Of a DNA stretch of 64,000 nucleotides, positions 1 to 64,000 are shown in pieces; position 1 is the stretch's first letter, and the number at the start of each line of letters is the position of its first letter. Source of the DNA: Candidatus Latescibacterota bacterium (GTDB lineage: Bacteria; Latescibacterota; UBA2968); the NCBI GenBank assembly GCA_965116885.1, contig OZ220741.1:1056001-1120000 (forward strand), in the 5' to 3' direction. The notes beneath the pieces were generated by a model, which saw only the letters and a list, made by a program, of their open reading frames with translations, was not told the DNA's origin and did no database searches. The translations under genes were made by a program, and so were the position numbers.

Positions 1-1405
1 TGAGGTCCGTGCCGATCAGTCTGGGAATCAGCGGGTGGACGTGATAGATGTCGTCCGCGTCGGTGGCGAACAAATACCACTCGCCCTCAATGGAGGCCAC
101 GCTGTTGTAGTATGCCTTCATCGCCTCCAGGCCGTCGCGCTCGTAGCGCTCAATGGCCCGTTGCACGTACGCCAAGGTGTACTCCCTCGGATCGGCACCC
201 TGCCAGGGCGGCGGTCCCGCCTCGATGTCCGAGGTGTAGTAGCCCGATGCGAAGATCAGCCCGTCGTGCCGCACCACCCAGGCCGCCTTGTGTTCTTCCC
301 GTAGCGTTACCGGGTTCGGCCACAGGTATTCCACCCAATGGCCTTCCTCCGTAGCCTTGGCTATCTCCTTCCCCAGTTCGTAACCGTCCGAACCCACCAC
401 GTCCTTGATGTCCGTGCCGATCAGGTGCGGGAATATCGGATGCGCCAGATAGAGATCATCGGCCCCGATGAGGAACAGGTAAAATTGCCCATCCACGCTT
501 TCCCGGCTGTTGTAATACGCGATGGTCGCTTCCAGGCCCTCTCGGTCGTAGTGCGCGATCGCCTTGGCGATGTAATTGTGGGTGGCGTCGGCCAGATTTT
601 CCCGCAGCGTGAAATGCCCGGACATGAAAACGAGGTCGTCGTGCCGAATGAGGAAGCTGCGCTTGGGGCCTAACTGTCGGGTTATGGAATGGATATCTTG
701 ATGATCCACCCAGAGACCTTCCGTAGGCACTTCTTCCATCGGGGGGAATGGTGCGCCAGTGGGCGCGGGCGCACCGACGCGAATGGATAAACCACTTGCC
801 AGTATGATGCTTTGCTGCGGGTCAATGATAGTCATGTGCCGCTCGCCTTCGATGCTCTCCTGGCTGCTGTAGTATGCGAGCGTGGCTTCTCGGCCATCGC
901 GCTGGTAACGCTCAATGCCCTTCATCACAAAGGCCATGGTCAGCGCGTCGTCTTCATCGGCGGCCATCGGCGGAGAACTCAGAACCTGCGCCCTGCCACC
1001 TATCGGCAAAGACAACATCACCTCAGCACCCGCATTCAACGGGATGCTCGACCACGAACCTACCTCACTCCCATCCTGCACAGCACGCGCCTGATAATAC
1101 CCACTGCCGCCAGTAATCTCTATCTGCGCCTGACCCTCATCATCCGTCATACCCGACCAGTCATAGCTCGCAGACTGACCCGCAACAGAACGCGAAAACT
1201 CGACCATCACACCACTGACTGGCCCCTCATCCTCGTGCACCGTCGCCACCACGACCAGAGAATGCCCGGCCACTGCCAATTTACTCAACGGACGACCAAC
1301 CTGCTCCTCTGCCACCTGAGACTGCGTCCCACGATCCCCACCACAACTCCACAGCCCGCCAGCCACCAGCGCGAGCACGAACACGCGACAAACATCTCGA
1401 AACAT
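1..1405 (-). CDS. Secreted (lipo)protein with tandem single-Cache domains, 3' end outside window; paralog of 1483..3093
   Basis: Not in ORF track because it runs off the edge. Manual translation from ATG at 1405 (RBS AAGGGAG): MFRDVCRVFVLALVAGGLWSCGGDRG (lipobox-like LWSC), a ~120-aa beta-rich insert, then MAADEDDALTMAFVMKGIERYQRDGREA. Nucleotides 1-960 align closely with 2052-3000. Confidence 0.85.
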   Translation of the reverse strand, partial: MFRDVCRVFVLALVAGGLWSCGGDRGTQSQVAEEQVGRPLSKLAVAGHSLVVVATVHEDEGPVSGVMVEFSRSVAGQSASYDWSGMTDDEGQAQIEITGGSGYYQARAVQDGSEVGSWSSIPLNAGAEVMLSLPIGGRAQVLSSPPMAADEDDALTMAFVMKGIERYQRDGREATLAYYSSQESIEGERHMTIIDPQQSIILASGLSIRVGAPAPTGAPFPPMEEVPTEGLWVDHQDIHSITRQLGPKRSFLIRHDDLVFMSGHFTLRENLADATHNYIAKAIAHYDREGLEATIAYYNSRESVDGQFYLFLIGADDLYLAHPIFPHLIGTDIKDVVGSDGYELGKEIAKATEEGHWVEYLWPNPVTLREEHKAAWVVRHDGLIFASGYYTSDIEAGPPPWQGADPREYTLAYVQRAIERYERDGLEAMKAYYNSVASIEGEWYLFATDADDIYHVHPLIPRLIGTDL

Positions 1406-1482
1406 AACAATCTCCCTTACAAAATGGTTTTCTCTGCCACAACTGCGAACTGCAATAAAATACTTTAGCTTTTATGAGCGGC

Positions 1483-3093
1483 TCAATCGGCCGGTTCGCC
1501 AAAGTAGCTCGAGCCGAAAATCAGGCCATCGTAGCGAATCACCCATGCATGTGCATCCAGGATTACGCCGGTTCTCACGTTGGGCCGCTGGTAGTTAATC
1601 CAGTGCCCGGCCTCGGTCGCACGCACTATTTCTTTGCCAAGTTCAAAGCCGGTGCTGGGTACCTTAATGTTCTCGATGTTGAGACCCACCGCTCCGGGCG
1701 CAACAAGGAAGACAGCGATGCGCCCATTCTCGTCAATCAGGAACAGGGACGATTGGCCTTCAATGCTCTCCCGGCTGCTGTAGTAGGCGACGGTGGCTTC
1801 CAGGCCCTCCTGTTTGTACTTGTCTATCGCGGCCTGCACGTATGCCTTGGTGGCCGATTCGGGACTCTCCGGGGCAGGGTAATAGCCCGAAGCGAAAAGC
1901 AGCCCATCGTGCCGAATGGCGTAGCCCACCTTGGGAACCTCCGCCAGTGTCACCGGATGCGGCCACATGTATTCCACCCAAACACCCACGCCGTCCCCCG
2001 CCTTGACCAGCGCCTTGCCCAGTTCGTAGCCATCGGAACCCACCACATTCTTGAGGTCCGTGCCGATCAGTCTGGGAATCAGCGGGTGGACGTGATAGAT
2101 GTCGTCCGCGTCGGTGGCGAACAAATACCACTCGCCCTCAATGGAGGCCACGCTGTTGTAGTATGCCTTCATCGCCTCCAGGCCATCGCTCTTGTAGCGA
2201 TCAATGGCCCGTTGCACGTACGCCACGGTGTACTCCCTCGGATCGGCACCCTGCCAGGGTGGCTGTCCCGCTTCGGTGTCCGAGGTGTAGTAGCCCGATG
2301 CGAAGATCAGTCCGTCGTGCCGCACCACCCAGGCCGCCTTTTGTTCTTCCCGTAGTGTTACCGGATTCGGCCACAGGTATTCCACCCAGTGACCTTCCTC
2401 CGTAGCCTTGGCTATCTCCTTCCCCAGTTCGTAACCGTCCGAACCCACCACGTCCTTGATGTCCGTGCCGATCAGGTGCGGGAAAATGGGATGTGCCAGA
2501 TAGAGATCATCGGCCCCGATGAGGAACAAATAAAAATGCCCATCCACGCTTTCCCGGCTGTTGTAATACGCGACGGTCGCTTCCAGGCCCTCTCGGTCGT
2601 AGTGCGCGACCGCTTTGGCAATGTAATTGCGGGTGACGTCGGCCAGATTTTCTTGCAACGTGAAATGCCCGGCCATGAAAACGAGATCATCGTGCCGAAT
2701 GCGGAAGCTGCGCATGGGGCCTAACTGTCGGGTTCTGGGATGAATACTTTGATGATCCATCCAGATGCCTTCCGGAGTGACTGGACCGAATCCGGGCGCG
2801 GGCGCACCGACGTGAACGGGTAAACCACTTGCCAGTATGACGCTTTGCTGCGGGTCAATGATAAGCATGAACCGATCGCCTTCGATGCTCTCCTGGCTGC
2901 TGTAGTATGCGAGCGTGGCTTCCCGCCCATCGCGGTCGTAGCGCTCAATGCCCTTCATAACATAAGCTTTTGTGAGCGCATCGTCCTCATCGGCGGCCAT
3001 CGCAGAAGAACTCGTAACCTGTGCATTACCACCAACCCACAGTGCGCCAGCCACCAATGCCAGTACGAACATACGACAAATATCTCGAAACAT
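1483..3093 (-). CDS. Secreted protein with four tandem single-Cache (sCache_2-like) domains, no signalling output
   Basis: Signal peptide; four repeats of T-x-[AN]Y[VI]xx[AG][IV]xxYxx[DE]GxEAxxAYYxSxxS[IV][ED]G ... W[VIM]xY/H ... [VI]RHD[GD]L[IVL]F. Confidence 0.8.
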   Translation of the reverse strand: MFRDICRMFVLALVAGALWVGGNAQVTSSSAMAADEDDALTKAYVMKGIERYDRDGREATLAYYSSQESIEGDRFMLIIDPQQSVILASGLPVHVGAPAPGFGPVTPEGIWMDHQSIHPRTRQLGPMRSFRIRHDDLVFMAGHFTLQENLADVTRNYIAKAVAHYDREGLEATVAYYNSRESVDGHFYLFLIGADDLYLAHPIFPHLIGTDIKDVVGSDGYELGKEIAKATEEGHWVEYLWPNPVTLREEQKAAWVVRHDGLIFASGYYTSDTEAGQPPWQGADPREYTVAYVQRAIDRYKSDGLEAMKAYYNSVASIEGEWYLFATDADDIYHVHPLIPRLIGTDLKNVVGSDGYELGKALVKAGDGVGVWVEYMWPHPVTLAEVPKVGYAIRHDGLLFASGYYPAPESPESATKAYVQAAIDKYKQEGLEATVAYYSSRESIEGQSSLFLIDENGRIAVFLVAPGAVGLNIENIKVPSTGFELGKEIVRATEAGHWINYQRPNVRTGVILDAHAWVIRYDGLIFGSSYFGEPAD

Positions 3094-3190
3094 AACAACC
3101 TCCCTGTTAAAATGGTCCTTTCTGTGACAACTACAAAAAAATAAACTACTTTTCGCGAAATATAAAGCCTTTTTTTGCGGATCACACTTC

Positions 3191-4111
3191 TCACGCCCTC
3201 GGATGAAACGTTCGGTGCACCTCCTTCAAATACTCCCGATCGACATGGGTATAAATCTGCGTCGTTGAAATATCCGCATGCCCCAGCATCTCTTGCACCG
3301 CCCGCAAATCTGCGCCCCCCTCCAGCAAATGCGTCGCAAAAGAATGCCGCAACGTATGCGGACTCACCTTCTTCTCCAACCCCGCCAGCACCACGTATTG
3401 CCTCAGCAACTTCCACACGCCCATCCGCGAAAATGGACCACCGCGAAAATTCAAAAACACCTCGGACCCCGTACGCGGCTTGACCAACTCCGGACGCACC
3501 GCATCCAAATACTCAGTCACCCACTCAATACCCTCTGACCCAATCGGCACCACCCGCTCGCGCCCGCCCTTGCCCAGCACCCGAACCACCTCCACATCAA
3601 ACAGCAAATCCACCAGCGACAACCCGATCAACTCCGACACCCGCAGCCCCGCCCCGTAAAGCATCTCTATAAGCGCGCGATCCCGCAACCCCAGGGGCGT
3701 CTCCACATCCGGCGCCAGCATCAACCGCTCAACCTCGTAAATATTCAGCACCGACGGCAACTTTCGCCCCAATTTGGGCGGCTTCAAATGCTCCGTCGGA
3801 TCCCGGCGCGCCAGACCCTCCCCTATCAAAAACCTGTGAAACATCCGCACCGCCGTCAAATTGCGCGCCACACTCGACGCCTCCAGCCCCATCTCCGCAA
3901 GCAAATCCAACAGCGCGGACACCTCCGCCTGAGAAATCGCATCCGGCGCATCAATCCCCAAATCCGTCAACAGCGTCAAATACCGGCTCAAATCGCGTTG
4001 ATATGCACGCGCCGTATTATCCGATAACCCGCGCTCCAGCGTCACAGAATCGAGAAACCGCTGCAACGCGCGTTCCAGTTCTGGGGCAATTATCATCTGA
4101 TCTATAGACAT
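3191..4111 (-). CDS. xerD: Site-specific tyrosine recombinase XerD
   Basis: ERGLSDNT, LRDRALIEMLYGAGLRVSEL, GKGGRERVVP, SPHTLRHSFATHLLEGGADLRAVQEMLGHADISTTQIYTHV. Confidence 0.92.
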   Translation of the reverse strand: MSIDQMIIAPELERALQRFLDSVTLERGLSDNTARAYQRDLSRYLTLLTDLGIDAPDAISQAEVSALLDLLAEMGLEASSVARNLTAVRMFHRFLIGEGLARRDPTEHLKPPKLGRKLPSVLNIYEVERLMLAPDVETPLGLRDRALIEMLYGAGLRVSELIGLSLVDLLFDVEVVRVLGKGGRERVVPIGSEGIEWVTEYLDAVRPELVKPRTGSEVFLNFRGGPFSRMGVWKLLRQYVVLAGLEKKVSPHTLRHSFATHLLEGGADLRAVQEMLGHADISTTQIYTHVDREYLKEVHRTFHPRA

Positions 4112-4133
4112 GATTTCTCACCATCGAAAAATC

Positions 4134-4157
4134 GGGCGAGGCATGCCTCGCCCCTAC
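4134..4157 (-). repeat. GTAG-type REP hairpin; its GTAG supplies the uvrC stop codon
   Basis: gggcgaggc-at-gcctcgccc followed by ctac; uvrC TAG is 4154-4156. Confidence 0.75.
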
Positions 4158-6001
4158 ATTTTCTTCAACCCCTCACAAATCACCTCAGCCAACCGCATCC
4201 CCACTCCCTCGACCTCTGCCACCTCCGCCACCTCTGCCTCCCGGATCCGCTTTACCGAACCGAAATGCTTCAACAGCGCGATGCGCCGCGACGGACCCAC
4301 CCCGGGAATCTCATCCAGCTCCGACGTCAGCGTCCGCTTATCGCGCAACTTGCGGTGGTATTCAATCGCAAACCGGTGCGACTCATCGCGCAACATCTGC
4401 AACAACTTCAACGACGACGACGTTTTGGGAATATTCTGCGGATCGGACAAACCCGGCACAAACACCTCCTCCAGCCGCTTTGCCAGCCCAATCACCGGCT
4501 GATCTTCAATCCCCAAACCCCGCAACGCCTCAACCACGCTCGAAAGCTGCCCCTTGCCCCCATCGACCAACAGCAAATCGGGAAACGACTTCCCCTCCTC
4601 CATCAACCGCTTAAACCGCCGCGTCACCACCTGCTGCATCATCGCAAAATCATTGGGCCCCTCCAACCCCGTAATTTTAAAATGCCTGTACTCGCGCTTC
4701 CGCGCCCTCCCATCCACAAAACACACCAGCGACGCCACCGGATCCGACCCTTGAATATTTGAAATATCCACCGCCTCGATCCACCGCGGCGGCTTCTCCA
4801 GGTGCAAATCGCGCTGAAGCGCCTGCACTGCTGCCGGTGCTTGCGACCTGCGATTCTCGCGCTTCAAACGCCGCTCTGCCAACAACAGCCGCGCATTATT
4901 CTCCGCCATCTTCACCAACCGGAACTTATCCCCCCGCTGGGGCACGCGCATCTCAACCCCGCCCTCTGAACGCTCTGTAAGCCAATCGAGCACCGTCTCC
5001 CGATCCTCAATATCACACGGCAGACACACCTCTCGCGGCACAAAAGTAGCCGTCGCGTAAAACAACTGCACAAATGCCGAAACCACCTCCTCTTCAGACG
5101 CATCCAGCACCCCCCCGATAAAATAATTCTGCCGCCCGATCAACCGTCCATCGCGCACCTCCATCACCACCCCGCAAGCCTCGTCATCTTCCCGCGCAAT
5201 CGCAATCGCATCCCAATCCGTCAAAGCATTGGACACCACCTTTTGCCGACTCGCGGCCTGTTCCAGGGCCCGAATGCGATCCCGATAAATCGCCGCCTCC
5301 TCGTACCTCAGCGCCTCTGCCGCCCGCTTCATCCGCTCTTTAAGCGTCACCATAACCTGCGTATGCCGCCCCGTCAAAAACAACACCGCTTCATCCACGA
5401 TCTTCTGATACGCCCCTGCCACAATCAACCCCTCGCACGGCCCGTCACACCGCTTGATCTCGTAATCCAGACACAGCCGCACATTGGCCTTTGGCAAATC
5501 GTAATCACAACTTCGGATCCGAAACAACCGGTGCATCGTCTCCACCATCCGCCGCATCGCCTTCACATCTGTATAAGGACCCAAATAGCGCGACCCATCC
5601 TTCACCACATCGCGCGTCACCACAACGCGGGGAAACGCCTCTTTTGTAATGCGGATATACGGATACTTCTTGTCGTCTTTCAAACTGATATTGTAGCGCG
5701 GCTTGTGTGCCTTGATCAAATTCGCTTCTAAAATCAACGCCTCCAACTCCGTATCCGTAACAATATATTCCAAATCGCGCACATTGCGAACCAGCGCCCG
5801 AAACTGTCGCCGCCCATCATGGGCATTGGGACGAAAATACTGCTGCACCCGGCTGCGCAACACCTTTGCCTTGCCGATATAAATAATCTGCCCCTCGTCG
5901 CCCTTCATCATGTACACACCAGGCTCTCTGGGCATCAATGCAACAATACCGTCGATGTGCTCGCGAACAGTGTTGCGGTCGCGTTTCGATTCATCGATCA
6001 A
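4154..6001 (-). CDS. uvrC: Excinuclease ABC subunit C
   Basis: GIY-YIG (PGVY...IIYIGKAKVLRSRV), UVR domain, DISN, DGGKGQL, RDESHRFA, C-terminal HhH; TTG start approximate. Confidence 0.96.
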   Translation of the reverse strand: MIDESKRDRNTVREHIDGIVALMPREPGVYMMKGDEGQIIYIGKAKVLRSRVQQYFRPNAHDGRRQFRALVRNVRDLEYIVTDTELEALILEANLIKAHKPRYNISLKDDKKYPYIRITKEAFPRVVVTRDVVKDGSRYLGPYTDVKAMRRMVETMHRLFRIRSCDYDLPKANVRLCLDYEIKRCDGPCEGLIVAGAYQKIVDEAVLFLTGRHTQVMVTLKERMKRAAEALRYEEAAIYRDRIRALEQAASRQKVVSNALTDWDAIAIAREDDEACGVVMEVRDGRLIGRQNYFIGGVLDASEEEVVSAFVQLFYATATFVPREVCLPCDIEDRETVLDWLTERSEGGVEMRVPQRGDKFRLVKMAENNARLLLAERRLKRENRRSQAPAAVQALQRDLHLEKPPRWIEAVDISNIQGSDPVASLVCFVDGRARKREYRHFKITGLEGPNDFAMMQQVVTRRFKRLMEEGKSFPDLLLVDGGKGQLSSVVEALRGLGIEDQPVIGLAKRLEEVFVPGLSDPQNIPKTSSSLKLLQMLRDESHRFAIEYHRKLRDKRTLTSELDEIPGVGPSRRIALLKHFGSVKRIREAEVAEVAEVEGVGMRLAEVICEGLKKM

Positions 6002-6038
6002 AGGGTTATCCTTTCAACATCGCACGGGCGGGCACGGG

Positions 6039-6060
6039 GGGACGGCCCCTGTGCCGTCCC
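6039..6060. repeat. REP-like hairpin, exact reverse complement of 51788-51809
   Basis: gggacggc-ccctgt-gccgtccc. Confidence 0.75.
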
Positions 6061-6069
6061 GAACATCAA

Positions 6070-6564
6070 TCACAAATCCACAATCTCCACATCCATCGCA
6101 TTCAAATCCAGAATCCCCACCGTCTCCCTGCCCGTCGTCCACCCACACGCCTCCCCGGGATTAATCACCAGCGTATCGCCTCTTCGCACATCGATCTCGT
6201 GCGTATGCCCGTAAAAAATCACATCATAAGCACCGCTCTGTGATAGGGCATCCACCTCATCTGGCTCGTGCAGCATCAAAATGCGCTTGCCCTCCCACTC
6301 GTGTACATAAGGTGGGCGGTGAATCGGTCCCAAGCTCTCAAAAAGTGCCCGCAAACCGAACTTCTCCCCATCGTTATTCCCAAAAACCCCCACAAAAGGC
6401 ACCGTCAAATCCCCCATCCAGCGCGCATTAAACGGCGCGATATAATCGCCCCCGTGCAGCACCAGCCCCACGTCCCGCGCATTAAAAAGCTCAACCGCTT
6501 TCTCAATTGCGTGTTTATTGTCATGTGTATCCGTAATCAAACCGACAAGATGTGATTTTCCCAT
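6070..6564 (-). CDS. Metallophosphoesterase, YfcE/MJ0936 family
   Basis: DTHDN, HGGD, GNND, H, GHTH, INPGE motifs. Confidence 0.88.
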   Translation of the reverse strand: MGKSHLVGLITDTHDNKHAIEKAVELFNARDVGLVLHGGDYIAPFNARWMGDLTVPFVGVFGNNDGEKFGLRALFESLGPIHRPPYVHEWEGKRILMLHEPDEVDALSQSGAYDVIFYGHTHEIDVRRGDTLVINPGEACGWTTGRETVGILDLNAMDVEIVDL

Positions 6565-6761
6565 AGTCAGACTCCCGTTATCAGATCAATTCTTCTGGAG
6601 GAACTCGATTTTCATAATTATATGCATATAATTTCCCAAAAAAAACAAAAAATCTTATCTTATACAGATGTAGATAAAGTAGTAAATGGAAAAAGTAAAG
6701 TTAGAAGTGTGCATAATTCATTTGTTGTAGTACAGCGAAGTATAAAGTTTTTTTCATGCCT

Positions 6762-6991
6762 TCGGCGACCTACTTTTTTTCAGCAGCAAAAAAAAGTAGG
6801 CGAGCGGGGTACAACTGACCGTTTCTCAGGTCAGTTCAAAAATGCCGCTCTCAAACGCCGAGGGGCTGGCACAGCGCAAAACGTTTTTGGGGTAATACGC
6901 CATACTGTGGCCTTCAGATTACAATGCCATAAAGATGTCTGCTGCGAATCGGACTTGCGCGCTGTGCCCGATGGCTCATTTGATTTATGAG
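6762..6991 (+). ncRNA. Candidate structured RNA or palindromic element upstream of hisG
   Basis: Nested stems: 6762-67/6856-61, 6769-80/6789-6800, 6802-07/6845-50, 6813-20/6829-36, 6868-77/6959-68, 6975-79/6987-91. Function and strand unknown. Confidence 0.4.
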
Positions 6992-7014
6992 TTAAATACA
7001 GGAGCAGACCCCTT

Positions 7015-7893
7015 ATGCCCATACTAAAAATCGGCCTCCCCTCCGGAAGCCTTCAGGAATCTACGCTCACCCTGTTTGCCAAAGCCGGTTATCGCATCCA
7101 CGCCAGCCACCGGTCTTACACGCCCGTCATCGACGACCCCGAACTCGAGGGCTTATTTTTGCGCGCCCAGGAAATCGCGCACTACGTCGAACGCGGCGTC
7201 CTCGACATTGGCCTCACCGGCATCGACTGGATCCGAGAAAACGAAGCCGACATCGTCGAAATCGCCGAATTTGCCTACAGCAAAACCTCATCGCAACCCG
7301 CGCGCTGGATCATCGCAGTCCCCGAAGACTCGGACATTCAGACCGTACAGGACCTGCAGGGCAAGCGCGTCGCCACCGAACTCGTCACAGCCACGCGCAA
7401 CCACCTCAAAAACCACGGCATAACCGCCGAAGTCGAATACTCCTGGGGATCCACCGAAGCCAAAGTACGCGTGCCCGGCCTCGTCGATGCCATCGCCGAA
7501 CTCACCGAAACTGGATCCTCTCTGCGCGCCAACAACCTGCGCGTCATAGACACCATGTTTGAAACCACGCCCAGACTCATCGCCAACAAAACAGCGTGGA
7601 ACAATGCGTGGAAACGCGAAAAAGCGCAACACATTGCCACCTTGCTCATCGGTGCGTTCAACGCCGAAGACAAAGTCGGCCTCAAAATGAACGTACGCCG
7701 CGCAGACCTCGCGCAAATCGTCAAAAATCTACCCGCGCTCAACAACCCCACCATCGCCAACTTACTCGACGAAAACTGGGTTGCAATTGAAGTCATCGTA
7801 GATGAGCGCGTCGTGCGCGACCTCATCCCAAAACTCAAAAAAGCAGGTGCCGAAGGCATCATCGAATATCCCTTGAATAAAGTGATCTATTAA
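7015..7893 (+). CDS. hisG: ATP phosphoribosyltransferase (long form)
   Basis: LKIGLPSGSL, RAQEI, DIGLTGID, SWGSTE, ELTETGSSL, C-terminal regulatory domain; RBS AGGAG. Confidence 0.95.
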   Translation: MPILKIGLPSGSLQESTLTLFAKAGYRIHASHRSYTPVIDDPELEGLFLRAQEIAHYVERGVLDIGLTGIDWIRENEADIVEIAEFAYSKTSSQPARWIIAVPEDSDIQTVQDLQGKRVATELVTATRNHLKNHGITAEVEYSWGSTEAKVRVPGLVDAIAELTETGSSLRANNLRVIDTMFETTPRLIANKTAWNNAWKREKAQHIATLLIGAFNAEDKVGLKMNVRRADLAQIVKNLPALNNPTIANLLDENWVAIEVIVDERVVRDLIPKLKKAGAEGIIEYPLNKVIY

Positions 7894-7895
7894 CC

Positions 7896-7946
7896 CCTGA
7901 TTTTGACTCTTATCCTGTACATCCTTTCATCCTGCACATCCTGATC
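7896..7946 (-). repeat. CAGGAT-family 9-bp-periodic repeat (reverse orientation)
   Basis: Reverse complement atcaggatgtgcaggatgaaaggatgtacaggataagagtcaaaatcag matches the elements at 10396 and 18207/18263. Confidence 0.75.
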
Positions 7947-9251
7947 ATGATCGAACTCATCACATACAACCGCGACAAAACACCCCCAAAACTCGACGCC
8001 ATCCTCTCGCGCAGCCCTGACTTCTCCGCCGAACAGGAAGCCACCGTGCGGGAAATCGTCACCACCGTAAAAAAACAGGGGGATCGCGCCCTGCTCGCGT
8101 ACACCAAAAAATACGACGGCATCGACATAATCGACATCCGCGTGCCCGAAACCGAAATCAAAGCCGCCCATCGCAACGCCGACCCCAAATTCATCGAAAT
8201 CATAGACGCAGCCGCGACAAACATCCGCAAATTTCACGAAACCCAGCGACAAACATCCTACTTCATCGAAGACGGCGACGGCGTCATCCTCGGCAAACGC
8301 ATCCTCCCCATCGAACGCGTTGCCCTGCTCATCCCCGGTGCAAGTGCCCCCCTATTCTCCACCCTGCTCATGGCCGCCATCCCCGCGCAAATCGCAGGCG
8401 TCCCGCACCTCTGCATCGCCACGCCCCCGCAGCCAAACGGCGCCATACACCCCGCCGTCCTCGCCACAGCCCATCACCTGGGAATATGTGAAATCTACAA
8501 AGTCTTCGGTGCTCAAGCCATTGCCGCACTCGCCTATGGCACCGACACCATACCCCGCGTTGACAAACTCGTCGGACCCGGCAACCCATACGTCCAAATC
8601 GCAAAAAAACTCGTCTTCGGAACCGTTGACATCGACATGATCGCCGGACCCAGCGAAATCGTCGTCCTCGCCGACCACACCGCAAACGCCAAACACATCG
8701 CCGCCGACCTCCTCTCACAGGCCGAACACGGCAGCGGCTTTGAAGCCGCAGTCTGCATCACGCCCTCTGCCGACCTCGCAACGCAAATCGCCGACGAAAT
8801 CGCCCATCAAGCCGCCGACCTGACACATAGAAAAGCCATACAAAACGCACTCGACCGCTTTGGCGCAATCGTCGTCGTCCGCGACCTCGCCGAAGGCATT
8901 GACCTCGCCAATCGCATGGCACCCGAACACCTCGAACTCATCGTCGCCGACCCCTGGACACATCTCCAATCGGTTCGCCATGCCGGTGCCGTATTCCTCG
9001 GCGCGGCATCATCCGAACCCGTGGGCGACTACTACGCGGGCACCAACCACATCCTGCCCACAGCCGGCGCCGCCCGATTCGCGTCATCTGTTGGCGTTGA
9101 CACCTTCACCAAAACCATCAGCATCTTACAATATACCGACCAACGCCTGCAAAAAACCGCGGGCCACATCATCAGCATGGCCGAAACCGAGGGCCTCGAC
9201 GCCCATGCCAATGCCATCAGACAAAGGATAAAGGCGGACCTACCCCCCTAA
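7947..9251 (+). CDS. hisD: Histidinol dehydrogenase
   Basis: GAQAIAALAYGT, GPGNPYV, DMIAGPSE, DLLSQAEH, APEHLE, GDYYAGTNHILPT, EGLDAHA. Confidence 0.96.
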   Translation: MIELITYNRDKTPPKLDAILSRSPDFSAEQEATVREIVTTVKKQGDRALLAYTKKYDGIDIIDIRVPETEIKAAHRNADPKFIEIIDAAATNIRKFHETQRQTSYFIEDGDGVILGKRILPIERVALLIPGASAPLFSTLLMAAIPAQIAGVPHLCIATPPQPNGAIHPAVLATAHHLGICEIYKVFGAQAIAALAYGTDTIPRVDKLVGPGNPYVQIAKKLVFGTVDIDMIAGPSEIVVLADHTANAKHIAADLLSQAEHGSGFEAAVCITPSADLATQIADEIAHQAADLTHRKAIQNALDRFGAIVVVRDLAEGIDLANRMAPEHLELIVADPWTHLQSVRHAGAVFLGAASSEPVGDYYAGTNHILPTAGAARFASSVGVDTFTKTISILQYTDQRLQKTAGHIISMAETEGLDAHANAIRQRIKADLPP

Positions 9252-9323
9252 CCCCCCTTCCTGCGAGGAAGGGGGGAACCAGGTCTCCCCTCCCCGTCTC
9301 GGGGAGGGGCCAGGGGAGGGGTT
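9239..9323 (+). repeat. G/C-rich double-hairpin repeat containing the hisD stop codon
   Basis: ccccccttcct-gcg-aggaagggggg and cccctcccc-gtctc-ggggagggg followed by ccaggggagggg. Confidence 0.7.
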
Positions 9324-9333
9324 CCAAACCACA

Positions 9334-10413
9334 ATGACCCATCTCCAAAACATAAAACCCGAAGTCCGCGCCCTGCACGGGTATCATCTCACCGCCTACG
9401 ACTGTCCCATCAAGCTCAACCAGAACGAAAGCCCGTTTGACGTACCCGACAGCTTGAAAGACGACATCTTGCGCGCTGTGCGAGACAAATCCTGGTCGCG
9501 CTATCCCGAACCCATGCAAATGGACCTCGTCGAAGCACTCGCCGACCACGTGGGCGTCCAACCCGAAGGCCTCATCGTCTGCAACGGATCGAATACCCTC
9601 GTACAACTCGTCCTCGGCGTCGTATCTGCCCCCGGTGTCCAGGTCGTCATCCCCTCGCCCTCATTCTCTCTTTACGGCCTCTACACCGACATATTCAGCG
9701 GGCGCGTCCTCGACGTTCCCCTCACACAAAACTACGGCTTTGACATCCCAAAATTATGCGATGCCGCCAGCCAAAAAAATGTGCGCCTCATCATCCTCTG
9801 CTCCCCCAACAACCCCACGGGATGCGCCATCTCAAACGCGGACCTCGACAAACTCCTATCCAGCACCAGCGCCCTCGTCATGGTCGATGAAGCCTACGGC
9901 GAATTCTACAACCAGACCGCCATAGACCTCTTGCCCAAACACCCCAACCTCATCGTCCTCAAAACCCTCTCCAAAGCATTTGGCGCCGCGGGCATCCGCA
10001 TTGGATATCTCATCGCCCATCCCGACTTACGCGACGAAATCATCAAAGGCAAAATCCCCTTTGACATCAACATCTTCTCGCACACAGCAGCCATGGCCAT
10101 CCTCAACCACAAAGACCTCATACAAAAACGCATCGCATCTATATGCTCAGAACGCGAGCGCGTCTTCCAATGCCTCGCCCAAATAGACGGCGTCACCCCT
10201 TATCCATCACACGCCAACCTCATCCTCTTTGAAGTCGCCGATCCAGATGCTGTCTTCACCGGCTTGATCGAACAGGGCATACTCATCCGCAACGTCACAT
10301 CCTATCCCATGCTCGACAGGGCACTGCGCGTATCCATCGGCACAAAACGGGAAAATGACTGCTTTTTGGAGGCACTTGAAAAAACACTGTCTGAATCAGG
10401 ATTTTCAGGATGA
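9334..10413 (+). CDS. hisC: Histidinol-phosphate aminotransferase
   Basis: KLNQNESP, RYP, NGSN, CSPNNPTG, DEAY, TLSKAFGAAGIRIG. Confidence 0.94.
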   Translation: MTHLQNIKPEVRALHGYHLTAYDCPIKLNQNESPFDVPDSLKDDILRAVRDKSWSRYPEPMQMDLVEALADHVGVQPEGLIVCNGSNTLVQLVLGVVSAPGVQVVIPSPSFSLYGLYTDIFSGRVLDVPLTQNYGFDIPKLCDAASQKNVRLIILCSPNNPTGCAISNADLDKLLSSTSALVMVDEAYGEFYNQTAIDLLPKHPNLIVLKTLSKAFGAAGIRIGYLIAHPDLRDEIIKGKIPFDINIFSHTAAMAILNHKDLIQKRIASICSERERVFQCLAQIDGVTPYPSHANLILFEVADPDAVFTGLIEQGILIRNVTSYPMLDRALRVSIGTKRENDCFLEALEKTLSESGFSG

Positions 10414-10585
10414 AAGGATGGACAGGATAAAATCAAAACCAGATGAAAAACAAAGACAAAACCAGATGAAAAACAAAGACAAAACCAGATGAAAAACAAA
10501 GACAAAACCTTCTGGATTGCGGCTAACACCCTGCCGCAATGACGGCACTAATATCCTTGTTTTGCTGACTGCTGATAGCTTGTTT
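10390..10585 (+). repeat. Composite repeat: CAGGAT array + 23-bp tandem repeat x3.3 + TGGAT..ATGAC hairpin + heptamer arm
   Basis: caaaaccagatgaaaaacaaaga at 10434, 10457 and 10480, partial at 10503; hairpin 10513-10545; gctgactgctgatagcttgttt at 10564-10585. Confidence 0.85.
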
Positions 10586-10602
10586 TCACGAAAGACAAAC
10601 CC

Positions 10603-12024
10603 ATGCCAAAACCAACAGACGTAAAAATCAAATCCGTCGCCACCTACTTCCTCCCCGTACAAACGCGCATCCCCTATCGCTTTGGCACCGAACAACTCGA
10701 CAGCGTCACCTGCGTCAGAGTCCGCATCGACGTCGAAGACCGGCGCGGCAACATTGCTTCTGGCTGGGGAGAAACACCCTTGAGCGCGCCCTGGGCATGG
10801 CCATCGCCACACCTCACGTATGCCATCAGAGAAACGGCCATGAAAAACTTCTGCCTCAAAATCGGACGCGCATGGGCAGATATCGACACAACGGGGCACC
10901 CCATAGAAATCGGCCACGCATTCCAGGAAAACATCCTCCCCAATCTCCTATCGGCCTTCAATATCGAACAACAAAACACCACAGGGGACATGCCCCGCCT
11001 ATCCGCACTCGTCTGCACATCGGCTTATGACCTCGCCCTGCACGACGCTTATGGCATGCTTCACAACATCGACATCTACGACACGTACAACGCAGACTTC
11101 ATGAACGCCGACCTCGCGCACTACCTCGACCCCGCCGACATCGACTACAACTTCTCCGGTCGCTATCCCGAAAACTATCTCATCCGCCCGCGACCAAACC
11201 GCCTGCCCGCCTGGCACGCCGTAGGCGGCAACGACCTCCTCGACGACGCCGAACGCACAGGCGATGAACCCGACGACGGCTATCCCGTAGTCCTTCCCGA
11301 CTGGATACGGCGCGACGGCATCACCTGCCTCAAAATCAAACTCACCGGACAAGAACCCGGATGGGATTACGACCGCATCGTCCACATCGGACAAATCGGC
11401 ATCGAAAACAACGCCATGTGGTTGTGTACAGACTTCAACTGCACCGTCCGGGAAGTCGATTACGTCAACGACATCCTGGACCGCCTCCTCACCGACCACC
11501 CGCGCATCTATCAAATGATCCTCTACGTCGAACAGCCCTTCGCTTACGAACTATCCGACAACCCCCTCAACGTCCACAGTATCTCTGCGCGCAAACCCCT
11601 CTTCATGGACGAAAGCGCGCACGACTGGCGCGTGATATGCCTGGGGCGGCAACTCGGCTGGACCGGCGTAGCCCTCAAAACCTGCAAAACCCAGACCGGC
11701 GCCCTGCTCTCCCTCTGCTGGGCGCGCGCACACGGCATGACACTCATGGTACAGGACCTCACAAATCCCATGCTCGCGCAAATCCCCCACGCCCTGCTCA
11801 CCGCCCATGCCGGCACCGTCATGGGCTTTGAAACCAACGCCATGCAATTCTACCCCGACGCCTCAATCCCCGAAGCCGCCATACACCCCGGCGTCTATCG
11901 CCGACAAAACGGTCACATCGACATCTCCACAGTCGAAGGACCCGGCTTTGGATACAAACACCATTTGATTGACCGCACACTACCCGAACCTGCTGACCAC
12001 CGATTCGTCTATGAACTGGCCTGA
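10603..12024 (+). CDS. Enolase-superfamily (mandelate racemase/MLE-like) enzyme of unknown substrate
   Basis: N-terminal capping domain (GWGET), KIK motif, metal ligands DFN, EQP and DES, KTCK. Confidence 0.75.
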   Translation: MPKPTDVKIKSVATYFLPVQTRIPYRFGTEQLDSVTCVRVRIDVEDRRGNIASGWGETPLSAPWAWPSPHLTYAIRETAMKNFCLKIGRAWADIDTTGHPIEIGHAFQENILPNLLSAFNIEQQNTTGDMPRLSALVCTSAYDLALHDAYGMLHNIDIYDTYNADFMNADLAHYLDPADIDYNFSGRYPENYLIRPRPNRLPAWHAVGGNDLLDDAERTGDEPDDGYPVVLPDWIRRDGITCLKIKLTGQEPGWDYDRIVHIGQIGIENNAMWLCTDFNCTVREVDYVNDILDRLLTDHPRIYQMILYVEQPFAYELSDNPLNVHSISARKPLFMDESAHDWRVICLGRQLGWTGVALKTCKTQTGALLSLCWARAHGMTLMVQDLTNPMLAQIPHALLTAHAGTVMGFETNAMQFYPDASIPEAAIHPGVYRRQNGHIDISTVEGPGFGYKHHLIDRTLPEPADHRFVYELA

Positions 12025-12086
12025 GAGACGGCCAGTTGTACCCCGTTCCGTCGATTCGTTGATTCGTTTTAAAAAAGGCACATTCC

Positions 12087-12677
12087 ATGTCCTCACGCAC
12101 CGCACACATCCAGCGCAAAACCTCTGAAACCGACATCGACCTCACCCTCGCCCTCACGGGCACGGGAGAATCGCACATCGACACGGGCATTGGCTTTTTT
12201 GACCACATGCTCACAGCCCTTGCCCGCCACGGCTTATTCGACCTCACCGTCACCTGTAAAGGCGACCTCGAAGTCGATGCCCACCACACCGTCGAAGACG
12301 TCGGCATCTGCCTCGGTCAAGCACTATCTAACGCACTGGGCGACAAAGCCGGCATCGCGCGATTCGGCGCTGCGTACGTACCCATGGATGAAGCCCTCGC
12401 CCGCGCCGTAATCGATCTCTCTGGACGCGCACACCTGATCTATAACGCCGCATTCGCCGAAGAACGCATCGGCGCATTTCCCACGGCACTGGGCCTCGAA
12501 TTTTTCACCGCACTCGCGCACAACAGCCGCATGAACCTGCACATCGACCTCATCCGCGGCAACAACGCGCACCACGGCATGGAAGCCATCTTCAAAGCCG
12601 TCGCCCGATCCCTGCGACAAGCCGTCACCCTCGACAACAGAATCAGCGGCATACCCTCAACCAAAGGAAGCCTGTGA
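12087..12677 (+). CDS. hisB: Imidazoleglycerol-phosphate dehydratase (monofunctional)
   Basis: RKTSETDI, GFFDHML, DAHHTVED, PMDEAL, NAHHGMEAIFK, PSTKGSL. Confidence 0.97.
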   Translation: MSSRTAHIQRKTSETDIDLTLALTGTGESHIDTGIGFFDHMLTALARHGLFDLTVTCKGDLEVDAHHTVEDVGICLGQALSNALGDKAGIARFGAAYVPMDEALARAVIDLSGRAHLIYNAAFAEERIGAFPTALGLEFFTALAHNSRMNLHIDLIRGNNAHHGMEAIFKAVARSLRQAVTLDNRISGIPSTKGSL

Positions 12678-13228
12678 ACGCAAAACCCGCAGCATTCATC
12701 GACCGCGACGGCACAATCAACATCGAGGTCCACTACCTCAACCGCGTGGAACAACTCCAACTCATCCCACGCGCGGGAGAAGCCATTGCGCGCCTCAACC
12801 AGGCCGGTTATCCCGTCATCGTCATCACCAACCAATCCGCCATAGGTCGCGGCCTGCTCACAGAAACCGGACTCTCTGAGATCCACCGCGAACTCAAACA
12901 TCAATTATCAGCCTACAACGCCTCCATCGACGCCATCTACCATTGCCCCCATCACGAAAAAGACAACTGCACCTGCCGCAAACCCGCGCCGGGCATGATC
13001 TTGCGCGCCGCCAATGAACACAACATCGACCTCGCGGGTTCTATCATGATAGGCGACAACGCAACCGACCTCGAAGCCGGATGGAACGCCGGCTGTCGCG
13101 CAGCCCTCGTGCGAACCGGCTCTGGCGAAGACGCCCTGAAAAAAATCGACCGACAAACGCGCGACCGCATAAGCTATATTGGCAACGACTTATTCGACAT
13201 CGTAAACTGGATGCTCACACATGCGTAA
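12674..13228 (+). CDS. gmhB: HAD phosphatase, heptose-1,7-bisphosphate phosphatase / histidinol-phosphatase family
   Basis: DRDGTIN, TNQS, CPHH...CTCRKP, MIGD; GTGA overlap with hisB. Confidence 0.85.
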   Translation: MNAKPAAFIDRDGTINIEVHYLNRVEQLQLIPRAGEAIARLNQAGYPVIVITNQSAIGRGLLTETGLSEIHRELKHQLSAYNASIDAIYHCPHHEKDNCTCRKPAPGMILRAANEHNIDLAGSIMIGDNATDLEAGWNAGCRAALVRTGSGEDALKKIDRQTRDRISYIGNDLFDIVNWMLTHA

Positions 13229-14642
13229 ATTTCCCCCCATAGACCTCTCCAAAGTCAAAACCCACGCGCTCTCGGAACGCGACAGCAAAGTCGCGCTCTC
13301 GGGATTTGCCACCCCTGCGCGCAGTGGCGCGTCCTTTGGCCATTTTCTCACCAGCCTGCCCGACATCTTAATCGGTGCCGACTTTCGCCAATTCGCGCGC
13401 CAACTCGCCCGTGCCATCCAGAACAAAAAAACCATCGCCATCGGCATAGGCGGTCACGTCATCAAATGCGGCCTATCCCCCGTAATCATCGACCTCATGA
13501 AACGCGGCTACATCTCTGCCATAGCCATGAACGGCGCCACAGCCATCCACGACATCGAAATCGCCATGCACGGACAAACATCCGAAGACGTCGCCCACGG
13601 ACTTCAAGACGGCTCCTTTGGCATGGCGCGAGACACCGGTGACTTTATCAACCACGCCATCAACGCATCAGCAGGCGGATACGGCAGCGCACTCGGCAAA
13701 AAAATCACAGACACAGACCTGCCACACCGCGACCACAGCATCCTCGCCCATGCCCATATATTAGACATACCAGCCACTGTACACGTCGCCATAGGCACAG
13801 ACATCACGCACCAGCAACCAGGAGTTAGTGGCGAAGCCATTGGCCGCGCGACCTTTGAAGACTTTCGCACCTTCTGCTCTGTCGTCTCCACCCTCGAAGG
13901 CGGCGCGTACCTCAACATTGGCTCTGCCGTCATCCTCCCCGAACTCTTTCTCAAAGCCCTCACCGTAGCCCGCAACCTCGGTCACACCGTCGATCACTTC
14001 ACCACAGCCAACTTCGACATGATCCAGCACTATCGCCCGCGCGTCAACGTCGTACAGCGCCCCACCATGCAAGGCGGCGAAGGCTACGCCTTTACCGGCC
14101 ACCACGAACTCATGATCCCCCTGCTCGCGCACGCGCTTACCTGCATGCTCGAAGCCCCTCCCCCCGACCACAAAATGATCACCCGCGAACGGGCCATCCA
14201 AATACGCAACCGCCTCAAAGACATCGGCGCAAAAGTCGTCTTCACCAACGGCTGTTTTGACCTCATCCACCGCGGCCACGTCACCTACCTCCAAAAAGCC
14301 AGCACACACGGCGAAGTCCTCTTCCTGGGCCTCAACACCGACGCATCCGTACGCCGTCTCAAAGGTCCTGATCGCCCCATCTTACCCCTCGAAGACCGCG
14401 CCGGAGTACTCGCCGCCCTCGAATGCATCGACTATATTATCCCCTTTGCCGAAGACACCCCCAAAAACCTCATAGCCGCCCTCTTGCCCGACGTCCTCAT
14501 CAAAGGCGGAGACTATCAACCCGAAGAAATCGTCGGACGCGAAGAAGTCGAATCCCACGGGGGCATTGTCACCACCATCCCCCTAATCGAAGGCCAATCC
14601 ACGACCAGCATCATCGAAAAAATTCGCGGAGGCAACACATGA
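13221..14642 (+). CDS. Fusion of a deoxyhypusine-synthase-like domain (~aa 1-310) and heptose-1-phosphate adenylyltransferase (HldC/RfaE domain II)
   Basis: N-terminal GGHVIKCGL, AMNGATAIHD, HVAIGTDI, NIGSAVILPE, GHHELMIP; C-terminal FTNGCFDLIHRGH, GLNTDASVRRLKG, KGGDY, STTSII. Confidence 0.85.
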   Translation: MRKFPPIDLSKVKTHALSERDSKVALSGFATPARSGASFGHFLTSLPDILIGADFRQFARQLARAIQNKKTIAIGIGGHVIKCGLSPVIIDLMKRGYISAIAMNGATAIHDIEIAMHGQTSEDVAHGLQDGSFGMARDTGDFINHAINASAGGYGSALGKKITDTDLPHRDHSILAHAHILDIPATVHVAIGTDITHQQPGVSGEAIGRATFEDFRTFCSVVSTLEGGAYLNIGSAVILPELFLKALTVARNLGHTVDHFTTANFDMIQHYRPRVNVVQRPTMQGGEGYAFTGHHELMIPLLAHALTCMLEAPPPDHKMITRERAIQIRNRLKDIGAKVVFTNGCFDLIHRGHVTYLQKASTHGEVLFLGLNTDASVRRLKGPDRPILPLEDRAGVLAALECIDYIIPFAEDTPKNLIAALLPDVLIKGGDYQPEEIVGREEVESHGGIVTTIPLIEGQSTTSIIEKIRGGNT

Positions 14643-15613
14643 CCCGGGACCGCCTCCGCGAAATACTCCATTCATTTTCCAATCGCCGCGTCACAGTCAT
14701 CGGCGACCTCATGCTCGACCACTACCTGTGGGGCATAACCAGACGCATCTCTCCCGAAGCACCCGTACCCATCGTCAATATCGAATCTGAAACCCATCGC
14801 CCCGGAGGTGCCGCCAATGTCGCTTATAACCTGCGCGTACTCGGTGCTCAGGTCACCGCTGCCGGCGTCATCGGGCAAGACCTCAATGGCGAACACCTCA
14901 AAACCGCACTAAACAAAGAAGGCATTGACCTCTCCGGCATAATCGAAACCCCACATCGCCCCACAACATCAAAAACGCGCATCATGGGACACACACAATA
15001 CCGACAACAACAGCAAATGATGCGCATCGACAGAGAAGTCGCCCTCCCTGTCACCGGCAAACTCCTCAACCAGCTCCGCGATGCCATAGCCCAGTCTCAC
15101 GCACCCGACGCCATCTTTGTATCCGACTATGCCAAAGGCGTCGTCACACCCGACCTCATGGACACCGTGCGCCGCAACACCTGCCCCATCATCGCCGATC
15201 CAAAAGGCCGCAACTTCGACAAATACCGGGGTGTCACCGCCATCTCGCCCAACCAATCTGAAGCACTCGGCGTATTTAACCTATACGATACCGACGAAAA
15301 AACAATCATCGACACCGGACATCGCCTCGTCAAAGAATACGAAATCGCACAGGTCTATATGACCCGCAGCGAAAAAGGCGTCGCTCTCTTTGAGACTGAC
15401 GGCCGCGTCACCCACATCCCGGCCACCGCCCGTCAGGTATTCGATGTCTCTGGCGCGGGCGACACCACAGCCGCAGTCTATACCCTTGCCCTCATCTCGG
15501 GCGCCTCACCCGCCGAAGCCGCGCATATAGGCAACCTCGCAGGCGGCATCGTCGTCGGCAAAGTAGGCGTTGACACTGTATCGGTTGACGAACTCACAAA
15601 CGCCATACAATAA
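14639..15613 (+). CDS. rfaE1: Heptose-7-phosphate kinase (HldA/RfaE domain I)
   Basis: GDLMLDHY, RISPEAPVP, GGAANVA, SDYAKG, DVSGAGDT; ATGA overlap at 14639 is the likely start. Confidence 0.92.
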   Translation: MTRDRLREILHSFSNRRVTVIGDLMLDHYLWGITRRISPEAPVPIVNIESETHRPGGAANVAYNLRVLGAQVTAAGVIGQDLNGEHLKTALNKEGIDLSGIIETPHRPTTSKTRIMGHTQYRQQQQMMRIDREVALPVTGKLLNQLRDAIAQSHAPDAIFVSDYAKGVVTPDLMDTVRRNTCPIIADPKGRNFDKYRGVTAISPNQSEALGVFNLYDTDEKTIIDTGHRLVKEYEIAQVYMTRSEKGVALFETDGRVTHIPATARQVFDVSGAGDTTAAVYTLALISGASPAEAAHIGNLAGGIVVGKVGVDTVSVDELTNAIQ

Positions 15614-15614
15614 C

Positions 15615-16715
15615 ATGAACATCTTACACACCCTATACGACGACATCGACAACCCCTGGTGTGGTGGGGGTGGTGCCCTGCGCACATGGGAAATAGCCCG
15701 TCGCCTGTCGCACAAACACCAGATCACTATTATAACAGGCGCGTATCCCAACGCACCCAGAGAAGAAACCCGAGAAGGCGTACACATCCGCCGCGTGGGA
15801 TCAGACCGCTCGTATCTCCGGAGCCGAATGAGCTTTGCCCACCACGCCTCCCGCGAAATCGCCCGCGCAAACACCGACCTGTGGGTCCATCAATTCTCTG
15901 CCTTTGCTCCCCTCTTCGTCTCCGCAAAAAAAAGACGCGACAGCCTCCTCGAATTCTTCCACTTCATGGACGACCACGCCATTGCAAAATATCCCGTGCT
16001 CGGCCACATTGCCCGAAAAGCCGAACAGCGCGCCCTGCGCCTTCACCCGCACATCCTGACCATCTCGCCCACCGTCACGCGCCAGCTTGAAAAACGCGCG
16101 ACAAACGCGCAATTTCACCTCGTCTATACCGGCGTCGATCAAATCTGTTTTGAAGCACCCTGGGCAGAACAGGACTACATCCTCTATTTTGGGCGCATGG
16201 ACATCCACAACAAAGGCATCGACATCCTCCTATCCGCCTTTGCCAAACTCAACGCACCCGACATCCGCCTCATCCTCTCGGGACGCGGAACCCCGCAAAG
16301 CAAACGCGAAATACGATCTCTCGCCAATCAGCTCAACATCGCAAACCGCGTCGAATTCACCGGCGCCGTCACACCCGAACAAAAAAATAGCCTCATGGGC
16401 CATGCCCTCTTTGTCTGCACCCCCTCGCGCTACGAAGGCTGGGGCATTGTCGCCATTGAAGCCGCAGCCGCTGCAAAAGCCGTCATAGGCACCGACATCC
16501 CCGGATTGGCAGATGCCATCCGCGCCGATGAAACCGGCCTTCTCGTCCCCCCCGAAAATCCCCAGGCACTCGCCAACGCCATGAACCGCCTGCGCAGCGA
16601 CGCCCTCCTGCGCAAACGCCTGGGAACAGCGGGCCGCAAATGGGCTGCACAATTCACCTGGGACCGCACGGCACAAGCGCAAGAAGAAGTCTATTTGAAA
16701 GTCGCCAATGACTAA
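15615..16715 (+). CDS. Glycosyltransferase family 4
   Basis: GGGG N-terminal loop, YFGR...KG, PSRYEGWGIVAIEA. Confidence 0.9.
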   Translation: MNILHTLYDDIDNPWCGGGGALRTWEIARRLSHKHQITIITGAYPNAPREETREGVHIRRVGSDRSYLRSRMSFAHHASREIARANTDLWVHQFSAFAPLFVSAKKRRDSLLEFFHFMDDHAIAKYPVLGHIARKAEQRALRLHPHILTISPTVTRQLEKRATNAQFHLVYTGVDQICFEAPWAEQDYILYFGRMDIHNKGIDILLSAFAKLNAPDIRLILSGRGTPQSKREIRSLANQLNIANRVEFTGAVTPEQKNSLMGHALFVCTPSRYEGWGIVAIEAAAAAKAVIGTDIPGLADAIRADETGLLVPPENPQALANAMNRLRSDALLRKRLGTAGRKWAAQFTWDRTAQAQEEVYLKVAND

Positions 16716-18225
16716 ACGAACCCCAACACACCTCTTCATCTTCCTCCTCTGCATCTACGCCCTCACAGCGGGCGGGCATTACGGAGGCGATGGCTTTTGG
16801 AATTACCTCACCGCACAAAGCCTAATGCGCGACGGCGACCTCGTCATCTCCGATGAAAGTTTCACCCTGCCCGAAATGCAAAAACACCTCAATGCGGTCA
16901 CGTCGTCTGGACGCCAGTATTCCAAATACGGTCCCGGCATGCCCCTCGCAGAAATACCCTTCTACGCCATTGGCCTCCTGCTCACCGGCATCTTTCCCAA
17001 TATCCCCGCCGACTACCTCACCATGTTCACCACATCGATGACCAACGTGGTCATATCCGCCCTGTGGGTCCTCTTCTTTTATTTTATCATTCAATCATTC
17101 AATTACCCACCATCCACCACAAAGTGGCTCACAGGCGCCTTTGCACTGGGCACAATGGTCTTTCCATACTCCGGATACGGATATCCAGAACCGCTCGTGG
17201 GACTCGGCCTGCTCATCGCAACGCACAGTCTCATCAAACGCTCTCCCTCACCCATCCTTGCGGGAATTGGCTTTGCCATTGCCATCCTCACCAAATTCTA
17301 CACCCTCGTCCTCCTGCCAATCCCCCTGCTCTACCTGCGCCGCAACCGATATGCCACATCGCGGCGGCTCGCCATCTTCTTATCGCCCATCGTCGCAGCC
17401 TGTCTCATAATCGCCTATCACAACCACCTGCGTTATGGCAACATCTTACTCACCGGATACCACCTGGACATACTCGCCCAAAAAGGCGGTTATCTCGCCT
17501 TTATACCCACGCAGATCTTCACCGCCTTTTACGGCCTGCTCTTCAGCACCGGACGCGGCCTCATCTTCTTTTTTCCCTTGATATGCCTCCTCCCCATCGC
17601 CTATCACAAATTCAAATCATCGCACCCAGATGAAGCGCGCCTTTTTCTCGGCTTCACCTTAACACTATTTGTTCTTCTCTTACCCATGATCGACTGGCAT
17701 GCCGGATCCTCATGGGGACCGCGTTATTTGCTTCCCATCCTCCCCTTTTGTATCTTCCCGCTCGGCGCACTCGCCGACATCAAGTGGACGCGCCGCCTCA
17801 CCGTCCTCGGCTTCTTCGTACAACTCCCCGCTGTACTGATGAACCCCTATCTCTTTACGCACCTTGTACAGGACAAAAAAATGGGCGCAACAATCTTCGC
17901 ACCTCACCAGATGGGCGACCTCCTCTTCTCACCCAACCTATCCCCAATCCTCGGCGGCTACTACCAGCTCACCTCGGCAATCTGCCGCCTCACAACAGGG
18001 CAATCGCTCAACTACACCATCTCCTCTGGCACAGAGCGCTTCGTCTCTGCATCTCTGAAAAATTACGACCTCATCGATATATGGTGGGTCAATGTCCTGC
18101 GCACAAACATCCTCAGCCCAACCATGACCCTCGCACTCATCCTCGGCGTAATCTGCCTCATACTCATCGCCATCTACTCTGCGCGGCAAGCCATGAAAAA
18201 GTCTGAATCAGGATGGGCAGGATGA
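16708..18225 (+). CDS. Polytopic membrane protein, GT-C fold (ArnT/PMT-like) glycosyltransferase
   Basis: About 11-13 hydrophobic segments; acidic GD in first loop, YSKYGPG, YPEP, WGPRYLLP. Confidence 0.7.
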   Translation: MTKRTPTHLFIFLLCIYALTAGGHYGGDGFWNYLTAQSLMRDGDLVISDESFTLPEMQKHLNAVTSSGRQYSKYGPGMPLAEIPFYAIGLLLTGIFPNIPADYLTMFTTSMTNVVISALWVLFFYFIIQSFNYPPSTTKWLTGAFALGTMVFPYSGYGYPEPLVGLGLLIATHSLIKRSPSPILAGIGFAIAILTKFYTLVLLPIPLLYLRRNRYATSRRLAIFLSPIVAACLIIAYHNHLRYGNILLTGYHLDILAQKGGYLAFIPTQIFTAFYGLLFSTGRGLIFFFPLICLLPIAYHKFKSSHPDEARLFLGFTLTLFVLLLPMIDWHAGSSWGPRYLLPILPFCIFPLGALADIKWTRRLTVLGFFVQLPAVLMNPYLFTHLVQDKKMGATIFAPHQMGDLLFSPNLSPILGGYYQLTSAICRLTTGQSLNYTISSGTERFVSASLKNYDLIDIWWVNVLRTNILSPTMTLALILGVICLILIAIYSARQAMKKSESGWAG

Positions 18226-18363
18226 AAGGATGGGCAGGATGAAAGTCAAAACCTCTGTCTGAATCAGGATGGGCAGGATGAAAGGATGGACAGGATAAAG
18301 GCAAAAACCAGGATCAAAAGCAAAACCTTCTGGATCGCGGCTTACGTCATGCCGCGATGACGG
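18202..18363 (+). repeat. Composite repeat: two CAGGAT arrays + TGGAT..ATGAC hairpin
   Basis: tctgaatcaggatgggcaggatgaaaggatgg at 18202 and 18258; hairpin tggatcgcggc-N9-gccgcgatgacgg at 18331-18363. Confidence 0.85.
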
Positions 18364-18384
18364 CACGATTATAGCGTGCAGCAC

Positions 18385-18413
18385 TTGACGCAGCATCTGA
18401 TTTACTATACAAT
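18385..18413 (+). promoter_or_regulatory. Sigma70-type promoter
   Basis: TTGACG-17-TACAAT, 50 bp before the YfhO-like ATG. Confidence 0.6.
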
Positions 18414-18463
18414 GCCACATACTAACGCACCTCGCGGAACAACCTCAAACATGGATATAAACT

Positions 18464-20866
18464 ATGCCTGACCGCCGTTCTTCTCAACCAAAACCCCCTT
18501 CTACACTCACCAACCTCCTATCCCGCCCCTGGGTACCCATTGTATTCTTCGCCCTGCTCACCGCCGGTTATTTTTATCACATCCTCTTCACGGGCGACGT
18601 GATCTACGGCAGCGACACCGGCGCAGAATTTCATAGGGGCAACGAACCCTTTGCAGAAGCCCTGAAAAAATTGCCGCCAAAAAACTGGAGCCGATTTATG
18701 GGCGGCACCCCGGAATCGTCCGCGCTGCGATCGCAATACTATCCCCTCATCGTCATCGACCTCTTCACCAGCGAACACCGCTATTTTGGCTGGCGTTATA
18801 TCTTCGCCATGTTCACAGCCGGCTACTTCATGTACCTCTGCACACGCAGCTTTGGCCTCCACCCCCTCGCCGCCCTCATCGCAGGTGCGGCCTACGCCTC
18901 TGCCCCTGCATTCCTCTCCTTCACCCATGCCGGACACTATGCAAAAATGACCGTCATCGGCCTCTTCCCCCTCATGTACTGGGCACTCAACCGCGGCATG
19001 GACACGCGGCGCATCATCTATTTTCTCATCCTCGGCGGCACCGTCGGCATCGCCATCTACAGCCCGCACCTCCAGATGGCCTACTTTGCCCTCTGGGCAC
19101 TGGGTCTACTCTTTCTCTACAAACTCATAAAGGACCTGTTCCGTACCCAAAATAAAAAAACCGCCCTCTATCAAACCCTCCTATCGGCAGGCGCGATCTG
19201 CCTGGGCCTCGCCATAGGTGCAGAAGGCGTCATTCCCCAATACTGGAACACAAAAACATCGTCAAAACGCGCCGCCACCGAACAAACATCCGACGATGGC
19301 TACGAATTTGCCTCGTCCTGGTCGCTTCACCCCGAAGAAATATTCGCCCTCGCCATACCCGAATTTGTCGGCTTTGACACAAACACAACACCCCACAAAT
19401 ACTGGGGACGCAACGCCTTCAAAATCAACTCGGAATACGTCGGCATCGTCCCCCTCTTCTTCGCCATCTTCGCCCTCTCGCGCATACGAAAAAAGAACCA
19501 CATCGCATTCCTCCTCGGCCTCTTCATACTCGCCGTCGCCTATGCACTCGGACCCCACACCCCCCTGCACAAACTCCTGTACCACCTCATCCCCGGCGTC
19601 AGCGTACTGCGCGCGCCCGGCATGATCGCCTTCCTCTTCTCTTTTGCGCTATGTGCCCTCGGCGCGTACGGACTCCACCGCCTCATAACCGACGACACCG
19701 CCCCCGAAACCGCAAAAAAACTCGGCATCGCAGGCGGAATATGCACCGCAATCCTCCTCCTCTTTGCCTTCGTCCCCTCTGCACTCCTATCCTTATGGCA
19801 AAACATCGTCTGGACGGACATATCCGCATGGCAAGAGATCATAGTAAAAACCAGAGATACATCCCTCACCCGTCAGCAAATCGCCCAGGCGAACCTCCCC
19901 CTCACAGGACAGGGCGCATTGCTCGCCGCAATCTTCGTCGGCACGCTCACCGCCGTCTCGTATCTCCGCGCACAAAACAAACTCCAAATCCACACCTTTG
20001 CCCTCGTACTCCTCGCCATCCTCCTCATCGACACCTGGCGCATCGACAAAATGTTTCTCAACTACGTCAACCCCAACCGCGTACCACCACAGGAGCGCGT
20101 CAACGCCGACGCCGTTGCATTCCTCAAACGCGACAACAGCCTCTTCCGCGTATTCGCCCTACCAGACCACAACCAGATGCCCCTGCCCGGCATAGACCTC
20201 GTAACCGGCTTTAACGACTTTGCCATCAGACGCTACGACCACATCCTCAAATCCGGAGCCATCAACAACCCCGCGATCCTCAACCTCCTCAACACCAGAT
20301 ACATCGTCGCACCTTCTGAACTGAACATCCCCTATCTGCAAAAAATTGCCGGGCGTCAGGGACTGCACATCTACCGCAACCCCGGCGCGCTACCGTGGTT
20401 TTATCTCGCCCCCCAATACGAAATCATCCCCGATGAAAACCAGATCCTCCAAAAACTGAGCGACCCCAACACCAACCCCATACAAACAGCACTACTCGAA
20501 GAAACTCCCGGCATCGCCTCCGACACCAACGCCAGCGAAACAGACAGCATTGAACGCCTCGAATACAAAGAACACCAGGGCTACCTCAAACTCAGCACAA
20601 CAGCCCCGGGCCCCCGCATCCTCGTCATCTCGCAAAACCACCACCCCAACTGGACTGCCACCGTCAACGGCGAACCCAAACCCCTCATACGCGCCAACTA
20701 CCTCTGGACCGCAGTCGCCCTTGAACCGGGCGAACACATCGTCGAACTCACCTACCGCGACCCCATCGTAGCCACCACGCGCTGGATCACACTCGGCGGT
20801 ATCGCCATCCTCCTCATCGCAATTCCCCTCTGCATATACAATGAAAAAACCGACAACACCAACTGA
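18464..20866 (+). CDS. YfhO-family GT-C membrane protein
   Basis: Polytopic N-terminal two-thirds, EYVGI, LRAP; C-terminal LNLLNTRYI, YRNPGALP, HPNWTATVNG...RANY...LEPGEHIVELTY. Confidence 0.85.
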   Translation: MPDRRSSQPKPPSTLTNLLSRPWVPIVFFALLTAGYFYHILFTGDVIYGSDTGAEFHRGNEPFAEALKKLPPKNWSRFMGGTPESSALRSQYYPLIVIDLFTSEHRYFGWRYIFAMFTAGYFMYLCTRSFGLHPLAALIAGAAYASAPAFLSFTHAGHYAKMTVIGLFPLMYWALNRGMDTRRIIYFLILGGTVGIAIYSPHLQMAYFALWALGLLFLYKLIKDLFRTQNKKTALYQTLLSAGAICLGLAIGAEGVIPQYWNTKTSSKRAATEQTSDDGYEFASSWSLHPEEIFALAIPEFVGFDTNTTPHKYWGRNAFKINSEYVGIVPLFFAIFALSRIRKKNHIAFLLGLFILAVAYALGPHTPLHKLLYHLIPGVSVLRAPGMIAFLFSFALCALGAYGLHRLITDDTAPETAKKLGIAGGICTAILLLFAFVPSALLSLWQNIVWTDISAWQEIIVKTRDTSLTRQQIAQANLPLTGQGALLAAIFVGTLTAVSYLRAQNKLQIHTFALVLLAILLIDTWRIDKMFLNYVNPNRVPPQERVNADAVAFLKRDNSLFRVFALPDHNQMPLPGIDLVTGFNDFAIRRYDHILKSGAINNPAILNLLNTRYIVAPSELNIPYLQKIAGRQGLHIYRNPGALPWFYLAPQYEIIPDENQILQKLSDPNTNPIQTALLEETPGIASDTNASETDSIERLEYKEHQGYLKLSTTAPGPRILVISQNHHPNWTATVNGEPKPLIRANYLWTAVALEPGEHIVELTYRDPIVATTRWITLGGIAILLIAIPLCIYNEKTDNTN

Positions 20867-22373
20867 AGCATCCGCCATCCAGCGCATAGCGCACGGCGCG
20901 ATCCAAACCTTCGGCAGCACCTACCCCGCGCGAATCATCAACTTCGCGGTCCTCCTCCTGCTCTACCAGATCCTCGTACCCGAAGACTTTGGTGCCATCG
21001 CAACAGCCTATTCCATCCTCGCCCTTGTCATCGCCATCCGCGACCTCGGATTGCACTACGCCCTCTTGCACGAACACGACAACGTCCACGACCTCGCACC
21101 CACGCACTTTGTACTCAGCGTCAGTCTGGGCAGCATCAGCACACTCCTCGCCCTTGTCATCGCCCTCTATTCCGAACACCTCTTTGAACTCACCCGCACA
21201 TTCAACACGTACATCACAGACACCGATACAGAACAAACCTATCCCAAAGTCGCCATAGCCCTATGCATACTGGGCACTTTCGACCTCTTCCGAACAGCCG
21301 CCCTCACCGCCGAAACCCAGCTTCAACGCGACCTCGAATTTGGACGCCTCGCCTTTGCACATGCGGGAGGAACCATCCTCGCAGCCCTCGTCGGCCTCGC
21401 CCTCGCCTACCTCGGATACGGCAAATGGGCACTCATCCTCGGATTCTTCCCATACAGCGTCACCTATATCCTCGTCTATTGCACCGTCGTCTGGCTTCGC
21501 CATCCCCCACCAATAGGCCAACTACACACCTTCAACGCGCAAGCCGCACGGCGCATGATCCGCTACGGCTTATGGTTCTGGATCGGCGGCATACCCAAAA
21601 TCTTCATTCAACACTACGACAAACTCATCATCAGCCTGTTCTTCACCTTGAGCCTGCGCGGGATATACGACGCCGCACACAGCTTTGCACAAATACCCAC
21701 CGGAGCAATCACCATGGTCATGGTACGCATCACCGCCACAGTGTACGCGCGCTACCAGAACAACCGCGACCAACTCTCCGCAGCATACCGCCGAACCTCG
21801 CGCCTCATCCTCCGCACCACAGTTCCCATCTCCCTCGTACTCGCCCTCGAAGCCAACCGATGGATACACATCTTCAAACCCGACTGGGCACCTGCAGCCC
21901 CCCTCCTCCAATGGCTCATCATCTACGCCCTCTGCCGTCCTATCCTCGACGATGTACACGCCCTATTCTACAGTACAGGCAGCCCCAAAAGCATTGCAAA
22001 ATTCTCTGCGGCTCAAGCCCTCATCCTCCTCATCCTCGCCCCCTATCTCGCCCATCACATGGGAGCCATAGGCATCGCCATAAGCATGAACGCCATCGCC
22101 ATCGTCGGCCTCATCCTCGCACTCATCCTCGTACGCGCATACGTCGATATCCCCATCGCCAAAACTTATGCCCCCCCACTCATCGCCGCAGCCATTGGCA
22201 CCGGCATGCACTTTGCCAGTACCGAATGGCTCGATACATTGCCAATCCCAATAGGCGTCCTCGCCGGCAGCGCGATCTTTATCACAGGTTATGGCTCCGG
22301 CCTGCTCCTCGTCGAACGCAAAACACTCATCGACGAAATCAAAACCGTCATCCGCGCTATTATAAAAAAATAG
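20841..22373 (+). CDS. wzx: Oligosaccharide flippase (Wzx family)
   Basis: LVPEDFG, DLGL, LQRDLEF, about 13-14 TM segments. Confidence 0.85.
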   Translation: MKKPTTPTEASAIQRIAHGAIQTFGSTYPARIINFAVLLLLYQILVPEDFGAIATAYSILALVIAIRDLGLHYALLHEHDNVHDLAPTHFVLSVSLGSISTLLALVIALYSEHLFELTRTFNTYITDTDTEQTYPKVAIALCILGTFDLFRTAALTAETQLQRDLEFGRLAFAHAGGTILAALVGLALAYLGYGKWALILGFFPYSVTYILVYCTVVWLRHPPPIGQLHTFNAQAARRMIRYGLWFWIGGIPKIFIQHYDKLIISLFFTLSLRGIYDAAHSFAQIPTGAITMVMVRITATVYARYQNNRDQLSAAYRRTSRLILRTTVPISLVLALEANRWIHIFKPDWAPAAPLLQWLIIYALCRPILDDVHALFYSTGSPKSIAKFSAAQALILLILAPYLAHHMGAIGIAISMNAIAIVGLILALILVRAYVDIPIAKTYAPPLIAAAIGTGMHFASTEWLDTLPIPIGVLAGSAIFITGYGSGLLLVERKTLIDEIKTVIRAIIKK

Positions 22374-22400
22374 GAGCGAGCACACAGGCTCGCCCCTGAC
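22374..22400. repeat. Degenerate REP-like hairpin
   Basis: gcgagc-acacag-gctcgc followed by ccctgac; same architecture as the 4134 and 51788 copies. Confidence 0.5.
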
Positions 22401-22422
22401 ATTTACCTGACAAAATTTTAGG

Positions 22423-22770
22423 TCACACAGCAGCCTCTGAAGATCTTTCGCGCTCCAAAAGCTGTAAACACAACGCACGTATCTGTTCCAACTCGTGCAA
22501 AAATTCGCGCTGGGCTTCTTCGGCGGGCAAACTCTCAAATAAATCTGGCAACTGCACCCCGTGGCTCATAACCATATTGGCTTCTCGGCTTTGGAAATGC
22601 TTGCGAACATAGAGACAGTTATCCGCGTGATAAAAGCGTCCAATCGCCTCAGAAGGACTCAAAGCACCACTGTGCAATGACTGCACAAGCCCCAGATTCA
22701 AAAATGCGAACAACGCCAACCCAGACTCCCCATTAGAATCTGAAAGAAGAATGCGATGATGTGTTTTCAT
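22423..22770 (-). CDS. Small helical protein, DUF3969-like
   Basis: Pattern LNLGLVQSLxxGALSxxEA...G[VC][QE]LxD...LP recalled from DUF3969; own putative promoter TTGATA-17-TATTTT near 22862-22890. Confidence 0.55.
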   Translation of the reverse strand: MKTHHRILLSDSNGESGLALFAFLNLGLVQSLHSGALSPSEAIGRFYHADNCLYVRKHFQSREANMVMSHGVQLPDLFESLPAEEAQREFLHELEQIRALCLQLLERERSSEAAV

Positions 22771-22976
22771 AAATTCACTGATTCAGATGCATAGACATTT
22801 GGATAGAGATAGAGTGGCATTCAAAAGACCTCACACGAGCAATATATCTCTTATTCTTATCAAAATACATCTATAACGCATATATATCAAGCCCCTCTCG
22901 GACGTTTTTTTGCATATTGACATTTATCTCTATCTCCCTTATTATTCTAAAAATAATAATTATTGGAAGAATAATA

Positions 22977-24383
22977 ATGAAATTCTACAATCGAGAAACA
23001 GAACTCGCACTCCTTCGAGAACTCACCGAAAGATCGGCGCAATATTCTCAATTCACCGCGATCTTTGGGCGCCGTCGCATAGGAAAAACAGAACTCGTGC
23101 GCCAGCATCTCCAGAACCGCGGCATCTATTTCTTTGTCGAAAAACGCCCCTCAAATGCGCTCCTCGCCGAATTTTCCGCCACCCTCAAATCGCACATTGC
23201 CCACGCGCCCGCATTCACAGATTGGAAAGACTTTTTCGTATTCCTCTTTGCCGAAACCCAACGCCACCCCCTGATCGTCGTCTTCGATGAATTTCAAAAC
23301 TTTCTCACCATCGAACCCGCCATCTATTCCATCCTCCAGAACGCGTGGGACACCTATCACAAACAATCCAGAATCCATCTCATCGCCATAGGTTCTGTCG
23401 TCGGCCTGATGAAAAAAGTCTTCCAGGACGCCAAAGAACCCCTCTACGGCCGCCTCACCCGGGAAATAGACCTCAGCCCTTTACCCATCGACGCCATCTA
23501 TCAAATCACCACAGACCTCGGCTTTCAATCGCCCACAGACATCCTGACCCTCTACGGCATCTTTGGCGGCATGCCCCGGTACTACGAAATCATAGAAAGC
23601 ATGGGCCTGGGCGGCAGCACCATCCCCCACATTCTCCATCGCGCACTGTTCACCCCCTTTGCCCCCTTTCGCAATGAAATGCGCGACATCATCCTCTCCG
23701 AATTTGGAAACACGGCCCACACCTATTTGGCAATTCTCGAAGCCATCGCCACGGGCAAAACCCGCCGATCTGAAATCGCAGGTCCCGCCGGACTACCAGC
23801 CACGAGCCTGTCCAAATACCTGCGCGAATTATCCGACCTATTCGACCTCATCGAACGCGAAGTACCCATCACTGAGCAATCGTGGAAAACAAAAAAAAGC
23901 CGCTATAAAATCCGCGACCCCTTTATCACATTCTGGATGCGATTCATCTACCGGCAATTGAGCATCTACGAATCGGGCAACTTCCCCTATTTTCTCAATC
24001 GCCTCGATACCTCCGTCTCGGAATTCATGGGCTTCGCCTTTGAAAACATCACGCGAGAACTCTTAATCCAACGCAACCACCACAACGCTGCGCCCTTCTA
24101 CTTTCACAGAATCGGACGCTGGTGGGACAGACAAAGCGAAATAGACCTCGTCGCCCTCAACCCCGAAACCCGGCAAACCCTCTTTGTAGAATGCAAATGG
24201 ACATCCTCCCCCGTTGGCACAGACGTCCTGCAAACCCTCAAACACCGCGCCCAAAACCTCCCAACCTCAGACGCTTTCTACCTCATCGCCTCAAAATCCG
24301 GATTCACCGACACCCTCAAAAACCTCCGAGGCTCACACCTTCACCTCTGGGACTCGAACGACATCGCGACATTTTTGATTTAG
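22977..24383 (+). CDS. Archaeal-type AAA ATPase + winged helix + DUF234/PD-(D/E)xK-like C-terminus
   Basis: MKFYNRETEL, GRRRIGKT, VFDEFQ, PLYGR, GGMPRY, DPFITFW, GRWW...EIDLV...ECKW; promoter TTGACA-17-TATTAT at 22917-22945. Confidence 0.88.
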   Translation: MKFYNRETELALLRELTERSAQYSQFTAIFGRRRIGKTELVRQHLQNRGIYFFVEKRPSNALLAEFSATLKSHIAHAPAFTDWKDFFVFLFAETQRHPLIVVFDEFQNFLTIEPAIYSILQNAWDTYHKQSRIHLIAIGSVVGLMKKVFQDAKEPLYGRLTREIDLSPLPIDAIYQITTDLGFQSPTDILTLYGIFGGMPRYYEIIESMGLGGSTIPHILHRALFTPFAPFRNEMRDIILSEFGNTAHTYLAILEAIATGKTRRSEIAGPAGLPATSLSKYLRELSDLFDLIEREVPITEQSWKTKKSRYKIRDPFITFWMRFIYRQLSIYESGNFPYFLNRLDTSVSEFMGFAFENITRELLIQRNHHNAAPFYFHRIGRWWDRQSEIDLVALNPETRQTLFVECKWTSSPVGTDVLQTLKHRAQNLPTSDAFYLIASKSGFTDTLKNLRGSHLHLWDSNDIATFLI

Positions 24384-24456
24384 AAATTGACCTTTCCCCC
24401 TCAAAACCCTATGTTTTTTCCTCTCAATCTTATAATCACGGACTAAAAACGCATCC

Positions 24457-25509
24457 ATGAAAACCCTCCTCGTCACTGGTTCATCGGGCCTCATCGGCTC
24501 AGAAGTCTGCATCTATTTTGCCGAACAGGGCTATATTGTCCACGGCATTGACAACAATCAACGCGCCGTCTTTTTTGGTCCCCAGGGAGACACGCGCTGG
24601 AATCAAAAGCGCTTAAACAACGTCCTAAAACACTTCCACCACCACGAAATAGACATCCGCGACCGTATGGGCATCTGCGAACTCCTGTCCCAAATAAAAC
24701 CCAACGCCATCATACACGCAGCCGCCCAACCCTCACACGACCTCGCCGCACGCATCCCCTTCGACGACTTTGACACCAACGCCGTCGGCACGCTCAACCT
24801 CCTCGAAGCCGCGCGTCAAACCTGTCCCGAATCTCCCTTCATCCACATGTCCACCAACAAAGTCTATGGCGATGCCCCCAACCACATTCCCTTAAAAGAA
24901 CTGGACACCCGCTATGATTACGACGACCCCGCGTACAAACACGGCATCCCCGAAACATTTACCATTGACCAGTCCAAACACTCGCTCTTCGGCGCATCCA
25001 AAGTCGCCGCCGACATCATGGTACAGGAATACGGGCGTTACTTTTCCATGCCCACCTGTTGCCTGCGCGGCGGATGCCTCACCGGACCCAATCACAGCGG
25101 CGTTGAACTCCACGGCTTCTTGAGCTACCTGATCAAATGCAACATGGAAAACCACACATACACCATCTACGGCTACAAAGGCAAACAGGTACGCGACAAT
25201 ATCCACGCCCTCGACGTCGCCCGTTTCATGTGGGCCTTTGTCCAATCCCCCCGATGCGGCGAAGTCTATAACCTCGGCGGCGGCAAAAACAACAGTTGTT
25301 CCATCCTCGAAGCATTCGATCTCGCTGCCCAATACTCCAACAAAAAAATGCAATACACCTATACCGACCAGAACCGCGAAGGCGACCATATATGCTATTA
25401 CAGCGACCTTCGCAAAATGAAATCGCACTACCCCGACTGGGACATCACAAAAACCCTCGAAGACACCTTTGCCGAAATTGTCTCAAGCTGGCAAAAACGA
25501 CTCATATAA
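24457..25509 (+). CDS. NAD-dependent nucleotide-sugar epimerase, CDP-paratose-2-epimerase-like
   Basis: [36 protein letters not shown]. Confidence 0.85.
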
Positions 25510-25524
25510 TCGGAGAACCGTATC

Positions 25525-26481
25525 ATGAAAATCCAGGTCTATGCCTGCCACGAAGGCGTACAGGAAAGTCTATTGCGCGAATGGGTCGCACGCGGCCATG
25601 AAGTCTATCTCACCGAAGGCGTTGGAAAATGGGATGAAACACGGGCACCAGTAGCCCTGGGCGTCAAACGCGAATGGCCAAAAAATCCCGATGTCTTATG
25701 GGTCGGCTCAACGCAGGACGTGGGACAGGCCTTTGTGTACAAATGGAAAAAATTCCGTCCCAGTATTCCCATCGTACTCACGCACTGGTGGATACCATCA
25801 ATCAGGCGATTTGCGGGAACCGTGTACAAATTCGCCCATCAAGTCAGCGTGTGCGAATGGGGCCGCGAATATCTCCTGAAACGCTGGAACATAGACTCCG
25901 CAGTCATGTACTGCCCCGTAGATCCAGACATCTTCACCTTAAGAGAAGAAGCCCCCGACCCCAAACGCGTCTTATGCGTGGGCAATCACTTCGCATCGCG
26001 CGACATCATGGGCTGGGAATATTTGGAACCCATCATGCACAAAGTCTATGAACAAGACCCCGAAGTACACTTCGAATTCCTGGGCGTCAATCCCGAAATC
26101 GACCCCAACAACTATCCCAATGTCTCCACACGCGCCCTCCCCCAAAACGAAATGCCCGACTACCAGGCCAGAGCGCGGTGCGTTGTCATCACCACCACCT
26201 TCAACCTCATCCCGCACTCGCTATTGGGCGCAATGGCACTGGGCCGCAACATCGTCGCATTTGATCTCCCGTCCCTACACGAAGTCATCGAACACGAAAA
26301 AAGCGGGTACCTGATCCCCCGTTACGATACCGACGCCTTTGCCAAACAAATCCTCCAACTCACCAGCACACCCGTCAATCCAGAAATAGGCCGCAAAGCA
26401 CGCGAAAACGTACTGGCCAAATGCGACTACCGGCTCGTGGCATCGCAGTATGAAGCATTTTTTGAAAAAATCACAACATAA
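25525..26481 (+). CDS. Glycosyltransferase family 4-like (divergent)
   Basis: C-terminal AMALGRNIVAFDLPSLHEVIEHEKSGYL; usual E-x7-E not conserved. Confidence 0.7.
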   Translation: MKIQVYACHEGVQESLLREWVARGHEVYLTEGVGKWDETRAPVALGVKREWPKNPDVLWVGSTQDVGQAFVYKWKKFRPSIPIVLTHWWIPSIRRFAGTVYKFAHQVSVCEWGREYLLKRWNIDSAVMYCPVDPDIFTLREEAPDPKRVLCVGNHFASRDIMGWEYLEPIMHKVYEQDPEVHFEFLGVNPEIDPNNYPNVSTRALPQNEMPDYQARARCVVITTTFNLIPHSLLGAMALGRNIVAFDLPSLHEVIEHEKSGYLIPRYDTDAFAKQILQLTSTPVNPEIGRKARENVLAKCDYRLVASQYEAFFEKITT

Positions 26482-26498
26482 ACTGTGACTACAAAGAA

Positions 26499-28643
26499 AT
26501 GCAAGACATCAACAAAACACTTTTTTACGCCCTGATCGCGCTCTACGGCATCCTCATCCTGAGCACATTCCACCAGTATGGCATCACCATTGATGAACCC
26601 CCTCAAGTAGCCTATGGACAGGCCGTATTTGACTGGTATTTTGGCCAGGATACAGCCGACGACTTTGCTCGAAAAATCAAACAAATTGATCTGGAATTAT
26701 ACGGCGTCTTATTCAACCTGATCGCTTACTGTGCGTCTGAAATCCTTCCCTTTAACCTCTATGACACTCACCATCTTATCAACGCAATCGCAGGACTGCT
26801 CGGCGTTGTGGCCGTTTACAAAATCGGCTCAACACTGGGCACATCATCCACGGGCTTGCTCGCAGCGGTCCTTCTCTTGCTCATCTCCCGTTATTACGGA
26901 CACACCTTTAACAACCCAAAAGATATCCCCTTTGCCATCTGTTACGCCTGGAGTCTCTATCACTTAATCCGGGGTCTATCCGAGATCCCCCATCTCTCAT
27001 GGAAAAGAATCCTCTTCACAGGACTGAGCATTGGATTGACCCTGGGCACGCGCATTGGCGGATTAATCCTTTTTGGCTATCTCGGTTTATTCTGGACCCT
27101 AACTTATTTCTTAGACGCGATGAGAACACCCCAAAAAAAAATCGCGCACCTCAAAACATACGCGATTCAAATGGCTTCAATCATTGCCATTGCCTGGATT
27201 GCCATGCTCGCATTCTGGCCCCGAGCACAGCAGGAGCCGTTTACCTATCCATTTTACGCACTGCGCTATTTTTCACATTTTACGCATCACGCGACCACAT
27301 TTTTCGACGGGCAGATAATACAAAGTGTTGATGTGCCGCGAACCTACGCGTTGCAATGGTTCGCCATGGTCCTGCCCGAACTCCACATCCTGTGTCTCGT
27401 CGCGGGTCTATTCTATCTCGCCTGTAATTTCAAAAAACTCACCCTATCGCGTTCCCACCTGCAATGGATACTCGTCGCCTTCGCCGCTGCTTTCCCACTC
27501 ATTTACGTTATCTCAATTCACGCGCCCCTTTACGATGGTTTTCGACACCTCCTATTCATTTTTCCACCGCTCGCCGTCATCTGTGCAGGTGGTTTAGAAC
27601 GCGCAATTCGATACCTCACCAATCGCCTCCGCGTCTTCCTGATTATACCTGTCCTCCTCGCTGGATTCCATATTTACGACATGATTCTTCTACACCCCAA
27701 TGAATATGTGTACTTCAATCGCATTTATGCCGGCGGTCTTTTCAAAGCATCTCAAAAATACCAAACCGACTATTGGGAAAATACCTACAAACAGGGCATT
27801 GCCTGGCTCGATATGCATTATGCCACACTCTCGGGAGGCCGCAAACTCCGCATTGGTGCGGGAAGCCAAAATGCACAATACTTGCTCAATAAAGAGCGAT
27901 ATGTATTCGAACCGGTGCCAGAACACATCGATCTGTATTTGAGTACAACCCGCGATGATCGCCACAAGTTGATCCCCGGAGAAATCCTTCACACAGTCCA
28001 GAGAGACCGGGTACCTCTTTTTTATGTTATTCGCCCCGATAGTAGTTATAATACAGATCCATTCTTCACCAACCAGGCCATCCGGTATAAAACATTAGCG
28101 TGGAAACACATCAGAAATAAAAATTATTCAGCGGCCCGCGACGCTTACAAAAAAGCCCTCCATCACGACCCTGACGATCCGCTTGCACACACCAACATAG
28201 GCATGGCTTACTACAACTTAAAAGAATACAAAAAAGCACGAGAACACCTTGAACGAGCAATCGCGCTTGCGCCTGAATACACCACAGCGTACAAGCACCT
28301 GGGAAATGTATATGACGCCCTCAAACAATATCCCAAAGCACTATCCACATATCGCAAAATCCTGGCCCGGGAGCCAGGCCTTGTAGGTATCCAGTACAAC
28401 ATAGGCGTTGTCTCACTCAAACAATTGCAATTTGAATCTGCTATTGAGGCATTTGAAAAGGTCCTCAAATCCAATCCCGAGTATCACAATGCCCATCTGG
28501 GACTTGCAATGTCATACGAAAAGAGCAATCAGATTTTAAAAGCGATTGACGCCTATCGCAATGTGCTAAAATACAAAGGACCCGATCCCAGGATCAGAGC
28601 CAAAATACAAGCACTTCAAGATTCTTCTACATCTTCAATGTAA
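26499..28643 (+). CDS. GT-C (PMT/ArnT-like) glycosyltransferase with C-terminal TPRs
   Basis: GITIDEP, YGHTFNNPKDIPF, LYDGFRHLLF, TDYW; about 5 TPRs from aa ~525. Confidence 0.82.
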   Translation: MQDINKTLFYALIALYGILILSTFHQYGITIDEPPQVAYGQAVFDWYFGQDTADDFARKIKQIDLELYGVLFNLIAYCASEILPFNLYDTHHLINAIAGLLGVVAVYKIGSTLGTSSTGLLAAVLLLLISRYYGHTFNNPKDIPFAICYAWSLYHLIRGLSEIPHLSWKRILFTGLSIGLTLGTRIGGLILFGYLGLFWTLTYFLDAMRTPQKKIAHLKTYAIQMASIIAIAWIAMLAFWPRAQQEPFTYPFYALRYFSHFTHHATTFFDGQIIQSVDVPRTYALQWFAMVLPELHILCLVAGLFYLACNFKKLTLSRSHLQWILVAFAAAFPLIYVISIHAPLYDGFRHLLFIFPPLAVICAGGLERAIRYLTNRLRVFLIIPVLLAGFHIYDMILLHPNEYVYFNRIYAGGLFKASQKYQTDYWENTYKQGIAWLDMHYATLSGGRKLRIGAGSQNAQYLLNKERYVFEPVPEHIDLYLSTTRDDRHKLIPGEILHTVQRDRVPLFYVIRPDSSYNTDPFFTNQAIRYKTLAWKHIRNKNYSAARDAYKKALHHDPDDPLAHTNIGMAYYNLKEYKKAREHLERAIALAPEYTTAYKHLGNVYDALKQYPKALSTYRKILAREPGLVGIQYNIGVVSLKQLQFESAIEAFEKVLKSNPEYHNAHLGLAMSYEKSNQILKAIDAYRNVLKYKGPDPRIRAKIQALQDSSTSSM

Positions 28644-28653
28644 ACGCAATATC

Positions 28654-29592
28654 ATGATTTCAATTATCGTTCCCCTATACAACGAAGCACCGAATCTCGG
28701 ACCTCTAACCGATCGCCTGCACAGAGCGTCATCACAATGGCAAATGCCCTATGAAGTCATCTTTGTCGATGACGGCAGCACGGACAACAGCCGATCCATC
28801 CTCGAAGAAATTCACCAGAAGCACCCCAACCATCACTACCTCGGTCTCTCTCGAAATTTCGGACATCAACCAGCCTTGTGTGCCGGGCTCAGCCGTGCCA
28901 GAGGTAAAGCCATAGTCCTCATTGACGCGGATCTTCAAGACCCACCCGAATGTATTGCGCTTTTACTCGACAAATGGCGTGAAGGATACCAGGTCGTTTA
29001 CGGCATTCGCCAACATCGCAAAGAAAACTTCCTCAAACGCGCTTCCTACTGGATTTTTTATCGCCTTTTAAACAAACTCGCAAATATTTCCACACCCTTA
29101 GATGCCGGCGACTTTTGTGTCTTAGATCGCCAGGTGGTCGATCATCTCAATGCCCTGCCCGAACGCAACCGCTTCATGCGCGGCCTGCGCGCGTGGGTGG
29201 GCTTCTCGCAAATAGGCGTAACTTATGAACGCCAGGCGCGTTTTTCAGGAAAAAGAAAATACACCCTTCGCCACTTGCTCAAGCTGGCAATAGACGGCCT
29301 CACCAATTTCTCGATTCGCCCGCTTCAATGGGTCGGCATAATTGGCGTGCTCGTCTCCATCTTTTCTTTTTCAGGCCTTCTGTTTTACGGTATTCTAAGA
29401 ATTTTCGATCTGTCATTTTGGGGACACAGCCCTGGGGATGTTCCGGGCTTCACAACCCTGATCTTCGTAATCCTCTTCGCCAGCGGCATCCAGATGCTCG
29501 CGCTTGGCATCCTGGGTCTATACATGGGACGTATCTTCGAAGAAATCAAACAGCGCCCCCTTTACATCATCGAAAAAACATCCGACGAGTAG
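28654..29592 (+). CDS. GT2 polyprenol-phosphate glycosyltransferase (GtrB/YkcC-like)
   Basis: PLYNE, VDDGSTD, SRNFGHQ, DADLQDPP, GDF, ERNRFMRGL, two C-terminal TMs, RPLY. Confidence 0.92.
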   Translation: MISIIVPLYNEAPNLGPLTDRLHRASSQWQMPYEVIFVDDGSTDNSRSILEEIHQKHPNHHYLGLSRNFGHQPALCAGLSRARGKAIVLIDADLQDPPECIALLLDKWREGYQVVYGIRQHRKENFLKRASYWIFYRLLNKLANISTPLDAGDFCVLDRQVVDHLNALPERNRFMRGLRAWVGFSQIGVTYERQARFSGKRKYTLRHLLKLAIDGLTNFSIRPLQWVGIIGVLVSIFSFSGLLFYGILRIFDLSFWGHSPGDVPGFTTLIFVILFASGIQMLALGILGLYMGRIFEEIKQRPLYIIEKTSDE

Positions 29593-29597
29593 TTTTT

Positions 29598-31175
29598 ATG
29601 AAAAAAAAACGCCGACAAAAAACGACCTCTACGTCCTTCGACCTCGCGCAATACGAACGCAAACCCTATTTTCTCGCCGCGCTTGGCCTGTGCGGATTGC
29701 TCATGGGCATTCTCCTCTTCGACGCCAACCTCTCCCTCACCGGCGACAACGCCCAATTCATCAACCTGGGTCGCTCTCTTGCAGAAGGGCATGGACTCTC
29801 GGAAACCATCGAAGGCGAACCCATCCCACACACCAAATACCCCTTTGGATTTCCGCTCCTCCTCGCCATTGTCCACATCCTCTTCCCCGCCAACCTCATC
29901 GCACTCAAAAGCCTCGTCGTCCTCCTCTACGCCATCTCGATCCCACTCACCTATCTCCTCATCCGCCGCTTTGCGCCTCCTCCCATGGCACTCGGCACAA
30001 GCGCGCTATGTCTCGCCTCTCCCCTCCTGTTGGATTACTCACACCAGGTCATGTCCGAAATTCCTTTTCTCCTATTTTCTCTCATCGCACTCCTCCTCCT
30101 CCACCGCGCACACAGTAACTCATCCACGAAGGTCACAAAGGACACGAAGGGGAAAAAACCTTTTCTTTTTCGTGTTTCTTTATGTTCGCTCCTTCTCGCA
30201 ATCATCGCCATCATCGCAGCCTACTACATCCGCAGCGCGGGCATCATCCTCATCGGCACCGGCATACTCTATTTTGCCCTGCACAAAAAATGGAAAGAAG
30301 CGGGCATCATCGCCACGGGCAGTCTCCTCCTCGCCCTGCCCTGGCAAATCCGCAACGCATCACTCGGTGGCACCCCCTATATCAAACAACTCCTCAGCAT
30401 AAACCCCTATCGTCCGGAAGAAGGCGCGCTCACATTCACCACGCTAATCGAACGCATCATTGTAAATCTCGAACTCTACGGCCTGCAAATCATCCCCTAC
30501 ATCTTCCTGCCCAGCTTTATCGACACCCACTACTTTGTCGGATCCGTCTTCTCCGCCCTGATCCTCTACGCCCTGATCGCCGGACTCATAAAACGGCACT
30601 TGCTCATCGTATATCTCACCTGCTATCTGACCCTCTACATCCTCTGGCCCGATATATGGACTGACACGCGCTTTCTCATCCCGGTCATCCCCATCCTTTT
30701 CTACACCATCCTCACCAGCCTGGACGAACTCCTCCACCTTCTCGCCCGAGCACTAAAAAAAACCGCCTCGCGCGCGGGTGTCGTATTCTTCTTTCTCTTT
30801 CTCCTCGGCTCAAATATCTTCGAGACCAACAACCTCGCCAAATACACCGGACAGTTACCTCTCGACTGGGCCAATTACTTTATCGCTGCAGAATGGATCG
30901 GAAAAAACACCGAACCCGATGTCAAAATCGCCTGCCGCAAGCCCTATCTCATGAACGCGATTGCCAACCGCAAAGCCACGAGCTACGCCTGGAAAACCCC
31001 GGATCAAGTCATTGCCGACTTTGAAAAAAACAGCATCGAAATCGTCGTTGTCGATCAGCTCGGATTCAGATCCACACCCGAATTTCTCATCCCCGCCATT
31101 GAGGCGTATAAAAATCGCTTTGAAATCATTCACATCGTACGCAATCCCGACACCTACGTCTTGACATTCAAATGA
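29598..31175 (+). CDS. GT-C (ArnT/GT39-like) membrane glycosyltransferase
   Basis: LTGDNAQFINLGRSL, KYPFGFP, VMSEIPF, RFLIPVIP; ATG at 29598 preferred to the 29328 start. Confidence 0.78.
   Translation: MKKKRRQKTTSTSFDLAQYERKPYFLAALGLCGLLMGILLFDANLSLTGDNAQFINLGRSLAEGHGLSETIEGEPIPHTKYPFGFPLLLAIVHILFPANLIALKSLVVLLYAISIPLTYLLIRRFAPPPMALGTSALCLASPLLLDYSHQVMSEIPFLLFSLIALLLLHRAHSNSSTKVTKDTKGKKPFLFRVSLCSLLLAIIAIIAAYYIRSAGIILIGTGILYFALHKKWKEAGIIATGSLLLALPWQIRNASLGGTPYIKQLLSINPYRPEEGALTFTTLIERIIVNLELYGLQIIPYIFLPSFIDTHYFVGSVFSALILYALIAGLIKRHLLIVYLTCYLTLYILWPDIWTDTRFLIPVIPILFYTILTSLDELLHLLARALKKTASRAGVVFFFLFLLGSNIFETNNLAKYTGQLPLDWANYFIAAEWIGKNTEPDVKIACRKPYLMNAIANRKATSYAWKTPDQVIADFEKNSIEIVVVDQLGFRSTPEFLIPAIEAYKNRFEIIHIVRNPDTYVLTFK
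30125..30188 (+). repeat. Degenerate 9-bp-periodic palindromic repeat in frame inside the GT-C gene
   Basis: cacgaaggt-cacaaagga-cacgaaggg ... ttcgtgtttctttatgttcg. Confidence 0.55.
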
Positions 31176-32173
31176 CCACCCGAGAAAAAATACTCATCTT
31201 CCGCCCCGATCACATCGGCGACCTGCTGCTCACCACGCCAGCGCTCTACGCCCTTCGCAAAGCAAAACCACACGCACACATCGGCATCCTCGTCAGTTCC
31301 TGGTCATCCCCGATCCTATCGGGAAACCCGGACATCGACGACATATTGATCTGCGACCTCCCCTGGCTCGACCGCGGTGAAAATCCCTCCTATCTACCGC
31401 TCTTGCCAATCATCCACCAGATCAGATCACAGCAATACGACCACATACTCAACTTTCGCATCGCCGCAAAAGCCGCCGCATTCTCTCGCCTGCTCGGCAC
31501 CAAAGAACGCTGGGGATTTGACGTCTTAAAATCGCGCTGGGCCTGGACACATGCCGTCCCTTATAATCCCAACCAGCATGTCGTAGATAACTACATGACC
31601 CTTGCGCGTGCATATACCCGCAGCGAAGACACACCCGTAAACTTCCGCATCTTTCCCGAAACAGCCGACCTGTCCGGCATTGACGAATTTATGCACAACA
31701 GCCCACCTGCCATTGTCCTCGGTGTCACATCTGGTCGCCCCGACAAATCCTGGCTCCCCGACCGCTGGGCAAAAGTTGCCGATCACATCGCCAAAGACGG
31801 CTTTCGCATCCTCCTCAACGGCGGACCCACAGAAGAAACAGACGTTCAGATGGTACAATCGCTCATGCACCATCCCGCAGAAAATCTCGTCGGTCGCTTT
31901 TCGCTGCTTCAATTCGCCGGACTGCTCAAACGCTGTGCTGCCATCATCACACTCGACTCATTTCCCATGCACCTCGCAGCGGCCCTCGGCATCCCAACCA
32001 TCGCGCTCTTTGGCGCCAACAGCAGCACATTGTGGGGACCCTATCCGGGCAACTACCCCCGCATCATCGTTGAACCGCCACCCGAAATTCCTCGAAACGC
32101 CCAGGCCATGAAATGGATCCAAACCTCACACGTCATAGACGCTTATAACCGCCTCAACCTCCAACAACAATAG
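31172..32173 (+). CDS. Glycosyltransferase family 9 (ADP-heptose heptosyltransferase-like)
   Basis: RPDHIGDLLLTTP, KSW, LDSFPMHLAAALGIPTIALFG. Confidence 0.9.
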   Translation: MTTREKILIFRPDHIGDLLLTTPALYALRKAKPHAHIGILVSSWSSPILSGNPDIDDILICDLPWLDRGENPSYLPLLPIIHQIRSQQYDHILNFRIAAKAAAFSRLLGTKERWGFDVLKSRWAWTHAVPYNPNQHVVDNYMTLARAYTRSEDTPVNFRIFPETADLSGIDEFMHNSPPAIVLGVTSGRPDKSWLPDRWAKVADHIAKDGFRILLNGGPTEETDVQMVQSLMHHPAENLVGRFSLLQFAGLLKRCAAIITLDSFPMHLAAALGIPTIALFGANSSTLWGPYPGNYPRIIVEPPPEIPRNAQAMKWIQTSHVIDAYNRLNLQQQ

Positions 32174-32250
32174 TTCCCATTTGTAAAAAAACGCGCCCTT
32201 TGCTATCTTTGTCATAATTCTAATCTTCTAACCTCAACAACACGCGCCCC

Positions 32251-33180
32251 ATGCCCGACCTCAGCCTCGTCATACCCCTGCTCAACGAAGAAGAAAGCCT
32301 GCGCCCGCTCATGGAACAAATCCGCGGCGTGCTCTCTACCCAGAACCGCACCTACGAAGTCATCTTCATCGACGATGGCAGCACCGACGGGTCAATCGCC
32401 GTATTGGAAGACTTGCACAACACCTATCCCGAAGTCAAAGTCATCCAATTTCGGCGCAACTTTGGCAAAGCCGCGGCTTATACCGCCGGATTTCAACGCG
32501 CACGCGGCACATACATCATCACCATGGACGCCGACCTGCAAGACGACCCGGCAGAAATCCCCAATCTCCTGTCCAAAATCGAAGAAGGCTATGACCTCGT
32601 CTCTGGATGGAAGAAAAAACGCTTTGACCCCCTGGGCAAAACCCTGCCCTCCAAATTCTTCAACTGGGTCACGGGCTTTGTATCGGGCATAGACATACAC
32701 GACTTTAACTGCGGCCTCAAAATCTACCGCAGCGAAGTCACAAAAGACATACGCGTACTCGGCGAACTCCACCGCTACATCCCCGTACTCGCCCACCTGG
32801 AAGGGTATCGCATCGGTGAAATCCCCGTCCAGCACCACCCGCGACAATACGGCGTAACCAAATACGGCTGGGGGCGCCTGCTCAAAGGCTTCTTTGACCT
32901 TCTCACCGTCATGTACATCGGCAAATACATGGGCCGGCCCCTCCACCTCTTTGGCACAGTGGGCCTCATCTTTGGCATCACGGGCATGCTCATCAACGCA
33001 TACATCGCATCCCTCTGGTTCCAAACCGGCACCATTCAATACCGGTATCCCCTGCTCATGCTCGGGGTTTTCCTCACCGTACTCGGCGTGCAATTCATCT
33101 GCACGGGCCTGCTCGCCGACATGCTGACCCGGGGTCCCCAGCCCAGTGAAAAATTCAACATTCGAAAAATTTTGGAATAA
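32251..33180 (+). CDS. GT2 polyprenol-phosphate glycosyltransferase (ArnC-like)
   Basis: PLLNEEE, DDGSTD, RRNFGK, DADLQDDP, HDFNCGLK, GELHRYIP. Confidence 0.92.
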   Translation: MPDLSLVIPLLNEEESLRPLMEQIRGVLSTQNRTYEVIFIDDGSTDGSIAVLEDLHNTYPEVKVIQFRRNFGKAAAYTAGFQRARGTYIITMDADLQDDPAEIPNLLSKIEEGYDLVSGWKKKRFDPLGKTLPSKFFNWVTGFVSGIDIHDFNCGLKIYRSEVTKDIRVLGELHRYIPVLAHLEGYRIGEIPVQHHPRQYGVTKYGWGRLLKGFFDLLTVMYIGKYMGRPLHLFGTVGLIFGITGMLINAYIASLWFQTGTIQYRYPLLMLGVFLTVLGVQFICTGLLADMLTRGPQPSEKFNIRKILE

Positions 33181-34305
33181 ATGACCACCAAAAACATCCT
33201 CGTCACCGGCGGCATGGGATTCGTCGGCTCCTACCTCGTCGATGAACTCGTACAGCGCGGACACCGCGTCCGCATCTACGACAACCTGGACCCTCAGGTA
33301 CACCCCAACCGCGAATTGCCGGACTACGCCAACCCCTATGCCGAATTTATCCAGGCCGACATCCGCGATCGCGACGCCTTAAAAAAAGCCCTTCACGGCA
33401 TTGAAATCATCTTCCACAAAGCCGCCGCTGTCGGTGTGGGACAATCGCAATACGAAATCAAAAAATACGTTGACGTCAACACCGGCGGCACCGCGAACCT
33501 GCTCGACATCCTCGTCAACGACAAACACAACATAGAAAAACTCATCGTCGCAGCCTCGCAAACCAGCTACGGCGAGGGCCGCTACACATGTGCAGAACAC
33601 GGTACACAACACCCGGGTCTCCGCCCAGAAAACCAGCTAAAAAATGCCCACTGGGAACACAGGTGTCCCATATGCAACCATGACATGCCCCCGGCACCTG
33701 TACCCGAAGACTCCGAACGCATCTGCCATACCATCTACGCACAAACCAAAACGCATCAAGAAGACATGGTCCTCAACATAGGCCGCGCGTACAAAATCCC
33801 CTCAATAGCCCTGCGCTACTTCAACATCTTCGGACCCCGGCAATCGCTCTCCAACCCCTACACGGGGGTAACCGCCATCTTCATGAGCCGCCTCAAAAAC
33901 AACAAACGCCCCGTCATCTACGAAGACGGCAAACAATCGCGCGACTTCATCTCCGTCCACGACATCGTAAGGGCCAACATCCTCGCCATGGAAAAATCCG
34001 AAGGAGATTATCAGGCCTTCAACGTCGGCAGTGGAATCGGCACATCCATCGAACACATCGCCCTGACCCTGTCCAACATCCTGGGCACGGAACACCTCGC
34101 GCCCCACATCCCCGGCACCTATCGCCAGGGCGACACCCGCCACAGCATTGCCGACATCTCCCACATAAAAAAAACACTGGGCTTTGTGCCCAGTGTCAGT
34201 TTTCAACACGGCATGGAAGAACTCGTCGAATGGGGGCGAAACCGCGAAGCCACAGACGGCTTTGCAAAAGCGCAAAACGCACTACAGCAAAGAGGTTTAA
34301 TTTAA
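33181..34305 (+). CDS. NAD-dependent epimerase/dehydratase with Cys/His insert
   Basis: TGGMGFVGS, YAQTK, LRYFNIFGPRQSLSNPYTGV, RDF; insert CAEH...CPIC. Confidence 0.9.
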   Translation: MTTKNILVTGGMGFVGSYLVDELVQRGHRVRIYDNLDPQVHPNRELPDYANPYAEFIQADIRDRDALKKALHGIEIIFHKAAAVGVGQSQYEIKKYVDVNTGGTANLLDILVNDKHNIEKLIVAASQTSYGEGRYTCAEHGTQHPGLRPENQLKNAHWEHRCPICNHDMPPAPVPEDSERICHTIYAQTKTHQEDMVLNIGRAYKIPSIALRYFNIFGPRQSLSNPYTGVTAIFMSRLKNNKRPVIYEDGKQSRDFISVHDIVRANILAMEKSEGDYQAFNVGSGIGTSIEHIALTLSNILGTEHLAPHIPGTYRQGDTRHSIADISHIKKTLGFVPSVSFQHGMEELVEWGRNREATDGFAKAQNALQQRGLI

Positions 34306-34463
34306 ACCGGAACAAATTCACGAGCGGGAACCCGTTCCCGTATCTCGTGATCCCAGCGCAGCATTGTCCGAATCTTCTCAGATCGGTCAACATCACCGTG
34401 AATCGCATAATACAGTGCGCGATACGCCATGTGGTCGCGTTTTTCCAGATCGATGCGCGTCAT
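34302..34463 (-). CDS. Unannotated 53-aa protein
   Basis: MTRIDLEKRDHMAYRALYYAIHGDVDRSEKIRTMLRWDHEIRERVPAREFVPV*; RBS AAGGAG (34471-76) 7 nt upstream; sigma54 promoter upstream. Confidence 0.7.
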   Translation of the reverse strand: MTRIDLEKRDHMAYRALYYAIHGDVDRSEKIRTMLRWDHEIRERVPAREFVPV

Positions 34464-34520
34464 ATCATTTCTCCTTCTATGGGTGACAGTATTTCGGTAT
34501 CTTCAGGTATCTTTATCTAA

Positions 34521-34536
34521 AGCAAATCCCGTGCCA
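34521..34536 (-). promoter_or_regulatory. Sigma54 -24/-12 promoter
   Basis: TGGCACGGGATTTGCT matches consensus TGGCACG-N4-TTGCW. Confidence 0.8.
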
Positions 34537-34622
34537 CTTTTACTATTTTTTTATAATATTTTATTTAATACCTGATTTTACAGAACTTATCCGAAAACGC
34601 TCATATATAGCTAAAAAATTCA

Positions 34623-34658
34623 TGTGGCAAAAATGGAACATTATGGTCAAAATGACCA
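34623..34658. promoter_or_regulatory. Candidate enhancer (UAS) pair
   Basis: Palindrome tggtca-aaa-tgacca at 34644-58 plus a related copy 19 bp earlier, ~110-150 bp upstream of the predicted start site across an AT-rich tract. Confidence 0.45.
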
Positions 34659-34691
34659 CCTGTAATCCCACAAATTGGCACATTTTTTTCT

Positions 34692-36722
34692 ATGGCATTT
34701 GAAAACGAAACAGATCGGATGCTCGACAATAAGTGGATATTCCCGACTTATATCGTCTTAATGGGCATCCTCGCATGCATCGCCTATGGTCATCTGCTCA
34801 ACCATCCGTTTGGCACCGATGATTTTGAGCATATAGCCGATGTTGAAGCGATCCTGGAAGACCCAACACGCCTATTTTCGCCTGAACATCATTATCACGG
34901 CAGACCTTTGGTCGATATCGTACTTTTGATCGGATATGTTTTATGGGGCAAAAATCCTGGGGCGTATCACGCTCTGACAATCACCCTCCATTTTTTGGTC
35001 AGCCTGCGGCTGGTTCAGACATTCAGGCTCTTTGGCGCGAGCACACCTGTGAGCATGTTGGCAGGTGCATTTTTTTTCTTATATGCAGCGAATTTTGAGA
35101 CCATGCAGTGGATAGCTGCTTCGGCCTATATCCTTGCTCTGATCTTTGCATTGGAAGTTTTGCGCGTATATAAAAACGTACCTTTATCGCGTCCTCAAAT
35201 GTTGCTTGCTGCCCTCTATATACTCCTGGGTATTCTGGCACAACCAGCGTCAGTATTTGTTCTCGGCGTCTGCGTCTATATTGCCTATACACGCACGAAA
35301 TCGCTGTCCGAAACAATTTTCAGCACACTACCTTCTGTGTTGGCGGGGTTTATAGGTGTTGGATGCGTGTATGTGTTTTACGCGAGTTCACCACAGGTTG
35401 AACAATGGTCAATGAATACGGATATAAGTTCCTATTTCCAGCATTTGGGATACCTCATTTTATGGGCTTTTTATTTCCCTATGCACCTGACAATAGGCCA
35501 GGAGGGCGTGTTGACACCTACGACCTATGCTTTAATCGCCGGTATATCCTTCGCTTTAATTTTGTTCTTTCTTATTTTTTTTAGAAAAACACCCGTTTCG
35601 ATCTGGTCCTTATGGACGCTTGCGGCACTCGTGCCCTTTTTTCCTAAATCGGCCCTCTATTCGCGTTACTTCTACTTCGCATCAGCGGGCTCGGCATTTG
35701 TGCTTGCTTATTTTTTTATTTTTTTGTGGACTGCAGCATTTAAAAAAATATCCCGGCCCCTTGCTTATACAATCGGGATAGTGATTCTCGCCATTTTAGT
35801 TTCATCAAGCATTTTTACCCACAAACGAGCAGAAGCCATTGCACTCTACTTTGCGGGCAGAGCACATATCGCCCGTGAGTTTTATAAAGATGGGATTGAG
35901 TTACTCACCCGTGCACTACAAAAAAATGCCCAGGGCATACCCATAGACGCTTATGAACGCCTATCGCTGACTTCATTTAATGAAGGAAAAAACCCAGGCC
36001 ACATTTTGCGCGAAGGGTTAAAACACTACCCCAACCATCCTCAACTTACCCCGGAACTCAATCTCTTGCTTGGGCTGTCTATGTATTTGGACGATACCCA
36101 AATCACAGAAGGCAAAGCACTTGTGCGAAAAATTTATGAATCTACTGAGAACAAATTGAGATTGCACAAAATTGCTGGCACCTGCCTGAACAACTTAGCC
36201 GGGTATTATTCAAACAACAAAAACTACGAAAAAGCTTTGTCCCTGTATCGGGAAGCCCTTGTTTTTCTCCCCAATCATTATAAGGCACATTTGAGACTCA
36301 TCGGAGTACTTTTCGAACTCAATCGCACCAATGAAGCCATTCAAGCTGCACGCCAGGCAATTGACAGGCATCCGAAAAATAAAGATATGGCGTTCCGTTT
36401 GTTCGCTATACTCTTTAACGCAAAACAATACGCTGAAGCCGAGAAGGTGTACCGCCATTATCTCACCCTTGATCCCCGGGCTATCAACCCACACTTCTAT
36501 CTCGGGGCCCTCGCATTGGCACAAGGACGTTATGAGGAAGCCATTGTTAAATTGCAACGCACCATAAAAGATGACCCTGCTGACACTGACGCACATCTAT
36601 ATCTGGCTCAGGCGCTCGAAAAGGTGGGCAAATCACAAGAGGCGGTGCAGGCCTACCGTCGGGTTCTTACTCTGGATCCACACAACAAATTCGCCAACGA
36701 CCGCCTCAAAGCCAACGAGTAG
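34692..36722 (+). CDS. TMTC-like GT-C membrane protein with TPRs, paralog 1
   Basis: DD motif in first loop (FGTDDF), GRPL, YH...LH, RYFY; about 11 TMs then TPRs. Confidence 0.78.
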   Translation: MAFENETDRMLDNKWIFPTYIVLMGILACIAYGHLLNHPFGTDDFEHIADVEAILEDPTRLFSPEHHYHGRPLVDIVLLIGYVLWGKNPGAYHALTITLHFLVSLRLVQTFRLFGASTPVSMLAGAFFFLYAANFETMQWIAASAYILALIFALEVLRVYKNVPLSRPQMLLAALYILLGILAQPASVFVLGVCVYIAYTRTKSLSETIFSTLPSVLAGFIGVGCVYVFYASSPQVEQWSMNTDISSYFQHLGYLILWAFYFPMHLTIGQEGVLTPTTYALIAGISFALILFFLIFFRKTPVSIWSLWTLAALVPFFPKSALYSRYFYFASAGSAFVLAYFFIFLWTAAFKKISRPLAYTIGIVILAILVSSSIFTHKRAEAIALYFAGRAHIAREFYKDGIELLTRALQKNAQGIPIDAYERLSLTSFNEGKNPGHILREGLKHYPNHPQLTPELNLLLGLSMYLDDTQITEGKALVRKIYESTENKLRLHKIAGTCLNNLAGYYSNNKNYEKALSLYREALVFLPNHYKAHLRLIGVLFELNRTNEAIQAARQAIDRHPKNKDMAFRLFAILFNAKQYAEAEKVYRHYLTLDPRAINPHFYLGALALAQGRYEEAIVKLQRTIKDDPADTDAHLYLAQALEKVGKSQEAVQAYRRVLTLDPHNKFANDRLKANE

Positions 36723-36731
36723 ATGAACCAC

Positions 36732-38768
36732 ATGGCACTTGAAAACGAAACAAATAGGATACTCAACAATAAGTGGATATTCCCGATCTACATCGTCTTA
36801 ATGGGCATCCTCGCATGCATCGCCTATAGTCATCTGCTTGACCATGCGTTTAGCACCGATGATTTTGAGCATATAGCCGATGTTGAAGCGATCCTGGAAG
36901 ACCCAACACGCCTATTTTCGCCTGAACATCATTATCACGGCAGACCTTTGGTCGATATTGTACTTTTGATCGGATATGTTTTATGGGGCAAAAATCCTGG
37001 GGCGTATCACGCTCTGACAATCACCCTCCATTTTTTGGTCAGCCTGCGGCTGGTTCAGACATTCAGGCTCTTTGGCGCGAGCACACCTGTTAGCCTGTTG
37101 GCAGGTATATTTTTTTTGATATATACAGCCAATTTTGAAACTGTGCAGCGGATAGCTACTTTGGCCTATATCCTTGCTCTGATCTTTGCATTGGAAGTTT
37201 TGCGCGTATATAAAACTGCACCTTTATCGCGTTTTCAAATGTTGCTTGCAGCATTCTACATGCTCTTGGGTATCCTGACACACCCAGCGTCAGTATTTGT
37301 TCTCGGCGTTTGTATCTATATTGCCTATATACGCACAGGGTCGCTTTCTGGGACAATTTTCAGCACAACACCTTCTGTGTTGGTGGGATTAATAGGTGCT
37401 GGATGTATGTATGTGTTTTACTCGAGTGCGCCACAGGTTGGAGAATGGTCAACAATTACGGATGTAAGTCGCTATTTCCAGCATTTGGGACACCTCATTT
37501 TATGGGCATTTTATTTACCCATAAGTGCAACAGACCTGGCGCATCCTGAATTTACGACCCTTGCTTTAATCCTCGGTATATCCTTCGCTTTAATTTTGTT
37601 CTTTCTTGTTGTGTGTAAAAAAACTCCCGTTTCAGTTTGGTCCTTATGGACGCTTACAGCACTCGTGCCTTTTTTTAGTAAATCGACTCTCGCCTGGCGT
37701 TATCTCTACTTCGCATCAGCGGGCTCGGCATTTGTACTTGCCTATTTTTTTATTTTTTTCTTTACCGCAGTTTTCAAAAAAATCTCCCGGCCTCTTGCTT
37801 ACACAACCGGGATAGCGATTCTCGCCATTTTACTTTCATCAAGCATTTTTGCCCACAAACGAGCAGAAGCCATTGCACTCTATTTTGCAGGCAGAGCACA
37901 TCTCGCCCGTGAGTTTTATGAAGATGGGATTGAGTTACTCACTCGTGCATTGAAAAAAAATGCCCAAGGCATTCCCGTAGATGCTTATAAACGCCTATCG
38001 CTGGCTTTATTTGGTGAAGGAAAAAATCCAGGCCACATTTTGCGCGAAGGGTTAAAACACTATCCCGACCATCCTCAACACACCCCGGAACTCAATCTCT
38101 TGCTCGGTCTGTCTATGTATTTGGACGATACTCAAATCACAGAAGGTAAAGCACTTGTGCGAAAGATTTATGAATCTTCCGCAAACAAAACGGAATTGAT
38201 CTCAATTGCGGGCTCCTCTCTGATCAACTTAGCCCTGTATTATTTGGCTAATAAAGACTACGAAAAAGCTTTGTCCATGTGCCGAGAAGCCCTGGCCTTT
38301 CAGCCCAATAATTACAAAGCACATTTTATGCTTGTACCACTACTCTTCAAACTCAATCGCATCAATGAGGCCATTCAAGCCACGCACCAGGCCATTGACT
38401 ATCTAAAAAATAAAGAAATGGCTCTATCTTTCTTCCTTATACTCACTGAAAAAGAACAATATGCTGAAGCCGAAAAAGTGTACCGCCATTATCTCGCCCT
38501 TGATCCCCAAGCTCCGAACGCACACTACAATCTGGGAACCCTCGCATTGGCACAGGGGCGCAATGAGGAAGCCATTGTGAATTTACAACGCGCAGTAAAA
38601 GATGATCCTGCTGACACTGATGCACATCTATATCTGGCTCAGGCGTTCGAAAAGGTGGGACAAACACAGGAGGCGATACGCGCCTATCGCCGGGTACTTG
38701 TTTTAGATCCGCACAACAAATTCGCCAACGACCGCGTCAAAGCCAACGAGACCAGGCCTACCCCGTAA
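36732..38768 (+). CDS. TMTC-like GT-C membrane protein with TPRs, paralog 2
   Basis: Tandem duplicate (MALENET vs MAFENET; FSTDDF); alternative start at 36723. Confidence 0.78.
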   Translation: MALENETNRILNNKWIFPIYIVLMGILACIAYSHLLDHAFSTDDFEHIADVEAILEDPTRLFSPEHHYHGRPLVDIVLLIGYVLWGKNPGAYHALTITLHFLVSLRLVQTFRLFGASTPVSLLAGIFFLIYTANFETVQRIATLAYILALIFALEVLRVYKTAPLSRFQMLLAAFYMLLGILTHPASVFVLGVCIYIAYIRTGSLSGTIFSTTPSVLVGLIGAGCMYVFYSSAPQVGEWSTITDVSRYFQHLGHLILWAFYLPISATDLAHPEFTTLALILGISFALILFFLVVCKKTPVSVWSLWTLTALVPFFSKSTLAWRYLYFASAGSAFVLAYFFIFFFTAVFKKISRPLAYTTGIAILAILLSSSIFAHKRAEAIALYFAGRAHLAREFYEDGIELLTRALKKNAQGIPVDAYKRLSLALFGEGKNPGHILREGLKHYPDHPQHTPELNLLLGLSMYLDDTQITEGKALVRKIYESSANKTELISIAGSSLINLALYYLANKDYEKALSMCREALAFQPNNYKAHFMLVPLLFKLNRINEAIQATHQAIDYLKNKEMALSFFLILTEKEQYAEAEKVYRHYLALDPQAPNAHYNLGTLALAQGRNEEAIVNLQRAVKDDPADTDAHLYLAQAFEKVGQTQEAIRAYRRVLVLDPHNKFANDRVKANETRPTP

Positions 38769-38833
38769 TGTCTCTATACAGAGACCGTCCCTCACTTGTT
38801 TAACTAACCGCTTCTCTTAAGGAGTAACCCTTC

Positions 38834-40117
38834 ATGCTCGACATCAACCTCATTCGCAAAAACCCCGAACATGTCACCCGGGCATTGCAAAAACGCATGG
38901 ACGACATCGACTTCACAGACCTGCTCATCTGGGATGAAAAACGCCGTATGCACATCGCAGAAGCCGGACAGCTCCGCGCAAAACGCAACAGCGTCTCTGC
39001 CCAAATCCCCCAAATAAAAAAAGCGGGCGGAGACATCGCCCAGATACAAACAGAAATGCGCGACGTCTCGACCCGCATCAAAACCATTGAAACCGAACTC
39101 GCGGAAATCGAGCAAAACATCCATCTATTTATCGAAAGCCTCCCCAACATACCCGCAGACGACGTACCCCCCGGAGACAAAGAAAACAACCGCGTCATAC
39201 GCACATGGGGTGAAAAACCCGCCCCCGACTTTGATCCCCAGGACCACGTCGAACTCGTCACCCGCCTTCGCCTGATCGACTACGAACGCGGCGTCAAAAT
39301 GGGTGGAACGGGATTCTGGCTCTATATCGGCGACGGCGCGCGCCTCGAATGGGCCTTGCTCAACTACTTCATCGACAGCCACATTGACGACGGCTACGAA
39401 TTTGTACTCCCCCCACACATACTCAACGAAGCATGTGGCTTCACCGCCGGACAATTCCCCAAATTTGCCGACGACGTATTCCACCTCAAAACCGGCGACG
39501 ACAAAGTGCAATTCCTCTTGCCCACCTCTGAAACCGCGCTCATCAACTTCTACCGGGACGAAATCATCCCCGAAACAGACCTGCCCAAAAAATTCTTCTC
39601 CTACACCCCATGTTATCGCAAAGAAGCCGGCAGCTATCGGGCGCAGGAACGGGGCATGATTCGCGGTCACCAATTCAACAAAATCGAAATGTTCCAATTC
39701 ACCCGCCCCGAAGACTCCGAAGACGCACTCGAAGAACTCATCCACAAAGCCGAAAAACTCACCCGGAACCTGGGCCTGCATCATCGCGTCTCCATGCTCG
39801 CCGCAAAAGACGTCAGCGCATCCATGGCCAAAACCTACGACATCGAAGTCTGGATCCCCAGCATGAACGAATACAAAGAAGTCAGCTCCGCCTCCAATGC
39901 CAGCGACTATCAAGCCAGACGCGGCAGCATCCGATTCAAACGCACAGAAACCGGCAAAAACGAACTCGTACACACCCTCAACGCCTCGGGCCTGGCGACC
40001 AGCCGCATCATCCCCGCAATCGTCGAACAAAATCAAAACAGTGACGGCAGCGTCACCATCCCCGAAGTTCTGCGCCCCTATCTGGGGGGAAAAGAAATTT
40101 TTGAACCCGTGGATTAG
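38834..40117 (+). CDS. serS: Serine--tRNA ligase
   Basis: MLDI, coiled-coil arm, LPTSE, CYRKEAG, RGHQFNKIE, EVSSAS, HTLNASGLA. Confidence 0.97.
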   Translation: MLDINLIRKNPEHVTRALQKRMDDIDFTDLLIWDEKRRMHIAEAGQLRAKRNSVSAQIPQIKKAGGDIAQIQTEMRDVSTRIKTIETELAEIEQNIHLFIESLPNIPADDVPPGDKENNRVIRTWGEKPAPDFDPQDHVELVTRLRLIDYERGVKMGGTGFWLYIGDGARLEWALLNYFIDSHIDDGYEFVLPPHILNEACGFTAGQFPKFADDVFHLKTGDDKVQFLLPTSETALINFYRDEIIPETDLPKKFFSYTPCYRKEAGSYRAQERGMIRGHQFNKIEMFQFTRPEDSEDALEELIHKAEKLTRNLGLHHRVSMLAAKDVSASMAKTYDIEVWIPSMNEYKEVSSASNASDYQARRGSIRFKRTETGKNELVHTLNASGLATSRIIPAIVEQNQNSDGSVTIPEVLRPYLGGKEIFEPVD

Positions 40118-40120
40118 CTC

Positions 40121-42712
40121 CTATCCCGAGCAATTCGAGCCACTAACATCTGTAATGCCCTGAAGCCACGTCTGAAAGGCAGCATCAAGCGGCGCACATA
40201 GCCCTGTATTATGAAAGTAAAATTGCTTCAGCTTTGTCAGCCCAGTCAGGCTTTGGGGAAGCGCACCCATCAAAGATGCATTATCCTGGAGCCACAGAAC
40301 CTCCAGATTGGACAAGTTGCCCAATTGTATTGGCGTTGCACCACGCAACTGATTGTTGCTAAGATACAGTGCTGTAAGATTGGACAAGTTGCCCAATGCT
40401 GTTGGAATCGCACTGCTCAACTGATTGTTGCTAAGACTCAATGTCGTAAGATTGGACAGATTGCCCAATGCTGTTGGAAGCTCGCCAACCAACTGATTGC
40501 TGTGAAGACTCAGTGTCGTAAGGTTAGATAGATTACCCAATGCTACTGGTATCTCACCTACCAACTGATTGTTGCCGAGGTCCAGGGTCGTGAGATTGGA
40601 TAGACTGCTCAATTCTGTTGGAATCTCGTCACTCAACTGATTGCTCCAAAGATGTAGTTCCGTAAGGTTAGAAAGGGTGAACAATTCGGAGGGGATTGAC
40701 GTCAGTTGATTACCACCCAGATAGAGCGTGCGGAGTGCGGCCAGGTCATCAAAGAGGCCATCGGGCAGGCTACTGAGTTGATTCTCTTTCAGGTCGAGCG
40801 TTGTCAAACCCGTCAGACCAGAAAAATCGCCAGCCTTCAGTTCTGTGAGGTTTGCATCCTCCAAAATGAGAGAATTTATCGCAGACAGATGCGCCACTGT
40901 CACATCGCCGCAAGTGCTTACAGGCACTTGTGCCATAATCGCGTCGTGTACTGCGTGCGTGCGGTCACACACCGATACCCTTACTGTCTGTAACGGCAAG
41001 TCTTTGACAATTTTTCCCGTCTCTCCAGTATATTTTCCCACTTCAATTTTTATGATACCCCGATCGTCCAGGTAGCTTGTCTGCGCCATCACCGGGATAG
41101 AGGCGTGCGGAGAGAATAGATTTGAAACTTCCGCAATACGATGATAGCTCTGGTCATTCCCATCCACCTGAAAATGAGAGAAAGAAAGGCTGAATAAAGG
41201 GGTATCTCTGACTGGAAAGGGATTGGGATTACCATAAATTTCAACGAATATGACGTCGCGAATGTGCAGTGAAAGCGTCTTTCCCGGAAATGCCAGCGCA
41301 CCGATGAAGGTCGTTTCATTCGTACTCAGATCCGTCGCTTCCATACGCACCCATGTATGCTCGTAACGTCCCCAGCCATACGCGATGTCTTCGGGCTTAT
41401 AGCTGGCGGGAAGAGGCTCTCCTTCCACAACATCGGACTTGCGAAGACACAGGCGATAGGTTCCTTCTGACCAGGCGAAGTCGTTTCTCACACTAATAAA
41501 ATCCCCTTCGTCACCAGAGCTTTCCAAAAGGCCGCCGGGTGCTTGTCTAATCGCTTTCCAATTTCGCTCTTCCCATCGGGAAAAAATAGCCCCCCTGCCG
41601 CGCGTGAAGACAGAATATGCGAGGTTGCTCATGTGCAGACGACCTTTAATTCGCGTCTGTATGCCTCCGTAAATGGGTATCTGATTGATCAGCTTGTTAA
41701 AAGGGGCTATGTATAAATTGACACTATCGGGCACACTGCCTTCAATGGTGAACGTTGTACAATAGGACTGAATGTCCTTCGGCTCATTTGAGGAGTATAA
41801 ATACACGTTAATCAAGTGCCAGGGCGTTTTAGCCTGCGTATTTGGTGGCAGGCGCCGGGGCACGGCAATAGTTGAGGCCGACCACGCGCCCGTACCTTCG
41901 TCGTTGTTTGCCCGTATCTGCACCTCGTAGTAAATGTACGATTTCAAGCCCGCGATCGTCGTCGTCTGCGCGGTGCCGGTGTGAGGATAGGAGATAAATT
42001 CACTGTCGCTGGCTTGTCGGTATTGCACATCATAATCACTGATGTCTGGACCGGTGTTGGTCGGTGCCATCCAGCTCACCGTCAGGGTATTCAAGGTCGG
42101 ATCTGATATTGTTGGTGCTGCTGGTCTTCCCGGTGCTTCTTTCACATCAATCACAGCAATGGTAATCGCCTGTTCGGCTGTCCGTGTGCGTTTACCCTTG
42201 CCACTTGTAACCTGGACCACCACGGTATATGTACTATCGTCCGCGACTGGTCGCTCGAAGTCTGGAAGGGCCTTGAAGTACAACTGATTCTGGTTGATGA
42301 TCTCAAACAGATCCTGATTGGGACCACCGCTAATCGCATAGCCGATAATATCGTCCTGGCTGTCGTCATCTTTGGCGATAACCGTGCTGACCATCCTTGT
42401 GTTCTCCTGCATATAGAAGGTTGACGCACTGGTGAAAACAGGCAAGCAGTTTACCTCCTGGCCAAAGCTACTGACAAAGATCAGAAAATCGTCAAACGCA
42501 ATTTCACCATTGCCGTTCAGATCGTATTTTGCTTCATACTTTTCCTGGCCCTCCAGAGACCCGAACGCGCTGACAAAGAACAAAAAGTCGGGAAAATCAA
42601 CAACGCCACTTCCGTCAAAGTCCGCGGGAGGTGGCGTATCAGCAGAGGCATTCCCCATACATACCAGTATCGCAAGGGCGACAAAATTCATAAACACCCA
42701 GCTCTTTTTCAA
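40121..42712 (-). CDS. Secreted protein: EF-hand/dockerin-like pair + cadherin + Fn3 + unknown beta domain + plant-type LRRs
   Basis: Signal peptide; DFDGSGVVDFPDFL...YDLNGNGEIAFDDFL; PVF...ENT...DFE...DVKE; VSW..P...YDVQYR...YEVQIRA; 24-aa LxxLxLxxNQLxGxIPxxLGNL repeats; TTG start. Confidence 0.88.
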   Translation of the reverse strand: MKKSWVFMNFVALAILVCMGNASADTPPPADFDGSGVVDFPDFLFFVSAFGSLEGQEKYEAKYDLNGNGEIAFDDFLIFVSSFGQEVNCLPVFTSASTFYMQENTRMVSTVIAKDDDSQDDIIGYAISGGPNQDLFEIINQNQLYFKALPDFERPVADDSTYTVVVQVTSGKGKRTRTAEQAITIAVIDVKEAPGRPAAPTISDPTLNTLTVSWMAPTNTGPDISDYDVQYRQASDSEFISYPHTGTAQTTTIAGLKSYIYYEVQIRANNDEGTGAWSASTIAVPRRLPPNTQAKTPWHLINVYLYSSNEPKDIQSYCTTFTIEGSVPDSVNLYIAPFNKLINQIPIYGGIQTRIKGRLHMSNLAYSVFTRGRGAIFSRWEERNWKAIRQAPGGLLESSGDEGDFISVRNDFAWSEGTYRLCLRKSDVVEGEPLPASYKPEDIAYGWGRYEHTWVRMEATDLSTNETTFIGALAFPGKTLSLHIRDVIFVEIYGNPNPFPVRDTPLFSLSFSHFQVDGNDQSYHRIAEVSNLFSPHASIPVMAQTSYLDDRGIIKIEVGKYTGETGKIVKDLPLQTVRVSVCDRTHAVHDAIMAQVPVSTCGDVTVAHLSAINSLILEDANLTELKAGDFSGLTGLTTLDLKENQLSSLPDGLFDDLAALRTLYLGGNQLTSIPSELFTLSNLTELHLWSNQLSDEIPTELSSLSNLTTLDLGNNQLVGEIPVALGNLSNLTTLSLHSNQLVGELPTALGNLSNLTTLSLSNNQLSSAIPTALGNLSNLTALYLSNNQLRGATPIQLGNLSNLEVLWLQDNASLMGALPQSLTGLTKLKQFYFHNTGLCAPLDAAFQTWLQGITDVSGSNCSG

Positions 42713-42822
42713 GTCTAACCCCCTTCAATAGATGTGACCCCAAATAGGGGCAAGTCCCAAAAATTCTATCAAAAGATAGCCCCGCGATAGGGGTGGTGGT
42801 TTTATGTAAAGCTATTTATAAA

Positions 42823-42838
42823 TGCAAAAACCGTGCCA
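42823..42838 (-). promoter_or_regulatory. Sigma54 -24/-12 promoter for the LRR/cadherin gene
   Basis: TGGCACGGTTTTTGCA, 110 bp upstream of the start codon. Confidence 0.85.
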
Positions 42839-42939
42839 ATAGAAGTTTTGCTCCAGAGATTTTATTCGTAAAGAGTTGTTTTATATAAAAAAAGAGAGCC
42901 AATCTGACTATATCATATCGTTGCCGAATAGCCGGATTG

Positions 42940-42995
42940 GCTCTTACAAAAGACTTTATATGGTCTTAAAAGACGTACTATGGTCTCAAAAGTCC
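42940..42995. promoter_or_regulatory. Candidate enhancer (UAS) array with 20-bp period
   Basis: aaaagac/aaaagac/aaaagtc at 42948, 42968 and 42988; tatggtct at 42959 and 42979; central palindrome gtctt-aa-aagac. Confidence 0.5.
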
Positions 42996-43114
42996 CGAGA
43001 TTATTACACCCTTCATATTTCTGTTTGCAGGTGTGAAATTCAATATTATGTTTCTCTTGCAAGTGTGAGATACACTATGAATCCGTTTTTCACCCATATC
43101 ACAAGGTTCGCCCT

Positions 43115-46100
43115 ATGATCAAGCCACTTGACCGCACAGGCACCTATCGGACTTATTCTATGGCCGATGGCCTGGCCGGGGTGCGCATTGAACACATTGC
43201 CGAGGATAGCAAAGGCGATCTCTGGTTTGCCACCTGGGACAATGGTGTCAGTTGCTTCGATGGAGACGAGTTCCAGGTATTTACCCAACAGGACGGTCTT
43301 GTTAGTGACCGCGTTTATTTTATTCAAAAGGACAGTCAGAATCGGTTGTGGTTCGGTACATTAAATGGGGTCTGCTGGTATGACGGGGCAAATTTCCACC
43401 ATTTGGAAGAAGACGGTATCGCAGGCCGATCTGTGCAGTTCATTTATGAAGACCGTGAGGGACGTATATGGTGTGGTGGTCACCATACCCTGGGATATTA
43501 CGACGGCACGGCTTACCGCGATTTAATTTCGCTTTACCTGCAGCACTACCCGGAACCGCCTGCTCCTAACTGGACCAACCGGTGTCGGGGCATAGCTCAG
43601 GATCTCGAAGGTCACCTGTGGTTTGGCTTTAATTATCTCACCCGCTTTGACGGCACATCTTTCCACCGCTACGAAGAGAAAGAGGGTTTTCCTCGACACC
43701 CGACAAGCTATGTCGTGGGTCGGAACGATACCGGTCATGTTTGGATCGGTCATCGCAAATGCGAAAACAAACTCTGGTGCTATGCCGATGACTCTTTCCA
43801 GCCTATTCAGGTAGATTTGGGTGGTATTCTGCGCAAAATACAGTGTGACGGTACGGGTCGAATGTGGTTTTCTACTTCAGAAGGGGTGCTCTATCAGGAT
43901 GGCGAAGGGTTCAGCAGGTTTACCGTTGCCGATGGCCTGCCTCATACCTCAGTTAAAGCCGTATTACAGGATCGCGAGCATCAGTACTGGTTTGCCACAG
44001 AGGGGGGCGTCGGGATTTACGATACACATATCAGCGTTTTCGACCTGCGTCCAAACTTATCTAATTCATCTGAAAGCGTAAGCGGGATTTCACAGATCGT
44101 GCAAGACAGTCGAGGTGATATATGGGTTGGGTATGCAGCTCCCTTTCTCAACAGCCAGACCCAAAGCGTCTTTCGTTTTGATGGCGAGTGCTTTGATTTC
44201 GTAAATGCCGATGATGGCGATATCGACAACTGTTTTGCCATCTACGAGGACCGCGATGGGGCCCTGTGGTTTGGCGGCGTCAATGGTTTGTTCCGCTACG
44301 ATGGGAAGAAGCTAAAAAAAATGGAAGAACCAATCGCAGGTTCAGGCGAAGGCAGTATCAGTGCAATCACCCAGGATTCGCAAGGGCAATTCATATTTGG
44401 TCATTGGGAAGAAAAAATAAAAAGAAAAGACCTTTTTGTCAGCGCATTGAAGATCGCTTACCAGCGCGGCGAGGAGGTCCAAACCATTTTTGAGAAGAAG
44501 GAGAAAAAAGATCCTTTTAGCCGCATTGGCACTGTGATTGTCGGGCGCAACAGCGAGGTCTATTTTCATCTCGTTCACCAGGATTTCTACGACAACAATA
44601 AAGGCTTCGTGCGTTGGCATCCCGAAGATGGCCTCAAATTCTATAGGGTTAAAGACGGGCTGATAGACGGCAGGGTCACCGACCTGTTTTTAGACCAGAG
44701 TGGCAACCTGTGGATTGCCACTCTGGGTGGTCTTTATTGCTTTGATGGCAGTACCTTCCAGAGCTTCACAACTGAAGAGGGTCTGCCGAGCAACCGCATC
44801 CGTTGCTTGCTTGAAGATCGGCAAGGCCACCTTTGGATTGGCACAGACGGCGGTGTGGCTCACCATGATGGCCAGATTTTTCAGACCATCAAGTCGCCGT
44901 ATATAGGACCGGTTTTCCGAATACTTGAAGATCGCGATGGAAACTTCTGGTTTGGTACAGCCCAACATTCTCTGGTGCGCTACCGGCAACAAAAAACGCG
45001 ACCTCAGATTCGCTTGCTACAAGTGATTGCCGATGAGGTCTATGAGAACTTAGAAGAAGTCATCGTATCTAAGACAGACCAGAATGTGATTTTCGAGTAC
45101 AAGGGCCTGAGTTTTTCTACCCATCCCAGCGACATGCTCTATGTCTATCGCCTGAATGGCTATGATGCCGACTGGCAACCAGCGACCCGAAAAATGCGGG
45201 CCTTTTACCGGGACTTGCCGCCGGGAGACTACACCTTCCAGGTCCGGGCGATAGATCGCGATCTCAATTACTCAGAGATCGCGCAAACGTGCCTCTCGAT
45301 CACAGAAGACCCGCGTATCGAAGCATTGACCGACGTCATCAACCGTCGAGAAAGCCAGCAGTTTATCGGTCATAGCCCTGCTCTGCGCGAGTTTCAAATT
45401 AATCTTGAAAAAATCGCATCTACCAATATGACCGTGTTGATTATGGGCGAGACGGGGGTGGGCAAGGGGTTGGCAGCACGGACACTACACGCGCTGAGTG
45501 CCCATAGCGATGGTCCTTTTATAGAGGTCAGTTGCGGTGCATTGCCCGGAGCGTTGATCGACAGTGAGTTGTTTGGTCACGAGAGAGGGGCCTTTACCGG
45601 CGCAGTTTTCCACAGATTGGGCAGGGTGGAACTGGCAGAGGGTGGCACACTCTTTTTGGACGAGATCGGCGATATGGCTGTAGAAACGCAGGGCAAGCTG
45701 TTGCGTTTGCTGGAAGAGGGCAGGTTTGAACGCGTTGGGAGCAGTGAGACGCGGATGGCAAAGACGCGTATTGTAGCAGCGACCAATCGCAATTTGGGGG
45801 AGATGGTCAGCAGGGGTGATTTTAGGGAGGATCTCTATTACCGTCTCAATGCCTTTCCGATGTACTTGCCATCCCTGCGTGAGCGCAAGGAGGATATACC
45901 GGAGTTAGCCGAGTATTTCAAGATTCGCATGGCGACGCATCTGGGCAAGCAAATAGCTCTCTTGACGCCAGAAATTATTGAGGTTTTACAAAGCTACGAT
46001 TGGCCGGGTAATGTGCGGGAATTAGAGCATACCATACAACGGGCCGTGGTCTTGTGTTCTGAGTCTCAAATCAGAAAGGAGAATCTGGGACTGCACAGTT

Positions 46101-46324
46101 CTCGAATCAAAGATACAGGTCATGAGGGGCAGACTTTATCGGCTCCTCATGACCGCGAATTCGTACCTTTAAATGAATTTGAACGGCGCCACATCCTCGA
46201 CGCGCTCGAAGCCACGAACTATCTGATAAAGGGACCCAGGGGCGCGGCGAAGCTGCTTGGGGTACCGCCTTCTACGCTGTATGGAAAAATGAAAAGACTG
46301 GGTATCAAACTAAACCCTCGCTGA
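43115..46324 (+). CDS. Sigma54-dependent activator with N-terminal Reg_prop beta-propellers and Y_Y_Y domain
   Basis: Repeated I.ED..G.LWFGT/DGL blades; YVYRLNGYD...Y.DLPPGDYTFQVRA; GETGVGKG, ELFGHERGAFTGA, LFLDEIG, FREDLYYRL, WPGNVREL; C-terminal HTH. Confidence 0.92.
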   Translation: MIKPLDRTGTYRTYSMADGLAGVRIEHIAEDSKGDLWFATWDNGVSCFDGDEFQVFTQQDGLVSDRVYFIQKDSQNRLWFGTLNGVCWYDGANFHHLEEDGIAGRSVQFIYEDREGRIWCGGHHTLGYYDGTAYRDLISLYLQHYPEPPAPNWTNRCRGIAQDLEGHLWFGFNYLTRFDGTSFHRYEEKEGFPRHPTSYVVGRNDTGHVWIGHRKCENKLWCYADDSFQPIQVDLGGILRKIQCDGTGRMWFSTSEGVLYQDGEGFSRFTVADGLPHTSVKAVLQDREHQYWFATEGGVGIYDTHISVFDLRPNLSNSSESVSGISQIVQDSRGDIWVGYAAPFLNSQTQSVFRFDGECFDFVNADDGDIDNCFAIYEDRDGALWFGGVNGLFRYDGKKLKKMEEPIAGSGEGSISAITQDSQGQFIFGHWEEKIKRKDLFVSALKIAYQRGEEVQTIFEKKEKKDPFSRIGTVIVGRNSEVYFHLVHQDFYDNNKGFVRWHPEDGLKFYRVKDGLIDGRVTDLFLDQSGNLWIATLGGLYCFDGSTFQSFTTEEGLPSNRIRCLLEDRQGHLWIGTDGGVAHHDGQIFQTIKSPYIGPVFRILEDRDGNFWFGTAQHSLVRYRQQKTRPQIRLLQVIADEVYENLEEVIVSKTDQNVIFEYKGLSFSTHPSDMLYVYRLNGYDADWQPATRKMRAFYRDLPPGDYTFQVRAIDRDLNYSEIAQTCLSITEDPRIEALTDVINRRESQQFIGHSPALREFQINLEKIASTNMTVLIMGETGVGKGLAARTLHALSAHSDGPFIEVSCGALPGALIDSELFGHERGAFTGAVFHRLGRVELAEGGTLFLDEIGDMAVETQGKLLRLLEEGRFERVGSSETRMAKTRIVAATNRNLGEMVSRGDFREDLYYRLNAFPMYLPSLRERKEDIPELAEYFKIRMATHLGKQIALLTPEIIEVLQSYDWPGNVRELEHTIQRAVVLCSESQIRKENLGLHSSRIKDTGHEGQTLSAPHDREFVPLNEFERRHILDALEATNYLIKGPRGAAKLLGVPPSTLYGKMKRLGIKLNPR

Positions 46325-46355
46325 CAAACTGCTATCGCAATTATCTGCTCACCTC

Positions 46356-46401
46356 GAGTACAAACAAAAGCCCGTCGATCAAATGAGATTAACGGGCTTT
46401 C
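46356..46401. terminator. Terminator-like hairpin, direct-repeat copy of 49062-49108
   Basis: aaagcccgt...acgggcttt. Confidence 0.7.
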
Positions 46402-46539
46402 TTGTGTACTTGAGTCAAGTTGAAGTTAAGGAGCGGCAGAGAAAGAAATTTTGGCAGATGATTGAGGAGCAATATCCGGGTCAAAATACCTGCTGTGAGC
46501 AGGTTGCGCTATCAGGACTTGATAACTGAATCAAATAGG

Positions 46540-46567
46540 TTGAACTTGACTCGTTTCGGTGTATAAT
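46540..46567 (+). promoter_or_regulatory. Possible sigma70 promoter
   Basis: TTGAAC-16-TATAAT upstream of the GGAG RBS and GTG start. Confidence 0.45.
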
Positions 46568-46621
46568 AGTCGGCATAAGATGCCTCGGTGAAACCTGCTA
46601 CACTAAAACGGAGTAACGCAA

Positions 46622-49039
46622 GTGTTTTCATTTTTCAGGCACATCATCTTTTTTTTCTCTGTGTGCTTTTTCTTTTTTCATTCTGTAACGTATGTACAGG
46701 CGCAGAACAACAATACGCCTAATCTTACGATACAAGAGTTAGTTACTGGACTAAGTACTCCCTGGAGTCTCGATTTTACGCCTGATGGAACAATTCTATT
46801 TACTCAGCGACGAGGTGTATTGAGTGCTATTTTACCAGACGGCACAGTAAATACTGTTACCATTGATCTTAGCGACTTTTTTGCCCAGAGAACGACAGGT
46901 TTGTTGTCCGTTTTGGTTGATCCTGATTTTTCGACTAATCGACGTTTTTATACTTGTCAAGGTCATCAAGTCGCTGGTGCGAGTAACGACACCAGAGAAG
47001 TTCAAGTCATCGCATGGAGAATGAACGATACATACACAGCGGCTACTCGCGTGAATGATCCTCTTGTTGGCGGTATTAAGGTCAGGAATGATGGTTTTCA
47101 CGGAGGCGGGCGAATGCGGTTTGGCCCTGATGGATATTTGTGGATTTGTGCCGGTGATGGTGGCGCGGGTACTGTTCCTCAAGACACGTCTGCGCTTGGC
47201 GGTAAAATTCTTCGTGTTAATGCCATGACGGGCGCGGGTGCTTCTGATAATCCGTTTTCTGATTATCCTCTTGTTTACACGTTGGGGCATCGCAACCCGC
47301 AGGGATTGGCTTTGAGACCTGGTACAAATGAAATGTGGTCAGTAGAGCATGGGCCAGAGTACGATGATGAAATCAATAAATTGGTATCTGGTGGTAATTA
47401 TGGATGGGACCCTGTACCTGAAAAAGAAGGTGATGATCGATATAATCAGGAAGTGTCGATGACTGACACTGAAAAATATCCTGATGCTATTGAAGCCAAG
47501 TGGTCGTCTGGAAGTGCCAGAACTGCGCCAAGTGGTGCTGCTTTTCTTGAAGGTAGCGCCTGGAAAGATTGGGAAGGACGATTGGCGGTAGCAACGTTGC
47601 AACATAAGAAATTATATCTCCTTAAATTCTCTAATTCAGGTACATTTGAGAATAGAATCATCGTTCCTGGATTTAGTGGAGATCCTGGGAGTGGAGGACA
47701 TGGGCGACTTCGTGCGGTTGTTCTTGCCCCTGATAGTAGCCTGTATGTTACCACCTCAAAAGACGATTGGCGTACTACAAAAAGAAATGATGATAAGATT
47801 TTAAGGGTTATTCCGAGTGTTGCCCCCTCTTTTGCATCTAATAATATTAGTGTGAGTGTCGCTGAGAGCAATAATAGTGCAGTACTTGTGGCTACGGTTA
47901 CGGCTACTAATGACGATGACGAGATACTTTCCTATGAACTAAGTGGACAAGATGAAACGTCTTTTTACATATCGGATTCTTCCGTTGGAGAGGTGCGAGC
48001 GCGTGTAGAATTAGATTACGAAACCAAAAATTCATACCATGTTGTCGTTACGGCTACTGATCCTTTTCATTTGAGTGATGAGGTCACAGTAACTATCACT
48101 GTAACAGATGTGAATGAACAATTCGCTATCTCCCTGGATACAGACGATTCTGAAGGTGAGCAGTTTGCATCTTTTCTCGCTGTTTCTCCTGATGGCGGAA
48201 GAGCGACTATCCAGGTTTTCGGGAAAGCTATTCCGGATGTAAACGATATTTCCATGCGCTTTGAATACGATCCGACACAGGTGGTGTATGAAGGCTTTAA
48301 GCGGGGTCCAGTCTTATCTGGCACCTCTGCGCTTGCTGGGAAAAACTTTGTGAATATCGGGATGACGTTAAGAGAAACAATTGACGATAGTGGTCTTATG
48401 GGCACACTTCGCTTTCGTGCGAGAGATACACTTACAGAGACAGAGATACGGTTGGTGCGCGTTAAGCTGTTGGGGGGACAGTCTGAGACCCTCCCGATGT
48501 ACCTCAGCATCGCTCTACAAGGGTCTGCAGTTGCCCTACCAGTCGGTGAGGCTTCGGCAGATTTTAACGGGAATGGGACCATAGACATTCCCGACTTTTT
48601 GCTCTTTGTGGATGTGTTCGGGTTAAAGGCGGGTCAAGAGCAGTATGAGGCAAAATACGATCTGGACAGGAATGACGAGATAGGGATCCCCGATTTTCTG
48701 ATCTTTGTGGATAACTTTGGCAAGGAAATGATCCAGGTGCCAGTGTTCACGTCAGAGCGTCCTGTGCTGCGCTTTGTGGAGGAGAATACGCCGCCTGGAC
48801 AGCCTATAGGTGATCCCATTTCAGCGAGGCGTGCCGAAGGTGAATCTCTCATGTATAGCCTGTGGGGTGTGGATGCCGAATATTTTGCGATTGATGCGAA
48901 CACAGGCCAGCTTGAGACGAAAGAGGCGCACAATTATGAGACGCGGAACTGGTATTCTCCCATCGTGCGCGTCAGTGATGGCAAGGGTGGACAGGTGAGT
49001 GTGGTGGTGGGTGTTGCTATCATTGATGTTGTCGAATAG
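46622..49039 (+). CDS. Secreted PQQ-dependent sugar dehydrogenase (GSDH/YliI-like) + cadherin + cohesin-like + EF-hand/dockerin-like + cadherin
   Basis: GLSTPWSL, HGGGRMRFGPDG, GKILR, GHRNPQG, EHGP..DDEIN, NYGW, GRLR; LDYE; FEYDP...GTLRF; DFNGNGTIDIPDFL. Confidence 0.85.
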   Translation: MFSFFRHIIFFFSVCFFFFHSVTYVQAQNNNTPNLTIQELVTGLSTPWSLDFTPDGTILFTQRRGVLSAILPDGTVNTVTIDLSDFFAQRTTGLLSVLVDPDFSTNRRFYTCQGHQVAGASNDTREVQVIAWRMNDTYTAATRVNDPLVGGIKVRNDGFHGGGRMRFGPDGYLWICAGDGGAGTVPQDTSALGGKILRVNAMTGAGASDNPFSDYPLVYTLGHRNPQGLALRPGTNEMWSVEHGPEYDDEINKLVSGGNYGWDPVPEKEGDDRYNQEVSMTDTEKYPDAIEAKWSSGSARTAPSGAAFLEGSAWKDWEGRLAVATLQHKKLYLLKFSNSGTFENRIIVPGFSGDPGSGGHGRLRAVVLAPDSSLYVTTSKDDWRTTKRNDDKILRVIPSVAPSFASNNISVSVAESNNSAVLVATVTATNDDDEILSYELSGQDETSFYISDSSVGEVRARVELDYETKNSYHVVVTATDPFHLSDEVTVTITVTDVNEQFAISLDTDDSEGEQFASFLAVSPDGGRATIQVFGKAIPDVNDISMRFEYDPTQVVYEGFKRGPVLSGTSALAGKNFVNIGMTLRETIDDSGLMGTLRFRARDTLTETEIRLVRVKLLGGQSETLPMYLSIALQGSAVALPVGEASADFNGNGTIDIPDFLLFVDVFGLKAGQEQYEAKYDLDRNDEIGIPDFLIFVDNFGKEMIQVPVFTSERPVLRFVEENTPPGQPIGDPISARRAEGESLMYSLWGVDAEYFAIDANTGQLETKEAHNYETRNWYSPIVRVSDGKGGQVSVVVGVAIIDVVE

Positions 49040-49061
49040 ACACAGCAGGATATAGCTGGTA

Positions 49062-49108
49062 GAGTACAAACAAAAGCCCGTCAATCATCACCGATTGACA
49101 GGCTTTTT
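49062..49108. terminator. Bidirectional intrinsic terminator between the GSDH gene and tRNA-Met
   Basis: aaaagcc(c)gtcaatc-atcacc-gattgac(a)ggcttttt. Confidence 0.75.
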
Positions 49109-49116
49109 ATTTTTTG

Positions 49117-49192
49117 TGGTAGCGGCAGAGGGACTCGAACCCCCGACCCATGGATTATGATTCCACTGCTCTACCAGCTGAGCTATGCCGCC
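49117..49192 (-). tRNA. tRNA-Met (CAT), elongator type
   Basis: GGCGGCATAGCTCAGCTGGTAGAGCAGTGGAATCATAATCCATGGGTCGGGGGTTCGAGTCCCTCTGCCGCTACCA; promoter TTGACA-17-TATTTT at 49212-49240. Confidence 0.93.
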
Positions 49193-49247
49193 ACATGATA
49201 TCAGGACGGGAAAAATACAGGAAAATCCTCAGAGTGTCAAGCGTTGG

Positions 49248-49322
49248 AAACAAGCTATCGGCGGTCAGCCCCGTCCTGCCACCACCCAATGGATCGCGGC
49301 TTACACCTTGCCGCGATGACGG
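49248..49322 (+). repeat. Heptamer arm + TGGAT..ATGAC hairpin
   Basis: 49248-69 is a 20/22 reverse-complement match to 10564-85; hairpin at 49290-49322. Confidence 0.75.
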
Positions 49323-49437
49323 TGTTCCTCTGTGAACTGGTCTGCAACCTATCCCCCTTACCATGCATCAAACCTCAAAACCATTGACAACCACCTCAAT
49401 ATAAGGTATTCATGAAAATATACTGTGGAGGACCTTA

Positions 49438-50775
49438 TTGATGAAACCTGTACTCACATTCCTCGTACTCCTTCTCGGACTCGGTTTGCCCACCCGGGCA
49501 GAAGAAGTACACGTCGCCAAAATCAACGGCACCATTGAAGGCGGCGTAGCCGCTTTTGTCACGCGCGTCATGAACGACGCAGAAGACGCGGGCGTCAAAG
49601 CCGTCATCTTCGAAATCGATACCCCTGGTGGTGCTCTCGACGCCGCGCTCACCATCCGGGACGCCATACTCTACAGCGAAACCAAAACCATCGCCTTCAT
49701 CAACCCCCGCGCAATATCTGCGGGCGCCCTCATCGCGCTCTCTACCGACCACATCATCATGGCCGAAGGCGGCACCATTGGCGCGGCCACAGCCGTCGAT
49801 ATGCAGGGCAACAAAGCCAGTGAAAAAATCATCTCGTACTTCCGCAACGAAATGAAAGCCACAGCCGAAAAAACCGGCCGCTCCTCCAAACTGGCCGAAG
49901 CCATGGTCGATGAAGACGTCGATATCGAAGGCCTGGCGCCCAAAGGCAAGCTCCTCACCCTCACCACTGAAGAAGCCATTGAACAAAACATCGCCGACCA
50001 CAAAATCTCCGAAAAAAACGAATCGGAAAAACTCATCGCCGTACTCAAATACTACGACCTCGTACAGGCCAGCATTATCCACCAATCGACCAACTGGGCC
50101 GAACAACTCGTGCGCTATCTCACCAACCCCTATCTGGCCTCGCTGCTCATGACCCTGGGATTTTTGGGCCTGATCTTCGAAATCCAAAGCCCGGGCTGGG
50201 GCATCGGCGGCACCATCGGCTTAGTCTGCCTGGGCCTGTTCTTCGGCAGCCACCTGCTCGTCAACCTCGCCGACTGGTCTGAAATCCTCATCTTCTTTAT
50301 CGGCATCGCGCTCATCCTCATCGACCTGTTCTTTGTCATGGGCTTTGGCCTGCTCGCCATTCCCGGCGCGATCCTGATCTTAACCAGTCTGTTCTTAAGC
50401 CTCATGGGTCGCTATGACCTCTGGACCTGGGACGACATCAACGCCGCGCTCACGCCCTTGCTCTTATCTTTCATTCTCACCGGTGTCCTCGCCATTCTCA
50501 TTTTGCGCTCCCTCCCAAAATCCAGAATATGGAGTCGCCTGGTACTCGACACCGAAGAAAAATCTTCTGAGGGATATGTTGCGGCACCCTACAGCGACCT
50601 CCTCGGTGCATCCGGCACCGCATTCACAGACCTGCGCCCCGGAGGCACCGGCGTATTTGACGGTCGCCGCATCAGCGTATCGACCGAAGGCGAATACTTA
50701 ACCAAAGACACACCCGTCACAATCATCGAAATCGAAGGCAGTCGCGTCATTGTGCGAAAAATAGAAGACACATAA
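49438..50775 (+). CDS. nfeD: NfeD-family membrane serine protease (YqeZ-like)
   Basis: IDTPGG, AISAGALIAL, GTIGAA, AEAMVD, LLTLT, TM domain, C-terminal OB fold DLRPGG. Confidence 0.9.
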   Translation: MMKPVLTFLVLLLGLGLPTRAEEVHVAKINGTIEGGVAAFVTRVMNDAEDAGVKAVIFEIDTPGGALDAALTIRDAILYSETKTIAFINPRAISAGALIALSTDHIIMAEGGTIGAATAVDMQGNKASEKIISYFRNEMKATAEKTGRSSKLAEAMVDEDVDIEGLAPKGKLLTLTTEEAIEQNIADHKISEKNESEKLIAVLKYYDLVQASIIHQSTNWAEQLVRYLTNPYLASLLMTLGFLGLIFEIQSPGWGIGGTIGLVCLGLFFGSHLLVNLADWSEILIFFIGIALILIDLFFVMGFGLLAIPGAILILTSLFLSLMGRYDLWTWDDINAALTPLLLSFILTGVLAILILRSLPKSRIWSRLVLDTEEKSSEGYVAAPYSDLLGASGTAFTDLRPGGTGVFDGRRISVSTEGEYLTKDTPVTIIEIEGSRVIVRKIEDT

Positions 50776-50802
50776 GACCGACCATTTTTTAAGGAGCTTT
50801 TC

Positions 50803-51783
50803 ATGGACGCCGTTTTTCTACTCCTCATTGTTGCCGCAGGTATTCTGGGACTCTCCCTCTTCTTCTACTTCATCCCCGTCGGCCTCTGGATCTCTGCCAT
50901 TGCCGCGCGCGTGCGCATCGGCATTGGCGAACTCATCGGCATGCGCCTGCGTCGCGTACCCCCGCGCATCATCCTCGGCTCGCAAATCAACGCAACCAAA
51001 GCGGGCCTCGACATACCCACCGCATTTCTCGAAGCCCACTACCTCGCTGGCGGTCATGTCGAAAACGTCGTCAACGCACTCATCGCCGCAGACAAAGCCG
51101 GCATTGGACTAACCGGCGAACGCGCCGCCGCCATTGACCTTGCCGGACGCGACGTACTCGAAGCCGTACAGGTCAGCGTCAATCCCAAAGTCATCTCCAC
51201 CCCCATGGTCACCGCCGTTGCCAAAGACGGCATACAGGTCAAAGCGACCTCGCGCGTCACAGTTCGCGCCAACATAGAACGCCTGGTCGGCGGTGCGGGT
51301 GAAGAAACCATCATGGCCCGCGTGGGCGAAGGCATCGTCACCACCATCGGCTCCTCGGAAACCCACAAAGACGTACTCGAAAATCCCGACATGATCTCCA
51401 AAACCGTACTCGACAAGGGCCTCGACTCGGGCACTGCCTACGAAATCCTCTCCATCGACATCGCCGACGTGGATGTGGGCGACAACATCGGTGCAAAACT
51501 CCAGACAGACCAGGCAGAAGCCGACAAAAACATCGCACAGGCGCGCGCCGAAGAACGCAGGGCAATGGCCGTTGCACAAGAACAAGAAATGGCAGCCCGC
51601 GTTGAGGAAATGCGCGCCCGCGTCGTCGAAGCCGAAGCCGAAGTCCCGCTCGCAATGGCCGACGCATTCCGCAGTGGCAACATGGGCATCATGGACTACT
51701 ACCGCATGCGCAACATCGAAGCCGACACGCAAATGCGCGAAGGCATCGCTGGTGAAACAGAAGAAGAAGAAGAGAACAATTAA
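50803..51783 (+). CDS. floA: Flotillin-like protein FloA (YqfA)
   Basis: [47 protein letters not shown]. Confidence 0.95.
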
Positions 51784-51787
51784 AGAC

Positions 51788-51868
51788 GGGACGGCACAGG
51801 GGCCGTCCCCTACAAGATACACAACCGACCCAGACAACCACTGTAGGGGCGACCCCCTGTGGTCGCCC
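51788..51868. repeat. Inverted pair of GTAG-type REPs
   Basis: gggacggc-acaggg-gccgtccc-ctac (51788-51813) and gtag-gggcgacc-ccctgt-ggtcgccc (51843-51868). Confidence 0.8.
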
Positions 51869-51900
51869 GCACCATAACCCATAACAAATGGTCTTACACC

Positions 51901-52473
51901 ATGGAACTGGAAGTACTCTTACCGCTAATCGTGTTTCTCTTCTTCAGCCTTATCGCGCCGCTCATAAAAAGGCTGCGAGGCACCAGAGAACCCGACGAAT
52001 CCAAACTCCAGCGCAGGCAAACGTCCCGCGACGCAGGTGCCGACGACCCCTTTGAAGAGGAGTTTGACCTTTCCGAATGGGAAGTCATCTTCGGACCTAC
52101 TGAACCCGAACCTGAACCCGAACCAAAACCACCTTCAGAGTTCCAGGAGGTACAGGGCAAACGCCCCGTCTCTGAAGCAGACACCGGACCAGAGTTTCGG
52201 GAAGTTGAAGGCAAGCGTCCCGTTTCCGAAGCAGACACCGGACCGGAATTTCAAGAGGTTGAAGGCAAGCGCCCCGTCTCCGACGAATCATCTTACATCG
52301 AAGGCCAGACCTCATTTATACGCGCATCAGAAACCGAAATGCTCCTGCGCCCCAAACGCAAAAAACGCCGTATAAAACTCGATTTTGAACCCGACACCAT
52401 CCGCAAAGCCATCATCTACAACGAAATCATCGGACCGCCACGCGCTGAAACAGATCACTTCAAAAACCCTTGA
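51901..52473 (+). CDS. YqfB-like membrane-anchored protein with 18-aa repeats
   Basis: N-terminal TM, acidic disordered middle, C-terminal IRKAIIYNEIIGPPRA; third gene of the nfeD-floA operon. Confidence 0.7.
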   Translation: MELEVLLPLIVFLFFSLIAPLIKRLRGTREPDESKLQRRQTSRDAGADDPFEEEFDLSEWEVIFGPTEPEPEPEPKPPSEFQEVQGKRPVSEADTGPEFREVEGKRPVSEADTGPEFQEVEGKRPVSDESSYIEGQTSFIRASETEMLLRPKRKKRRIKLDFEPDTIRKAIIYNEIIGPPRAETDHFKNP

Positions 52474-52519
52474 CACACAATCCCGCGTTTGGGATATTGT
52501 TCACCATGGAACATCAGGT

Positions 52520-52606
52520 GCCGAAGTGGTGGAACTGGTAGACGCGCTGGACTCAAAATCCAGTGGCCGCAAGGCCGTGTGGGTTCGAGTCCCACCTTCG
52601 GCACCA
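52520..52606 (+). tRNA. tRNA-Leu (CAA)
   Basis: 87 nt, long variable arm, anticodon arm ctgga-ctCAAaa-tccag, CCA end; promoter TTGACA-17-GATATT at 52470-98. Confidence 0.95.
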
Positions 52607-52621
52607 TAAATTCGCTTTTTC

Positions 52622-52657
52622 AGGAGGTGACATCACAATATGTCACCTCCTTTTTTC
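52622..52657 (+). terminator. Intrinsic terminator
   Basis: aggaggtgacat-cacaat-atgtcacctcct followed by a T run. Confidence 0.85.
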
Positions 52658-52720
52658 TTTGCCTTGACAGCGGGAATAAACTGTATTAGGATGCATCCCG
52701 ATATTCACAGGAGAGACATA

Positions 52721-54067
52721 ATGTCTGACCATTACGACGTCATAGTAGCGGGCGCGGGCATAGGCGGATTGTGTGCGGCGTTGCGCGCTCGGGAAAAAGG
52801 CGCGTCCGTTGCCATCGTCGAAAAAGCTGAAACAATCGGCGGATCCGCCGCTGTATCGGGCGGCACCATCTGGTGTGCAAAAAACATCGACGAATGGCTC
52901 AAAGTGCAGCCCAATGGCGACATCTCACTCGGCACCGCGCTCATCGACCGCTTCTACACAGGCATCGAATGGCTCCGCAAACAGGGCGTATCCCTGCAAG
53001 CGCGCGAAGACAAACCGTACAAATTTCAACGCACCATCTACCAGTTCACCCCCGATGCGCGCACCGCACTGGAAATCCTCGGCTATCAATTCCAACACAT
53101 GGGCGGCACCATCCTCACCCACACCGGCCTGACCGGCCTCATCGGCGGCAACGGCAAACCCATCACAGGCGTCAAAACCACACATACAAAAATAACAGCC
53201 CGCGCCGTCATCCTATCAACCGGTGGATACCAAGCCAGCCCCGAATTGCGCGCGCAGTACTTCGGCGCGGAATCCGATCACATGATCGTCCGCGGCGTAC
53301 CTCAAAACACCGGCGGCGGATTTCAAAGCGCACTCGAAGCGGGCGCGCAACCCACAGAGCCCCTCAACCGCTTCTACGGCCACCTCCTCCCCGCACCCCC
53401 CGCACGAGTCGGCCTCCACAACTTTCTCAAAGTCAAACCCGACTTCAGCGAATACGCCATCTTAATCAACCTCAAAGGCGAGCGATTCGACGACGAATAT
53501 CTCGGCGACGAAGTCACCTGCCACACCCTCGTCCAACAACCTCAGGCCACCGCCATCCTCATCTTTGACCAGCACATCCGCGACAACCAGAACGCACTCT
53601 CGCAATGGCCCACGCCAGACAACGACCGCGTCAAAAACATCCGCGAAGCAGGCGGCGAAGTCATCGAAACATCCTCCTTGCCCGAACTCACCCGCGCACT
53701 GACCAACCGCTGGCACATCCCCGCCCACACATTCGAAAAAACAATGGCCGAATACGCCACCGCCTGCGCCACCGGCAACGGCCAAACCCTCTCAATACCA
53801 AAAACCGGCGGCCTCATCCCCCTCAACACACCGCCCTATTACGCCATCCGCACCCTGCCCGGCATCACCTTCACCTACGGCGGTGCCAAAATCAACGCCC
53901 AGGCACAAGTCATAGACAAAAACGACCAGCCCATCCCGGGCCTCTACGCAGCCGGCGCCGACTGTGGCGGCATCTACACCCGGGGCTACACAGGCGGTTT
54001 GTGCATGGGCCTCGCCTATGGCCTCATCGCAGGTGAAAACGCGGCGGAATACACCACACAGAAATAG
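52721..54067 (+). CDS. FAD-dependent oxidoreductase (fumarate reductase flavoprotein/TcuA/KstD-like)
   Basis: DVIVAGAGIGG, GGSAAVSGG, STGGY, NTGGG, TFTYGG, GLYAAG; RBS AGGAG. Confidence 0.85.
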   Translation: MSDHYDVIVAGAGIGGLCAALRAREKGASVAIVEKAETIGGSAAVSGGTIWCAKNIDEWLKVQPNGDISLGTALIDRFYTGIEWLRKQGVSLQAREDKPYKFQRTIYQFTPDARTALEILGYQFQHMGGTILTHTGLTGLIGGNGKPITGVKTTHTKITARAVILSTGGYQASPELRAQYFGAESDHMIVRGVPQNTGGGFQSALEAGAQPTEPLNRFYGHLLPAPPARVGLHNFLKVKPDFSEYAILINLKGERFDDEYLGDEVTCHTLVQQPQATAILIFDQHIRDNQNALSQWPTPDNDRVKNIREAGGEVIETSSLPELTRALTNRWHIPAHTFEKTMAEYATACATGNGQTLSIPKTGGLIPLNTPPYYAIRTLPGITFTYGGAKINAQAQVIDKNDQPIPGLYAAGADCGGIYTRGYTGGLCMGLAYGLIAGENAAEYTTQK

Positions 54068-54100
54068 ACATTCAACATCCACACCAAAAATGGAGACCCC

Positions 54101-55645
54101 ATGCAACCCAACATCCTCTTTGCTTTTGCCGACGACTGGGGGCGTTACGCCAGCGCATATCAGCGCATAGAAGGCCCCAACTCCCTCAACCAGCTCATCG
54201 ACACCCCCAACTTTGACCGCATCGCCCGCGAAGGCGCGCTATTCACCAACGCCTTTGTACCCGCGCCGAGTTGCACCCCCTGCCGAAGCTCTATCCTCTC
54301 TGGACAATACTTCTGGCAAACCGGCCTCGGTGCCATCTTACAAGGCGCGATATGGGACGAAAGCATCCCCACCTATCCCCTCGAACTCGAAAAAGCCGGA
54401 TACCACATCGGCTACACCTACAAAGTCTGGTCCCCCGGAAAAGCCGCCAACGCCCCTTATGGCGCCGACCGAACCCGCTATGAATCCGCCGGCACCAACT
54501 ACCGGGGATTCTCCCACTGGGCAACCAGACACGCCGACGAATTGGGCGTTGAAGGTGCCAAACAAGCACTCCTGAACGAAACCCGCGACAACTTCAATTC
54601 ATTCCTCGACGCCCGCCCCCAAAACACACCCTTCTGCTACTGGTGGGGGCCCACCAACACCCACCGCTCCTGGGAACGCGGATCGGGCAAAGCCTTATGG
54701 GATCTGGAACCCGACGACCTCAAAGGCCGCTTACCCTCCTTCCTGCCCGATGTACACGACATCCGCGAAGACATAGCCGACTACCTGGGCGAATGTCAGG
54801 CTGTCGATGCTGGCCTCGGCGTCTTAATCCAGCGTCTCGAAGAAATCGGCGAACTCGACAACACCCTCATCGTCGTCAGCGGCGACCACGGCATACCGGG
54901 CTTTCCCCGCGGCAAATGCAACCTCTACGACATCGGCTGCGAAGTCACCCTCGCCGCACGCTGGCCCAACAACATCCCCGCGGGACGCACCGTAGAAGAC
55001 TTTGTCAACCTCATGGACCTCGCCCCCACATTCCTCGAAGCCGCGGGCGCAGACATCCCCGATACCATGACCGGCAAAAGCCTCCTCCCCGTCCTCAAAA
55101 GCGACCAGAGCGGCCTCGTTGATCCCGACCGCACCTTTGTCATCACCGGACGAGAACGGCACGTTGGCACCGCAAGAGAAGGCCAGCTACCCTATCCGCA
55201 ACGCGCCATCCGCAACGCCGACTTCCTCTACATCCACAACTTTGCACCCGACCGCTGGCCCATGGGCGATCCCCAGGGACTCGACGACCTCCATGCAGAA
55301 GCCCCTTCTGCCGAAGAACTCACCAGAAACACCCGCGTCGCCTATCCCGACATGGATTCCAGCCCCACAAAATCCTATATGATCCTCCACCGTGCAGAAC
55401 AAGACGTACAGGAACTATTCGAAATCGGCTTTGGCAAACGTCCGCGTGAAGAACTCTACGACCTGCGCGTGGACCCGCACTACATGAACAACATCGCCGA
55501 CGACCCCGAATACGACCCCATCCGCAAAGAACTCGCCACCGCACTCATGCAAACCCTGCGCGAACAAAGCGACCCGCGCCTCGTCGAATCGCCCTGCCGA
55601 TTCGAGCACGCGCCTTATGCCGGACCAGTTGACGAAAATTGGTAA
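54101..55645 (+). CDS. Formylglycine-type sulfatase (N-sulfoglucosamine sulfohydrolase-like)
   Basis: [44 protein letters not shown]; no signal peptide. Confidence 0.9.
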
Positions 55646-55679
55646 AAAAAACGGCTCCTTTATTAAGGAGCCGTTTTTT
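55644..55679. terminator. Bidirectional terminator
   Basis: aaaaaacggctcctt-tatt-aaggagccgtttttt. Confidence 0.85.
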
Positions 55680-55697
55680 CATATCCTACAAACAACT

Positions 55698-57107
55698 TTA
55701 ATGAAACACCACCATCTTCGTCTCCGTCATCTCCTCCACCGCGTACTTCGGTCCCTCCTTGCCCATCCCGCTATCCTTCAGCCCGCCGTAGGGCATCAAA
55801 TCCGCGCGCCACTGCGTACCCCAATTGACGTGAATATTGCCCGAATGGACCTCCCGCGCAAACCGCATCGCCCAGTGGATATTCTCTGTAAACAGTGCCG
55901 CACTCAAACCGTAATTCGTATCATTCGCCATCGCAATAGCAGCGTCGATATCGTCAAACCGCGTAATACCCACCGCAGGCCCGAACAATTCATCGCACGA
56001 AATTTTCATACTCGGATCCACATCGGCCAGAATCGTCGGTTGATAAATCGCACCATCGCGCTCGCCGCCCGTCACAAGACGCGCGCCAGCCCCCACCGCA
56101 TCCTGAATCCACGCCTGCACGCGCTCGGCATCGCGCTCCCGTACCATCGGCCCCATCATCACGCCATCAGCAATGGGATTGCCCGTCGCCAGCGCCTCGA
56201 CCTTTGGCGTCAACGCATCGATAAAATCGCCGTAAACCGCGTCATTGACAATCACCCGCTGTGCTGAAATACACACCTGCCCGGCATTGGCAAAACCCGT
56301 CGTCGCGGTCGCAGCAGCCACCTGATCCAGATCCGCATCCGGCATCACAATCAAAGGCGCATTGGACCCGAGTTCCATCGTCACCTTCTTCAACCCCGCC
56401 ATATTGCAAATCTCCTCCCCCACATCGCGGCTACCCGTAAAACTAATCTTGCGCACGCGGGTATCCGAACACAGCGCATGGCCCAACTCATTCCCCGGAC
56501 CCGTAATACACTGCACAGCCTCGGCAGGCACACCGGCCTCCACCAGAATCTCCACCAGCTTCAGCGCCGAAAGCGGCGTATCCGTAGCCGGCTTCACAAT
56601 CACCGCATTGCCCGCAGCGAGTGCAGGACCCACCTTGTGACACACCAGATTCAGGGGAAAATTAAACGGCGTAATCGCCAGCACCACCCCACACGGCACG
56701 CGCAGCGTAAAACCAAACTGATCGCGCACGCCCGAACCGCCATCCAGCGGAATGGTCTCGCCGTACAACCGCTTGGCCTCCTCTGCAGACAGCGTCATCG
56801 TCTCAATCGCCCGGCCGGCCTCGCCGATGCCCTCAGCCAGGACCTTGCCCTCTTCCAGCGTAATCGTACGCCCCAAATCCTCAACCCGTTCCTGCATCAA
56901 ATTCACAGCCCGATGCAAAATCTCATACCGCTCATAAGCCGTCAAAGCCGCCATCGCTTTGGCACCGCGCACGGCCGTCGCAATCGCCACCTCTGCATCT
57001 GCGGCATCGCCTTTGGGCACCGTATCCACCACCGAATTGTCAAATGGATTGATCACATCGATCTTCTCAGCCTTATCCACCCATTGACCGCCAATATGCA
57101 TCTTCAC
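55698..57107 (-). CDS. NAD(P)-dependent aldehyde dehydrogenase
   Basis: ITPFNFP, KPA, FTGS, MELGSN, GQVCIS, ELFGP, YGGLKDSG. Confidence 0.93.
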   Translation of the reverse strand: MKMHIGGQWVDKAEKIDVINPFDNSVVDTVPKGDAADAEVAIATAVRGAKAMAALTAYERYEILHRAVNLMQERVEDLGRTITLEEGKVLAEGIGEAGRAIETMTLSAEEAKRLYGETIPLDGGSGVRDQFGFTLRVPCGVVLAITPFNFPLNLVCHKVGPALAAGNAVIVKPATDTPLSALKLVEILVEAGVPAEAVQCITGPGNELGHALCSDTRVRKISFTGSRDVGEEICNMAGLKKVTMELGSNAPLIVMPDADLDQVAAATATTGFANAGQVCISAQRVIVNDAVYGDFIDALTPKVEALATGNPIADGVMMGPMVRERDAERVQAWIQDAVGAGARLVTGGERDGAIYQPTILADVDPSMKISCDELFGPAVGITRFDDIDAAIAMANDTNYGLSAALFTENIHWAMRFAREVHSGNIHVNWGTQWRADLMPYGGLKDSGMGKEGPKYAVEEMTETKMVVFH

Positions 57108-57219
57108 GGCAAACCTCCTTAAATCAGTTAAAAATTACCATTCTCGAACTTCTATTTCATCTCAGACCACTCATCATGCACAGCGACACCCTGCAAGTCA
57201 ACAAAATTCATCCCAACCC

Positions 57220-58269
57220 TCACCGCAACCACGCATCCAGATGTTCCGCCACAAAATCGTCGTCATTCAAATGCGGATAAGCATCATACACGCGATTGAT
57301 CTCCTCCGCTTGTCCCGGCGACAGACCCTCCTCGGGATTCAGACACCAGACCCCCTCCAAAAGCCCCTGCCTTCGCAACACCTCGTGAACACCGGCAATA
57401 CACCCGTGAAAATCATTGGCCACATCAAAAAACGCCGCATTGCAATCCGTCACCTCAATCGCCCGCGTCAGCATCTCCCCTGGCACAGCATCCAGTTGCG
57501 CAATCTCGTGACACGCCCTCAGAATTTCCACCGCCTTCTTTGTCCACACCGCCCAATGCCCCAAAAGTCCACCCACAATACGCACATCCACACACGCGCC
57601 ATCGCACACAAACCGATGTGACGTCAGCAAATCCATCACAATATTATCGTCATTCCCCGTATAAAGCGCAATATCCGCCACCCGCCCCGCAGCCACGACC
57701 CCGCGAATCACATCCAGCGTCTGATACCGATTAAAAGGCGCAATCTTAATCCCCACCACAGACTCTATCTCTGCAAAACGCCGCCAAAAATCAAACGGCA
57801 ACACACATCCTCCCACAGCCGGCTGCAGATAAAACCCCATCACCGGAATCACATCGGCTATGGCGCGGCAATGTGCAACCATCGCATCGACACTCGCATT
57901 GGCAAAAGCGCGCAAACTCACCAACCCGACCTCATAGCCGCAATCACGCGCTATTTCTGCCTCTGCCACCGCCTGTCGCGTATTGCCCACAATACCAGCC
58001 ACGCGGATAAAATCAGCCGGTGCATCGGCATCCATCACACACGCTGCCAGTTCCAAAACGGGCCGGTACAAATCCCATTTGGGATCGCGGATTTCAAATT
58101 GCGTGGTATGCACCCCCACGGCCAATCCCCCCGCGCCAGCAGCAATATAATAGCGCGACAACGCCTGCTGCCGCCGCGCGTCCAACTTCCGCTCGGCAGT
58201 CAGAGCCAGCGGATGTGCGGGAATCACCTGCCCTTTCTTCAATGCAATCTCGACATCTTTTGTCAACAT
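57220..58269 (-). CDS. DapA/NAL-like class I aldolase family protein
   Basis: AVGVHTTQF, FYLQP, Schiff-base candidate GIKIAPFNRY, YTGNDD. Confidence 0.75.
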   Translation of the reverse strand: MLTKDVEIALKKGQVIPAHPLALTAERKLDARRQQALSRYYIAAGAGGLAVGVHTTQFEIRDPKWDLYRPVLELAACVMDADAPADFIRVAGIVGNTRQAVAEAEIARDCGYEVGLVSLRAFANASVDAMVAHCRAIADVIPVMGFYLQPAVGGCVLPFDFWRRFAEIESVVGIKIAPFNRYQTLDVIRGVVAAGRVADIALYTGNDDNIVMDLLTSHRFVCDGACVDVRIVGGLLGHWAVWTKKAVEILRACHEIAQLDAVPGEMLTRAIEVTDCNAAFFDVANDFHGCIAGVHEVLRRQGLLEGVWCLNPEEGLSPGQAEEINRVYDAYPHLNDDDFVAEHLDAWLR

Positions 58270-58272
58270 CTG

Positions 58273-58884
58273 TCATTCTCCATTTGTTCCCCGCCTCTCC
58301 AACTCAGCCCGATAATCTTCTGGCGTATCCAGATCCCGCAAAATACCCTCATCATCGACCGACACCTCCCTCGTATCTTGCGGGTGCCCCCGCATAACCG
58401 GCTTGAGACCTTCATCCCCTGAAAGTCCCAAAATCTCGCTCTGATAACGCGACAAATTGATCAGCACTGGATGCCCGCGCTTGCCACCCGATATGGGAAT
58501 CGCAATACCCCGATCGCCTTCGCGGTATGCCCGCACCACAGCCTGAACAACATTCAATTCAATCTGAGGCTGATCGCCAAGCGCGATAAGCACAGCACCT
58601 GCATCTGCAGGCAAATGACGGAGACCGCAAAGTACACTGGAAAACATCCCCTCGCGGTAGGCATCATTCACACAACACAGCACGGGCCGACCGCGCAAAC
58701 TCTCGCGCACAGCATCTGCATCGTGCCCCAAAACTACCACAACACCAGCCAGATCAGCACCTGACAGCGTATCAACTACTGTTTGAAGAATCGTTCTATC
58801 GCCAAAAGGCAACAACTGTTTGGTTGACCCCATGCGCTGCGCCATACCCGCGGCCAGCACAAGACCGTAAATTTGCTCTTTCAT
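58273..58884 (-). CDS. Molybdenum cofactor cytidylyltransferase-like nucleotidyltransferase (MocA family)
   Basis: LAAGMAQRMG..KQLL, GMFSS, LGDQP, GHPV, GDEG, DLDTPEDY. Confidence 0.85.
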   Translation of the reverse strand: MKEQIYGLVLAAGMAQRMGSTKQLLPFGDRTILQTVVDTLSGADLAGVVVVLGHDADAVRESLRGRPVLCCVNDAYREGMFSSVLCGLRHLPADAGAVLIALGDQPQIELNVVQAVVRAYREGDRGIAIPISGGKRGHPVLINLSRYQSEILGLSGDEGLKPVMRGHPQDTREVSVDDEGILRDLDTPEDYRAELERRGTNGE

Positions 58885-58889
58885 ATATC

Positions 58890-58930
58890 GGCTTTCAGCT
58901 TTCAGCTAATAGCTCGTTTTGCTAACCGCT
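58890..58930. repeat. Degenerate heptamer repeat
   Basis: gctttca-gctttca-gctaata-gct, same style as 10564 and 49248. Confidence 0.45.
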
Positions 58931-59152
58931 GCACGCGCAGCACAACGCCAGTATAGCTTATTTTGCATTCGTAGTATAAAGATAAGGCTTACTGTTGACA
59001 AGTGCGTATTTTAACAGCTTATACATCATTTTGCAAACTTATAACAAAACAACAATTTATTAAAATACCTTGACTTTTTTTTTACAGGCATTAAATTTTC
59101 CGGGGTTATAAACAAACGGAACGCGGGCATCTCAAAACGCGAGGTCACACCA

Positions 59153-59386
59153 TTGATTTGCGAACAATGTGGCAAAGTTCCGGCAACAAAAGCACAAACG
59201 CATGTCGAAAACGGCATAAAACGCGTCCTTTATCGCTGTGATACCTGCGCGACCCTTACTTCCCCCAAATTAGACCGTCCGTGCGCGCAGTGCAAACAGC
59301 GAGAAGGCGAGATTAAACTCACTCGTATTCGCCCGCATGGCCGAGTAGTTACATATATATGTCAAGCCTGTGCTGACGTAAACTAA
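59153..59386 (+). CDS. Small protein with four CxxC motifs (McsA N-terminal-like zinc fingers)
   Basis: CEQC, CDTC, CAQC, CQAC; TTG start with GAGGT RBS; 1 bp gap before the next gene. Confidence 0.7.
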   Translation: MICEQCGKVPATKAQTHVENGIKRVLYRCDTCATLTSPKLDRPCAQCKQREGEIKLTRIRPHGRVVTYICQACADVN

Positions 59387-59387
59387 T

Positions 59388-62300
59388 ATGAACCCTAAAA
59401 ATTTCATCAATCCCCCTGCTGCTGACCGCCTCGTTCCATTTTGGATATGGAACGGCATAATAGAAGAAAACGAACTCGTCCGTCAAATCCGCGAAATGAG
59501 CGAAAAAGGACTTGGTGGATTTTGTCTATCAACAGGTCCTGGGCTAAAAACGCCTTATTTGTCGCACATCTGGTTCGATCGCGTAAAATTGGCACTTGAA
59601 ACAGCAGAAGAATGTGGCCTTCATGTCTGGATTCACGACGAATACCGCTATCCAGGTGGTATTGGATCAACCCAAATCACCTTAAATCATCCCCAATTCA
59701 TCGCACAACAACTCACCTTTCGCGAAACCGTTGTACAGGGCGGACAACAAGTTGATCTCACGTTGCCCTGGGCACCCGTGTTACATACACTTGCCGTTCC
59801 CTTGCGAAGAGACCGCTGTCTGTGGGAAGACAAACAAGATATCAGTGCTTATCTGGGCGTCAACCATCAACACCACGCACTGCGCGACAACAACGCTGTG
59901 CCCGCCTACGGTCCCCACACTTATGTATCTTTTAACCCCACCCGCCGACTGTACTGGAAAGCACCTACCGGACGTTGGCGCGTGCTCGTGTTTTTGCAAG
60001 AACCCTCGGCAAATAGTGACTGTCCTGGTTCACACCTCGATAGGTTCAATCCAGAATCTGTCCGTACCCTGCACCAGACCGTTCAGCAACCCTATATCGA
60101 GCGATTTTCCGCTTATCAGGGCAAAACCTTAAAGGGCATTTTAACCGCAGAAACGCATTTCCCCAACGATCGCCTGCCCTGGTCATCCGTATTGCCCGAA
60201 TACTTCAAAACGCGCAATGGCTACGATCTCATCTCTTGCTTGCCTGCCCTCATAACCTACTTTGGCCCCAACACGGGCCGCATTCGCTACGATTATTTTC
60301 AAACCCTGGGCGAACTGCAACAGCGACACGACAGCGCGCGCAGCGCCGACTGGTGCAAAGAGCACGACCTCAATTATGCGAGCGATATAACCCCGCTTCG
60401 CAATGCCCAGCGCGCCGCTATATCCATACCTGGTACAAGCGGTGATCTCGGCGTTGAACGCGCCCAAGAATACACCGTATCATATCGCCACAGCCCGGAA
60501 TTTGCAACAGCACTCGCCACGCAAACAAACACTTCCCGCGTGCTCAATACCTGTTTCCAAAACGCGAGCTGGGCAACCACGCTGCAAGATATGAAAGCAC
60601 ACCTCGATACCCTCGGCACCCACGGAACCAGCTTCTTTGCCCCTCAGGCCCTCTACTACACACTCGACGGGTTGCGCAAACACGCCACATCTCTGTTCCA
60701 CCAAAATCCCTACTGGGAACACTTCCACCTGCTATCTGACTACGCGGGGCGACTTGCCTATCTCTTAAGCCAGGGTCATCAAGTAGCCGATATTGCACTC
60801 CTCGATCCCGTCACCAGCTTGTGGGCACATCTCGCACACCCGCTTCACAACTGGTCTTATGTCGGGTATGACCCCGATGAAGAAACACTGACCAATCACC
60901 TCGTTGCCGACTGGGCCTGCATTGCCCGCACCCTGTATCAGATGCAGCGACCATTTCAAAGCCTTGACCCGGCCCTCCTTGCCCAGGCGGAAATCATCAA
61001 CCGCCAATTGCAGATCGGCAAAACGCGCTATAAGGTCCTGATCATTCCCCCCATCACCAATCTGGAACGCGAAGCTTTTGATAAGCTACGCGCATTTATC
61101 AATGCAGGCGGTCTCGTCATCGCCCTGGGATTATTGCCCATCGAAGATATTCAAGAGGGCACATCGGTCGTCGAGGGATTTTCGCGGTTGACCGACATGG
61201 ACCCCGGGCGAATGATTCGCGATTATACCGGCCACGAATCGGGCGTCCACTTGCTGAGTCGAGACAATTTCATGTTTGTCCGCACGGGGGGTACTGTAGA
61301 AAAAAATCAGGCGACCTCCATGCTGGAACGCCTACTCGACGAAATACTGCCCCGGCGAGTACACATCATGTCAGACGGGAAAAGCGCTGACACAATACAA
61401 TATCACCACCGAACAGATGAAAAGCACCGCATATTCTTTTTTGCCAATCGGGGAAATTCGCCCGTTACAACACAAATTTATATACCCGCCTCCGACGGAC
61501 AGATAGAGAAATGGGATTTAGAAACGGGCAAACGCACACCACTTGTGATCGAACCTGCCGGAGAAATGAGTCGCATTAACCTCTCCTTTGATCGGCTGCA
61601 ATCACATATGATCGTAACCTCTCCGGTCCATCCGAAAAAAGAAAAAAAAGAGCCTCTATTAGAAACGCTCAAACTCAATTTAACAGGTCACTGGAAAGTT
61701 GATCCAGAAGAAGATAATGCCTTGCGCCTGGACAAATTCAAAACGAAATTCGACCTGTCTAACACGGGCGTGCATCAGGGCTGGCATCAACCGGCCTATA
61801 GCGACAGCAGGTGGCCCGAAACGCGCCCGCAATCTTTTGACAATCCAGAAGAAAAAACGATTTGTTGGTACCGAACAACCTTTGTCTCGGACATCGTCCC
61901 CAGCAAACTCTCTCTGGTCATGGATCGAAGTGCCATTCAGGGAGAGCATCAGATCTACATCAACGGTTCCAAATTGCCGAGCAATGCTTTTCGCCCCACC
62001 TTCCGGTTCGATCACGCCAACGCGACGTGTTCCGTGGGGCAACGCATAAACAAGGGCAAAAATGTGATCGCCATCCGCGTGGAAGTCAACAGCCCGGGTG
62101 ATGGCCTCGTCGATGCCCTGTATCTCTTTGGGCGTTTTCAGGTCAAATCCTGGCGCAGTGTATATCCCAAACTAACCCCCCTTCAAGATAGCGGTCCAAT
62201 TTTCGACTTCAAAGCGCAGGGACTGCCCTTCTATGCTGGCACCTTGTCATACACCCGAGACATCGATATCAAAACACTGCCCACGACCGCGCGTTTCAAA

Positions 62301-62531
62301 ATTGACCTCGAACACACCGTAAAAAACCTCTCCGACATTGTCGAAATAATCATCAACGGCCAATCTCTCGGCGTGCGCGCCTGGGCACCTTATTGCTGGA
62401 CTGGCAAAACAGCCCATCTCAAACAGGGCAAAAATCGCATAGTCTTCCGCGTCACCAACACACTCGAAAAATTGCTCACCGGCATGGCGTACCAGCCGAA
62501 AACGCGCAAAACGATCCCGGTAGATATCTAA
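59388..62531 (+). CDS. GH106 (alpha-L-rhamnosidase)-like protein, possibly catalytically degenerate
   Basis: PFWIWNG, GLGGF, YLS..W, WIHDEYRYPGG, RYDY, GATase-like middle, beta-sandwich C-terminus (QGLPFYAGT). Confidence 0.8.
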   Translation: MNPKNFINPPAADRLVPFWIWNGIIEENELVRQIREMSEKGLGGFCLSTGPGLKTPYLSHIWFDRVKLALETAEECGLHVWIHDEYRYPGGIGSTQITLNHPQFIAQQLTFRETVVQGGQQVDLTLPWAPVLHTLAVPLRRDRCLWEDKQDISAYLGVNHQHHALRDNNAVPAYGPHTYVSFNPTRRLYWKAPTGRWRVLVFLQEPSANSDCPGSHLDRFNPESVRTLHQTVQQPYIERFSAYQGKTLKGILTAETHFPNDRLPWSSVLPEYFKTRNGYDLISCLPALITYFGPNTGRIRYDYFQTLGELQQRHDSARSADWCKEHDLNYASDITPLRNAQRAAISIPGTSGDLGVERAQEYTVSYRHSPEFATALATQTNTSRVLNTCFQNASWATTLQDMKAHLDTLGTHGTSFFAPQALYYTLDGLRKHATSLFHQNPYWEHFHLLSDYAGRLAYLLSQGHQVADIALLDPVTSLWAHLAHPLHNWSYVGYDPDEETLTNHLVADWACIARTLYQMQRPFQSLDPALLAQAEIINRQLQIGKTRYKVLIIPPITNLEREAFDKLRAFINAGGLVIALGLLPIEDIQEGTSVVEGFSRLTDMDPGRMIRDYTGHESGVHLLSRDNFMFVRTGGTVEKNQATSMLERLLDEILPRRVHIMSDGKSADTIQYHHRTDEKHRIFFFANRGNSPVTTQIYIPASDGQIEKWDLETGKRTPLVIEPAGEMSRINLSFDRLQSHMIVTSPVHPKKEKKEPLLETLKLNLTGHWKVDPEEDNALRLDKFKTKFDLSNTGVHQGWHQPAYSDSRWPETRPQSFDNPEEKTICWYRTTFVSDIVPSKLSLVMDRSAIQGEHQIYINGSKLPSNAFRPTFRFDHANATCSVGQRINKGKNVIAIRVEVNSPGDGLVDALYLFGRFQVKSWRSVYPKLTPLQDSGPIFDFKAQGLPFYAGTLSYTRDIDIKTLPTTARFKIDLEHTVKNLSDIVEIIINGQSLGVRAWAPYCWTGKTAHLKQGKNRIVFRVTNTLEKLLTGMAYQPKTRKTIPVDI

Positions 62532-64000
62532 TCCTCACCTCTCAGCAAATATTTCTGCACCAGATACCGATAAATTTGCACAAAATCGCCTCGCCCATTA
62601 TCCGCATTGTAAAAATGACATATGGGATTGGGATTCACTTCCAAAACAAAATACCCATTGGAACCGGCGATCAAATCAATCGCGTAAAAACCCAAATCCA
62701 GCACCCGGTTTAACGCCTGTGTCAAAGCGCGAAAATCCTCCAACAATCCGTCATCCACGACCGCAACTGCCCTGCCCCCTGCCCGATGCAGCGGATTGAT
62801 ATCCTCTCCCTCAATATCCGAATCATTTTGCTTTTCGTATGCGAGCAGCAACTCATCCTCACTGCCCACAATGCGATACTCAGGTCCCTCAACATACGCC
62901 TGGATCAACAACACATTGTCAAATCGGCTACTTTCCTCACACAACGCTTGCAAACGCGACTGCAAATCCTCTGCATTCGCCTCCAAATACACGCCCTGTG
63001 CCATAGAGCCGTGATTGCGTTTCAGCACAACCGGAAAAGACATGTGTTGCACCACATCGCTCACAATATCTGCCACAGAAGCATGCGTCTTATACCGATC
63101 AAACCGCCGGTCTGATAGAGGATTGAACACCGTCATCGTCCTGGGCACAGCGATATTCGCTCGATCAAACAGCTCGTATTGATACCCCTTATCTTCCGCC
63201 AACTTTCCAGAAACATAATCGTTAAACGGATGTTTATTTCGCAAAAAATACAGCGGCATTCCCTCTCTCTCCACCCGAATCACATTGCCATCTGCGGACA
63301 CTGCCTCATACCCCACGCCCAACTGCCGACACGCGATCTCAAGACACCGCAAACTCTCTAAAATCACATCCTCGCCAAAACTGTCCGCCTCCCCGGGCAA
63401 ACCCAACACCTCGCGTGCCAACGCCACCAGATACAGCGACCCGAGTACGCACGTAGGCTGTGGGGATACCTCCGTCAAAAAATTCAATCCCCCCGTCTCA
63501 CACCGCACACAAAGCCCCTCTGGAACCAGCGATCTCAAACGCGCCACAGAAATGGCTTTCGGATGCGCCGACTGCGTCAAAACAACCTCGGCAGCTATGG
63601 GCGCAAGTGCATGCAAAATACCCCGTGCATCGTGCCCCTTATTAACACCCACCACAAAACGCCACTTATCCGATAGAACCTTCAAATCCCGCATCAAAGC
63701 GCGAACCGCATCCGGATTGTGGGCACCATCTAAAATCAACGCTTTCCGCACCACCTCAAAGCGCCCGGGCAGAGCCAGATTCAAAACCACATCCCGCATC
63801 CGCTCATCTGCCAACACCATCCCGCACCCGTCCAGAACATGACGCGCCACAGCAACCGACAGCGCGGCATTCTCCCGAAAAGTAACCGGTCGATCCGCCA
63901 TATCGTCTATTTCCGTATCGACCACCTGCAACGCCGCACCCCGACGCACACATTCCCTTTCCAATAACTTCAGGACTTCGGGAACCTGCCCTGACCCCGT
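62528..64000 (-). CDS. FolC/Mur-ligase-like domain fused to a C-terminal ATP-grasp domain; 5' end outside window
   Basis: Frame open to the edge (TGSGQVPEVLKLLERE...); ENAALS, LPGRFE, ILDGAHNP, GSLYLV; then DKGY, FPVVLKRNHGSMAQGV, QAYVEGPEYR, AIDL, LEVNPNP. Confidence 0.85.
   Translation of the reverse strand, partial: TGSGQVPEVLKLLERECVRRGAALQVVDTEIDDMADRPVTFRENAALSVAVARHVLDGCGMVLADERMRDVVLNLALPGRFEVVRKALILDGAHNPDAVRALMRDLKVLSDKWRFVVGVNKGHDARGILHALAPIAAEVVLTQSAHPKAISVARLRSLVPEGLCVRCETGGLNFLTEVSPQPTCVLGSLYLVALAREVLGLPGEADSFGEDVILESLRCLEIACRQLGVGYEAVSADGNVIRVEREGMPLYFLRNKHPFNDYVSGKLAEDKGYQYELFDRANIAVPRTMTVFNPLSDRRFDRYKTHASVADIVSDVVQHMSFPVVLKRNHGSMAQGVYLEANAEDLQSRLQALCEESSRFDNVLLIQAYVEGPEYRIVGSEDELLLAYEKQNDSDIEGEDINPLHRAGGRAVAVVDDGLLEDFRALTQALNRVLDLGFYAIDLIAGSNGYFVLEVNPNPICHFYNADNGRGDFVQIYRYLVQKYLLRGED

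Follow-up and report, generated by a model that had tools for sequence, protein, structure and literature searches.

A GSU2086-family domain with a predicted deoxyhypusine-synthase-like fold is fused to HldC in a Latescibacterota cell-envelope operon

Introduction

ADP-heptose synthesis is required for the inner core of lipopolysaccharide (LPS), is a target for antibiotic adjuvants, and is the source of the ligand for ALPK1, a vertebrate sensor of innate immunity. All characterised members of the deoxyhypusine synthase (DHS) fold, namely deoxyhypusine synthase itself, AgrE/ArgZ and the archaeal ornithine cyclodeaminases, keep a bound nicotinamide-type cofactor; in deoxyhypusine synthase a catalytic lysine forms the enzyme-imine intermediate. 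An author commentary lists three types of heptose nucleotidyltransferase (NTase), namely monodomain, kinase/NTase and isomerase/kinase/NTase proteins (PMC11573728).

The type gene of the GSU2086 family stands in the Geobacter sulfurreducens operon gmhB (GSU2084)-hldE (GSU2085)-GSU2086-gmhA (GSU2087) (PMC5585712, PMC3495685), where the GSU2086 and gmhA genes overlap by 4 nt. Tn-seq scores given with these sources (supplement file 2) are -3.1 for hldE, -3.2 for GSU2086 and -3.7 for gmhA; transposon mutants of the three genes share a similar defect, and that of GSU2086 may reflect polarity on the adjacent genes. The GSU2086 family, catalogued as NF052581, has no assigned function, and we found no characterisation of it in the literature outside bioRxiv supplements and subscription journals, nor, in the literature searched, a report of a DHS-like protein tied to heptose synthesis. 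Here we describe a member fused to HldC in a 64-kb stretch of Candidatus Latescibacterota DNA (the window, to which all coordinates refer).

Results

The open reading frame at the centre of this study starts with ATG, has no internal stop and encodes 473 aa. It lies among the following features, all on the + strand:

12674..13228 (+), gmhB, directly after hisB (NF006506, 183.8 bits, cut-off 178)
13221..14642 (+), fusion coding sequence, GSU2086-family domain plus HldC (NCBIfam/Pfam; AF2)
13236..14135 (+), GSU2086-family domain, aa 6-305, predicted DHS-like fold (NF052581; AF2; Foldseek)
14136..14204 (+), inter-domain linker, aa 306-328, the gap between the two NCBIfam envelopes
14205..14627 (+), HldC domain, aa 329-469 (TIGR02199, PF01467)
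14639..15613 (+), hldA kinase (TIGR02198, 343.9 bits; PfkB, 144.7 bits)
15570..16715 (+), GT4 glycosyltransferase (PF00534, 128.3 bits)
16708..18225 (+), 505-aa protein that looks polytopic-membrane by translation (no Pfam match)
18464..20866 (+), YfhO-like membrane protein (PF09586, 52.6 bits)
20841..22373 (+), polysaccharide flippase-type protein (PF13440, 127.5 bits)
31172..32173 (+), GT9 heptosyltransferase-family gene (PF01075, 127.1 bits)
33181..34305 (+), extended SDR epimerase/dehydratase, two genes past GT9 (best NCBIfam model GalE, 137.9 bits)

The N-terminal domain matches the NCBIfam model NF052581 ("GSU2086 family protein") over the complete profile (positions 1-301 of 301; 411.9 bits, cut-off 250) and is a normal member of this catalogued family. 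The C-terminal part matches the equivalog-domain model TIGR02199 (rfaE_dom_II, HldC; 194.4 bits, cut-off 181.5) and Pfam PF01467 (58.9 bits), with HRGH at aa 350-353 and STTSII at aa 460-465. We take HxGH combined with a C-terminal STT-type motif to be the NTase signature of HldC-type domains, and judged by its sequence this half is a bona fide HldC. For the fusion protein, Pfam and NCBIfam gave no match to the HldD model TIGR02197, to SDR models or to the SIS domain of GmhA (TIGR00441). An identical fused architecture recurs in 12 of 80 related loci, every one a Latescibacterota record, which puts the fused ORF beyond chance; the records nearest to the window locus are Candidatus Latescibacterota MAGs. 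In the full-length AF2 model (pLDDT 88.6, pTM 0.80) the lowest mid-protein pLDDT block, at about 70, falls in the linker region (aa 311-320), and the pTM value suggests that the GSU2086 domain and HldC pack in a defined way.

The heptose genes of the operon interlock. The gmhB stop codon (TAA, 13226-13228) lies past the fusion start at 13221, an overlap of 8 nt, and the fusion gene, ending in TGA (14640-14642), shares 4 nt (ATGA) with hldA, which starts at ATG 14639. An ORF that begins further upstream, at 14423, merely runs on across hldC out of frame, and relatives use the equivalent of ATG 14639; the product scores about 1 bit short of the TIGR02198 cut-off of 345. The probable start of the GT4 gene is ATG 15615, immediately past the hldA stop, and the order hldA-GT4 is kept in Latescibacterota loci. 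The gene for the 505-aa protein overlaps the end of the GT4 gene and its place is conserved among relatives, its cluster (cluster 11, "memb512") coming after GT4 in Latescibacterota loci such as L001-L008 and L012. This is a real, ordinary-looking cell-envelope operon that carries an interesting orphan enzyme family.

No gmhA was found in the window: Pfam detected no SIS domain in the 38 window ORFs scanned, and tblastn with the GmhA of one related locus (L071) returned nothing at E ≤ 1e-3. Two SDR genes, at 24457-25506 and 33181..34305, reached 43.8 and 108.5 bits on the HldD model TIGR02197, for which the cut-off is 274.6. The latter matched an E. coli HldD query at only 23% identity (E 2.6e-10); it is the only HldD-like candidate in the window and, on sequence, not assignable, and could be a divergent HldD. 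The GT9 product scored 137.3 bits on TIGR02201, under the cut-off of 170.2, and is a possible consumer of nucleotide-heptose. The preliminary description of this DNA had reported an uninterrupted frame joining the two domains, placed between gmhB and the kinase with all three genes overlapping, and had seen neither gmhA nor a recognisable hldD in the window, all of which agrees with the above. It had also noted a GT9 downstream; the gene is present, about 16.5 kb off and so not adjacent.

The structure of the GSU2086 domain was predicted with AF2 (pLDDT 94, pTM 0.89) and compared with the PDB using Foldseek. There were 100 matches at E ≤ 0.001, and DHS entries lead among the matches listed. 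The top hit was deoxyhypusine synthase 7cmc (E 5e-9, TM 0.60-0.63), next came 3c2q, and then ArgZ/AgrE entries including the AgrE-ornithine-NAD+ complex 6lrg. Going by this model the domain has a deoxyhypusine-synthase-like fold. Pfam matches to DS (PF01916, 23.2 bits) and ArgZ-like_C_2nd (26.5 bits), both over aa 55-120, stayed below the cut-off of 27, and the NCBIfam models for DHS and homospermidine synthase failed (TIGR00321, 19.6 bits against 304.25; NF002630, 22.1 against 364; NF001980, 19.1 against 450), their matches being confined to aa 55-123. A sequence profile search of the PDB gave no significant match (best E 0.19). Because the Pfam matches are sub-threshold and limited to aa 55-120, sequence supports DHS likeness at the level of a motif only; the likeness at the level of the fold comes from structure modelling. 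Matches in the ESM Atlas were only to clusters named "hypothetical protein" or "putative deoxyhypusine synthase".

The LOR/SDH-type enzyme 3c2q, from archaea, belongs with TIGR00300, a model whose current name is nickel-pincer-nucleotide-dependent. Such a variant of a TIGR00300-type enzyme is attributed to Desguin 2025 as cited in PMC13524815. LarB, LarC and LarE were all missing from the 53 neighbour clusters present in at least three loci, so nothing points to a nickel-pincer variant in the GSU2086 family.

The family is large, with at least 8000 clusters at 90% identity (E ≤ 1e-3) and at least 547 clusters at 50% identity (E ≤ 1e-30), and highly conserved, identity across phyla being 54-61%. 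A 75-sequence alignment (A1) contains 49 invariant columns, and the window protein has 49 of 49. Many of these columns are His, Asp, Glu, Lys or Arg, and Tyr occurs as well; in window numbering, examples are H79, K82, N104, G105, H110, D111, E113, S121, E122, H188, H197, D214, N232, E241, K245, D266, Y271, R272, R280, H295 and E296. Tandem duplicates of the domain (~660 aa) occur in monoderm Paenibacillus/Cohnella, and further members lie on DPANN-labelled archaeal contigs. Monoderm Paenibacillaceae and DPANN-labelled archaea have no LPS.

We retrieved 385 family proteins for a census of fusions. Stand-alone forms dominate (227/385). The order GSU2086-HldC was found in 48 proteins, two of which are extended by another ~300 aa, and HldC-GSU2086 in four, two of which carry an extra ~400 aa. 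GmhA is the partner in 43, as GSU2086-GmhA in 42 and GmhA-GSU2086 in one; GmhA is also the partner in most of the non-tandem long homologues. Single examples were seen of GmhB-GSU2086, GSU2086-HldA, GSU2086-HldA-HldC (the whole of HldE), HldC-GmhB-GSU2086 and GSU2086-HldC-GmhB. None of the 385 was fused to an E. coli-HldD-like domain. In a midpoint-rooted FastTree phylogeny of the domain, GSU2086-HldC falls in four separate clades and HldC-GSU2086 in two; several clades of GmhA fusions are poorly supported, and we therefore make no claim on the number of GmhA fusion events.

The gene neighbourhood was analysed in 80 loci extending up to 8 kb on each side, with genes counted by tblastn within a radius of 3 kb. 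HldA was found in 28 loci, HldC in 26, GmhB in 13 and GmhA in three, GT9 in 23 and DUF3108 in 30; 48 of the 80 have a heptose gene or GT9. Recurrent neighbours are GT9, LpxK, LptFG, KdsB and lipid A genes, and in 4/80 loci a ManC-type guanylyltransferase lies 3′ of the family gene. Neighbour clusters present in at least three loci contained no polyamine genes. Heptose, GT9 and DUF3108 genes were all missing within 3 kb in 22 loci, 11 of which are shorter than 9 kb. In two loci (L057 and L075) gmhA follows or overlaps the family gene, while L071 has the order GmhA > GmhB > GSU2086. Two plasmids carry comparable sets: PfkB(HldE-like) > GSU2086-like > SIS in Solidesulfovibrio, and HAD > GSU2086-like > hypothetical > SIS, amid sugar-uptake genes, in Chloroflexota.

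An E. coli-HldD-like gene was found within 3 kb in none of the 80 loci; as these span at most 8 kb per side, hldD may lie elsewhere in the genomes of the relatives. The names hldD, rfaD, gmhD, "6-epimerase" and "ADP-L" do not occur in the Geobacter supplementary files searched, including the per-gene Tn-seq table, and the evidence on hldD in Geobacter is the absence of a name from a table only.

Discussion

The GSU2086 family is a very conserved orphan, as yet unstudied, that is wired into the heptose pathway across many phyla. The preliminary description had used Rosetta-stone logic to assign the domain to heptose metabolism and had foreseen a DHS-like fold and a linkage of its homologues to heptose genes. 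The Foldseek comparison bears out the fold, the 48 loci bear out the linkage, and the fusions, the 80-locus neighbourhood, the two plasmid loci and the Geobacter operon with its Tn-seq data sustain the assignment. Together they tie the domain to heptose synthesis far more firmly than the sequence of the window could by itself. We regard it as very probable that the domain is part of the glycero-manno-heptose pathway. In its billing as a candidate new heptose-pathway enzyme, "new" was an overstatement for a family already catalogued as NF052581.

What the domain does is a matter of more graded judgement. There is about an even chance that it is a redox-neutral epimerase or isomerase, and the best overall explanation, a tentative one, is that the window protein is a bifunctional nucleotide-heptose enzyme in which the GSU2086 domain would epimerise C6. 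The genes for gmhB, the fusion, hldA, the GT4 and the membrane proteins would form one tight, co-translated operon, in which the domain, with a dinucleotide-binding fold of the DHS type, would be dedicated to the glycero-manno-heptose pathway. By analogy with the characterised members of the fold it would retain a bound nicotinamide-type cofactor. A hydride would be removed from the substrate and then returned, leaving a heptose hydroxyl epimerised, most likely at C6 (D-glycero to L-glycero). Its substrate might be the ADP-heptose that the fused HldC makes, or else a heptose phosphate as made by GmhA. The domain would then do the work of HldD, an SDR enzyme to which it is unrelated; that it is a borrowed-hydride epimerase standing in for HldD is possible, at somewhat less than even chances. 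Several observations weigh against it. GmhA and HldC are both the commonest partners, whereas an enzyme that epimerises ADP-heptose alone should pair mainly with HldC. The SDR at 33181..34305 could be a divergent HldD. The Paenibacillus/Cohnella tandem duplicates and the Chloroflexota sugar-uptake plasmid do not fit a role in L,D-heptose of LPS, and 22 loci, half of them short, lack heptose, GT9 and DUF3108 neighbours.

One alternative, unlikely but deserving attention, has the domain act at the start of the pathway with GmhA, not on ADP-heptose. GmhA is among the two commonest fusion partners, gmhA is next to the family gene in Geobacter, L057, L075 and the Solidesulfovibrio plasmid, and the gene orders of the Chloroflexota plasmid and L071 fit as well. 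However, HldC is the fusion partner in the window clade and in at least five more, the window is without gmhA, and fusion partners need not be consecutive steps, HldE joining steps 2 and 4. The same proximity to GmhA bears heavily on the proposal, made in the preliminary description, of a non-orthologous isomerase. A sedoheptulose 7-phosphate isomerase replacing GmhA would suit a window that has no gmhA, but since the domain co-occurs with GmhA (in Geobacter, Solidesulfovibrio, L057, L075 and L071) and is fused to it in 43 proteins, it is no GmhA replacement, and this reading is close to refuted. So, and with still less left to it, is the idea of an enzyme of the polyamine or hypusine type, such as a deoxyhypusine or homospermidine synthase, joined to HldC by happenstance: the fold match and the weak DS and homospermidine-synthase matches at aa 55-120 are what it has in its favour, whereas the DHS and homospermidine models TIGR00321 and NF001980 were missed widely and the genomic context is consistently heptose and LPS, with polyamine genes absent from the recurrent neighbour clusters.

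There are two further readings. The domain might make a modified nucleotide-heptose (a C3, C4 or C2 epimer or a keto intermediate) for the GT4, membrane, YfhO and flippase genes and not for the classical LPS inner core. Those genes follow directly after the heptose genes in the window and in relatives, there are members in organisms that have no LPS, and a ManC-type gene sometimes lies behind the family gene; yet conservation across phyla and linkage to GT9, LpxK, LptFG, KdsB and lipid A genes argue for a core, uniform function, unlike a lineage-specific decoration, and we consider this reading quite improbable. More doubtful again is a non-catalytic regulator or scaffold that binds an ADP-sugar or dinucleotide, sensing ADP-heptose or organising the pathway enzymes. 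DHS-like folds bind ADP-containing ligands, of which ADP-heptose would be one; its fusions take in every pathway enzyme, with no favoured partner; and the full-length model suggests tight packing on HldC. Against this, invariant columns so rich in His, Asp, Glu, Lys, Arg and Tyr are typical of active sites, and most of the retrieved proteins stand alone.

An orphan family that is wired into the pathway in many phyla, as its fusions to four pathway enzymes show, means that the textbook heptose pathway is not complete for much of the bacterial domain. Returning to C6 epimerisation, it seems rather unlikely, if conceivable, that the GSU2086 family is a widespread, hitherto unrecognised enzyme which supplies L-glycero-D-manno-heptose in this way in many lineages lacking HldD; on this reading, these would take in the FCB group, Desulfobacterota including Geobacter, Latescibacterota, Nitrospirota and others. 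If it were true, the five-enzyme ADP-heptose pathway would have a second, non-orthologous last step, and the GSU2086 family would be the first branch of the DHS fold that acts on carbohydrates.

Compared with known systems, the window protein combines the familiar and the unfamiliar. Its HldC passes TIGR02199 and has the HRGH and STT-type motifs, like RfaE domain II, the C-terminal half of E. coli HldE, but its partner is not the HldA kinase, and the GSU2086-HldC architecture is absent from the three types listed in PMC11573728. It shares with Geobacter GSU2086 the full 301-position profile and the setting in a heptose operon; the window differs in that HldC is attached to the domain, which in Geobacter stands alone, and in having hldA as a gene of its own with no gmhA close by. 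With deoxyhypusine synthase (7cmc, 1dhs) the domain has in common the overall predicted fold (Foldseek E 5e-9 to 1e-6, TM 0.56-0.65) and the motif-level match around aa 55-120; it differs in sequence (11-17% identity, with the Pfam and NCBIfam DHS models failing), in a context of heptose and LPS instead of polyamines or eIF5A, and presumably in acting on a sugar, not an amine. AgrE/ArgZ ornithine cyclodeaminase (6lrg, 6juy) and the LOR/SDH-type 3c2q likewise resemble it in fold (TM ~0.53, E 1e-7 to 5e-6), gave the best, though not significant, PDB sequence match (aa 58-121, E 0.19-0.4) and work by the borrowed-hydride logic proposed here for the domain, on a different class of substrate. HldD (RfaD/GmhD) belongs to the same pathway and shares an adjacency to heptosyltransferase genes, rfaD lying directly before waaF-waaC in E. 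coli and GT9 accompanying GSU2086 in 23 of 80 loci. Transient oxidation with a nicotinamide cofactor that stays tightly bound would link the two as a proposed functional analogy only, between an SDR and a DHS-like fold that have zero sequence similarity.

A GSU2086–HldC fusion within a heptose operon

The ORF at 13221..14642 runs for 473 codons without interruption and was matched by two NCBIfam models: NF052581, “GSU2086 family protein”, across the whole profile (residues 6–305; 411.9 bits, cut-off 250), and TIGR02199, the HldC adenylyltransferase domain of RfaE/HldE (residues 329–469; 194.4 bits, cut-off 181.5). Pfam also recognised the HldC domain, which has the motifs HRGH (350–353) and STTSII (460–465), and gave sub-threshold matches only to deoxyhypusine synthase (DHS) and the ArgZ-like Rossmann domain at residues 55–120. 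The fusion overlaps gmhB by 8 nt and hldA by 4 nt, and hldA is followed without gaps by genes for a GT4 glycosyltransferase, a 505-aa membrane protein, a YfhO-like protein and a flippase.

Heptose-related features of the window
12674..13228, + strand: GmhB, directly 5′ of the fusion (NF006506, 183.8 bits; cut-off 178)
13221..14642, + strand: GSU2086–HldC fusion
From ATG 14639, + strand: HldA, heptose 7-phosphate kinase (TIGR02198, 343.9 bits, one bit below cut-off; PfkB, 144.7 bits)
31172–32170: GT9 gene, ~16.5 kb downstream of the fusion

No SIS/GmhA gene was found by Pfam among the 38 window ORFs scanned, or by tblastn of the window with the GmhA of related locus L071. Both SDR genes of the window fell below the HldD cut-off of 274.6 bits, scoring 43.8 and 108.5; the unassignable one lying two genes past GT9 could be a divergent HldD. 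The preliminary description had reported the ORF and its joined domains, the flanking gmhB and kinase genes with their overlaps, the lack of gmhA and of a recognisable hldD, and a GT9 downstream, and was right in all these particulars.

The longest ORF over hldA begins 216 nt further 5′, within hldC (14423–14638). This extension is Arg/Pro/His-rich, as expected of out-of-frame reading of a C-rich strand. An automatic caller could mis-start hldA inside hldC, as occurred in L002–L004.

The nearest loci, L001–L004, are Candidatus Latescibacterota MAG records whose N-domains have 93–95% amino-acid identity to that of the window and whose genes run as they do there, hisG-hisD-hisC-(enolase-like)-hisB-gmhB-fusion-hldA-GT4-membrane protein. 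Of the 80 related loci, 12 were called with this fused ORF, every one a Latescibacterota record. In the window (12087–13228), L001–L006 and L012, gmhB lies directly 3′ of hisB, the imidazoleglycerol-phosphate dehydratase-only form, and ends the his run. A separate histidinol-phosphate phosphatase did not turn up among the scanned window ORFs, and TIGR01656, the histidinol-phosphatase domain model, gave the window GmhB 142 bits; the histidine and heptose pathways might share this HAD-IIIA enzyme. The 473-aa ORF between hisC and hisB (10603–12024; cluster 21), with a weak, sub-cut-off match to the enolase-superfamily C-terminal domain PF13378 (25.5 bits), keeps its position in L001–L004 and L006.

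In composition, the + strand at 1–34000 and 50000–64000 is very strongly asymmetric, with a GC skew of −0.12 to −0.39 and a positive AT skew, and it carries nearly all genes. At ~34–50 kb the skew is near 0 and GC falls to 0.45–0.51; this stretch encodes a tandem pair of paralogous TPR proteins of ~680 aa, a sigma-54 activator and, on the − strand, an LRR/fn3 protein. The GT9-bearing polysaccharide region encodes several large membrane proteins (26499–28640, 29328–31172, 34692–38765): two match PMT_2 (dolichyl-phosphate-mannose transferase-like) weakly, one of them having TPR tails as well, and two tandem paralogues have TPR tails only.

Family and fold of the N-terminal domain

Against 90%-identity clusters, all 8000 scored sequences matched the N-domain at E ≤ 1e-3, and an exhaustive search of 50%-identity representatives gave 547 matches at E ≤ 1e-30 and 1721 at E ≤ 1e-10. 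Stand-alone members (~315 aa) from distant phyla are 54–61% identical to the window N-domain and share with it 49 invariant columns, many of them His, Asp, Glu, Lys, Arg or Tyr. By these sequence comparisons, the family is very large and very conserved. Members are mostly annotated “hypothetical protein” at source, a few “deoxyhypusine synthase”, and in newer NCBI records “GSU2086 family protein”; our literature search found no paper characterising the family.

A sequence search of the PDB detected no solved structure (best E 0.19). An AlphaFold2 model of the N-domain (75 sequences; pLDDT 94, pTM 0.89) was matched by Foldseek to deoxyhypusine synthase 7cmc (E 5e-9, TM 0.60–0.63, identity 12–17%), followed by the archaeal LOR/SDH-type 3c2q and by ArgZ/AgrE in its ornithine-cyclodeaminase domain, with the AgrE-ornithine-NAD+ complex 6lrg among the hits. 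The domain fell short of every DHS and homospermidine synthase model in Pfam and NCBIfam by a wide margin. The likeness to DHS noted earlier is therefore borne out at the level of predicted fold, but the domain is not a DHS.

Fusions across the family

Architectures were assigned in 385 family proteins by local domain assignment and NCBIfam.

Architectures among the 385 retrieved proteins. The set is biased by one “longer proteins” search and one top-hits-only set, and counts indicate existence, not frequency.
Stand-alone GSU2086: 227
Tandem GSU2086 duplicates: 48
GSU2086-HldC: 48 (2 with a further ~300 aa)
HldC-GSU2086: 4 (2 with a further ~400 aa, a DUF89 phosphatase domain)
GSU2086-GmhA: 42
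GmhA-GSU2086: 1
GmhB-GSU2086: 1
GSU2086-HldA: 1
GSU2086-HldA-HldC: 1
HldC-GmhB-GSU2086: 1
GSU2086-HldC-GmhB: 1
GSU2086 with an E. coli-HldD-like domain: 0

In a tree of GSU2086 domains, HldC fusions in the window order fall into four separate clades and those in reverse order into two; thus, fusion arose repeatedly.

P0177 and P0355 (826 aa) join a DUF89 “damage-control phosphatase” to HldC and GSU2086, and DUF89 may substitute for GmhB in these organisms. The tandem pairs of ~660 aa (~60 clusters; P0270–P0331, P0108, P0121) come from Paenibacillus, Cohnella, Bacillus and Neobacillus, which are monoderm and without LPS. They are 35–43% identical to the window N-domain; their first halves form one clade (support 1.0), and most second halves also cluster, though less firmly (0.77). 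Contigs that bear a Nanoarchaeota or Undinarchaeota label also carry family members (L017, L071, P0058, P0337), including one triple fusion, GmhB-HldC-GSU2086, and one row of genes, GmhA > GmhB > GSU2086.

Gene neighbourhoods

In the 80 loci, which span at most 8 kb on each side, neighbours were counted up to 3 kb from the GSU2086 match. HldA was present in 28, HldC in 26, GmhB in 13, GmhA in 3, a GT9 heptosyltransferase-family gene in 23, a ManC-type guanylyltransferase in 4 and DUF3108, the commonest immediate neighbour, in 30. At least one heptose-pathway gene occurred in 29/80 loci, a heptose gene or GT9 in 48/80 and, with DUF3108 added, 58/80; half of the remaining 22 are under 9 kb long. 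No E. coli-HldD-like gene lay within 3 kb in any of the 80, and genome regions more than 8 kb away may hold hldD. LpxK, LptF/G, a lipid A acyltransferase, KdsB, a Kdo/WaaP-type kinase, O-antigen ligase and BamA also recur. Solidesulfovibrio plasmid pDCAR1 carries PfkB(HldE-like) > GSU2086-like > SIS, and a Chloroflexota plasmid HAD > GSU2086-like > hypothetical > SIS amid sugar-uptake genes.

Bacteroidota, Ignavibacteriota and Chlorobi-type records have a conserved block, GT9-DUF3108-GSU2086-CPBP protease-CdsA-RimO-GWxTD-BamA-RNase HII (L016, L020, L030, L031, L053, L063, L065, L080 and others). Single proteins annotated GSU2086 plus DUF3108 (P0335) or CPBP (P0340, P0341) could be genuine fusions or the product of read-through in gene calling.

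In Geobacter sulfurreducens the order is gmhB (GSU2084)-hldE (GSU2085)-GSU2086-gmhA (GSU2087) (PMC3495685; PMC5585712 supplement file 2), the last two overlapping by 4 nt (PMC5585712 supplement file 2). Transposon-mutant scores for hldE, GSU2086 and gmhA are −3.1, −3.2 and −3.7 (PMC5585712); that of GSU2086 may reflect a polar effect. The names “hldD”, “rfaD”, “gmhD”, “6-epimerase” and “ADP-L” are absent from the searchable supplements of PMC5585712, including the per-gene table (file 2).

Proposed function

The GSU2086 domain is fused to or adjoins each of the four enzymes leading from sedoheptulose 7-phosphate to ADP-D,D-heptose, and so replaces none of them. Fusions and neighbourhoods strongly support and extend the heptose-pathway role put forward in the preliminary description, but one of its options, a non-orthologous isomerase replacing GmhA, fails because the domain occurs fused to or beside GmhA. 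The only classical step never met with GSU2086, among the retrieved proteins and the 80 loci, is the fifth, C6 epimerisation by HldD. HldD employs a tightly bound nicotinamide cofactor and transient oxidation, and such borrowed-hydride logic is, to our knowledge, shared by every DHS-fold relative that has been characterised. A nickel-pincer variant in archaeal cyclodeaminases is also of this type (cited in PMC13524815). In E. coli, rfaD adjoins GT9 genes, the equivalent of the place held by GSU2086 genes beside GT9. Taken together, these points lead us to propose, tentatively and as a possible rather than a probable role, a redox-neutral epimerase standing in for HldD. Its substrate would be ADP-heptose from the fused HldC, or a heptose phosphate. 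A model of the full-length fusion (pLDDT 88.6, pTM 0.80) suggests that one domain packs against the other, an arrangement that would favour passing on an intermediate.

Among the retrieved proteins, GmhA is joined to the domain as often as HldC is, a pattern that action early in the heptose pathway would explain at least as well as an HldD-like epimerase. The tandem duplicates of monoderm Paenibacillus/Cohnella and the catabolic-looking Chloroflexota locus do not fit a role in LPS.

Author commentary on a cross-kingdom survey of heptose enzymes describes three nucleotidyltransferase architectures, in the part available to us not including GSU2086-HldC (PMC11573728). The link to heptose claimed for a “candidate new heptose-pathway enzyme” is strongly supported, the novelty less so, as the family is already in NCBIfam. 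The family is catalogued yet orphan, which makes this a variation on a known pathway, not a system of a new kind, and a promising subject for experiments.
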